Assembly (NCBI RefSeq): GCF_013122565.1
Contig: NZ_CP053258.1
DNA: 64,000 nucleotides
Origin: Escherichia coli
GTDB taxonomy: Bacteria > Pseudomonadota > Gammaproteobacteria > Enterobacterales > Enterobacteriaceae
Direction: 5' to 3' (one strand)
In this document: piece by piece, positions 1 through 64,000 of the stretch
Numbering within the stretch: the stretch's first letter is position 1
Layout: each line of letters begins with the position of its first letter
Notes under the pieces: model-generated
What the model saw: the letters and a program-made list of their open reading frames with translations, nothing else
Database searches by the model: none
Told to the model about the DNA's origin: nothing
Translations under genes and position numbers: made by a program

Positions 1-33086: not shown

Positions 33087-33913
33087 CTCTCATCCTCCGG
33101 CAGCAGCGCGCGAAAGCGTTCCAGCGCCTGGCGGGCATAGAGTCTGGGCTCGTTCATATACATCGTCACCAGCTCCACCGTACAGTAACCCTCATAGCCC
33201 CGCTCAATAATATCGCGCATCAGTTCCCGCAGCGGCATTTTGCCTTCTCCAGGAATGTAATGCGTGTCGCTGGCCCCGTCGCTGTCGACAATATGCAGAT
33301 GACGTAATTTATCGCCCAGTTTGTCGAAATAACTCATCACCGGTTCCGCCTGAACATACGGCGCGCAAATGTCGACCATGCTGAACAGGCGCGGCGAAGG
33401 CACCAGCGCCAGCGCATGAAGCACATCATTAGCATTACACACGACGTTCGATTCATACGGCGTTAACGGTTCGAGGATTAGATCCATGCCGATGTTTTCC
33501 GCGTACTCACACAGTTCGCTTAGGTTCTCTGCCAGCCGTCCCCAGATAACATTAGGTGGCGTGAGATAGCCCGCATGGGCCGCGGAAATCAGCGTATAAC
33601 CCGCGTTCATCTCTTTTGCCATATCCATCGCCAGCTTGATCATGTCGAGGCTTTCGCGACGCATATGTTCATCGCCCAGCATCATGTTATACGGATAGCC
33701 GTTGGTTTCTGGCGTATAGCCGATAATCGGCATCTGATACGTCTGCGCCAGCGCCTTGATTTGTTTGATGCCGCCCGCTTTTAAGTCCGGCGCGAACGCG
33801 TGCGGGCGACCGCCCCAAATTTCGATGCCGTCGTAACCCAGCTCGCTTGCATCACGAAATGCGTGTTCAATAGGCAGCCGCTGGTGGCCGCAGGTAAACA
33901 TACCTGTTTTCAT
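33083..33913 (-). CDS. frlC: Fructoselysine 3-epimerase (TIM-barrel xylose-isomerase-like)
   Basis: Start moved to internal ATG ([11 protein letters not shown]...) giving 276 aa; overlaps the frlD start by 4 bp. Confidence 0.85.
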
Positions 33914-33962
33914 CGGGTAACTCCTTGCGTAAATCCGGCCCGTTGCCGGGCCGGGAGAGGGA

Positions 33963-34985
33963 TTAATATTCCACCAGACCACCGTAATAGCGGCGTTCAT
34001 CCGGGTTGTGATCTTTGTAAATAGACAGGTAGTAGCAGAGCCACTCCATTGGCACGAACATCAGGAACGGTGCCAGCCACGGGTGCAGCCCTTGCGAAAT
34101 TTCGGCGTAATCGATGACGATCACGTTGTCAGTACGCTGTTTAACAAAGTTAATGGCGCGTTCGGTGGTGTGGCGACTTTCATCATTGCCGAGCAGGAAC
34201 AGGAACGGAACGCCCGGTTCGACAATCTCCAGCGGGCCATGGCGGAACTCTCCGCTCTCAATCACGCAGCCGTGCGTCCAGGTAAATTCCATCAGCGTTA
34301 CAATGCCTTCTTTGTAACCCAGCGGACGCAGCGGACCCGCAGCAACGGTATAAATCATCGGCCACTGGCTGGCCAGTTCACCAAGCTGGCGGCCTTTTTC
34401 TTCCCAGGTGCGTACCAGATGACCGAGCGCATTCGGCAACTGCTTGAGATCGTTTTTGATCTTGCCGATTTCCGCGTTCGGCGCGAGGCGGGTGATCATC
34501 TCCAGCACCACGCTGTAGCAGAGCAGCAGGTGAATTTCCCAGATACAGTCGGCCTGATAATCAATGCTAAATTCCGCCGCCGAGGTAATCGGGCTGTCCG
34601 CGCGTTTGGTGAACGCCGCAGTGAGTGCGCCGCAGGCCCGGCCCAGCTCCAGCGCTTTGATTACCTCTTCCGTTTTACCGTAGTCAGAAACGCCAATCAC
34701 CGCGCAACGATCGTCGAGGCGATACGGGGTGTTATCGCAGAACTCCCAGCCGGAAATGGCGTAGACCTGAAGATCGGAAAAGCGATCCGCCAGATGTTTC
34801 GCCGTTTGCGCCGCGTTGAGTGGCGAGCCGCAGGCAACGAAATAAATACGATCAATGTCGCGCTTCACCATCTCTTCCACGATGGCGTGCACCAGCGGAA
34901 CGTCATGGCTGAGAACTTTTTCCACTTCCTGAACCATATTTTCGGTGACCAGAAAGTCCACGGTGCTTTTATCAATATCCAACAT
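33963..34985 (-). CDS. frlB: Fructoselysine-6-phosphate deglycase (SIS domains)
   Basis: Start moved to ATG at 34985 (MLDIDKS...) giving 340 aa. Confidence 0.85.
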
Positions 34986-35005
34986 TTTATTTTCTCCAGA
35001 TAACA

Positions 35006-36394
<1,389 letters not shown>

Positions 36395-36573
36395 TTAAAA
36401 GGTAACATGACAATGCATGATGAATATAACAACATATGATGTTATGTAATGTGGAGGAAGATCACATAATTTCGCACAGGATCGCGCTGTGGCTGATGAA
36501 TGTGGTTATCCAATTGAAATTAAAGTGAAAATATTTTTACGGGTGGGGAGCAAGAAGGATATAGAAACAAATA

Positions 36574-36598
36574 CGCCCTCGGAAAATCCAGAGGGCGT
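36574..36598 (-). terminator. Candidate terminator downstream of yhfL
   Basis: Hairpin gccctc-ggaaaatcca-gagggc; on the minus strand followed by a T-rich stretch (atttgtttc). Confidence 0.35.
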
Positions 36599-36638
36599 CA
36601 GGCAATTAAACCGGTGTTAGCCGATTTCTGTCAGAGAC

Positions 36639-36806
36639 TTACTGTGCAGTAGGACCGCAACCGCCAATGATTTTAGAAATAGAAATTGCCGGGTGCAGCA
36701 GGTAGTCGTAAGAGCAGTTCTTATCACGGTTTTCAATATGACCAGTACATGCAGTTAACGTAGCCAGTACCGCACCTACCAGTGCAACTTTAATAAATTT
36801 GTTCAT
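36639..36806 (-). CDS. yhfL: Small lipoprotein YhfL (55 aa), not in the ORF track (<60 aa)
   Basis: Manual translation gives MNKFIKVALVGAVLATLTACTGHIENRDKNCSYDYLLHPAISISKIIGGCGPTAQ: signal peptide with lipobox LTAC; ATG at 36806, stop at 36639. Confidence 0.7.
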   Translation of the reverse strand: MNKFIKVALVGAVLATLTACTGHIENRDKNCSYDYLLHPAISISKIIGGCGPTAQ

Positions 36807-37023
36807 TTACATTCCCTATGTATTATATATTGATTAATATTCATTGATTGTATGAATATAAGTAGACTGCTCATTAAGAACGATACAGGAATATTTAATC
36901 GGCGTCAGTGAGTGAATGACTTAATTTTGTAAGTCGCTGTAACGGTGAATATAACCCATTAGCAGATAATATTTATTAAGGGGTTATGTTTTTATCTGCT
37001 GAATATATAAAGAGAGTTGTAAA

Positions 37024-37050
37024 CGAAAAAGGCCAGAATTCTCTGGCCCT
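37024..37050 (-). terminator. Intrinsic terminator of the nir–cysG transcript
   Basis: Hairpin ggccagagaattctggcc followed on the minus strand by ttttt, 8 bp downstream of the cysG stop. Confidence 0.55.
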
Positions 37051-37057
37051 GATTAAA

Positions 37058-38431
37058 TTAATGGTTGGAGAACCAGTTCAGTTTATCGCGCAGGCCAACA
37101 ACCCGACCAATAATAATTAATGATGGACTGTTCATTTGCTGCGCCAGTTCGCCCAGTTGTGTGAGCGTACCGTCAATCACGCGCTGCGTGACTGCTGTTC
37201 CGTTTTCGACAATTGCCACCGGCATTTCGCCAGGCATACCGTGTTCAATCAGCTTTTGCTGAATGGTCGCGGCCTGATTCAGCCCCATATAGAACACCAG
37301 CGTCTGTTTTTCTGCCGCCAGGTTTTCCCAGTCCAGCTCGCCACCGGTTTTTAAGTGTCCGGTAATTAAGCGTACGCTCTGGGCATAATCGCGATGCGTG
37401 AGCGGAATACCCGAATAGGCAGAGCAACCAGAAGCTGCGGTAATACCCGGAACCACCGAGAACGGAATACCCGCGTTGCACAGTGTTTCCAGCTCTTCGC
37501 CACCACGGCCAAAAATAAACGGATCGCCACCTTTCAGCCGCACCACGCGTTTGCCTTTTTGCGCTTCCCGCAGCAGGATCTGGTTAATCTCTTCCTGCGG
37601 TACGCAGTGGTATCCCGCGCGTTTGCCGACGAAAACGCGATCAGCATCGCGGCGTACCAGATTCATAATATCGTCAGAAACCAGACGGTCGTAGACCACC
37701 ACATCTGCCTGCTGAATTTGTTGCAGACCCTTCAGTGTCAGCAGCCCGGCATCGCCCGGACCTGCACCAACCAGCACCACTTCACCGCGATGGTCGAGCG
37801 GTTCGTTGATTAACTGTTCGGTCGTTTCAGTAATGGCTTTCTGATCGTTGTTTGCCAGCGACTGCGCCAGGCGGTCGTTAACAAACAATTTCTCCCAGAA
37901 ACGGCGACGCTCACCCATCGTGGCGAACTGTTGTTTCACTCGACCGCGTAATTGCCCGGCGTATTTCGCTACCTGGCCCAGATGTAACGGTAGCAGTGAT
38001 TCAAGTTTTTCGCGTAACAGGCGCGCCAGAACCGGAGAGGTCCCGCCAGAGGAGACCGCGACCATTAGCGGTGAGCGGTCAATAATCGACGGCATAATAA
38101 AGCTGGCGGCTTTCGGCGCATCGACCACGTTACAGAAGATGCGACGAGCTTCAGCGGCTTCGCTGACGCGCTGGTTAAGCGCGTCATCATCCGTCGCTGC
38201 AATCGCCAGCCAGCAGGTGTCGAGAAGGCTTTCATCAAATGGCCCTTCGACGAGGGTTAACATGCCTGCATCTGCCCATGCGGTGAACTGTGGAATAAAC
38301 GCTAATGCATTCACCGTTAAGCGAGCACCTGCGTCTAACAGCAACCTTGCTTTGCGTTCCGCGACATCACCACCGCCGACAATCAGACAGTCGCGATCGC
38401 GTAATTGGCAAAATATAGGCAAATGATCCAC
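37058..38431 (-). CDS. cysG: Siroheme synthase (multifunctional)
   Basis: ORF-track 457 aa; NAD-binding N-domain and C-terminal SAM-methyltransferase domain ([10 protein letters not shown]). Confidence 0.95.
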
Positions 38432-38449
38432 GTAAAAACCCCTTAGTAA

Positions 38450-39256
38450 TTAACCGGCAGCCGTTTCAGTTTGATTAAATTTGTCCGCAACCGGACGATT
38501 CGCTTTCGGCGTAGCATACCAATAACCCAATCCCATGAATACGGCACCTGATAAAGTATTACCCAGCGTCACCCACAGCAGGTTATGACCAATACCCGCC
38601 AGCGTGTAGGCTTCGCTGTGGTTGCCGAACCAGGAGAGCGCGAACAGCGTCATGTTAGCGATGGAGTGCTCGTAGCCGGACGCGATAAATGCCAGCAGAC
38701 ACCACCAGATTGCGATAAATTTCGCCGCCCCTTCAGTGCGCAGCGCCATCCAGATTGCCAGACAAACCAGCCAGTTACACAATGCACCTTTGAAGAACAG
38801 TACCATTGCCGGCGCAGTGGTTTTAGCCAGCGCGACGGAGTGAACGATGCTGGTATCTACCGGCAGCAGGCTACCGCCACCCCAGCTATAGAGCATGGCA
38901 ACGAAGACGGAACCGACCAGGTTACCCAGCCAGGTTTGCGGCAGGATTGCCCACATTTGCCCGTGGCTGATGGTGCCCGCTTTCACCCCAAAGGTGAGGA
39001 ACATGGTGTGTCCGGTGAACAGTTCAGAACCGGCGATAATCACCAGCGTTAAAGCGATACCAAAGGTCGCGCCCATCACCAAAGGGCGTACGGATGGATC
39101 GAGCAAATTACCGAGCGTAAAAATCAGGATGATCCCAAGACCCACATACGCGCCCGCCATAGCGGAGCTGACCCAAAAGCCGAGCGGGTTATTTGCCGAC
39201 AGGCGTGCAATGCGCGCAGCGTTAGCCGCACACTTATTAATAGTGTCTGTAAACAT
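38450..39256 (-). CDS. nirC: Nitrite transporter NirC (FNT family)
   Basis: ORF-track 268 aa, formate/nitrite-transporter-like hydrophobic profile. Confidence 0.9.
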   Translation of the reverse strand: MFTDTINKCAANAARIARLSANNPLGFWVSSAMAGAYVGLGIILIFTLGNLLDPSVRPLVMGATFGIALTLVIIAGSELFTGHTMFLTFGVKAGTISHGQMWAILPQTWLGNLVGSVFVAMLYSWGGGSLLPVDTSIVHSVALAKTTAPAMVLFFKGALCNWLVCLAIWMALRTEGAAKFIAIWWCLLAFIASGYEHSIANMTLFALSWFGNHSEAYTLAGIGHNLLWVTLGNTLSGAVFMGLGYWYATPKANRPVADKFNQTETAAG

Positions 39257-39381
39257 TTGATTATCCTTTAAAAAATAAAAACAAAAAATAAAACAAAAAG
39301 TTTAAAAAATGTCCTGCAATATACCGAAGATTATTACAGGACCATGCAAAAAGGGGAGGCATTGCGCCTCCCGTTAAAACA

Positions 39382-39708
39382 TTAACCGCGCAGCTGCACC
39401 ACGCCGTCTTTCACTCGCGCTTCGTAATGTTTGACGGAAAACTGTTCGTCTTCCATGCACAAGCCATCACTTAAGCGAAAACGCTGTTTTTTCAGCGGGC
39501 TGGCGACCCACAGCTCGCCCTGGTGTTCCGCAATCAGCCCGCGTGACAGCACGCTGGACTCGAAGAACGGGTCGATGTTGCTGATCGCAAACACCTGGTC
39601 GCTGTGATACGGGCGGAAAATTGCTACCTGCTCGTCACCTAACAGCGCGCAGACGCCGGTTTCAGGCAGGATGTCATCGATTTTGCAGATGTCTTTCCAC
39701 TGGCTCAT
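39382..39708 (-). CDS. nirD: Nitrite reductase small subunit (Rieske-like)
   Basis: ORF-track 108 aa; start overlaps the nirB stop by 4 bp. Confidence 0.9.
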   Translation of the reverse strand: MSQWKDICKIDDILPETGVCALLGDEQVAIFRPYHSDQVFAISNIDPFFESSVLSRGLIAEHQGELWVASPLKKQRFRLSDGLCMEDEQFSVKHYEARVKDGVVQLRG

Positions 39709-42248
39709 GCGTTGTCCTCCACCAGAGTTACCGGGATACGTTCATACGGCGTTGCCGGACGGTGCTGTTCGCGCTCTGGCACCATCTGTACGTTCGGGTC
39801 ACGCTTGTCGCTGTTGATGAAGTGTTTGAAGCGAGTCTGCGCAGACGGCGTATTGACCGTTTCAGTCCACTCACACACTACCGCTTCACGCAGGCGCGCC
39901 ATCTCTTCTTCCAGATGTGCGTTCAGCCCCAGTTTGTCGTCAATGATCACCGCTTTCAGGTAATCGATGCCGCCTTCGAGGTTTTCTAACCACGGCGCGG
40001 TACGCGTCAGTTTGTCGGCGGTACGGATGTAGAACATCATGAAGCGGTCGAGATATTTGATCAGCGTTTCGCGATCGATATCCGCCGCCAGCAGATCCGC
40101 ATGACGCGGTTTCATGCCGCCGTTACCGCAAACATACAGGTTCCAGCCTTTTTCGGTGGCGATAATACCCACGTCTTTACCCTGAGCTTCTGAACATTCA
40201 CGGGTACAGCCGGAGACACCGAACTTCATTTTGTGCGGCGTACGGATGCCTTTGTAGCGGTTTTCCAGTTCCACGCCGAGGCCCACGCTGTCGCCCACGC
40301 CGTAGCGGCACCAGGTGCTACCCACGCAGGTTTTCGCCATACGCAGTGCTTTCGCATAGGCATGACCGGTTTCGAAACCGGCTTCAATCAGCTGACGCCA
40401 GATTTCCGGCAGATCGTCTTTCTGTGCGCCAAACATCGCCAGGCGCTGGGAGCCGGTGATTTTGGTGTAGAGATTAAATTCACGCGCGATACGACCCACT
40501 GCCATCAGCCCTTCCGGGGTGATTTCACCGCCCGGAGAGCGCGGGATCACCGAGTAGGTGCCGTCTTTCTGGATGTTAGCGAGGAAGTTGTCGTTAGAAT
40601 CCTGCAGCGGAGTATGTTCCGGCTTCAGAATGTATTCGTTCCAGCAGGAGGCCAGCAACGAACCGACGGTCGGTTTACAAACTTCACAACCGTAACCTTT
40701 GCCGTGTTTCGCCAGCAGTTCTTCGAAGGTTTTAATGCCTTCAACGCGGATCAAATGGAACAGTTCCTGACGCGAATAAGCAAAGTGTTCGCACAGGTTG
40801 TTGTTAACTTCGATGCCCTGTTTCGCCAGTTCCGCGTTCAGTACCTGAGTAACCAGCGGGATACAGCCACCGCAGCCAGTACCCGCTTTGGTTTCGGCTT
40901 TCAGCGCCGCAACGGTGTGACAGCCTTTGTTGATGGCAGCAATCAGATCACCTTTGGTGACGTCGAAGCAGGAGCAGATTTGCGCGCTGTCCGGCAGTTT
41001 ATCAACACCGATAGACGACTTACCGCTACCCGAGTGCGCTGGCAGGATCAGGGAATCCGGGTTTTCCGGCAGCTCGATAGCATTCAGCACCAGTTGCAGC
41101 AGGTTGCCGTAGTCGCTGGTATCGCCCACCAGTACCGCACCGAGCAGGGTTTTGTTGTCTTCGCTGACAATAAGGCGTTTGTAGATCTCTTTGCTTTCGT
41201 CGAGGTAAACGTAGCTACGTGCGCCTGGTGTGCGACCGTGCGCATCACCAATACCGCCTACGTCTACGCCCAGCAGTTTCAGCTTGGCGCTAAGGTCAGC
41301 ACCTTCAAAGGCGTTTTCGCTACCGAGAATATGGTCAACGGCGACCTGCGCCATTTTGTAGCCAGGTGCTACCAGACCAAATACACGGTTGTTCCAGCTT
41401 GCGCATTCACCGATGGCGTAGATATCCGGATCGGAAGTCTGGCAGGAATCATTAATGACAATACCCCCACGCGGAGCTACGTCCAGACCACACTGGGTTG
41501 CCAGCTTATCGCGCGGACGGATACCGGTAGAGAAGACGATAAAGTCGACTTCCAGTTCGCTGCCGTCGGCAAAACGCATGGTTTTACGCGCTTCGACACC
41601 TTCCTGCACAATCTCAAGGGTGTTTTTGCTGGTGTGAACGCGCACGCCCATACTTTCGATTTTGCGACGCAGCTGCTCGCCACCCATCTGATCAAGCTGT
41701 TCCGCCATCAGCATAGGGGCAAATTCGATAACGTGGGTTTCAATACCTAAGTTTTTCAGCGCGCCAGCGGCTTCCAGACCTAACAGGCCGCCACCAACAA
41801 CGGCACCGCGTTTGCTGCGACGGGCGCAGGATTCAATGGCGTTGAGGTCTTCAATAGTGCGATAGACAAAGCAGTCCTGAGTATCAGAACCTTTGATTGG
41901 CGGGATCCACGGGTAGGAACCGGTCGCCATGATCAGCTTGTCATAAAAAACGGTGCGCCCGGCGCTGGAGTGAATCACCTTCTCCTGACGGTTGATGGTG
42001 ATAGCGCGTTCGCCGACCAGAACTTTGATGCCGTGTTTCTCGTAGAAGCCTTCGCGCACCAGCGACAGCTCTTCGGCGGTGTGGTGAGAGAAGTAAGACG
42101 AGAGGTGTACGCGGTCATAAGCGATGCGCGGTTCTTCACAGAAAACGGTAATATCAAAGTTGGCCGCATCAGATTTATCAAGAAGATCTTCGATAAAGCG
42201 ATGGCCGACCATACCGTTACCGATAATTGCGAGTCTGACTTTGCTCAT
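39705..42248 (-). CDS. nirB: NADH-nitrite reductase large subunit
   Basis: ORF-track 847 aa; FAD/NAD Rossmann motifs (LAIIGNGMVG), siroheme/Fe-S cysteine cluster. Confidence 0.95.
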   Translation of the reverse strand: MSKVRLAIIGNGMVGHRFIEDLLDKSDAANFDITVFCEEPRIAYDRVHLSSYFSHHTAEELSLVREGFYEKHGIKVLVGERAITINRQEKVIHSSAGRTVFYDKLIMATGSYPWIPPIKGSDTQDCFVYRTIEDLNAIESCARRSKRGAVVGGGLLGLEAAGALKNLGIETHVIEFAPMLMAEQLDQMGGEQLRRKIESMGVRVHTSKNTLEIVQEGVEARKTMRFADGSELEVDFIVFSTGIRPRDKLATQCGLDVAPRGGIVINDSCQTSDPDIYAIGECASWNNRVFGLVAPGYKMAQVAVDHILGSENAFEGADLSAKLKLLGVDVGGIGDAHGRTPGARSYVYLDESKEIYKRLIVSEDNKTLLGAVLVGDTSDYGNLLQLVLNAIELPENPDSLILPAHSGSGKSSIGVDKLPDSAQICSCFDVTKGDLIAAINKGCHTVAALKAETKAGTGCGGCIPLVTQVLNAELAKQGIEVNNNLCEHFAYSRQELFHLIRVEGIKTFEELLAKHGKGYGCEVCKPTVGSLLASCWNEYILKPEHTPLQDSNDNFLANIQKDGTYSVIPRSPGGEITPEGLMAVGRIAREFNLYTKITGSQRLAMFGAQKDDLPEIWRQLIEAGFETGHAYAKALRMAKTCVGSTWCRYGVGDSVGLGVELENRYKGIRTPHKMKFGVSGCTRECSEAQGKDVGIIATEKGWNLYVCGNGGMKPRHADLLAADIDRETLIKYLDRFMMFYIRTADKLTRTAPWLENLEGGIDYLKAVIIDDKLGLNAHLEEEMARLREAVVCEWTETVNTPSAQTRFKHFINSDKRDPNVQMVPEREQHRPATPYERIPVTLVEDNA

Positions 42249-42306
42249 TTTTGCCTCGATTTCTTTTCTATTACCGCCTACCTTAACGATTCAGCAACCC
42301 CGCTTA

Positions 42307-42320
42307 TTGATGTAAATCAA
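42307..42320. promoter_or_regulatory. FNR binding site of the nirB promoter
   Basis: ttgatgtaaatcaa = TTGAT-N4-ATCAA FNR consensus, centred about 40 bp upstream of a TAAGGT-like -10 (plus-strand accTTA at 42281-42286). Confidence 0.6.
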
Positions 42321-42334
42321 ATTCACCTTTATAT

Positions 42335-42350
42335 ACTCCTTAAGGGGTAT
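42335..42350. promoter_or_regulatory. Candidate NarL/NarP heptamer pair in the nirB upstream region
   Basis: Palindromic tactccttaaggggta (TACYYMT-type inverted heptamers) upstream of the FNR site. Confidence 0.45.
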
Positions 42351-42509
42351 ATTGCTGATTTGTATAAATTTTCTTAAGTCACGGAATTGTCTGACATTTC
42401 ATGTTTGTGCAAAAAATAGACAAAATGAACGGGTTTACAGAAATAGATGCACGTAGCGGGGTAAGAGAGGAAAAGGCCGGACGACGATAGTGCCGTCCGG
42501 CATGAGCAA

Positions 42510-43691
42510 TTAATGAGAGGTCAGGGTGTTATGCTGACGGTGACGGCTGACGAAACCTAACAGGAAGCACATCACAAAGACGACAGCGTACAGACCGTTT
42601 GCTGTAAGCAGCGCCGCCTGCGGACCGCTATGTTCAACAATCGGGCCGGTAACCACAAAGGTCAACATAGTACCGATGGTCCCGCAGGTCAGGACAAAGT
42701 TAACCAGTTTTGGCGACGGTACTTTGGTCTGCTGTGAACCCAGGGTGATGATGGTGGTATAGATCGCGCTGGAGAAGAAGCCCAGGGCGAGAATTGACCA
42801 CGCCATATGTGCCGGTGTTCCGGTGTTAAAGACGTACATCAGAATCGCAGCCAGACCAGCCAGTACGGTCAGAATGCGCTGCAAATCAAAGAAGCGAAGA
42901 ATAAAGCTGAACGCCCACATGCCGACCATGTATGACATCCAGAAGTTACTCACCAGCGTGCCCGCGTCGTTCAGGCTCATGCCCAGGCCTTTGGCATACT
43001 CAGGCACCCAGGAGATAAAACCTAACTGACCGAGGATGTAGCACAGCGCCGCAACAGAGAGAAACAGTACGCCGATCCCCCACTTTTCTTTCTCTACCGG
43101 AGCATCCGTTTTTGGCGCATGTTTGCCCAGCGCCGGGAACTCACACCCGAAGGTCAGAATAAAAATAGCGACATACACCAGCCCGATGCAGGCATAAACC
43201 CAGTACCACTCAATGCTGCGCGCCAGTAGAAACGCGGCGATCATTGGGAAAATCATCCCAGCCATACTGAAGAAGGAGTCGGTAAATAACAGGCGGGAAC
43301 CGCGCTGACGCCCTTCATACATTTGTGTTACCAGGAATGTACCAATCGACATGGTGATGCCGCTGACCACCCCGAGAATGAACATCGCCGCCGAGAACAG
43401 CGCCAGGCTGTGGCTGAACATCAAACCGGCAACCGCCAGCACCATCAGGAGAAAGCCAAAACGTAACTGCGTTTTCAACGGGACGATTTCCATCAGCCAG
43501 GCGTTGAGGAAGATAGAGATTAAAATGCCGGCGTTGAGGAAGGTGAAGGTATTACTCATACTGGAAACAGGCAGATTGAAATAATCGGCGATATTTCCCA
43601 TCACCATCCCGGTGACAATAACCAACGCACCGGTCAGTGCGTAGGAGAGAAAGCTAATCCATGTGAGCTTGATGCGATTGCTGTTAGTCAT
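42510..43691 (-). CDS. tsgA: MFS-type membrane protein TsgA
   Basis: ORF-track 393 aa, 12-TM-like hydrophobic profile. Confidence 0.85.
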
Positions 43692-43814
43692 GATTGGCCT
43701 GCGTTCAAAAATAAAATGGCATAGCGGGATATGCCGCGAGCGGGCGATTTTAGGCGATTTTGTGATCTGATTAAATGTTTTATTGCAATCGGTTGCTAAA
43801 TTGCATTTTAAGAG

Positions 43815-43828
43815 GTGATTTTGATCAC
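43815..43828. promoter_or_regulatory. Candidate CRP site in the tsgA/ppiA divergent region
   Basis: gtgattttgatcac matches the TGTGA-N6-TCACA core. Confidence 0.4.
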
Positions 43829-43952
43829 GGAATAAAAAGTGATCGTCAGGTTACATATATTTCAGATACGTAAAATTAGGTAAAGGGATGGCCTTGTTCT
43901 TGAAGGCTATTTAGAATCTCTTCACTTGCTTTTTTTCTGCTCTGTTTGTTAA

Positions 43953-44534
<582 letters not shown>

Positions 44535-44542
44535 TGATTTCT

Positions 44543-44565
44543 CGCGCGGGCAATCTTGCCCGCGC
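44543..44565 (+). terminator. Candidate terminator hairpin after ppiA
   Basis: Perfect 10-bp stem gcgcgggcaa/ttgcccgcgc with a short loop; weak T-tract follows. Confidence 0.35.
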
Positions 44566-44638
44566 TTCTGCTCTCCCGGCGTAACCCGGATTTGCCGCTT
44601 ATACTTGTGGCAAATGGACACGTTCAGGGAGGCATCAA

Positions 44639-44806
44639 GTGAAGAAACTCACCGATAAGCAAAAGTCCCGTCTCTGGGAGCTTCAGCGTAATCGTAATTT
44701 CCAGGCCAGTCGCCGTCTTGAAGGCGTCGAGATGCCTTTAGTCACTCTTACTGCCGCAGAGGCTTTAGCGCGCCTTGAAGCGCTGAGGAGGCACTATGAG
44801 CGATAA
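44639..44806 (+). CDS. yhfG: Small protein YhfG (55 aa, GTG start), Fic-associated
   Basis: Manual translation from GTG 44639 gives [55 protein letters not shown]; stop overlaps the fic start by 11 bp; absent from the ORF track (<60 aa, non-ATG). Confidence 0.6.
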
Positions 44807-45398
44807 ATTCGGCGAAGGGCGCGATCCGTATCTTTATCCAGGCCTTGATATCATGCGTAACCGGCTGAACATCCGTCAGCAGCAGCGGCTGGAACAGGCC
44901 GCTTACGAAATGACGGCGCTGCGTGCTGCGACCATTGAGCTTGGTCCGCTGGTGCGCGGTTTACCGCATTTGCGCACTATCCATCGCCAGCTGTATCAGG
45001 ATATTTTCGACTGGGCAGGGCAACTGCGTGAAGTCGATATTTATCAGGGCGATACGCCGTTCTGCCACTTTGCTTATATCGAAAAAGAGGGCAATGCCCT
45101 GATGCAGGATCTGGAGGAAGAAGGTTATCTGGTTGGCCTGGAGAAAACGAAGTTCGTCGAGCGGCTGGCGCATTACTATTGTGAAATCAACGTGCTGCAT
45201 CCCTTCCGGGTGGGAAGTGGTCTGGCACAGCGGATCTTCTTCGAGCAACTGGCGATTCATGCCGGATATCAACTGAGCTGGCAGGGTATCGAAAAAGAGG
45301 CCTGGAATCAGGCAAATCAGAGTGGGGCAATGGGGGATCTCACCGCGTTGCAGATGATATTTAGCAAAGTGGTAAGCGAAGCCGGGGAATCTGAGTAA
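44796..45398 (+). CDS. fic: Fic-domain protein (filamentation induced by cAMP)
   Basis: ORF-track 200 aa; Fic motif present in the variant form [12 protein letters not shown]. Confidence 0.9.
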
Positions 45399-45429
45399 AA
45401 TAGCGCGGTTCTTTCGTACCGGAGCCGCC

Positions 45430-45993
45430 ATGATCCTGCTTATAGATAACTACGATTCTTTTACCTGGAACCTCTACCAGTACTTTTGTGAACTGGGGGC
45501 GGATGTGCTGGTTAAGCGCAACGATGCGTTGACGCTGGCGGATATCGACGCCCTTAAACCACAAAAAATTGTCATCTCACCTGGCCCCTGTACGCCAGAT
45601 GAAGCCGGGATCTCCCTTGACGTTATTCGCCACTATGCCGGGCGCTTGCCGATTCTTGGCGTCTGCCTCGGTCATCAGGCAATGGCGCAGGCATTTGGCG
45701 GTAAAGTTGTGCGCGCCGCAAAGGTCATGCACGGCAAAACCTCGCCGATAACACATAGCGGTGAGGGCGTATTTCGGGGGCTGGCAAATCCACTTACTGT
45801 GACACGCTATCATTCGCTGGTGGTGGAACCTGACTCATTACCTGCGTGCTTTGACGTGACGGCCTGGAGCGAAACCCGCGAGATTATGGGGATTCGCCAT
45901 CGCCAGTGGGATCTGGAAGGTGTGCAGTTCCATCCAGAAAGTATTCTTAGCGAACAAGGACATCAACTGCTGGCTAATTTCCTGCATCGCTGA
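45430..45993 (+). CDS. pabA: Aminodeoxychorismate synthase glutamine-amidotransferase subunit
   Basis: ORF-track 187 aa; class I GATase catalytic Cys (GVCLGHQ) and His. Confidence 0.92.
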
Positions 45994-46063
45994 TTTCTGA
46001 TTGCCATTCAGTGATTTTTTATGCATATTTTGTGATTATAATTTCACATTTATTTATGCGTAA

Positions 46064-47299
<1,236 letters not shown>

Positions 47300-47321
47300 A
47301 TACGAAGCATCAGGCAAAAGA

Positions 47322-47352
47322 TGTCGGATGCGGCGTGAATGCCTTATCCGAT
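47322..47352. repeat. REP element
   Basis: tgtcggatgcggcgtgaatgccttatccgat matches the REP consensus core; between argD and yhfK. Confidence 0.5.
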
Positions 47353-47365
47353 GGTTTAGCCTGCA

Positions 47366-49468
47366 TTACGCCTTCGAATCCCGCAACTTGCGACTCAGCC
47401 AAATCCCGTGATGCGGTCGCTGACGCCATGCCATCGACGAAATGGTGTGCATGGTGTTCAGATGACCAATAACCCGCTGTAAATGCTGCTCCAGCGTACC
47501 TGCCGCGCCTTCGTGCGGCTGCATCTCCGGCGCATCCATGATATTGGCATCGCCAGAACTCCCCGGTTCGTCATACTCCAGTCGCTGCTGACAACGCTGA
47601 ATGGCGATTTCACAAGACTGCAAATATTCTTGCGCCAGTTCAGGCGGCAATGCCCGGTGTTCCCGTGCCAGCGTGGTCATGGCATTAATATGTTCAACAA
47701 TAAACTGACTGTGCGTTACCCACAGTTTCATATCTGCCAGATAATGGCTGTTGAATGCCGGTTCCTGCATCGCTTGATTCAATGAGTTATACAGAGTGTT
47801 ATGCGCCTGATTTACCCGCATTCGCTGCCAGGCCAGTGGGGTAGGTTGCGGGTCCTCGCTCAGAATCAAGCGAATCGCTTCCTGATAGGCTTCTAAAGCA
47901 TCATGGGCGTTTTTACGCAATAACCCGCTCTGCCACTGCGGCCACAGCCAGACGGTACCACCGAAAGCAATCAAACAACCAATAATGGTATCGATAAGAC
48001 GTGGAAGGATGTACTGCTCACCGTTCAGCCACAACAGTTGCAGGGTATACACTGCGGTAATAGTAAAACCGACCGTCGCCCAGCCGTAGTTTTTGCGCAA
48101 TATCAGGTAGCTGGCGAGGGTGGTAATCAGCATCAAGGTCAGGGTGTAACCTTCGGGAATTTTAAAGTGCAGCGCCACGCCCGCAATGATTAACCCAACC
48201 ACGGTTCCCACGGAGCGATTCACAATCCTCAGACGGGTTGCGCCATAGCCATTTTGCGTCACCAGCAATACCGTCATCAGGATCCAGTACGACTTCGGCA
48301 GATGCAGCGCGGTACCCATCAGGCTGGCAACGCTTAACATCACACTGAGTCGTCCGGCATTGCGTAGCGCCGGAGACTTTAGTGACAGATAACTTTTCAG
48401 CGCCGGAAGTAACGGCATTCGCCGCTGTTTATCGGCCAGTAAGTCACGGGCATAGAGCGGTTTTTGGGTGCGCAGCACGCGGGCAATGCGGCTGAAATGC
48501 CAGTAGCAGAATTGCCCAACCGGATTATCCGGATGCTGGCGGGCGATTTTTTCCAGTGCGCCAATTTGCTTTTCCATCGTAAAACGCGTCGGCAGGCGAT
48601 GGTAAAGAATGTCATCAGCCAGCACGCGCAGGCGAGCGGCGACGGTTTGCGCATTCCAGCGGATAACTTCTTCCGCATGGCTACGCTCGACCAGTTTTTG
48701 CACCTCTTCCGGCTGATGCAAACTGACCGAAATATGTTCCTGCAAATCCAGCGCCTCCTGGAAAATACGCAGCATCCGCTTGTAGTCAGTATTATTTTGC
48801 GCGGAAAGCATATGCATTTGCTGATAGCACTGGGTAATTAGATCGACCGCTTTTTGCTGGCGCACCAGCAGCGGCGGCAGCGCTTTTTCAGGGTCGGTGT
48901 GCTGGGTAAGCAGGCTGTATTTGGCTTCACAATAATCTGCCAGTTCACGGTATAGCAGACTTAGTGACTCGCGCAGCGGTTGTTCGCGCCAGATCCAGAA
49001 CCAAAACCAGTTAAACAATCCGTACCAGAGAGTGCCCAACGCATAGATGAGCAACGGTTCCCAGACCGGCATGTATCCCGCCAGACTGAGGGTAAAAATG
49101 GCGGCGAGCAGCGATGCGGGAAGCAATTTAGCGTGCAATGGCCCCAGCTCAGCAGTGACGCCAAGTACCAGCGTTAATCCGGTCAGCAAAAAGGGCAGGG
49201 GAACATCTTTTGCCAGTAGTAGCTGTGTCAGCAAGCTACAGGTGGCAAACAGCGACGCACCAATGATTAAGCGTTTGAAAAAACGTTTATGAGGCGTATC
49301 AAGGCCCGCAATATTGCAACAGGCAGGAACGAGGGAGAAGAGCAGACCGAATCGTAATTCGCCAAGCATTAACCCAACGGCCACGGGCAAACATAGCACC
49401 AGCGTTTGTCGCAGTGCATAGTTGATATCGGGGTGATAAATCAGTCTGCGCCACATCGGGGGAAACAA
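47366..49468 (-). CDS. yhfK: Inner-membrane protein YhfK (FUSC/AaeB-like)
   Basis: ORF-track 700 aa, two hydrophobic blocks separated by a soluble domain. Confidence 0.85.
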   Translation of the reverse strand: MFPPMWRRLIYHPDINYALRQTLVLCLPVAVGLMLGELRFGLLFSLVPACCNIAGLDTPHKRFFKRLIIGASLFATCSLLTQLLLAKDVPLPFLLTGLTLVLGVTAELGPLHAKLLPASLLAAIFTLSLAGYMPVWEPLLIYALGTLWYGLFNWFWFWIWREQPLRESLSLLYRELADYCEAKYSLLTQHTDPEKALPPLLVRQQKAVDLITQCYQQMHMLSAQNNTDYKRMLRIFQEALDLQEHISVSLHQPEEVQKLVERSHAEEVIRWNAQTVAARLRVLADDILYHRLPTRFTMEKQIGALEKIARQHPDNPVGQFCYWHFSRIARVLRTQKPLYARDLLADKQRRMPLLPALKSYLSLKSPALRNAGRLSVMLSVASLMGTALHLPKSYWILMTVLLVTQNGYGATRLRIVNRSVGTVVGLIIAGVALHFKIPEGYTLTLMLITTLASYLILRKNYGWATVGFTITAVYTLQLLWLNGEQYILPRLIDTIIGCLIAFGGTVWLWPQWQSGLLRKNAHDALEAYQEAIRLILSEDPQPTPLAWQRMRVNQAHNTLYNSLNQAMQEPAFNSHYLADMKLWVTHSQFIVEHINAMTTLAREHRALPPELAQEYLQSCEIAIQRCQQRLEYDEPGSSGDANIMDAPEMQPHEGAAGTLEQHLQRVIGHLNTMHTISSMAWRQRPHHGIWLSRKLRDSKA

Positions 49469-49506
49469 AATGGCGCGCTACTCAGTAACGCGCCACTCCG
49501 ACGGGA

Positions 49507-50139
49507 TTAACGAGTGCCGTAAACGACGATGGTTTTACCGTGTGCGGAGATCAGGTTCTGATCTTCCAGCATCTTCAGAATGCGTCCCACGGTTTCACGA
49601 GAACAGCCGACAATCTGACCAATTTCCTGACGGGTAATTTTGATTTGCATACCGTCCGGGTGAGTCATAGCGTCTGGTTGTTTTGCCAGGTTCAGCAGAG
49701 TCTGTGCAATACGGCCCGTCACGTCGAGGAACGCCAGGTTGCCCACTTTCTCTGAAGTGACTTGCAGACGACGCGCCATCTGTGCAGACAGACGCATCAG
49801 AATGTCCGGATTTACCTGAATCAATTGGCGAAATTTTTTGTACGAAATTTCAGCCACTTCACAGGCGGTTTTCGCACGTACCCATGCGCTACGTTCCTGG
49901 CCCTCTTCAAACAGGCCCAGTTCGCCAATAAAATCACCCTGATTCAGATAGGAGAGGATCATTTCTTTACCCTCCTCGTCTTTGATCAGCACTGCCACAG
50001 AGCCTTTAACGATGTAGTACAGCGTTTCCGCTTTTTCACCCTGGTGAATAAGCGTGCTCTTGGATGGGTACTTATGAATGTGGCAATGAGACAAGAACCA
50101 TTCGAGAGTCGGGTCTGTTTGCGGTTTGCCAAGCACCAT
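49507..50139 (-). CDS. crp: cAMP receptor protein
   Basis: ORF-track 210 aa beginning [48 protein letters not shown]; C-terminal [14 protein letters not shown]. Confidence 0.97.
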
Positions 50140-50440
50140 GCGCGGTTATCCTCTGTTATAAGCTTTCTCCAGAGCCAGATAACGCCGCTGTCTCTGGATT
50201 GCCGAAATATGCTTCCCGCTACCTGGGAAGGGGCTATCAACTGTACTGCACGGTAATGTGACGTCCTTTGCATACATGCAGTACATCAATGTATTACTGT
50301 AGCATCCTGACTGTTTTAGCATAGCTTTCGCTTTGTGTCTCCTGGTGTCTCGCTTCAGCATGACCCAGGTCGCCTTCCGTTGCGCGATTTGGTTAGTACG
50401 CGTACTCTGTCAGGAAAATTGACGCAGTGGAGTAGCAAAA

Positions 50441-50845
50441 ATGCAAGCGCGAGTGAAGTGGGTCGAAGGGTTAACTTTTTTGGGCGAATCCGCCTCTGGT
50501 CACCAGATTTTAATGGACGGCAACTCAGGCGATAAAGCACCAAGTCCGATGGAAATGGTGTTGATGGCGGCGGGTGGTTGCAGTGCCATCGATGTGGTTT
50601 CGATCCTGCAAAAAGGGCGTCAGGATGTGGTCGATTGTGAAGTAAAATTGACCTCTGAACGCCGCGAAGAGGCACCACGCCTGTTTACGCACATTAATCT
50701 GCATTTTATCGTCACCGGTCGCGACCTGAAAGACGCAGCGGTTGCGCGTGCGGTTGATCTCTCTGCTGAGAAATATTGTTCAGTGGCGTTGATGCTGGAA
50801 AAAGCGGTGAATATTACTCACTCGTATGAAGTGGTTGCCGCGTGA
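50441..50845 (+). CDS. yhfA: OsmC-family protein YhfA
   Basis: ORF-track 134 aa; divergent from crp. Confidence 0.85.
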   Translation: MQARVKWVEGLTFLGESASGHQILMDGNSGDKAPSPMEMVLMAAGGCSAIDVVSILQKGRQDVVDCEVKLTSERREEAPRLFTHINLHFIVTGRDLKDAAVARAVDLSAEKYCSVALMLEKAVNITHSYEVVAA

Positions 50846-50899
50846 TTTAACTATCCCGTTGTGAAGCCGGATAGTATTTTATCCGGCGTAATAGCAGAG

Positions 50900-51769
50900 T
50901 TACTCGATTTTCTTTCCTTCCATCAATCGTTGCACCAGCGGCAGCATAATTAATTCCATTGCCAGACCCATTTTGCCGCCGGGCACCACTAACGTATTGA
51001 TGTGGGAAATGAATGAGCCTTGCAACATCGCCAGCAGCCAGGGGAAATCGATCCCTTCCAGATTACGAAAATGGATCACCACAAAGCTTTCATCCAGCGA
51101 CGGGATACCTTTTGCCGCGAACGGGTTTGAAGTGTCGACGGTGGGAACGCGCTGGAAGTTAAGATGGGTGCGGGAAAACTGCGGTGTGATGTAGTTGATA
51201 TAGTCTTCCATTGAACGCACTACTGAGTCCATCACTGCTTCTCGTGAGTGCCCGCGCTCGCTGGTGTCGCGGATCAGTTTTTGAATCCACTCAAGGTTAA
51301 CGATAGGCACCACGCCGACCAGTAAGTCCACATGCTGCGCAACGTTATGCTGTGGCGTGACTACACCGCCGTGTAAACCTTCATAAAACAGTACATCAGT
51401 GGGTTCCGGTAAAGGTTGCCAGGGGGTGAATGTTCCCGGTACCTGATTCCAGGGTACGGCTTCGTCGTAGGTATGCAGATATTTGCGAGATTTCCCTTTG
51501 CCGCTCTGACCGTATTCAATGAAGGTTTGTTCCAGCAGGCCGAAGTCGTTCGCTTCGGGGCCGAAGTAGCTGATATGCCGCCCGGCGTCACGCGCTTTAC
51601 GGATCGCCATGTCCATTTCCGGGCGGGTGTAACGGTGAAAACTGTCGCCTTCCACCTCAGCTGCATGCAGATTTAACTGCGCGAATATTTTACGAAACGC
51701 GAGGCTGGTGGTGGTGGTCCCCGCGCCGCTGGATCCTGTTACCGCAATGACCGGATGTTTGGCAGACAT
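50900..51769 (-). CDS. prkB: Phosphoribulokinase homologue
   Basis: ORF-track 289 aa; P-loop GSSGAGTTT. Confidence 0.9.
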   Translation of the reverse strand: MSAKHPVIAVTGSSGAGTTTTSLAFRKIFAQLNLHAAEVEGDSFHRYTRPEMDMAIRKARDAGRHISYFGPEANDFGLLEQTFIEYGQSGKGKSRKYLHTYDEAVPWNQVPGTFTPWQPLPEPTDVLFYEGLHGGVVTPQHNVAQHVDLLVGVVPIVNLEWIQKLIRDTSERGHSREAVMDSVVRSMEDYINYITPQFSRTHLNFQRVPTVDTSNPFAAKGIPSLDESFVVIHFRNLEGIDFPWLLAMLQGSFISHINTLVVPGGKMGLAMELIMLPLVQRLMEGKKIE

Positions 51770-51822
51770 AGTAACTCCATGACTTAGCTATCATTATTAT
51801 CTCGTCCGCCGACGGTTGCAGG

Positions 51823-52041
51823 CTATTCGCGAAACTGACTGCGCGGCATGATATTGACCGTTTCGTGCAGCTCCGACCATACCAGCACCGCTTCTCCGCA
51901 CTGTAGCTGGCGTTTGACGTCGGCGACTTTCTGTTCAAGTGTACGCTCATGTTCACCATAATCGGTGCCTTCACGTAACACAAAGCTTTCAATTAAATTT
52001 TCCAGCGTTTCGGGGGAGAGGTCTTGCCACGGAATCAACAT
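51823..52041 (-). CDS. yheU: YheU (UPF0270 family, 72 aa)
   Basis: ORF-track 72 aa; start overlaps the yheT stop by 7 bp. Confidence 0.8.
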
Positions 52042-53057
52042 GATTTCGCCTCCAGATACGTTGTTAACCAGTCAGGAATGCGTGACTCCAGCCACATTTG
52101 CGGATGAAGTAATGTACCGCCAATAAAGCCAACATGACCGCCATGTTCAGTCAGTTGATACTCCACCTGCGGGGGGAGACTTTCCGGTTTCGGGATCACC
52201 TGATGATCCATAAACGGATCGTCTTTGGCGTGAATAATCAGCGTCGGTTTGGCGATCCGGTTCAGCATCGGCATGGCGCTACACTGACGATAATAGTCGA
52301 TAGCGTCAGCGTAGCCGTGAATTCTGGCGGTGATGAGATCGTCAAATTCACGGATGCGACGTACCGATTTTAACTGCGCGAGATTAATCGGCAGTGTTCC
52401 GGGGTAGGCTGCCAGCTTGCGCGCGGCATTGGCTTTTAACAGGTTCAGCAAGTAACGCTGATAAACGCGGGAAAAGCCCTTTTCCATATGATAGCTACAG
52501 GCTTCCAGCATAAACGGCGCAGAGACAATCACCGCCGCATCAACAGGGAGATCATTGCCTTCTTTTGCCAGCAAACAGGCCAGCATATTACCGCCGAGCG
52601 AATAGCCGACGGCAGCCGTTGGCGCATGACCAAATTCGCGTTGCAGCCAGCGTAAAAACCAACTGGCGTCTTCGGTTTCGCCCGAATGGTAAATGCGGTG
52701 CATACGGTTTGGTTCACCGCTGCATCCGCGAAAATGCATCACCACGCCCAGCCAGCCGCGCTTTTGCGCCGCCTCAACCAGACCGTGGGCGTAAGGGCTA
52801 TTGAGACTGCCTTCGAGACCGTGAAACACCACTAAACGCGGTTTATGTTTCGCCTGTGCGGGGTTTTCACTCCACGCGAGATCGACAAAATCGCCGTCGG
52901 GCAACTCCAGCCGCTGCCAGTGCGGGGTGAATTTCACCTGGCGACGAAACAGACGCGGCAGCATGGTTTGTAGATGACAATTGCTAAAGCCGCGCATGGG
53001 GGTGAATTCAGCACTGCTGCTGAATTCATTGGCATCGGTCGTCGTTATCTGCGCCAT
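52035..53057 (-). CDS. yheT: Alpha/beta-hydrolase YheT
   Basis: ORF-track 340 aa; nucleophile elbow GYSLGGN; start abuts the yheS stop. Confidence 0.85.
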
Positions 53058-54970
53058 CAGTTGCTTTGGCCTTCCAGCAGCATCTGCTCAAGCTGCTCCT
53101 GGGCTTCCAGCCACGCCATTTCACACTCTTCCAGGCCGGATTTGGCGCTGGCTTGCTGTTGCAGGCAGGCGGTCAGCTCCGCTTTACGGCTTTGATCGTA
53201 CAGTTCGCTGTCGCCGAGTTTCTCTTCCGCCTGCGCCAGCTGTGCGTTCAGCTTTTCCATCTCTTTTTCCAGACGGGCGATCTCTTTACGCAGCGGTTGG
53301 GTTTGCGCACGCAGCTCCGCTTCCCGACGCTTCTGATCTTTACGTGCCTGGGCGCTGTTTGCGTTCTCTTTTGGCGCTTCGTCGGTCTGGTTTTCTTGCT
53401 TTTGTACGTCGCTCAACCACTGTTGATAATCTTCCAGATCGCCGTCGAACGGTTCGACTTTACGATCGTGAACCAGGTAGAGGTCGTCAGTGGTGGAACG
53501 CAGCAAATGACGGTCGTGCGAAACGACAACCAGCGCGCCTTCAAACTCGATTAATGCTTCGGTGAGTGCCTGACGCATGTCGAGGTCAAGGTGGTTAGTC
53601 GGTTCGTCGAGCAGCAGCAGATTCGGCCGCTGCCAGACAATTAATGCCAGCACCAGGCGGGCTTTTTCCCCACCTGAGAAGCGGCGCGTTTCTTCGGTTA
53701 CTTTATCGCCCTGGAAACCAAAGCCGCCGAGGTAGTCACGCAGTTTTTGCTCCAGTTCCTGCGGCGCTAAACGTGCCAGATGTTGAATAGGCGATTCGTC
53801 GGCGCGCAGGTATTCAAGTTGATGCTGGGCGAAGTAGCCGAGCTTGATCCCTTTTGCCAGGCCTATTTCACCACTGACTGGCGCAAGTTCACCGGCTAAC
53901 AGTTTGATTAATGTCGATTTACCCGCGCCGTTGCGGCCTAACAGACCAATGCGCGAACCGGGGACCAGATTCAGTTTAATCGAGTCGAGAACAATGCGAT
54001 CGCCATAGCCTGCGCTGACCTTTTCCATCTTCAGTAACGGATTTGGCAGACTTTCCGGCGCGCGGAAGCTAAAGCGGAACGGGTTGTCGACGTGCGCGGG
54101 GGCAATCAGCTCCATACGCTCGAGCATCTTAATGCGGCTCTGGGCCTGCTTCGCTTTGGTGGCTTTGGCACGGAAACGGTCGATATAACTTTGCAGATGC
54201 GCTACGCGTTCCTGCTGGCTTTCGTACATCGCTTGTTGCTGCGCCAGACGGGTGGCGCGCTGTACTTCAAACGAACTGTAGTTGCCGGTGTACTCGAACA
54301 TGCTTTGTTGTTCGATATGAATAATTTTATCGACGATCGGATCGAGGAAGTCGCGGTCGTGAGAGATCAGGATCAGCGTGCCCTGATAGCTCTTCAGCCA
54401 TTTTTCCAGCCAGATAACGGCATCGAGATCGAGGTGGTTAGTCGGTTCGTCGAGCAGCAGCAAGTCTGAACGGCAAATCAGCGCCTGGGCAAGGTTAAGA
54501 CGCATACGCCAGCCACCAGAGAAATCACTTACCGGGCGCTCCAGTTGTTCATTGCTGAAACCGAGGCCGTGCAGCAGGCTGGCGGCACGGGAGCGAATAC
54601 TCCATGCGTCAATAGCATCCAGCTTGCCATGAATGGTCGCAATGGCGTGCCCGTCGTTACGTTCGTTGGCGTCGTGTAGCTGCGCTTCCAGTTGACGATA
54701 TTCACGGTCGCCGTCAATGACATATTCCAGCGCCGCTTGCGGTAACGCCGGCGTTTCCTGATTCACCCACGCCAGTTGCCAGCTTCCCGGAAAGGTGTAG
54801 CTGCCGCCGTCGGCGCTGATTTCATTTTTCAGCAATGCCAGCAGGGTAGATTTACCACAGCCGTTTTTACCCACCAGGCCGACTTTCTGCCCGGGGTTGA
54901 TGGTGGCGGTGGCATTATCCAGCAGGACGCGCACGCCGCGACGAATTTGTAACGAGGAGAAAACAATCAT
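53057..54970 (-). CDS. yheS: ABC-F family ATPase YheS (two ABC domains, no TM domain)
   Basis: ORF-track 637 aa; two Walker A motifs (GKNGCGKST, GRNGAGKST), two signature motifs, C-terminal coiled-coil. Confidence 0.9.
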   Translation of the reverse strand: MIVFSSLQIRRGVRVLLDNATATINPGQKVGLVGKNGCGKSTLLALLKNEISADGGSYTFPGSWQLAWVNQETPALPQAALEYVIDGDREYRQLEAQLHDANERNDGHAIATIHGKLDAIDAWSIRSRAASLLHGLGFSNEQLERPVSDFSGGWRMRLNLAQALICRSDLLLLDEPTNHLDLDAVIWLEKWLKSYQGTLILISHDRDFLDPIVDKIIHIEQQSMFEYTGNYSSFEVQRATRLAQQQAMYESQQERVAHLQSYIDRFRAKATKAKQAQSRIKMLERMELIAPAHVDNPFRFSFRAPESLPNPLLKMEKVSAGYGDRIVLDSIKLNLVPGSRIGLLGRNGAGKSTLIKLLAGELAPVSGEIGLAKGIKLGYFAQHQLEYLRADESPIQHLARLAPQELEQKLRDYLGGFGFQGDKVTEETRRFSGGEKARLVLALIVWQRPNLLLLDEPTNHLDLDMRQALTEALIEFEGALVVVSHDRHLLRSTTDDLYLVHDRKVEPFDGDLEDYQQWLSDVQKQENQTDEAPKENANSAQARKDQKRREAELRAQTQPLRKEIARLEKEMEKLNAQLAQAEEKLGDSELYDQSRKAELTACLQQQASAKSGLEECEMAWLEAQEQLEQMLLEGQSN

Positions 54971-55097
54971 AAGGCGCCGTATGTTCAGACTATGTTAACT
55001 TATCATTATGATAATGTAATGTATGGGCGAGCTGCCGCACCGGGCGCAATGGTAGCCCAAAACAGCGACTATACACAAAAACCATACCGGGAGGGGG

Positions 55098-55652
55098 ATG
55101 ATGTCTCAGCCAGCGAAAGTTTTGCTGCTGTATGCCCATCCGGAATCTCAGGACTCGGTGGCAAACCGGGTACTGCTTAAACCGGCCACGCAGCTCAGCA
55201 ATGTTACCGTGCACGACCTTTACGCGCACTATCCCGATTTTTTTATTGATATCCCCCGTGAGCAGGCATTACTGCGCGAGCACGAGGTGATTGTCTTTCA
55301 GCATCCTCTTTATACCTATAGCTGCCCGGCGCTACTGAAAGAGTGGCTGGACAGGGTATTAAGCCGTGGTTTTGCCAGCGGGCCGGGAGGAAACCAACTG
55401 GCGGGAAAGTACTGGCGTAGCGTGATTACCACCGGCGAGCCGGAAAGTGCTTACCGTTATGACGCGTTGAATCGCTACCCGATGAGCGATGTCCTGCGCC
55501 CCTTTGAACTGGCGGCGGGCATGTGCCGGATGCATTGGTTAAGTCCCATCATTATTTACTGGGCGAGACGGCAAAGCGCACAGGAGCTGGCGAGCCACGC
55601 CAGAGCCTACGGTGACTGGCTGGCAAATCCGCTGTCTCCAGGAGGCCGCTGA
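55098..55652 (+). CDS. kefG: KefB ancillary protein (flavodoxin-like quinone oxidoreductase fold)
   Basis: ORF-track 184 aa; stop overlaps the kefB start. Confidence 0.85.
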
Positions 55653-57457
55653 TGGAAGGTTCCGATTTTTTACTCGCAGGAGTGTTGTTTCTCTTCGCGG
55701 CGGTGGCTGCGGTGCCGCTGGCATCGCGGCTGGGTATTGGCGCTGTGTTGGGATATTTGCTGGCAGGGATTGCAATTGGCCCGTGGGGGCTGGGGTTTAT
55801 TAGCGACGTCGATGAGATCCTCCACTTTTCGGAACTCGGCGTGGTGTTCCTGATGTTTATCATCGGCCTTGAGTTGAATCCCTCCAAGCTTTGGCAACTG
55901 CGGCGTTCGATTTTTGGCGTAGGCGCGGCACAGGTGCTGTTAAGCGCGGCGTTGCTGGCGGGATTATTGATGCTGACGGATTTCGCCTGGCAGGCGGCGG
56001 TGGTCGGTGGCATTGGCCTTGCGATGTCTTCGACCGCAATGGCGTTGCAACTGATGCGTGAGAAAGGGATGAATCGTAGCGAATCCGGGCAGCTCGGGTT
56101 TTCGGTTCTGCTGTTTCAGGATCTGGCAGTGATCCCGGCACTGGCGTTAGTGCCGTTGTTGGCGGGGTCGGCAGACGAACATTTTGACTGGATGAAGATC
56201 GGCATGAAGGTGCTGGCGTTTGTTGGCATGCTGATTGGCGGGCGCTATTTACTGCGTCCGGTATTCCGTTTTATTGCAGCTTCTGGCGTGAGGGAAGTGT
56301 TCACCGCCGCGACGTTACTGCTGGTGTTGGGTTCCGCATTGTTTATGGATGCGCTTGGGCTGTCGATGGCGCTCGGTACGTTTATTGCGGGCGTGCTGCT
56401 GGCGGAAAGTGAATATCGCCATGAACTGGAAACGGCTATCGATCCCTTCAAAGGCTTGCTGCTCGGTTTGTTCTTTATCTCTGTCGGCATGTCACTCAAT
56501 CTCGGGGTGCTTTATACCCATCTGTTGTGGGTAGTGATAAGCGTGGTTGTGCTGGTGACGGTGAAAATTCTCGTGCTATATCTGCTGGCGCGATTATATG
56601 GCGTGCGTAGCTCAGAGCGGATGCAGTTTGCTGGCGTGTTGAGTCAGGGCGGCGAGTTTGCCTTTGTCCTCTTTTCTACTGCTTCTTCGCAACGGTTGTT
56701 TCAGGGCGACCAGATGGCGCTGTTGTTGGTGACGGTAACGCTTTCTATGATGACCACGCCACTGCTGATGAAGCTGGTGGATAAATGGCTATCCCGCCAG
56801 TTTAACGGACCAGAAGAAGAAGACGAAAAACCGTGGGTCAACGATGATAAACCGCAGGTCATTGTCGTGGGCTTCGGGCGTTTTGGGCAGGTGATTGGTC
56901 GTTTGCTGATGGCAAATAAAATGCGCATTACTGTGCTGGAGCGGGATATCAGCGCCGTTAACCTGATGCGTAAATATGGCTACAAAGTTTATTACGGTGA
57001 TGCCACGCAAGTCGATCTGTTGCGCTCTGCAGGTGCCGAGGCCGCAGAATCTATCGTGATCACCTGTAACGAACCGGAAGACACCATGAAGCTGGTGGAA
57101 ATATGCCAGCAGCACTTTCCGCATTTGCATATTCTTGCGCGAGCGCGCGGACGTGTGGAAGCGCATGAGTTATTACAGGCAGGGGTGACGCAGTTTTCCC
57201 GTGAAACATTCTCCAGTGCGTTAGAGCTGGGGCGCAAGACGCTGGTCACGCTTGGCATGCATCCGCATCAGGCACAGCGGGCGCAACTGCATTTTCGCCG
57301 CCTGGATATGCGGATGCTGCGAGAGCTCATCCCAATGCATACCGATACCGTACAAATTTCTCGCGCCAGGGAAGCCCGACGCGAACTGGAAGAGATTTTC
57401 CAGCGTGAAATGCAACAAGAACGACGCCAGCTTGACGGCTGGGATGAATTTGAGTAG
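55652..57457 (+). CDS. kefB: Glutathione-regulated K+ efflux system protein KefB
   Basis: ORF-track 601 aa; N-terminal CPA2 transporter domain plus C-terminal KTN/RCK domain ([11 protein letters not shown]). Confidence 0.92.
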
Positions 57458-57466
57458 AGGGTAAAG

Positions 57467-57667
57467 ATGGCAATCCGAAAACGTTTTATTGCGGGCGCAA
57501 AATGCCCGGCCTGTCAGGCGCAGGATTCAATGGCGATGTGGCGCGAAAATAATATTGATATTGTTGAATGTGTTAAGTGTGGACATCAGATGCGAGAAGC
57601 AGACAAAGAAGCCCGCGATCACGTTCGCAAAGATGAGCAAGTGATCGGGATTTTTCATCCGGACTAG
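57467..57667 (+). CDS. yheV: Small zinc-ribbon-like protein YheV
   Basis: ORF-track 66 aa with CPAC...CVKCGH cysteine pairs. Confidence 0.75.
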   Translation: MAIRKRFIAGAKCPACQAQDSMAMWRENNIDIVECVKCGHQMREADKEARDHVRKDEQVIGIFHPD

Positions 57668-57761
57668 CGATATGCGCCGAGTTTTTTTAAGCTAGTGAGT
57701 ACACGGCTGCAGAATTCCGCTACAATCTGCGCCACTATTCTTCCCATGCTCAGGAGATATC

Positions 57762-58352
57762 ATGAAAGTAGCAAAAGACCTGGTGGTCAGCCTGGCCTAT
57801 CAGGTACGTACAGAAGACGGTGTGTTGGTTGATGAGTCTCCGGTGAGTGCGCCGCTGGACTACCTGCATGGTCACGGTTCCCTGATCTCTGGCCTGGAAA
57901 CGGCGCTGGAAGGTCATGAAGTTGGCGACAAATTTGATGTCGCTGTTGGCGCGAACGACGCTTACGGTCAGTACGACGAAAACCTGGTGCAACGTGTGCC
58001 TAAAGACGTATTTATGGGCGTTGATGAACTGCAGGTAGGTATGCGTTTCCTGGCTGAAACCGACCAGGGTCCGGTACCGGTTGAAATCACTGCGGTTGAA
58101 GACGATCACGTCGTGGTTGATGGTAACCACATGCTGGCCGGTCAGAACCTGAAATTCAACGTTGAAGTTGTGGCGATTCGCGAAGCGACTGAAGAAGAGC
58201 TGGCTCATGGCCACGTTCACGGTGCGCACGATCATCACCACGATCACGACCACGACGGTTGCTGCGGCGGTCATGGCCACGATCACGGCCATGAACACGG
58301 TGGCGAAGGCTGCTGTGGCGGTAAAGGCAACGGCGGTTGCGGTTGCCACTAA
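57762..58352 (+). CDS. slyD: FKBP-type peptidyl-prolyl isomerase/metallochaperone SlyD
   Basis: ORF-track 196 aa beginning MKVAKDLVVSLAYQVRTEDGVLVDESP; His/Cys/Asp-rich C-terminal tail. Confidence 0.95.
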   Translation: MKVAKDLVVSLAYQVRTEDGVLVDESPVSAPLDYLHGHGSLISGLETALEGHEVGDKFDVAVGANDAYGQYDENLVQRVPKDVFMGVDELQVGMRFLAETDQGPVPVEITAVEDDHVVVDGNHMLAGQNLKFNVEVVAIREATEEELAHGHVHGAHDHHHDHDHDGCCGGHGHDHGHEHGGEGCCGGKGNGGCGCH

Positions 58353-58365
58353 TACCGAAAAAGTG

Positions 58366-58396
58366 ACAAAAAAGCGGGGAATCCCCGCTTTTTTTA
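58366..58396. terminator. Bidirectional intrinsic terminator between slyD and slyX
   Basis: aaaaaa-gcgggg-aat-ccccgc-ttttttt: GC hairpin with A-run and T-run on either side. Confidence 0.75.
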
Positions 58397-58400
58397 CGCC

Positions 58401-58619
58401 TCAATAATGTGGCGGTGGCGTTTCTTCAGCCTGCGACGCAATGTTCGACGGCTGGCTGGCTTTTAACTTCTCGGTCAGCAGACGCAGATGATCGCGCAGT
58501 TTCGCCATCTCCATTTCATGAGCGGTCACCGTGACGTTCAGTTCTTCAATGGTGATTTCCTGAAAAGCCAGTCGGCTCTCCAGCTCTGCCAGGCGTGCTT
58601 CCAATGATAAATCCTGCAT
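58401..58619 (-). CDS. slyX: SlyX (coiled-coil small protein)
   Basis: ORF-track 72 aa; convergent with slyD. Confidence 0.85.
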
Positions 58620-58839
58620 GATTCACCTCTTTTGTCGAATGGTCGCCGCGGATTCTACTTAACTTTGCTGCCCGAGACAGCACTCATTTCGCGGTCATCG
58701 AAACTAATTTAAACAAAAAGAGTCTGAAAATAGATGATAATAGGGCGTGTCTGTATGTAGATTTGTTCGACAACGCTTTATAGTACCCTTCTGATAATAG
58801 TTAACCCTGGGGTGAGATGCCCCGATCCTGGAGATATGG

Positions 58840-59652
58840 ATGAAATCACTGTTTAAAGTAACGCTGCTGGCGACCACAATGGCCGTTGCCCTGCATGCAC
58901 CGATCACTTTTGCTGCTGAAGCTGCAAAACCTGCTACAACTGCTGACAGCAAAGCAGCGTTCAAAAATGACGATCAGAAATCAGCTTATGCACTGGGTGC
59001 TTCGCTGGGTCGTTACATGGAAAACTCTCTTAAAGAACAAGAAAAACTGGGCATCAAACTGGATAAAGATCAGCTGATCGCTGGTGTTCAGGATGCATTT
59101 GCTGATAAGAGCAAACTCTCCGACCAAGAGATCGAACAGACACTGCAAGCATTCGAAGCTCGCGTGAAGTCTTCTGCTCAGGCGAAGATGGAAAAAGACG
59201 CGGCAGATAACGAAGCGAAAGGTAAAGAGTACCGCGAGAAATTTGCCAAAGAGAAAGGTGTGAAAACCTCTTCAACTGGTCTGGTTTATCAGGTAGTCGA
59301 AGCCGGTAAAGGCGAAGCACCGAAAGACAGCGATACTGTTGTCGTGAACTACAAAGGTACGCTGATCGACGGTAAAGAGTTCGACAACTCTTACACCCGT
59401 GGTGAACCGCTCTCTTTCCGTCTGGACGGTGTTATCCCGGGGTGGACAGAAGGTCTGAAGAACATCAAGAAAGGCGGTAAGATCAAACTGGTTATTCCAC
59501 CAGAACTGGCTTACGGCAAAGCGGGTGTTCCGGGGATCCCACCGAATTCTACCCTGGTGTTTGACGTAGAGCTGCTGGATGTGAAACCAGCGCCGAAGGC
59601 TGATGCAAAGCCGGAAGCTGATGCGAAAGCCGCAGATTCTGCTAAAAAATAA
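58840..59652 (+). CDS. fkpA: Periplasmic FKBP-type peptidyl-prolyl isomerase FkpA
   Basis: ORF-track 270 aa; signal peptide, dimerisation helix, FKBP domain (VVVNYKGTLIDGKEFD). Confidence 0.95.
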   Translation: MKSLFKVTLLATTMAVALHAPITFAAEAAKPATTADSKAAFKNDDQKSAYALGASLGRYMENSLKEQEKLGIKLDKDQLIAGVQDAFADKSKLSDQEIEQTLQAFEARVKSSAQAKMEKDAADNEAKGKEYREKFAKEKGVKTSSTGLVYQVVEAGKGEAPKDSDTVVVNYKGTLIDGKEFDNSYTRGEPLSFRLDGVIPGWTEGLKNIKKGGKIKLVIPPELAYGKAGVPGIPPNSTLVFDVELLDVKPAPKADAKPEADAKAADSAKK

Positions 59653-59660
59653 GCATTAAG

Positions 59661-59691
59661 AACCGCCGCCTGACCAGGCGGCGGTTTTTTT
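59661..59691 (+). terminator. Intrinsic terminator of fkpA
   Basis: ccgccgcc...ggcggcgg hairpin followed by a 7-T run, 10 bp after the fkpA stop. Confidence 0.8.
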
Positions 59692-59818
59692 ATTACAGGC
59701 CGGATATAATTAGTGCTGGAAAGCGGAACCTCCGCTGTATTAATTTAGTTACCCGCATCATTAATGAGCCTGCCCTGAAAAGTTAACGACAGGCTCCTGA
59801 AAAGGAGTGTTTTTTTTC

Positions 59819-60926
<1,108 letters not shown>

Positions 60927-60927
<1 letters not shown>

Positions 60928-61286
60928 TGAAACGAATTGCGTTTGTTTTTTCTACTGTGCCTCATGGTACCGCTGCCGGGCGGGAAGGTTTAGATGCTTT
61001 ACTGGCAACTTCCGCGTTAACTGACGAGCTGGCCGTCTTCTTTATTGCTGATGGCGTTTTTCAGCTACTGCCAGGACAAAAGCCCGGTGCGGTGCTGGCG
61101 CGTGATTACATTGCCACTTTTAAATTGTTGGGTCTGTACGACATTGAACAGTGCTGGGTTTGTGCGGCTTCACTGCGCGAACGTGGGTTAGATCCGCAGA
61201 CACCCTTTGTTGTCGAAGCCACGCCGCTCGAAGCAGATGCCTTACGCCGCGAACTTGGCAACTACGATGTAATTTTGAGGTTTTGA
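60927..61286 (+). CDS. tusC: TusC
   Basis: ORF-track 119 aa; start overlaps the tusD stop. Confidence 0.9.
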
Positions 61287-61293
61287 GGCGTTT

Positions 61294-61581
61294 ATGCTGC
61301 ACACATTACATCGCTCACCCTGGCTGACGGATTTTGCTGCGCTGCTGCGTCTGCTCAGTGAAGGCGACGAACTGCTATTATTGCAAGATGGCGTAACTGC
61401 CGTAGTTGACGGTAACCGCTACCTTGAAAGTCTGCGTAATGCCCCCATTAAGGTCTATGCCCTGAACGAAGACCTTATTGCCCGCGGTTTGACTGGTCAA
61501 ATTTCGAACGACATCATTCCAATTGACTATACTGATTTCGTCAGACTTACGGTTAAGCACTCCAGCCAGATGGCCTGGTGA
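61294..61581 (+). CDS. tusB: TusB
   Basis: ORF-track 95 aa; third gene of the tusDCB unit. Confidence 0.9.
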
Positions 61582-61603
61582 TGGCGGGATCGTTGTATAT
61601 TTC

Positions 61604-62081
<478 letters not shown>

Positions 62082-62162
62082 TGGTTCTCCGTTAAGTAAG
62101 GCCAAACGTTTTAACTTAAATGTCAAACTAAACTCGTAGAGTTTTGGACAATCCTGAATTAA

Positions 62163-62648
<486 letters not shown>

Positions 62649-62732
62649 TCCCTTCGGAGTTTTAGTCACCAGGCGGGCGCTTCCAGTAAGCAGCCCGCTT
62701 TGGGCTACTTAAATTGAACGCCTAAAAGATAA

Positions 62733-64000
<1,268 letters not shown>

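Follow-up and report, generated by a model that had tools for sequence, protein, structure and literature searches.

The interval between cysG and frlA (positions 36395-37057, 663 bp) raises the question of what a short minus-strand frame in otherwise unassigned DNA amounts to: whether it is a gene, what its product could do, and whether the AT-rich sequence around it holds anything else. The window analyzed here is a 64-kb stretch (64,000 nucleotides) of an Escherichia coli genome, and the interval contains no other ORF of at least 60 aa. The first-pass annotation had proposed a 55-codon minus-strand ORF at 36639-36806, had called it the lipoprotein gene yhfL, and had described it as missed by the ORF track. 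The sequence and its translation (MNKFIKVALVGAVLATLTACTGHIENRDKNCSYDYLLHPAISISKIIGGCGPTAQ) confirm the frame, and the name is borne out by the RefSeq annotation of the orthologous ORF. Its absence from the track is explained by length, since the default ORF listing has a floor of 60 aa and the product has 55; once the minimum length is lowered, the ORF is shown. The track did therefore pass over it, whereas the gene itself had already been annotated.

The yhfL gene, its family, and its distribution

The coding sequence, its internal features, and the upstream neighbors are located as follows.

36639..36806, minus strand: yhfL coding sequence, ATG start, 55 codons and a TAA stop, 43% GC
36806-36750, minus strand: signal peptide, codons 1-19 of yhfL
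36758-36747, minus strand: lipobox L-T-A-C of yhfL
36716-36714, minus strand: conserved Cys31 of yhfL
36686-36675, minus strand: in-frame hexanucleotide repeat ATTTCTATTTCT within yhfL, coding for I-S-I-S
36659-36657, minus strand: conserved Cys50 of yhfL
36812..36817, minus strand: Shine-Dalgarno-like AGGGAA, separated by 5 nt (36811-36807) from the yhfL ATG
37058-38431, minus strand: cysG
38450-39256, minus strand: nirC

The encoded protein is identical to the 55-aa product of K-12 MG1655 b3369 (yhfL, NP_417828.1), named 'DUF4223 domain-containing lipoprotein YhfL' in RefSeq, and the two coding sequences differ by one synonymous nucleotide change. The PGAP label of the gene is 'YhfL family protein'; all full-CDS matches, among the matches listed, are labeled 'yhfL: YhfL family protein', and the gene is annotated as yhfL in all inspected E. 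coli records that keep it. The window and K-12 have in common the position of yhfL between cysG and frlA, the Shine-Dalgarno sequence, and the terminator; the AGGGAA element is the same in aligned K-12, TB06051, and GN04979. The neighboring genes, nirC and cysG upstream and frlA and frlB downstream, lie on the same strand as yhfL, and its location downstream of nirBDC-cysG is shared with K-12, TB06051, GN04979, and Leclercia. The protein matches the Pfam family PF13978 (DUF4223) at profile positions 1-54 of 54 with a score of 129.2 bits (E = 5e-38), the gathering cut-off being 27. It also contains the family motif C-T-G-x(6-8)-C-x-Y-D-Y-L-L-H-P-x-I-S-I-S-K-x-I-G-G-C-G with three cysteines, and every column that is invariant in an alignment of 28 sequences from different genera. 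The ORF is yhfL, a real coding gene. The finding is correct and known, and it carries little weight as a discovery: public annotation and papers already cover yhfL, the family to which it belongs, and the regulatory DNA on either side.

A database search yielded 269 YhfL-homologous clusters across Enterobacterales, including those from Salmonella, Citrobacter, Leclercia, Cronobacter, Serratia, Erwinia, Hafnia, Edwardsiella, and Xenorhabdus. When 1.84 billion cluster representatives (50% identity) were searched exhaustively with a profile, the yield was just 74 family members, and no link from YhfL to any characterized family emerged. Distant members occur in Aliivibrio, Carnimonas, Cellvibrionales, and one alphaproteobacterial MAG. 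The dN/dS ratio of yhfL, calculated by the Nei-Gojobori method, is 0.17 in comparison with Salmonella, 0.13 with C. koseri, 0.11 with Serratia, and 0.08 with Xenorhabdus, synonymous sites being near saturation in these inter-genus comparisons, and the gene is under purifying selection. Among the 28 aligned sequences, the mature protein is better conserved than the h-region of the signal peptide, which is free to vary as expected for an exported protein.

The conservation of the gene, rather than its lipobox, is what distinguishes it from background. The lipoprotein rule (a basic residue among the first seven, six uncharged residues, a lipobox [LVI][ASTVI][GAS]C, and the Cys at positions 15-35) fits five of the 634 window ORFs that reach 30 aa, and shuffled windows contain about four such ORFs each (range 2-8). 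Taken alone, the rule does not exceed chance, and the significance of the yhfL ORF lies in homology (PF13978) and selection (dN/dS). The other ORFs fitting the rule, 4735-4920 and 1902-2225 and 57252-57464 on the plus strand and 48397-48678 on the minus strand, appear from their sequences to be chance frames that lie within other genes or on the strand opposite to them. Two general points follow for the annotation of small genes: ORF tracks with a 60-aa floor overlook real conserved small envelope proteins, and a lipobox pattern, which has about four chance matches per 64 kb, is not by itself evidence for them, whereas conservation is.

Of 5426 complete E. coli genomes, 5411 carry the yhfL coding sequence, and coverage is at least 80% in 5402 of these; the sequence is at least 99% identical in 3289 E. 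coli records. The interval 36395-37057 as a whole shows 95-96% identity with the majority of 5423 E. coli records; the sole record with at least 99% identity is TB06051 from Galapagos fresh water (99.5%). The window strain is not K-12: the spacers flanking yhfL are about 4-5% different in the two, and an indel of 4 nt follows the cysG terminator. The spacer allele looks mosaic, its cysG-proximal part resembling GN04979 and its frlA-proximal part K-12.

At least 80% of the interval is covered in only 3293 of 5421 genomes, and in about 39% of complete E. coli genomes homology stops right behind the yhfL terminator. GN04979, the single non-covering genome that was inspected, lacks the frl operon, and yhfL there adjoins yhfS-yhfT-yhfU-php. 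In strain KFu022, IS1A is found in place of yhfL and yhfT is truncated, consistent with an IS1-associated deletion. In Enterobacteriaceae, yhfL is located between nirBDC-cysG and trpS-gph-rpe-dam, with lineage-specific insertions around it, namely bigA (Salmonella and C. koseri), yhfS-Z, and the frl operon. The neighborhoods of yhfL in Xenorhabdus, Edwardsiella, Serratia, and Erwinia are unrelated to one another, and in each the gene stands alone, with upstream gaps of about 250-1100 bp. The genomic context in these four genera and in Salmonella, C. koseri, and Leclercia provided no functional clue.

Some database entries vary at the ATTTCT repeat. Salmonella entries contain in-frame expansions (ISISIS, ISISISIS), and several E. 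coli entries are frameshifted from about this repeat into an overlapping frame (…LAVAVLLHSKSLTEIG). These entries could be slippage-prone alleles or sequencing errors.

The yhfL transcription unit and the surrounding intergenic DNA

The following features occupy the DNA on both sides of the yhfL coding sequence.

37020..37050, minus strand: cysG intrinsic terminator, stem AGGGCCAGA/TCTGGCCTT followed by a T-run (terminator scan)
36807..37020, no strand: AT-rich cysG-yhfL spacer, 29.4% GC, carrying the predicted yhfL promoter
36847..36877, minus strand: predicted sigma-70 promoter of yhfL (alignment to the K-12 SELEX promoter)
36877-36872, minus strand: -35 hexamer TTAATG of this promoter, with a 19-nt spacer to the -10 hexamer
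36852-36847, minus strand: -10 hexamer TACAAT of this promoter
36627-36608, minus strand: smaller hairpin ahead of the yhfL terminator
36564..36598, minus strand: yhfL intrinsic terminator, ACGCCCTC, a 10-nt loop, GAGGGCGT, then ATTTGTTTC
36402..36466, minus strand: control region of the neighboring frlABCD operon (published promoter and sequence scan)
36466-36450, minus strand: CRP-like site TGTGATCTTCCTCCACA of the frlABCD control region
36450-36423, minus strand: sigma-70-like ATTACA-16-TATATT of the frlABCD control region
36411-36402, minus strand: FrlR operator GTCATGTTAC, an exact match to the published operator
36341-36343, minus strand: annotated start codon of frlA (frlA 35006-36343)

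The AT-richness attributed to 36807-37020 is evident from the composition: no 200-bp stretch of the 64 kb (mean 52.4%) has a lower GC content than 36801-37000, and some other intergenic spacers in the window reach 33.5% GC. The suggestion that this is a promoter or nucleoid-protein-bound region finds support in genomic SELEX data for the same spacer of K-12, in which an RpoD holoenzyme site TTAACG-19-TATAAT and an H-NS site (Shimada et al. 2014, PMC3946193) as well as an RpoS holoenzyme site (PMC5493296) were placed. The word 'island', on the other hand, was overstated, as this is a 250-bp intergenic spacer beside an E. coli core gene that is syntenic across Enterobacteriaceae.

The promoter hexamers are TTAATG/TACAAT in the window versus TTAACG/TATAAT in K-12, the 19-nt spacer is poor, and the window has TACAAT where K-12 has TATAAT. 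Transcription of yhfL would start from this weak sigma-70-type promoter, which is also bound by RpoS holoenzyme in vitro; a start is predicted near 36840, and the leader would thus have about 34 nt. The binding of H-NS to the spacer suggests that expression is probably conditional. Regions upstream of yhfL are unalignable between genera, hence its regulation may differ between them. In Salmonella, C. koseri, and Leclercia, yhfL is preceded at a distance of about 100 nt by a conserved inverted repeat, AGTCCT(T/G)(A/T)T(T/C/A)TGGACTAC, that E. coli lacks; a regulator site and the remnant of a terminator are both conceivable.

Published expression data contradict one observation that the first-pass annotation had named as decisive against the gene, a lack of transcription: yhfL changes 125-fold in RNA-seq, being the most repressed gene upon Nac induction (fold change 0.008), with a ChIP peak (PMC5217608). 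In E. coli O157:H7, yhfL was up-regulated by FeSO4 treatment and was grouped by the authors with iron-transport genes, and it has been named as one of the expression markers of lines resistant to antibiotics. Two yhfL CRISPRi spacers were enriched when Salmonella was screened for IgA escape, but deleting the gene produced no phenotype in the agglutination assay (PMC12070745), and yhfL is among the altered coding sequences in S. Typhimurium DT2 (PMC3760250). The gene is dispensable, as seen from the Salmonella deletion, the DT2 alteration, the E. coli frameshift alleles, and the KFu022 deletion. Adaptive mutations arise in the yhfL/frlA spacer in the mouse gut; most plausibly, they act on frl expression.

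The transcription unit is delimited on both sides. The cysG terminator, which begins 8 nt past the stop codon of cysG (37058-37060), shields yhfL from read-through out of nirBDC-cysG. Downstream, transcription of yhfL would end at a hairpin-plus-U terminator 41 nt past the stop codon. This terminator was overlooked by a pattern scan because its 10-nt loop exceeds the 8-nt loop limit of the scan, whereas RNA folding of the 86-nt stretch 36555-36640, which contains both hairpins, gives -25.5 kcal/mol (z = -2.8). In GN04979, compensatory differences in the loop-proximal terminator stem keep the pairing. With terminators on both sides, yhfL is a stand-alone monocistronic gene.

The lower third of the interval belongs not to yhfL but to the neighboring frlABCD operon, whose promoter and FrlR operator have been published (Graf von Armansperg et al., bioRxiv 10.1101/2020.01.13.904318). 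The window shares with the published promoter the exact FrlR operator, the CRP-like site, and the sigma-70-like promoter. The mechanical frlA ORF starts at an in-frame ATG (36392-36394) located 17 codons upstream of the RefSeq start (462 versus 445 aa). This ATG follows the FrlR operator by 8 nt, falls within the published 5' UTR, and lacks a Shine-Dalgarno sequence; the annotated start is preceded by AAAAAGG.

The further small ORFs or sRNAs that had been suggested for this region gained no support. The 23-codon ORF 36803-36874 on the minus strand (MSSLLIFIQSMNINQYIIHRECK), whose stop overlaps the yhfL ATG (ATGA), is unlikely to be a real gene, given that K-12 has ACG in place of its start ATG and that this codon falls on the -35 hexamer of the promoter. 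The 44-codon antisense ORF 36986-37120 on the plus strand is absent in K-12. Rfam models run over 36200-37300 with permissive filters gave no family at the gathering threshold, and the terminator scan found no plus-strand terminator in the interval. The only match, full-length but below threshold, was to STnc180 at 37020-37212 on the minus strand (21.4 bits versus the gathering threshold of 50, E = 0.04-0.12); it spans the last approximately 155 nt of cysG and the terminator, outside yhfL. The paper naming STnc180 regarded it as a processed mRNA fragment, and the match could be a diverged 3'-end-derived fragment or a chance similarity. The interval 36395-37057 is accounted for by the two terminators, yhfL with its promoter spacer, and the frlABCD promoter, with nothing sizeable left.

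Two other accounts of the locus are weighed against this anatomy. According to one, the ORF would be an untranslated chance frame in intergenic DNA with a fortuitous lipobox-like N-terminus, as its shortness, the AT-rich surroundings, and the four other seemingly spurious ORFs satisfying an in itself non-significant lipobox rule might suggest. A chance frame, however, would hardly match DUF4223 at E = 5e-38, have 269 homologous clusters across Enterobacterales, or retain dN/dS of 0.08-0.17 at near-saturated synonymous change; nor would its product stay identical between divergent E. coli strains with 4-5% difference in the flanking spacers, or be accompanied by a Shine-Dalgarno sequence and a terminator. 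We consider this account already refuted by the conservation pattern, its probability being close to nil. The other account, in which the AT-rich interval is a horizontally acquired islet with more small proteins or an sRNA and yhfL is one piece of cargo, draws on the lowest GC content of any 200-bp stretch in the window, the binding of the spacer by H-NS, the ATGA overlap of the 23-codon ORF (36803-36874) with the yhfL start, and an indel hot spot at this place (presence or absence of the frl operon, yhfS-Z, bigA in Salmonella and C. koseri, IS1). Yet yhfL is found in about 99.7% of complete E. coli genomes, is cysG-proximal also in Leclercia, and occupies the same region in Salmonella and Citrobacter. 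Moreover, the candidate additional cargo disappears on comparison with K-12, where the 23-codon ORF, overlapping the -35 element, has ACG for ATG and the 44-codon antisense ORF is missing; no Rfam family reaches its threshold, no plus-strand terminator is present, and the remaining bases are taken by the two terminators and the published frlABCD promoter. An islet origin is thus very improbable, and we retain the reading of yhfL as a stand-alone gene.

Predicted export, lipidation, and sorting of YhfL

The N-terminus of YhfL conforms to a rule of the PROSITE PS51257 type, with K3 and K6, the uncharged segment VALVGAVLATL, and L-T-A-C ending at Cys20. The lipobox pattern fits 112 of 120 YhfL homologs, and most of the others resemble sequencing or frameshift variants; in the 112 fitting proteins, the lipobox is LTAC (102 cases), LTGC (five), LSAC (four), or LAAC (one). 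The string T-L-T-A-C is invariant or nearly so across the 28 sequences spanning genera, A19 being nearly invariant. The residue at position +2 is Thr in 110 of the 112 homologs, Ser in two, and Asp in none, and the window protein has Thr at +2 and Gly at +3. The lipoprotein signal seen in the first pass is upheld by both the rule and the conservation of the lipobox, and RefSeq likewise names the K-12 protein a lipoprotein.

Bacterial lipoproteins follow an established pathway of Sec, Lgt, LspA, and Lnt, and the '+2 rule' governs their sorting by Lol. From this standard pathway and from the lack of Asp at +2, YhfL is predicted to be a triacylated outer-membrane lipoprotein with a mature part of 36 residues; that is, it is a predicted bacterial lipoprotein, probably of the outer membrane. 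In the proposed route, the 55-residue prolipoprotein would be exported by Sec, Lgt would add diacylglycerol at Cys20, LspA would cut between Ala19 and Cys20, and Lnt would N-acylate the new N-terminus. LolCDE, LolA, and LolB would then carry the protein to the inner leaflet of the outer membrane, because +2 is Thr and not Asp.

YhfL might instead be exported as a non-lipoprotein, either secreted or periplasmic after cleavage by signal peptidase I, or it might stay behind in the inner membrane. The +2 sorting rule has known exceptions, and the lipidation of YhfL is predicted from sequence alone. In addition, an older annotation described it as a 'conserved secreted peptide' (quoted in PMC5493296). 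These points are outweighed by the retention of Cys20 and the preceding T-L-T-A in every genus examined, even in distant relatives whose mature parts are only 36-60% identical, a conservation pattern that fits a substrate of Lgt and LspA and not a signal peptidase I site. The absence of Asp at +2 and the current RefSeq annotation of the K-12 protein as a lipoprotein point in the same direction. Export in a non-lipidated form, or retention in the inner membrane, is accordingly improbable, and the outer-membrane lipoprotein remains the preferred reading.

The mature domain and a possible accessory role

Residues invariant among the 28 aligned YhfL sequences include T16, L17, T18, C20, G22, N26, C31, Y33, D34, and Y35 in the first part of the protein and H38, P39, S42, S44, I47, G48, G49, C50, and G51 in the second. 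The extended family keeps the lipid-bearing Cys, the Gly at +3, the second Cys, and Ser42; the first two cysteines are invariant and the third is present in at least 90% of members, whereas His23 and His38 are unconserved. A metal site formed by Cys and His residues was dropped as the leading idea since the histidines are unconserved and the cysteines conserved. With cysteines kept and histidines lost in distant relatives, a structural Cys31-Cys50 disulfide is favored over a metal site.

The AlphaFold2 models of the full-length protein (28 sequences, pLDDT 63) and of the mature protein (39 diverse sequences, pLDDT 66) both have low confidence; they agree in a beta-hairpin after the lipid anchor, and the C-terminal element is a helix in one model and a strand in the other. 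A Foldseek comparison of the model with PDB gave no match at E <= 0.001, a sequence search of PDB returned nothing significant, and a search of the available literature library for the function of YhfL found nothing. The NCBIfam family LptM (NF047847) was rejected as an assignment, as the match scored 12.6 bits against a cut-off of 27.7 (E = 0.11) and covered only the signal-peptide residues 1-20. The JGI labels 'LptE/RlpB' of some YhfL homologs are probably the same signal-peptide artefact.

The alternation of hydrophobic and polar residues in SYDYLL and AISISKII fits amphipathic strands. We suggest that mature YhfL could form a small beta-rich knob of 36 residues, in which a Cys31-Cys50 disulfide introduced by DsbA would most likely serve as a staple, and that these two strands could dock on an envelope partner, for which YhfL would serve as an accessory or modulatory subunit. 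A small partner-binding accessory protein of the envelope is our best guess for its function, made with low confidence. For the locus as a whole, the explanation that we regard as best, and as highly probable, is a stand-alone yhfL gene with a conditional promoter, encoding a predicted outer-membrane-sorted, disulfide-stapled lipopeptide that would dock on a partner. YhfL is a nearly universal predicted lipoprotein of E. coli from a very small and tightly conserved family, and would be a tractable target among small envelope proteins.

Several very small lipoproteins of Enterobacteria, namely LptM/YifL, BamE, OsmB, and EcnB, have accessory roles. A specific version of the docking proposal, in which YhfL is a conditional outer-membrane mini-lipoprotein whose stapled beta-hairpin docks on and modulates an envelope machine, as LptM does for LptD, is speculative and by our own estimate rather unlikely to be right; if true, it would give a function to one of the last uncharacterized core lipoproteins of E. 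coli. The likeness to these four proteins is by analogy only. As in their case, YhfL is a short prolipoprotein with a lipobox, predicted sorting to the outer membrane, and a tiny mature domain, encoded by a monocistronic gene whose expression is probably condition-dependent. Unlike them, with none of which it has a sequence relationship, YhfL has its own Cys-x18-Cys motif.

Follow-up and report, generated by a model that had tools for sequence, protein, structure and literature searches.

Class I Fic pairs and the E. coli complex

In class I Fic systems, as defined in the classification of Engel et al., the inhibitory helix comes from a separate small protein encoded just upstream of the Fic gene. 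[quoted passage not shown] The closest characterised relative with a canonical signature is Fic-1/AntF of Pseudomonas bijieensis 2P24 (PDB 8WT0; E=8e-49), also a class I system, in which S24 and E28 of a small protein encoded upstream bind R146; Fic-1 and E. coli Fic align without gaps over residues 1-196 and therefore share one residue numbering. [quoted passage not shown] In two further members of the family the motif is altered at its glycines, with a Lys for the second Gly in Doc and an Ala for the first Gly in AnkX. Neither lacks R1 as the E. coli protein (EcFicT) does and neither is close to it in sequence. In Doc, an EF-Tu kinase, and AnkX, a phosphocholine transferase, motif changes re-purpose the Fic fold while the catalytic His is kept (PMC5033356).

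The E. coli protein, which named the whole Fic family about 40 years ago, was described with its partner by Stanger et al. 2016 (PMC5033356; PDB 5JFF/5JFZ). [quoted passage not shown] The complex is very stable, with a reported Tm of 63 C, and E28 is worth about 10 C of this stability. EcFicT keeps a normal FIC fold, His135 and the Gly-rich anion nest, and its adenine pocket and N132 are reported as kept; it is devoid of R1 (Leu143) and of the Mg-binding acidic residue (Val139), and the central Asn is lost in E. coli (Ser141). No adenylylation was detected, whether of EcFicT itself or of a target, even with the inhibition-relief mutant E28G. The authors explain this by the Leu in place of R1 and by the missing acidic residue, and postulate a new substrate, yet to be named. 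The same study terms the protein "toxin-like", reports that it is vertically inherited in Enterobacteriaceae and that fic knock-outs are viable with wild-type behaviour, and recalls that the classical filamentation allele of fic is fic-1 (G55R) (PMC5033356). A 2026 paper still terms the mechanism of EcFicT elusive. Secondary sources disagree on its toxicity: according to a 2024 review that cites Harms 2015, ectopic EcFicT is strongly growth-inhibitory in E. coli, against the "toxin-like" and inactive protein of Stanger et al. 2016 (PMC5033356).

Organisation of the yhfG-fic locus

The DNA analysed here (the window) is a stretch of 64,000 nucleotides of Escherichia coli that carries the following features of the pair.

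44627-44632, + strand: Shine-Dalgarno GGGAGG of yhfG, 6 nt before the GTG; invariant in 8 genera
44639-44806, + strand: yhfG (ecficA), 55-residue FicA-type partner; GTG start, TAA stop
44708-44725, + strand: codons of the inhibition motif S24-R25-R26-L27-E28-G29 in yhfG; fits [S/T]xxxE[G/N], end of the alpha-inh helix
44785-44791, + strand: Shine-Dalgarno GAGGAGG of fic, 4 nt before the ATG, within yhfG codons L49-R50-R51
44796-44806, + strand: yhfG/fic overlap ATGAGCGATAA, 11 bp, spanning the ATG of fic to the TAA of yhfG
44796-45398, + strand: fic (ecficT), 200-residue class I FIC-domain protein; ATG start
44958-44960, + strand: Gly55 codon GGT of fic, site of the fic-1 (G55R) filamentation allele; wild-type Gly in the window
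45198-45233, + strand: active-site loop H135-P-F-R138-V139-G-S141-G-L143-A-Q-R146 (fic residues 135-146), a variant Fic signature

A preliminary description, made from the letters of the sequence, had noted the 55-codon GTG frame at 44639-44806 and its 11-bp overlap with fic; the list of open reading frames and the sequence agree, and RefSeq annotates both coding sequences with identical coordinates and the same overlap, which is also present in the genes called in other genera. The overlap is invariant in the six unfused loci, from six genera, that were compared, and the fic Shine-Dalgarno sequence is kept, weaker or stronger, in six genera. Such an arrangement is what one would expect if translation of fic is coupled to that of yhfG, and coupling may well operate here. 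The possibility that yhfG is a chance reading frame was ruled out by its Pfam and NCBIfam matches, the crystal structure, a dN/dS below 0.2 and the invariant Shine-Dalgarno sequence.

The description had further proposed that the small protein is a partner coupled to an enzyme or toxin, which is borne out by the 1:1 co-purification and co-crystallisation of YhfG with Fic (5JFF, 5JFZ), and that Fic is not a standard AMP-transferase and has another substrate or altered catalysis, in keeping with the published assays that detected neither auto- nor target-adenylylation; the experiments behind both interpretations used proteins 98-99% identical to those of the window. As for the motif, where acidic, Asn and Arg positions had been given as replaced, the substitutions D/E to V139, N to S141 and R1 to L143 stand, but R146 (R2) is kept. 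These observations were right, yet the pair, its overlap, its motifs and the non-AMPylating reading had all been published in Stanger et al. 2016. EcFicT/EcFicA of E. coli K-12 (UniProt P20605/P0ADX5) is the same locus in another strain, with the same variant motif, SRRLEG motif, 11-bp overlap and ppiA/pabA neighbours. Fic of the window differs from 5JFZ at three residues (S2, a cloning change; R27 vs H; T118 vs A) and YhfG from chain B of 5JFF at two, the start residue apart (A48 vs E; R51 vs S); the allelic differences from K-12 all lie outside the active site and the inhibition motif.

Family assignment and inheritance

YhfG matches Pfam PF10832 (E=1.3e-24, 86.3 bits, cut-off 22.6) and, over positions 1-55 of 55, NCBIfam NF007573 (126.6 bits, cut-off 77). 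Fic matches the Fic/DOC family PF02661 over residues 58-152 (E=1.3e-13, 52 bits vs a gathering score of 24) and the EcFicT equivalog NCBIfam NF007672 (PRK10347) over positions 1-200 of 200 (430 bits, cut-off 181), whereas it stays below the cut-offs of the VbhT equivalog NF045983 (138.6 bits, cut-off 800) and of the NmFic equivalog NF046029 (66.2 bits, cut-off 230). Both window proteins match the structures 5JFF/5JFZ (Fic, E=1e-133; YhfG, 2.5e-29), and these structures of a 98-99% identical protein display the FIC fold, a helical bundle with the signature loop between alpha4 and alpha5. The loop itself departs from the canonical HxFx(D/E)GNGRxxR, with V139, S141 and L143 for D/E, N and R1. The inhibitory helix is supplied by a separate small protein encoded just upstream, which places Fic in class I, and the class I mode of inhibition is recognisable in S24-RRL-E28-G29 of YhfG, the Glu of which pairs with R2 (R146) in the crystal. 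The patchy, horizontal spread of mobile type II toxin-antitoxin modules is not seen; the pair occupies one fixed chromosomal slot.

All but one of the complete E. coli genomes (5425 of 5426) carry the 1-kb yhfG-fic region. The gene order ppiA-yhfG-fic-pabA is invariant across the enteric genera examined, and the pair has the same geometry and the same neighbours in Salmonella, Klebsiella, Leclercia, Citrobacter and Enterobacter sp. R1. Between genera, dN of fic (0.085-0.147) is similar to that of pabA (0.069-0.140), and dN/dS amounts to 0.04-0.11 for fic and 0.04-0.18 for yhfG, ratios that are rough because dS between genera is saturated (often >1). Purifying selection acts on both genes with about the strength seen for pabA.

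As a whole, yhfG-fic is very probably a chromosomal, vertically inherited module that has diverged from an ancestral class I FicTA toxin-antitoxin pair. On this explanation, one promoter upstream of yhfG would serve both genes and translational coupling would fix the ratio of YhfG to Fic; Fic would still be a working catalyst, with His135 acting on a phosphodiester-type substrate other than ATP, an expectation that comes from conservation only; and the relevant form would be the YhfG-bound complex or its regulated opening rather than free toxin set loose when the antitoxin is degraded. The G55R filamentation phenotype (PMC5033356) is accounted for by no model, this one included.

Conservation of the variant active site

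The possibility that the motif reflects mutation or decay in a single strain was examined and rejected, since, two single-residue exceptions apart (HPFC... and ...GCG...), all of the 120 closest homologs read HPFR-hydrophobic-G-[S/N]-G-[L/M/I]-x-Q-R. Conversely, the variant is not widespread among Fic proteins: aligned motif-bearing representatives of 50%-identity clusters that are at most 48% identical to Fic almost all carry the canonical HPFR[ED]GNGRxxR, with few exceptions, and one unrelated protein of 511 residues (P0248) has replaced R1 by Leu independently. Syntenic intermediates read HPFRIGSGRAQR, from which the acidic residue was lost before R1; three further apparent intermediates (P0125, P0128 and P0129) proved to be frameshifted or error-laden sequences and were left out. 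The variant motif is thus a fixed, selected alternative state confined to the syntenic clade and not a product of decay, in agreement with its conservation.

Across 42 thinned orthologs, 78 positions of Fic are invariant, including H135, G140, G142, R146, N132, the D10-P11-Y12 segment and Gly55. Within the active-site loop, H135, P136, F137, R138, G140, G142, Q145 and R146 do not vary, position 139 is I/L/V/T, position 141 is N/S/T and position 143 is L/I/M or R; residues 126-138 form the least variable window of the protein. Residues of the groove and flap are likewise kept (T40 in 40/42, F71 in 38/42 and Y83 in 42/42). Position 143 covaries with two others, as R143 is accompanied by E36 and F67 in 8/9 sequences, and L, I or M at 143 by A or S at 36 and Y at 67 in all 33; the covariation shown here marks the changes at positions 36 and 67 as compensating for the altered motif. 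On the side of the partner, 73 unique YhfG homologs keep S24 (72/73), L27 (73/73), E28 (72/73) and G29 (72/73).

This pattern bears on whether Fic is an enzyme at all. A pseudoenzyme would bind or scaffold together with YhfG, for example to titrate a cell-division or topoisomerase partner; no activity of EcFicT has ever been detected in the literature, three positions of the catalytic motif are replaced, and G55R, which lies far from the active site and leaves the structure unaltered (PMC5033356), could fit as a gain-of-function allele. Against a purely binding protein, no variation is seen at His135, at either nest glycine, at R146 or at N132, the flank of the active site is the least variable part of the protein, and E28 of YhfG, a residue meaningful only relative to the active site, is almost universally kept. 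As E28 contributes so much to the stability of the complex (PMC5033356), its role could also be purely structural. Loss of catalysis is, on balance, an unlikely reading of the pair.

Natural fusions of YhfG to Fic

At least three types of in-frame YhfG'-'Fic fusion occupy the same chromosomal slot, one in Buttiauxella/Dryocola/Scandinavium, one in Enterobacter and one represented by a singleton; no description of them was found in the literature searched. The fusions are under purifying selection (dN/dS 0.069), which argues that Fic can function with alpha-inh permanently attached. Types A and C have Asp, not Glu, at the inhibitory position. In a neighbour-joining tree devoid of bootstrap support, an unfused group that retains R1 is nested within the fusions of type A, and long branches lead to types B and C; the independence of the fusions was therefore judged from their differing junctions rather than from this tree. 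A Foldseek search with a predicted model of a fusion matched only EcFicT and other Fic structures. [quoted passage not shown] In FICD and EfFic the inhibitory glutamate serves deAMPylation. The fused proteins are a recent development inside the enterobacterial clade, with an origin separate from that of the ancient class II architecture. They amount to single-chain forms of the complex and may lend themselves better to assays, and they show that several lineages keep the helix tethered permanently.

A helix that cannot leave also bears on the reading of yhfG-fic as a conventional type II toxin-antitoxin module, in which free Fic inhibits growth and is released when a labile YhfG is degraded under stress. 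In its operon layout and inhibition motif the pair resembles a typical FicTA system, newer RefSeq annotation calls yhfG a "FicA/YhfG family antitoxin", and Fic resembles PDC-S04, a protein of a candidate defence system in PADLOC (4.3e-75). The strong growth inhibition by ectopic EcFicT given in the 2024 review, if correct, favours a conventional toxin over the explanation preferred here. However, removal of the antitoxin is impossible in the fusions, and inheritance of the pair is strictly vertical in one chromosomal slot, unlike that of mobile modules. Adenylylation is undetected even with E28G and fic knock-outs resemble the wild type (PMC5033356); the E139A and R143A mutants of Fic-1 are non-toxic and E. 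coli carries equivalent changes naturally; and E. albertii is reported to have a stop codon in ecficA with ecficT kept, which a potent toxin would not permit. A conventional module is decidedly improbable.

Possible reactions of the complex

Within the preferred explanation, a diverged and still catalytic descendant of a FicTA pair, the reaction could be of more than one kind. In the published proposal YhfG is displaced, and Fic would use a more hydrophobic, non-ATP phosphate co-substrate bound in a groove formed by A36, T40, Y67, F71 and V139, and would pass part of this co-substrate to a target held at the flap. Residues of both groove and flap are specific to the subgroup and conserved (PMC5033356), the conservation being re-found here, His135 and the anion nest are invariant, and the chemistry has been switched in other Fic enzymes, namely Doc and AnkX (PMC5033356). 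On the other side, no ligand has been identified ten years after the structure of EcFicT; the groove is covered by YhfG and contacts its R25, so its conservation may reflect a protein-protein interface; and fused lineages cannot shed the helix, yet the helices that class II and III proteins carry in cis can be displaced. A transferase with a new co-substrate is a serious candidate, if one that falls short of being probable.

The comparison with Fic-1 opens a different possibility. The residues of a Fic-type deAMPylase, a catalytic His and an inhibitory Glu held at R2, are present as H135, R146 and YhfG E28, and the geometry of 5JFF agrees. The YhfG-Fic complex might thus be an obligate two-subunit deAMPylase (or de-NMPylase) that lost the writing half-reaction of its FicT ancestor and kept the erasing one; it would use His135 of Fic and Glu28 of YhfG to act on proteins that other enzymes have modified, such as AMP-GyrB/ParE left by incoming FicT toxins or AMP-FtsZ left by T6SS Fic effectors. 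According to the 2026 mutant map of Fic-1/AntF, E139 and R143 of Fic-1 are required for AMPylation and not for deAMPylation, and deAMPylation by the complex needs His135 together with AntF Glu28, being lost in AntF E28G. The E. coli clade replaces E139 and R143 and keeps H135, R146 and S24/E28 of YhfG essentially invariant, a pattern that suggests the eraser-only reading by analogy with Fic-1; R1 and the acidic residue bind the beta-phosphate of ATP and Mg, both absent from an AMP-protein substrate. The order in which the two residues disappeared from the syntenic intermediates, the great stability of the complex and the three fusion types that tether the helix in cis point the same way, and an enterobacterial Fic effector has been published to AMPylate FtsZ at Thr8 and cause filamentation. 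No earlier mention of this match between the natural E139/R143 replacements and the Fic-1 mutant map was found in the literature searched.

Several observations weigh against an eraser. The 2026 paper does not put forward such a role for EcFicT. DeAMPylation by Fic-1-AntF requires a divalent metal, the usual ligand of which (E139) is Val in E. coli Fic, and the "negative patch" of Fic-1 (E29, E36, E139) reads Q29, A36 and V139. The inhibitory position holds Asp for Glu in fusion types A and C, and the conserved hydrophobic groove specific to the clade is left unexplained, unless it just tightens the binding of YhfG. E. coli K-12 is not known to have a cognate AMPylating FicT, so an eraser substrate frequent enough for the conservation of a core gene is not obvious. 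The eraser is therefore put forward tentatively, as a minority reading; if true, the protein after which the Fic family is named would shield or restore enterobacterial targets such as GyrB/ParE or FtsZ once foreign Fic toxins or effectors have modified them, and the repeated YhfG'-'Fic fusions of Buttiauxella, Dryocola, Scandinavium and Enterobacter would be explained by the enzyme being the complex rather than Fic on its own.

Weighed roughly against one another as activities of Fic, transfer from a new co-substrate comes first as a fair contender that is still not the expected outcome; a genuine toxin or some other activity, taken together, is doubtful, erasing is about as doubtful or slightly more so, and non-catalytic binding ranks last as improbable. 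The line-up of E139/R143 with Fic-1 and the natural fusions could make the question of the reaction of Fic more tractable.

Flanking elements and transcription

Upstream of yhfG, two elements stand out in the spacer that follows ppiA.

44544-44565, + strand: GC-rich hairpin GCGCGGGC-AATCTT-GCCCGCGC, directly 3' of the ppiA stop codon
44597-44613, + strand: 17-nt block GCTTATACTTGTGGCAA, with a TATACT -10-like hexamer at 44600-44605 and no recognisable -35

The hairpin has 9 bp paired around a 4-nt loop (-20 kcal/mol, z=-4.0 vs shuffles, by minimum free energy folding), and its stem is maintained through compensatory changes in 8 genera; a simple terminator scan missed it because its T-tract is weak. 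Its probable role is that of a terminator for ppiA or of an insulator in front of the promoter region of yhfG. The 17-nt block is identical in 7 of 8 enterobacterial loci, the fused ones included, and carries a single 1-nt insertion in Salmonella, within an intergenic sequence that is otherwise variable among the 8; this makes it a candidate promoter core for yhfG-fic. A sigma-70 consensus scan found no promoter upstream of yhfG, and neither its sites nor those of the terminator scan were in excess over shuffled sequences. In the older literature, fic is sigma-S dependent. A CRP site in the upstream block, considered in view of a cAMP phenotype, was discarded, as by eye only a TGTGG half-site is conserved and the CRP-like second half is missing upstream of yhfG and not conserved in other genera. 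A link of fic to folate or PABA was likewise set aside, the literature having yielded only a second-hand remark derived from InterPro. Across the whole window, no Rfam family was matched at its gathering score.

Downstream, fic is followed closely by pabA.

45399-45429, + strand: fic-pabA spacer, 31 nt, no terminator
45430-45993, + strand: pabA, downstream of fic

The scan detected no terminator-like site on the + strand between the two genes. Their spacing is 31-33 nt in all genera examined, and pabA is probably co-transcribed with fic.

Organization and identity of the yhfG-fic pair

YhfG and Fic are encoded by two overlapping frames, and the 55-codon, GTG-initiated ORF that the preliminary description saw overlapping the start of fic by 11 bp (ATGAGCGATAA, as read from the window sequence) holds in both coordinates and overlap; the Fic-inhibition motif of YhfG was absent from that description.

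44627-44632, + strand: Shine-Dalgarno of yhfG, GGGAGG
44639-44806, + strand: yhfG ORF, 55 codons, GTG start (ORF listing)
44708-44725, + strand: YhfG Fic-inhibition motif, S24-RRL-E28-G29
44785-44791, + strand: Shine-Dalgarno of fic, GAGGAGG
44796-45398, + strand: fic ORF, 200 codons, ATG start (ORF listing)
45198-45233, + strand: Fic active-site motif, residues 135-146

By Pfam the small ORF is a YhfG (PF10832, E=1.3e-24), and the large ORF belongs to Fic/DOC (PF02661, E=1.3e-13); in NCBIfam each lies well above the cut-off of its own E. coli equivalog, while Fic does not reach the cut-offs set for the adenylyltransferases VbhT and NmFic. Both CDSs are likewise annotated in RefSeq, yhfG being 'ficA: FicA/YhfG family antitoxin' in newer records, and the chains of PDB 5JFF/5JFZ ('EcFicT in complex with EcFicA') match Fic (E=1e-133) and YhfG (E=2.5e-29) with only allelic differences (Fic R27/T118, YhfG A48/R51). 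Relative to the canonical HPFx(D/E)GNGRxxR, Fic has V139 at the acidic position, S141 for the central Asn and L143 for the first Arg (R1), so that the replacements noted earlier stand for these three residues and not for the second Arg (R2), R146, which is kept. Fic (44796-45395) also matches four PADLOC models of PDC-S04, a candidate phage-defence system (best PDLC04838, E=4.3e-75, nearly full length), and Fic-like proteins thus occur in a predicted defence system; YhfG has no match in PADLOC.

Genomic setting and selection

From rpnA/feo at one end to rpsL-rpsG-fusA at the other, the window consists of ordinary E. coli core chromosome, and of 5426 complete E. coli genomes 5425 carry the 1-kb yhfG-fic region between ppiA and pabA. 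Some 4 kb downstream of fic is crp, the gene for the cAMP receptor protein (49507-50139, - strand; coordinates of a 210-aa ORF identified as crp from its collinearity with NZ_CP019944.1). In the classical fic-1 mutant, cAMP induces filamentation; the nearness of crp and fic is probably a coincidence.

Salmonella, Klebsiella, Leclercia, Citrobacter and Enterobacter sp. R1 share the order tsgA-ppiA-yhfG-fic-pabA-argD-yhfK, with a 55-56-aa YhfG, an 11-bp overlap and a 200-aa Fic. Values of dN/dS are 0.04-0.11 for fic, 0.04-0.18 for yhfG and 0.03-0.08 for pabA, with dS saturated; dN of fic (0.085-0.147) falls in the same range as that of pabA (0.069-0.140). Two elements precede the pair:

44544-44565: GC-rich hairpin 3' of the ppiA stop codon (-20 kcal/mol, z=-4.0), with a weak T-tract
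44597-44613: conserved 17-nt block GCTTATACTTGTGGCAA, containing a TATACT -10-like hexamer and no -35

The hairpin is maintained across genera by compensatory changes. The block is identical in 7 of 8 enterobacterial genera, Salmonella having one inserted base, amid variable intergenic DNA; its conservation exceeds the needs of a -10 hexamer, and a consensus promoter scan made no call at these positions. The yhfG Shine-Dalgarno is invariant in 8/8 genera and the 11-bp overlap in all six unfused loci, and YhfG and Fic would be co-translated from a single transcript. A terminator scan found none between fic and pabA.

A YhfG-Fic complex with a divergent active site

In the structural work of Stanger, Harms, Dehio and Schirmer (PLoS One 2016, PMC5033356), EcFicA and EcFicT bind each other tightly at 1:1, and S24 and E28 of EcFicA bind R146 (R2) inside the active site, as is also the case for VbhT/VbhA: a FIC-fold protein unable to use ATP canonically has its active site filled by a FicA-type helix. 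This bears out the coupling of a small partner to an enzyme or toxin that had been proposed from gene geometry. Neither auto- nor target-adenylylation by EcFicT was seen, E28G included, which was ascribed to the R1-to-Leu change and a hydrophobic residue at the D/E position (PMC5033356); the protein is accordingly no standard AMP-transferase, as suspected, and canonical AMPylation despite the variant motif is contradicted by these negative assays. Given the published structure and missing activity, the earlier interpretation is supported yet amounts to a rediscovery, and the finding itself will not surprise a specialist.

For E. coli Fic, founding member of the Fic family, the biochemical mechanism 'remains elusive' according to a June 2026 paper (PMC13327609), a January 2026 AMPylation review holds nothing further on E. 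coli Fic, and the filamentation phenotype of G55R was left unexplained (PMC5033356). The published proposal is that Fic would be a transferase using a new co-substrate, with a clade-specific groove (A36, T40, Y67, F71, V139) as the possible site for a new substrate (PMC5033356). Secondary sources conflict on growth inhibition: a 2024 review (PMC10886550) groups ectopic EcFicT, as strongly growth-inhibiting in E. coli, with VbhT and YeFicT, whereas PMC5033356 calls it merely 'toxin-like' and reports no activity. The claimed inhibition would favour a conventional toxin-antitoxin toxin; that reading is disfavoured by the immobility of yhfG-fic, the lack of detected activity, viable knock-outs, a stop codon in E. 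albertii ecficA and natural YhfG'-'Fic fusions. Close EcFicT homologs occur only in Enterobacteriaceae, in synteny between ppiA and pabA, hence they are vertically inherited (PMC5033356). That YhfG-Fic is stable, vertically inherited and in places fused suggests that the relevant species would be the complex and not a released toxin.

Conservation and possible catalysis

The 120 closest homologs (at least 79% identity) read HPFR[LIVF]G[SN]G[LMI][AV]QR, except for two single-residue variants; in a search of 1.84 billion cluster representatives, essentially all complete matches at 48% identity or less read HPFR[ED]GNGRxxR. Syntenic forms retaining R1 (HPFRIGSGRAQR) already lack the acidic residue, which was thus lost first. 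The longer and unrelated Fic protein P0248 (511 aa; 36% identity across the FIC domain) reads HPFRRGNGLAIR, an independent R1-to-Leu change with Arg at the D/E position, so that R1 loss is not unique to the enterobacterial clade.

Across 42 thinned unfused orthologs (68-98% identity), 78 Fic positions are invariant, including H135, G140, G142, R146, N132, R138, D10-P11-Y12 and G55; residues 126-138 form the least variable 12-residue window, and position 139 is acidic in none. Position 143 covaries with 36 and 67: Arg accompanies E36 and F67 in 8/9 sequences, and Leu, Ile or Met accompanies A/S36 and Y67 in 33/33. Among 73 unique in-register homologs of YhfG, L27 is kept in all and S24, E28 and G29 in 72 each. 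The strong constraint on the His, the anion nest, R2 and the Glu of YhfG suggests that Fic would still be a catalyst, and a pure pseudoenzyme is disfavoured by the invariant catalytic residues.

A second idea of what such a catalyst might do, of rather low probability, comes from combining this pattern with 2026 data on Fic-1/AntF, the canonical relative from Pseudomonas bijieensis: YhfG-Fic might be a writer-dead complex capable only of deAMPylation. Fic-1 aligns gaplessly to E. coli Fic, giving the same numbering, and requires E139 and R143 for AMPylation and toxicity; deAMPylation by Fic-1/AntF needs neither of them but depends on H135 and AntF E28. E. coli has E139 and R143 replaced and retains H135, R146 and YhfG S24/E28, a pattern that fits such a complex. 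Conceivable enterobacterial substrates include AMP-GyrB/ParE, made by FicT toxins, and AMP-FtsZ Thr8, made by the filamentation-causing CccR effector. Against this, the metal ligand is gone in E. coli Fic, the Fic-1 negative-patch residues E29/E36 are Q29/A36, and type A and C fusions carry Asp instead of Glu.

The inhibitory Glu is altered in P0395, a 55-aa YhfG labelled as a natural E. coli protein (NCBI and Logan, 28.7-kb contig). It differs from K-12 YhfG only by E28G (SRRLGG), which is also the engineered inhibition-relief mutation, and could be a real variant or a lab construct.

Natural YhfG'-'Fic fusions

In several lineages the slot between ppiA and pabA holds a single gene matching both the YhfG and Fic models, with no separate yhfG (proteins P0122, P0270-P0292, P0302-P0361 and P0306), a composition confirmed independently by NCBIfam.

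Type A (Buttiauxella, Dryocola, Scandinavium), 199-200 aa: YhfG 1 to ~24 joined near Fic R23; junction ...QASSRLD(I/V)LEPHAQDE...; motif HPF[FL]VGSGRAQR
Type B (Enterobacter huaxiensis, E. hormaechei), 194 aa: YhfG 1-28 including SxxxE, then ...KGKGPAEPQIESLELGP...; motif HPFMSGNGISQR
Type C (P0306 alone), 195 aa: motif HPFRSGNGLALR
Locus L007, 2501-3103: fusion (Buttiauxella sp. WJP83, CP110080.1)
Locus L006, 1011-1613: fusion
Locus L008, 2501-3085: fusion (Enterobacter huaxiensis type)

There are at least three junction types, each with a different active-site motif, and the differing junctions point to separate fusion events. The type A slot is shorter by 157 bp, the yhfG/fic frame offset. 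Purifying selection acts on type A, with a dN/dS of 0.069 for the whole fusion, 0.143 for its YhfG-derived part and dS unsaturated. AlphaFold models of two fusions are compact and confident (pLDDT 92.3/pTM 0.90; pLDDT 94.6/pTM 0.92), with the YhfG-derived residues an ordered helix at 7-26 and 6-27. The fusions show that the YhfG helix can be attached to Fic permanently, which in effect gives a class I Fic the class II-like arrangement, and are Rosetta-stone-type evidence that YhfG and Fic work together. Together with the idea of a deAMPylating complex, these single chains offer concrete ways into the founding member's function. An Enterobacter subgroup without DPY and R0 was described as having a 'distinctive N-terminal region' (PMC5033356), never termed a fusion in the text.

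Two sporadic E. coli-type fusions, both E. coli-like sequences from Logan assemblies, could be real variants or assembly errors: P0001 (252 aa, 15 member sequences; ...LEELRVT-MSDK...) would fit the loss of 1 nt from the overlap, giving full-length YhfG-Fic read-through, and P0005 (233 aa) joins YhfG 1-46 to Fic Y14.

Follow-up and report, generated by a model that had tools for sequence, protein, structure and literature searches.

The yheS-yheT-yheU cluster of Escherichia coli most probably joins two units of different history, and the overlap between them is best read as a recent by-product of genome streamlining rather than as a signature of shared function. The cluster was examined in a 64,000-nt stretch of E. 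coli DNA (contig NZ_CP053258.1; hereafter the window), in which yheS, yheT and yheU are minus-strand genes in head-to-tail order, followed on the same strand, 53 nt downstream of yheU, by prkB. The features of the locus are the following.

53057..54970, minus strand: yheS, ORF of 637 aa
52035..53057, minus strand: yheT, ORF of 340 aa
51823..52041, minus strand: yheU, ORF of 72 aa, a small protein of the UPF0270 family
50900..51769, minus strand: prkB, ORF of a phosphoribulokinase homolog (NCBIfam PRK15453 at 524.7 bits)
53055..53059, minus strand: yheS/yheT junction TGATG, the yheS stop TGA and the yheT ATG with a 1-nt overlap, read from the sequence
52035..52041, minus strand: yheT/yheU junction ATGTTGA, the yheU ATG and the yheT stop with a 7-nt overlap, read from the sequence
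54971..55097, no strand assigned: divergent intergenic region between the yheS and kefG ORFs, presumed site of the yheS promoter

Both junctions are as an earlier note on this DNA had described them, the yheS stop abutting the yheT start at 53057 with one base in common, and yheT overlapping yheU by 7 bp. The Shine-Dalgarno contexts of yheT and yheU are unequal: a GGAGG lies at 52049-52053, inside the yheT 3' end and 7 nt before yheU, whereas no well-placed Shine-Dalgarno was found in the sequence upstream of yheT. The minus strand of the yheS-kefG intergenic region has only weak sigma-70-like matches, and no consensus promoter was found in the yheS 3' end (no sigma-70-like match of ≥8/12 in its last 640 nt), nor any Rfam element or leader between 50800 and 55700. 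A CRP-like site at 52081 was rejected, its two mismatches being within the background rate (8.6% per 260 nt). Genomic SELEX lists an internal RpoD promoter/site between yheS and yheT (PMC3946193), and the existence of a yheS-yheT-yheU operon in E. coli is already on record (bioRxiv 10.1101/2023.06.11.543863). The region is an ordinary, already described E. coli cluster; the 3.4-kb segment from 51700 to 55100 has at most 98.9% DNA identity to any complete E. coli genome, as expected of DNA from a slightly divergent strain of Escherichia/Shigella type. Of 5426 such genomes, 5423 retain the yheS/yheT junction (95-99% identity).

From the tight coupling, the earlier note had argued for stoichiometric co-expression and a functional link between the ATPase and the hydrolase. 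This interpretation is not supported; the unequal Shine-Dalgarno contexts, the internal RpoD site and the spacing of the genes in related species count against it. Overlaps are frequent around the locus, with 13 among the 56 same-strand neighbours of 50 kb of annotated E. coli sequence, including functionally unrelated pairs (e.g. trpS/gph/rpe), so that the yheS/yheT overlap is no more than chance would give. The genes damX-dam-rpe-gph-trpS of the same 50-kb region have start/stop overlaps of 1-8 nt and no common pathway. Relatives were sampled as the best 80 of at least 600 matches from a contig scan with a diverse YheU alignment. This set holds Enterobacterales only and does not include Salmonella, E. 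fergusonii or Shigella, so 'Escherichia only' is a statement about the sample; wider sampling, outside the best-80 set, covered 12 single loci. The yheS/yheT overlap was present in two of the 76 assessable Enterobacterales species, E. coli and E. albertii. Elsewhere in this sample the two genes are separated by 97 bp to >7 kb, with gaps of ≤100 bp in 3/76 loci, 101-600 bp in 3/76, 601-900 bp in 16/76 and >0.9 kb in 20/76, while in 32/76 no yheS occurs within the upstream sequence available, which extends over ≥6.9 kb in 26 cases. The spacer carries an opposite-strand LysE-family gene in 44 of the 80 loci, malonate decarboxylase genes in 18, tauABCD in 16, and nadV with a predicted ribose-phosphate pyrophosphokinase-like gene and nrtR in 11-12.

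An overlap limited to Escherichia is weak evidence for joint action of both proteins. We weighed a reading in which the three proteins make up one functional module: the hydrolase, for which YheU would serve as adaptor, would act on a translation-related ester such as peptidyl-tRNA, or on a product of stalled complexes resolved by YheS, with the overlaps matching dosage. We consider this improbable. The genes do overlap and are reported to be co-transcribed in E. coli, and a same-orientation yheS and yheT-yheU neighbourhood recurs in distant gammaproteobacteria; against this, direct coupling in two of 76 species, the opposite-strand genes that split most pairs, and the unequal Shine-Dalgarno contexts all count.

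According to the reading we favour, yheS and yheT-yheU would be separate transcription units in most Enterobacterales, with opposite-strand genes between them, and loss of the spacer in the Escherichia lineage, probably by deletion, would have brought the stop codon of yheS right up to the start of yheT. Relatives with short gaps carry a terminator-like hairpin followed by T residues between yheS and yheT and, 3' of the hairpin, a promoter-like element, TTTTCAtAAAC...GGTATAGT, ~35 nt before the yheT ATG. Both are absent from the window, in which no trace of the spacer genes (LysE, tau, nadV, mdc) was found either. Since the deletion would have taken the hairpin and the promoter-like element with the spacer, yheT-yheU of E. 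coli would then depend largely on read-through from yheS. That the change was a deletion in Escherichia, and not a set of insertions elsewhere, is suggested by the distribution of the arrangements rather than by a dated tree. The deletion could instead have been selected, placing yheT-yheU(-prkB) under a low, stress-related yheS promoter and creating new co-regulation with no physical partnership. The promoter-like and CRP-like elements that stand upstream of yheT in other Enterobacterales and are missing in the window would suit such rewiring, as would the near-complete retention of the junction among E. coli genomes and its presence in E. albertii. However, a neutral deletion is equally expected to fix within one genus, the reported internal RpoD-binding site would keep some independent yheT expression, and yheS deletion has no known phenotype in the assays tried; we accordingly give adaptive selection little credence.

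Judged by gene order, the conserved unit is yheT-yheU, not yheS-yheT. The yheT/yheU junction gap ranges from -49 to +5 nt in all 76 Enterobacterales loci, 43 of which have ATGA (-4), and the overlap is kept outside the order at ~40% YheT identity (L081, L087, L091, L095, L099 and L100). A prkB gene lies ≤210 nt after yheU in 77 of 78 Enterobacterales loci, and also at L094, L098 and L099, and is the usual third member of a yheT-yheU-prkB run adjoining yhfA and crp. Some loci have yheT-yheU without a nearby yheS (L081, L095 and L098) or yheU without yheT (L083, L084, L089, L093 and L094), and both patterns speak against a three-protein module. The proposed three-gene linkage thus survives for YheT with YheU, whose junction is tight in 76/76 loci, and fails for yheS with yheT (2/76). 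Tight yheT/yheU coupling in and beyond Enterobacterales, usually with prkB near crp, suggests joint action of YheT and YheU, possibly in a complex, and a function that would not be tied to the ribosome. YheU itself matches PF06794, NF003438 and the 1y0n fold, and has a conserved REGTDYG motif. Its assignment to the Pfam family HU-CCDC81_bac_2 was rejected (17 bits against a cut-off of 35), and a 4021-aa 'YheU-like' protein (P0196) proved to be a spurious match, a eukaryotic mucin.

The wider fkpA-slyX-yheV-yheS...yheT-yheU neighbourhood is old. In three contexts outside Enterobacterales (L091/L092, L099 and L100), yheS precedes yheT-yheU on the same strand at ~0.5-3 kb, and Ousalem et al. reported that yheS, yheT and yheU often lie side by side elsewhere too. 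The gene overlapped by the yheS stop is nevertheless one for DUF2390, instead of yheT, in three gammaproteobacterial contexts beyond the order. Weak functional selection, in addition to inherited gene order, could account for this old neighbourhood. Taken to its limit, yheV-yheS-DUF2390-yheT-yheU-prkB would be an old gammaproteobacterial functional module, in which the ABC-F protein, DUF2390 and YheT/YheU work on a translation-linked substrate, for example in the hydrolysis of aberrant peptidyl or aminoacyl esters, and Escherichia would have compacted an existing partnership; we hold this to be very improbable.

The first of the two units is yheS, which encodes an equivalog-level ABC-F ribosome-binding ATPase. 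The earlier note had recognised the ABC-F architecture from two ABC cassettes with no membrane domain, and the motifs bear this out. Two complete cassettes lie in one polypeptide, Pfam PF00005 (ABC_tran) matching two stretches, with Walker A at residues 34 and 345, the signature FSGG at 150 and 431, LLLLDEP at 170 and 451 (catalytic glutamates E175 and E456) and the H-loop at 202 and 483. The PtIM linker PF12848 (ABC_tran_Xtn) scores 102.1 bits over residues 217-299. Kyte-Doolittle hydropathy over 19-aa windows reaches a maximum of 1.22, hence there is no membrane segment, and no membrane-domain Pfam match was found in YheS. The protein scores 1406.6 bits against the NCBIfam equivalog NF007921 (cut-off 917) and stays below the cut-off of all other ABC-F models except a generic ribosomal-protection-like model. 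For the coiled-coil tail that had also been claimed, composition is favourable, the last ~107 residues being 74% Q/E/A/L/K/R in a charged helical C-terminal extension, while the ABC_tran_CTD match (PF16326-type, residues 560-622) reaches 30 bits against a cut-off of 32; the extension has been described as coiled coil and essential (PMC6723617, PMC11162784). Ribosome association is upheld by full-length matches (E=0) to the YheS chains of the ribosome-bound structures 9vvi and 9nlh and by published descriptions of YheS as an ABC-F ribosome factor (PMC13249984, PMC11162784, PMC6723617). Cryo-EM and biochemistry indicate that E. coli YheS binds the ribosomal E site and acts on the P-site tRNA (PMC13249984, PMC11162784). 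In the mechanism published by others, ATP-form YheS would occupy the E site with its PtIM pushed against the P-site tRNA, by which nascent-peptide-dependent stalling (SecM) would be relieved. In a reconstituted in vitro system, YheS on its own suffices to release SecM arrest (PMC11162784), which speaks against the module of YheS with YheT and YheU.

The second unit, yheT-yheU, encodes a predicted Ser-Asp-His hydrolase and the 72-aa UPF0270 protein, with translational coupling of the two genes. YheT is a putative alpha/beta-fold serine hydrolase on the evidence of its motifs and predicted structure. It matches Pfam Abhydrolase_1 at 1.4e-41 and NCBIfam PRK10985 ('hydrolase') at 647.8 bits, and presumably belongs to the UniProt 'AB hydrolase 4 family', of which we take eukaryotic ABHD1 and ABHD3 also to be members. 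The GYSLGG motif on which the earlier note had based its hydrolase assignment begins at residue 151, and HGLEG was found at 79, DDPF at 279 and GGHVGF at 306. These provide a candidate nucleophile, S153, with triad partners D280 and H308 and an HG oxyanion motif at 79-80; H79, G80, S153, D280 and H308 are invariant in 21 YheT homologs with identity down to 40%. The AF2 model (pLDDT 89.7, pTM 0.90) has an alpha/beta hydrolase fold, and Foldseek returned 1570 PDB matches at E≤0.001, all of them alpha/beta hydrolases among the matches listed. A homolog search with YheT gave close relatives only, among the matches listed; no solved structure was detected by sequence search, and no published assay of YheT esterase activity was found in the literature searched. 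An intact esterase-type triad would be in keeping with the three-protein module, the peptidyl-tRNA bond being an ester, but the nearest YheT folds are lipid and small-molecule esterases, the best Foldseek matches being generic esterases and monoglyceride lipases at ~15% identity.

Were YheT and YheU to work with YheS, a housekeeping ABC-F of bacteria would have its first accessory enzymes, and the search for the clients on which YheS naturally acts would have a lead. The evidence points against such a partnership, and any polar effects that deleting yheS has on yheT, yheU and prkB would be specific to E. coli. YheT and YheU are the pair that merits joint study; in loci outside Enterobacterales, yheS is coupled to the gene for DUF2390.

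Compared with known systems, YheS of the window shows no substantive difference from E. coli K-12 YheS (9vvi, 9nlh), with the same domain order and both E175 and E456 present. Like EttA, Uup, YbiT and the antibiotic-resistance ABC-Fs VmlR, MsrE and LsaA, it has two cassettes flanking the PtIM, lacks a membrane domain and binds the E site. It differs from EttA, Uup, YbiT and the resistance proteins in having its own equivalog model and falling below the cut-offs of theirs, and would differ from YbiT in its C-terminal extension, a putative coiled coil of PF16326 type. SecM arrest is the client reported for YheS, in contrast to the antibiotics of the resistance ABC-Fs (PMC11162784). YheT has the layout common to the YheT-type hydrolases (PRK10985), namely HG...GxSxG...D...H in an Abhydrolase_1 domain with a helical lid. 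YheU has the UPF0270 family membership and fold of PA3463 of Pseudomonas aeruginosa (PDB 1y0n), and, unlike E. coli YheU, some other distant UPF0270 homologs (e.g. L083 and L084) are encoded without an adjacent yheT.

Open reading frame (ORF) calling placed yheS, yheT and yheU in tandem on the minus strand of the window, followed by the phosphoribulokinase homolog prkB:

53057..54970, minus strand, yheS, ORF of 637 aa
52035..53057, minus strand, yheT, ORF of 340 aa
51823..52041, minus strand, yheU, ORF of 72 aa
50900..51769, minus strand, prkB, 53 nt downstream of yheU

The yheS stop and yheT start codons have one base in common (53055-53059, reverse complement TGATG), and yheU starts within the end of yheT with a 7-nt overlap (52035-52041, reverse complement ATGTTGA); read from the DNA, these ORFs and junctions agree with the coordinates and description in the earlier note. 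The divergent kefG-kefB pair lies upstream of yheS, and yhfA and crp lie past prkB. A one-base stop/start overlap of the same type as yheS/yheT also joins kefG and kefB (55650-55652). Megablast of positions 51700-55100 against 5426 complete E. coli genomes recovered the four genes, annotated alike as yheS, yheT, yheU and prkB, in 5423, with identities of 95-99%. The top identity was 98.9%, which is low for a typical strain of E. coli and suggests that the window may derive from Shigella or from a divergent lineage of Escherichia.

The assignment of YheS as an ABC-F protein with two full cassettes and no membrane domain was borne out. Pfam identified two PF00005 cassettes and the ABC-F linker PF12848 (residues 217-299), together with a below-threshold match to the C-terminal domain PF16326, and the protein scored 1406.6 bits against the NCBIfam equivalog NF007921 (cut-off 917). 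The Walker A, signature, Walker B and H-loop motifs are each present twice, with catalytic glutamates E175 and E456, the final ~107 residues are 74% Q/E/A/L/K/R, and a sequence scan found no hydrophobic segment. The deposited YheS chains 9vvi and 9nlh were matched at E=0. YheT belongs to Abhydrolase_1 (Pfam) and passed the PRK10985 equivalog (NCBIfam); its HG (79-80), GYSLGG (S153), DDPF (D280) and GGHVGF (H308) motifs do not vary across 21 homologs, the most distant at 40% identity. A sequence search detected no relative of YheT with a solved structure, and fold matches to its confident AlphaFold model (pLDDT 89.7) were confined to esterases, lipases and monoglyceride lipases of a generic kind, with ~15% identity.

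Gene overlaps are common around the locus: of the 56 same-strand neighbours annotated over 50 kb, 13 overlap, among them trpS/gph, gph/rpe and tusD/yheO, whose members are unrelated in function. The closest purine-rich run 5' of the yheT ATG is GGAAGG, ending 12 nt upstream, and yheU is preceded by GGAGG (52049-52053) 7 nt upstream of its start; because these translation signals are unequal, equal output would not be expected.

To compare gene order across Enterobacterales, one genome per species was scanned with a 40-sequence YheU alignment, the best 80 of at least 600 matches were retained, and E. coli proteins were placed in these 80 loci by tblastn, leaving 76 assessable for junctions. The yheT/yheU junction lay between -49 and +5 nt in all 76, most often as ATGA (-4; 43 loci), with +1 in 15 and -7 in four, and in 77 of 78 loci prkB came after yheU at a distance of no more than 210 nt. 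The yheS-yheT interval was distributed as follows.

Spacing of yheS and yheT in 76 Enterobacterales loci
Overlap: 2 loci (E. coli, E. albertii)
Gap of ~98 bp: 3 loci
Gap of 101-600 bp: 3 loci
Gap of 601-900 bp: 16 loci
Gap of 0.9-6.6 kb: 20 loci
yheS not in the available upstream flank: 32 loci (flank of at least 6.9 kb in 26 of the 32)

Within this sample, which is without Salmonella, E. fergusonii and Shigella, the yheS/yheT overlap therefore appears lineage-specific, an addition of the present study. The earlier note was right in its observation and in the identity of YheS; its proposal that tight coupling implies stoichiometric co-expression and a functional link is unsupported, given that overlaps are common, translation signals are unequal and yheS and yheT overlap in two of 76 loci. 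In Acerihabitans arboris (locus L076, 7268-8210) yheT is absent, and the order is yheS-lysE-yheU-prkB.

The yheS-yheT spacer carries genes of varied function. In 44 of 80 loci the gene directly 5' of yheT is an opposite-strand member of the LysE family. The spacer holds malonate decarboxylase genes as a cluster in 18 loci, tauABCD in 16, and, in 11-12, nadV with an nrtR-type NUDIX regulator and a predicted ribose-phosphate pyrophosphokinase-like gene (our label for a tblastn match); no remnants of any of these were found in the window. The spacer is an insertion hot spot with cargo varying by genus (L003, L005, L027, L052, L057, L078 and others), and a ydhR-like gene is part of the cargo in some loci.

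Conserved upstream signals also appear to precede yheT in other Enterobacterales, a further addition of this work. A GC-rich hairpin with a T run behind it lies just 3' of yheS in the relatives whose spacer is ~98 bp and in several more, and in many Enterobacteriaceae a conserved promoter-like element, TTTTCAtAAAC...GGTATAGT, lies ~35 nt 5' of the yheT ATG; the two occur together at L010:2556-2652, L025:6884-6981, L039:6884-6981, L038, L012, L017 and L018, and junction comparison indicated that both are missing from E. coli and E. albertii. In many families outside Enterobacteriaceae, a CRP-like palindrome, TGTGAtattgaTCgCA, occupies a constant position in the short spacer between the divergent lysE and yheT genes, ~59 nt 5' of the YheT F18 codon (L050, L052 at ~6975-6990, L055, L074, L078 and others); sites with at most two mismatches were present in 37 of 76 loci, compared with a background of 8.6% for random stretches of 260 nt. 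In the window, the 3'-terminal 640 nt of yheS contain no sigma-70-like match of at least 8/12; a published list includes an internal RpoD-holoenzyme binding site in the yheS-yheT interval (Shimada et al. 2014, PMC3946193). Read most simply, yheS would form one transcription unit and yheT-yheU-prkB another in most Enterobacterales, and a deletion in the Escherichia lineage, a direction of change that we infer, may have taken out the spacer and fused the two.

Beyond Enterobacterales, YheU homologs of 45-64% identity were obtained by searching 1.84 billion representatives, followed by look-up of approximately a dozen contigs (numbered between L081 and L100). An overlapping yheT-yheU pair recurred in L081, L087, L091/L092, L095, L099 and L100, and Alginatibacterium sediminis (L098, 6190-7381) has the inverted order yheU-yheT-prkB-osmC-crp, with yheU first and a 23-nt overlap. 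Elsewhere yheU occurs without yheT, adjoining crp or prkB (L089, L093, L094; in L089 alone between rpoC and crp, 4748-5725), in a zipA-ligA cluster (L083), or downstream of a small HTH_31 gene, with short ORFs of no annotation around it (L084-L086); from L089 and the Acerihabitans locus it follows that yheU can persist without yheT. One listed homolog, P0212 (271 aa), fuses the UPF0270 domain to a circularly permuted YpsA/SLOG domain, which together with the HTH_31 neighbour hints that UPF0270 may serve as a partner in ligand binding or regulation. The 4021-aa P0196, with nine 'YheU-like' stretches, was rejected as spurious, Pfam identifying a VWD/mucin-type eukaryotic protein.

Among these contigs only L091/L092, L099 and L100 carry yheS upstream and co-oriented, and in none of them does it adjoin yheT. 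In these three other gammaproteobacterial contexts, the only ones where it was seen, its stop reaches 11-29 nt into a DUF2390 (PF09523) gene (L091:2074-4513, L099:5546-7949, L100:3087-5490), a coupling added by the present work; further genes, including an opposite-strand GMC oxidoreductase, follow DUF2390 in two of the three. DUF2390 was found neither in the window nor in any of the 80 Enterobacterales loci, and may be the real conserved partner of YheS. These distant loci suggest that the fkpA-slyX-yheV-yheS...yheT-yheU neighbourhood is old and that yheS-yheT co-transcription is not. Because the regional synteny is old, a true partnership of YheS with YheT/YheU retains some small probability, and we consider it improbable.

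The best-supported picture is of a known ABC-F factor and an independent, deeply conserved hydrolase/UPF0270 pair, often accompanied by prkB and crp, the two units probably having been joined recently in Escherichia. The yheS-yheT-yheU arrangement is already known, and the observation has been published together with its puzzle. YheS counts among the four ABC-F proteins of E. coli, its ATPase-dead form stops protein synthesis, and yheS interacts genetically with bipA (Murina et al. 2019, PMC6723617). Ousalem et al. (bioRxiv 10.1101/2023.06.11.543863) described yheS, yheT and yheU as a single operon in E. coli and cautioned that yheS deletion may change yheT, yheU and prkB expression. In a reconstituted system purified YheS freed SecM-arrested ribosomes, requiring its linker, C-terminal extension and ATP hydrolysis (Chadani et al. 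2024, PMC11162784), and its structure has been solved on the SecM-stalled ribosome (Iso et al. 2026, PMC13249984).

Follow-up and report, generated by a model that had tools for sequence, protein, structure and literature searches.

The His/Cys-rich metal-binding tail of SlyD in an Escherichia coli genome: coordinates, two-module anatomy, in-frame length alleles, and two overlapping reading frames that are best not called genes

Toward the end of the 64,000-nucleotide stretch of Escherichia coli DNA analyzed here (referred to as the window), a gene closes with a highly repetitive run of codons, and the opposite strand carries a 199-aa open reading frame (ORF) across it. The locus thus raises the question of whether this run encodes a functional protein tail, is a nucleotide repeat that happens to be translated, or belongs to a second, overlapping gene. 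A first-pass annotation, made from the letters alone, had taken it for the metal-chelating extension of SlyD, a matter of known biology. We arrive at the same reading with a probability of about 0.97: positions 58206..58349 encode the known His/Cys-rich metal-binding tail of SlyD, with the function that published work has assigned to the identical protein, and nothing contradicting this reading was found in our analysis. The present analysis supplies the identity of the gene, its coordinates, the skewed composition, the internal repeat, the pattern of conservation and the finding that the antisense ORF is spurious, while metal binding, disorder and the roles in HypB interaction and hydrogenase maturation are taken from the literature. 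The tail is already known and is ordinary, textbook metallochaperone biology; what is added here consists of exact coordinates, a two-module reading of the tail, a set of rare in-frame length alleles in E. coli, and demonstrations that a tandem-repeat call and an antisense ORF are artefacts. The gene and its two parts are as follows.

57762..58352, + strand: slyD coding sequence, 196 codons and a TAA stop, assigned by identity to PDB 2KFW, the NF008008 model and RefSeq annotation.
57762..58205, + strand: folded body of SlyD, residues 1-148 (FKBP-type PPIase domain and inserted-in-flap (IF) chaperone domain), placed by Pfam and by constructs 8G01 and 2K8I.
58206..58349, + strand: C-terminal metal-binding tail, residues 149-196, with 15 His, 16 Gly, 6 Cys and 7 Asp/Glu in 48 residues.

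The assignment to slyD, already made by the first-pass annotation, is borne out by several matches. The 196-aa product of the listed ORF (57762..58352, +) is 100% identical, over all 196 residues and with the tail included, to PDB 2KFW, the NMR structure of full-length E. coli SlyD, for which the complete 196-aa protein was purified and its structure solved. Two truncated constructs were matched as well, namely 2K8I (residues 1-165) and 8G01 (residues 1-154, as present in the MraY-protein E-SlyD complex). The NCBIfam SlyD equivalog NF008008 (PRK10737) aligns to residues 1-196 along its 196 positions with 426.8 bits, against a cut-off of 174 bits. The Pfam FKBP_C match covers only residues 4-78 (profile positions 6-74 of 94), as is expected of an FKBP domain split by an insertion; together with the identity to 2KFW, 2K8I and 8G01, this split match places an IF chaperone domain within the FKBP-type PPIase domain, the architecture described for SlyD (PMC7055735). 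All 196 residues are also identical to those of E. coli K-12 SlyD (b3349), which has the same gene neighborhood.

In RefSeq, the region is annotated as slyD in 5,425 of 5,426 complete E. coli genomes; the remaining genome has no match to the region, and one of the matches sits on a record classed as a plasmid. ORFs and family matches in the window give the gene order kefB-yheV-slyD-slyX-fkpA, in agreement with the RefSeq annotation of 5,425 of the 5,426 complete genomes, so that the neighbors of slyD are KefB, the zinc-ribbon protein YheV, SlyX (convergent, on the minus strand) and FkpA. The same order is found at the Salmonella, Klebsiella, Serratia and Yersinia loci. Between the convergent slyD and slyX genes lies a perfect inverted repeat.

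58368..58394, no strand assigned: hairpin with 13-bp arms (inverted repeat I1, 100% complementary), flanked by A/T runs, between slyD and slyX.

A terminator scan calls this hairpin on the minus strand, and on the plus strand its stem is followed by TTTTTTT; it is therefore likely to serve as a bidirectional intrinsic terminator common to slyD and slyX. In E. coli STEC276 (locus L017), an IS4-like IS421 transposase gene is located between slyD and slyX, inserted at or adjoining this shared hairpin (at the equivalent of about position 58388 of the window), with both genes intact.

The boundaries of the tail needed a small correction. It had been placed at 58201-58349 and described as about 50 codons; the end is exact, but the start is 5 nt early, as position 58201 is the second position of codon 147 (Leu) and thus out of codon register, and the tail comprises 48 codons. 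The peptide string quoted at the time matches the last 48 residues of SlyD exactly. Against the background of amino-acid frequencies in the long ORFs of the window itself, the tail is strongly enriched in His (15 of 48 residues, binomial p = 3e-13), Gly (16 of 48, p = 2.4e-7) and Cys (6 of 48, p = 1.8e-5). Just seven codon types (CAC, CAT, GGC, GGT, TGC, GAT and GAC) supply 41 of its 48 codons, and its G+C content is 64%, compared with 56% for the slyD gene and 52% for the window. Residues 149-196 therefore form a His/Cys-rich tail of the gamma-/epsilon-proteobacterial type, identical to the tail that has been characterized. Four elements can be told apart within it.

58206..58229, + strand: conserved tail start, HGHVHGAH, including His149, His151 and His153.
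58227..58277, + strand: module 1 of a 17-codon internal repeat (direct repeat family D1), HDHHHDHDHDGCCGGHG, residues 156-172, with Cys167 and Cys168.
58278..58328, + strand: module 2 of the same repeat (family D1), HDHGHEHGGEGCCGGKG, residues 173-189, with Cys184 and Cys185.
58332..58349, + strand: conserved tail end, GGCGCH (Cys193, Cys195 and His196), present in orthologues and in all E. coli length alleles.

The tail may accordingly be described as an HGHVHG start, two 17-residue modules of the form H-x-H...GCCGG, and a GGCGCH end, with the two modules probably originating by internal duplication. They are identical at 37 of 51 nucleotides and 11 of 17 amino acids, a degree of identity that only 6 of 5000 codon-shuffled tails attained; in a sequence of such low complexity, the significance of the duplication (about 0.001 by codon shuffle) is modest.

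The first-pass annotation had proposed an alignment of orthologues to compare tail lengths, and we carried it out on 95 intact tails taken from the best homologues, all of which belong to Enterobacterales. The shortest tail has 25 aa, the longest 69, and the median length is 47; both ends are conserved and the middle is variable. HGHVHG starts 94 of the 95 tails and GCGC(x)H ends 88 of them, and on average the tails consist of 31% His, 32% Gly, 11% Cys and 16% Asp+Glu. One GCCGG module is present in 66 tails, two in 20, three in 2 and none in 7. By taxon, two modules are found in E. coli, Salmonella and Citrobacter, one in most Klebsiella, Serratia and Yersinia, none in Erwinia/Pantoea, and three in the tails of P0113 and P0114. 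Dickeya and Brenneria carry their own near-perfect, independent tandem copies of the GCCGG module. Taken together, the tail appears to evolve by duplication and loss of modules between two conserved ends. In the SlyD proteins of Salmonella, Citrobacter, Klebsiella, Serratia, Yersinia, Dickeya and Erwinia/Pantoea, the FKBP/IF body is 88-99% identical to that of the window, and the tails resemble the window's in that they open with HGHVHG, close with GGCGCH and have between these ends a stretch with much His, Gly, Cys and Asp.

Beyond the Enterobacterales, Thermus thermophilus SlyD (PDB 3CGM) and other tail-less homologues share the same FKBP and IF fold and a short C-terminal HGHxxH metal site but lack the extended His/Cys-rich tail. 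The nickel-chelating domain of SlyD has been described as typical of gamma- and epsilon-proteobacteria, and many phyla are without a His/Cys-rich SlyD tail domain altogether (PMC11198818). [quoted passage not shown] This likeness is functional: these segments have no demonstrable homology to the SlyD tail and sit on different carrier proteins. UreE and SlyD also differ in how far they depend on their tails: urease can mature without the UreE tail, but hydrogenase maturation requires that of SlyD (PMC7055735).

Published work on the identical protein agrees with the earlier description of the tail as a metal-chelating extension (PMC7055735; PMC12284835; PMC11198818). The tail is unstructured and offers heterogeneous sites for up to 7 Ni(II) per protein, with affinities in the sub-micromolar range; the bound nickel reversibly inhibits the PPIase activity; SlyD binds HypB, from which the tail stimulates nickel release; and the tail is essential for hydrogenase maturation (PMC7055735). 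A truncated form, SlyD155, retains only the His149/151/153 site, which holds one high-affinity Ni, and cannot activate [NiFe]-hydrogenase in vivo (PMC7055735). The disordered C-terminal tail has further been reported to take part in Ni transfer to HypB (PMC12284835). The name slyD itself derives from the requirement of the gene for lysis by phiX174 protein E, which relies on the chaperone function of SlyD (PMC11198818). Nickel is not the only metal that the tail binds, and some roles of SlyD are independent of nickel (PMC7055735; PMC11198818), so that the term "nickel tail" is a simplification. In the laboratory, the tail makes SlyD a contaminant of Ni/Co affinity (His-tag) purifications, for which it is a familiar nuisance, and removal of 46 C-terminal SlyD residues in the LOBSTR strain reduces binding to Ni resin (PMC13397214).

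From these reports and the residues present in the window, the tail would work as follows. His imidazoles and Cys thiolates would chelate several Ni(II), as well as other divalent metals, making the tail both a nickel reservoir and a nickel donor. The IF and PPIase domains would dock SlyD to the GTPase HypB at its N-terminal extension, and the tail would then promote the release and transfer of nickel within the HypB/HypA pathway that loads the large subunits of [NiFe]-hydrogenases, with tail-bound Ni reversibly inhibiting the PPIase.

The alternative to such an active role is that the tail is a passive metal sink or buffer, serving nickel storage or the detoxification of Ni, Zn, Co and Cu and taking no active part in transfer to HypB and hydrogenase. 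The capacity of up to 7 Ni(II) at heterogeneous sites, the binding of other metals, and the view that SlyD aids Ni storage (PMC7055735) would all suit a sink, as would the free variation of ligand number and tail length between species and within E. coli, which favors capacity over precision. We nevertheless consider a purely passive role unlikely, in view of the reported stimulation of HypB nickel release by the tail and the failure in vivo of SlyD155, which still has one high-affinity site (PMC7055735); a paper cited in that work carries the phrase "more than a Ni(II) reservoir" in its title. The strong conservation of the HGHVHG and GGCGCH ends likewise suggests specific sites in addition to bulk capacity.

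A separate question is whether the codon run is, at the DNA level, a nucleotide repeat in its own right. The part of the tail concerned is the following.

58227..58300, no strand assigned: repeats of His, Asp and Gly codons (period 12 in TRF, with short direct repeats at spacings of 12 and 39 nt) that hold the breakpoints of E. coli in-frame indel alleles.

TRF reports two period-12 arrays here, at 58227..58255 (score 44) and 58271..58300 (score 39). Among 1000 codon-shuffled tails, however, 21% gave a TRF score of at least 44 and 57% gave some match of at least 30. The arrays were therefore rejected as a true tandem repeat and are an effect of codon composition, arising by chance because the tail is built from so few codon types. 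The warning that the codon run could be misread as a nucleotide repeat thus holds for the TRF arrays, but with its 17-codon duplication and an in-frame length polymorphism within E. coli the run also acts as genuinely repetitive DNA.

This polymorphism is seen among complete E. coli genomes, in which in-frame slyD alleles of 183, 192 (two kinds), 196 and 201 aa occur (loci L001, L002 and L009-L015). The 201-aa allele is an exact 15-nt tandem duplication, CACCACGATCACGAC; the two distinct 192-aa alleles are different 12-nt deletions; and the 183-aa allele is a 39-nt deletion in which one whole GCCGG module is gone. Indel sizes of 12 and 39 nt equal the spacings of the direct repeats at 58227..58300, and each of the four indels is a multiple of 3 nt and leaves the GGCGCH end in place. 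With the tail as query, identity is between 90 and 95% in 42 of 5,425 complete genomes, presumably the carriers of indel alleles. Counted as index blocks, the 201-aa form has 139, the 192-aa forms 697 and 1,078, the 183-aa form 343, and the 196-aa form 97,568. Tail-length alleles other than 196 aa are rare in E. coli. Each 192-aa allele was found on more than one synonymous haplotype, which suggests either recurrence or recombination. The window's slyD has 6 synonymous changes relative to a K-12-like allele and 5 relative to that of O157, and all of these 5-6 differences from other E. coli alleles are at third positions. Because the alleles stay in-frame with GGCGCH and the substitutions are synonymous, the tail region is under coding constraint.

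These data bear on two further proposals. One holds that the region is mainly a micro- or minisatellite, with the His-rich peptide incidental or the true SlyD ending earlier. It could draw on the period-12 arrays and direct repeats, and on the 12-, 15- and 39-nt indels by which E. coli strains differ at these repeats; given how often shuffled codons score as high, the frame kept in every allele and species, tail ends that are nearly invariant across Enterobacterales, the synonymous nature of every substitution within E. coli, and a purified full-length protein whose tail has a demonstrated function (PMC7055735), we find it hardly credible. The other is that the His/Asp codon repeats form a mutational hot spot, at which in-frame slippage or short-repeat recombination would keep up a standing series of 183-201-aa alleles with one or two GCCGG modules. 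As the same 12-nt deletions lie on different synonymous haplotypes, which suggests recurrence, this is conceivable, if improbable. Were it true, the alleles might adapt the capacity for nickel storage, or hydrogenase maturation, to the niche, and gain and loss of modules would explain the range of 0-3 modules across Enterobacterales. Our literature search for within-species polymorphism or tandem-repeat behavior of the SlyD tail returned nothing relevant among the papers it covered, and an earlier report may still exist. Whatever their origin, the rare natural tail-length alleles offer ready-made variants for relating tail length and module number to nickel capacity.

With the plus strand read as the known SlyD tail, the opposite strand has to be accounted for.

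57750..58349, - strand: antisense 199-aa shadow ORF with a GTG start, not a gene, as judged by codon register with slyD, family searches and conservation.

This ORF is in exact codon register with slyD, so that stops are only possible opposite the sense codons TTA, CTA and TCA. As slyD contains none of these (13 of its 14 Leu codons are CTG), the antisense frame is open. The chance of this, calculated for 14 Leu and 5 Ser with the codon usage of the window, is about 0.10, and antisense open runs of at least 196 codons accompany 13 of the 38 long ORFs of the window, a list that itself includes some shadow ORFs. No Pfam or NCBIfam match was obtained for 57750..58349, and in RefSeq no gene is annotated there in the E. 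coli loci checked. In comparisons between species, sense identities of 0.99, 0.97, 0.91 and 0.88 stand against antisense identities of 0.81, 0.72, 0.63 and 0.62, with 0, 2 and 28; 0, 4 and 44; 7, 7 and 54; and 12, 9 and 57 substitutions at sense codon positions 1, 2 and 3 respectively. The antisense identity is low because substitutions fall on sense position 3, and no conservation was seen beyond that imposed by slyD. In Yersinia, the antisense frame meets a stop at codon 22. The entry, dismissed as spurious in the first-pass annotation, is on these grounds best read as a codon-usage shadow and not a gene.

If it were instead a real overlapping gene, it might be expressed by read-through from slyX, whose stop codon (TGA, 58403..58401) shares its frame and is separated from it by 17 stop-free codons; moreover, no stop interrupts the in-register antisense frame in the window, an E. 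coli variant, Salmonella, Klebsiella and Serratia. Yet a strong terminator hairpin separates slyX from the ORF, the common frame with slyX is lost in Salmonella and Serratia, and the open frame is explained by the codons of slyD and matched by similar runs opposite other ORFs; the missing family matches and annotation, the poor antisense conservation and the Yersinia stop also count against a gene. We thus regard this possibility as extremely remote. Read-through of the slyX stop into the antisense ORF was rejected on conservation, the intervening terminator and the unconserved frame relation, and the shared frame is most likely a coincidence. In annotation, neither the 199-aa antisense ORF nor the following 81-aa ORF should be called a gene.

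58162..58407, + strand: 81-aa ORF in the +1 frame across the tail, from the ORF list, not a gene; this frame is read by the frameshifted SlyD entries of about 214 aa.

Across the tail, four of the six frames contain no stop, which accounts for both this ORF and the many frameshifted SlyD entries. Entries that shift frame within the tail are P0010, P0012, P0014, P0046, P0072, P0074 and P0106, among which P0012, P0046, P0072 and P0106 read the +1 frame, end in a common C-terminal string and are about 214 aa long. Most of them come from single metagenome or Logan contigs, with one NCBI E. coli genome (P0012, 214 aa) among the sources. Errors of sequencing or assembly in the low-complexity run are their probable cause, and one or another may be a true tail-loss mutant. 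As candidates for frame-switching variation, nearly all the frameshifted entries stem from single contigs and may be errors; the alleles confirmed in complete genomes are all in-frame. For annotation, many "SlyD" entries of about 214 aa or longer are to be regarded as frameshift or chimera artefacts of the low-complexity stretch.

Positions 40000..64000 run collinear with E. coli for 24 kb without any net change in length. Among the 5,426 complete E. coli genomes, the highest identity is only 98.8% over these 24 kb, and 98.0% over the last 203 nt of slyD. The synonymous states at slyD positions 57998, 58199, 58223 and 58289 are not present in the 13 E. coli alleles compared; they were rejected as a slyD-specific signal, since the whole 24-kb flank is only 98.8% identical at best. 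The exact KefB protein of the window is recorded as E. coli on 12 contigs at NCBI, and this record, together with the flank identity, points to a sparsely sampled natural lineage of E. coli.

Three further database entries show unusual tails. P0061 (288 aa) and P0039 (272 aa), both from short ENA contigs, join an E. coli-like SlyD body (100% and 96% identity respectively) to a His-rich stretch and a C-terminal extension, which in P0061 matches Pfam PF07683, presumably the CobW C-terminal domain. Both have the appearance of chimeras made in assembly, with the CAC/CAT codon run as the bridge, and not of true fusions. In P0007, a SlyD entry from a Logan assembly, Tyr takes the place of most His residues along the first part of the tail (CAC to TAC, a C-to-T change), which suggests deaminated or bisulfite-type read data and not a natural variant.
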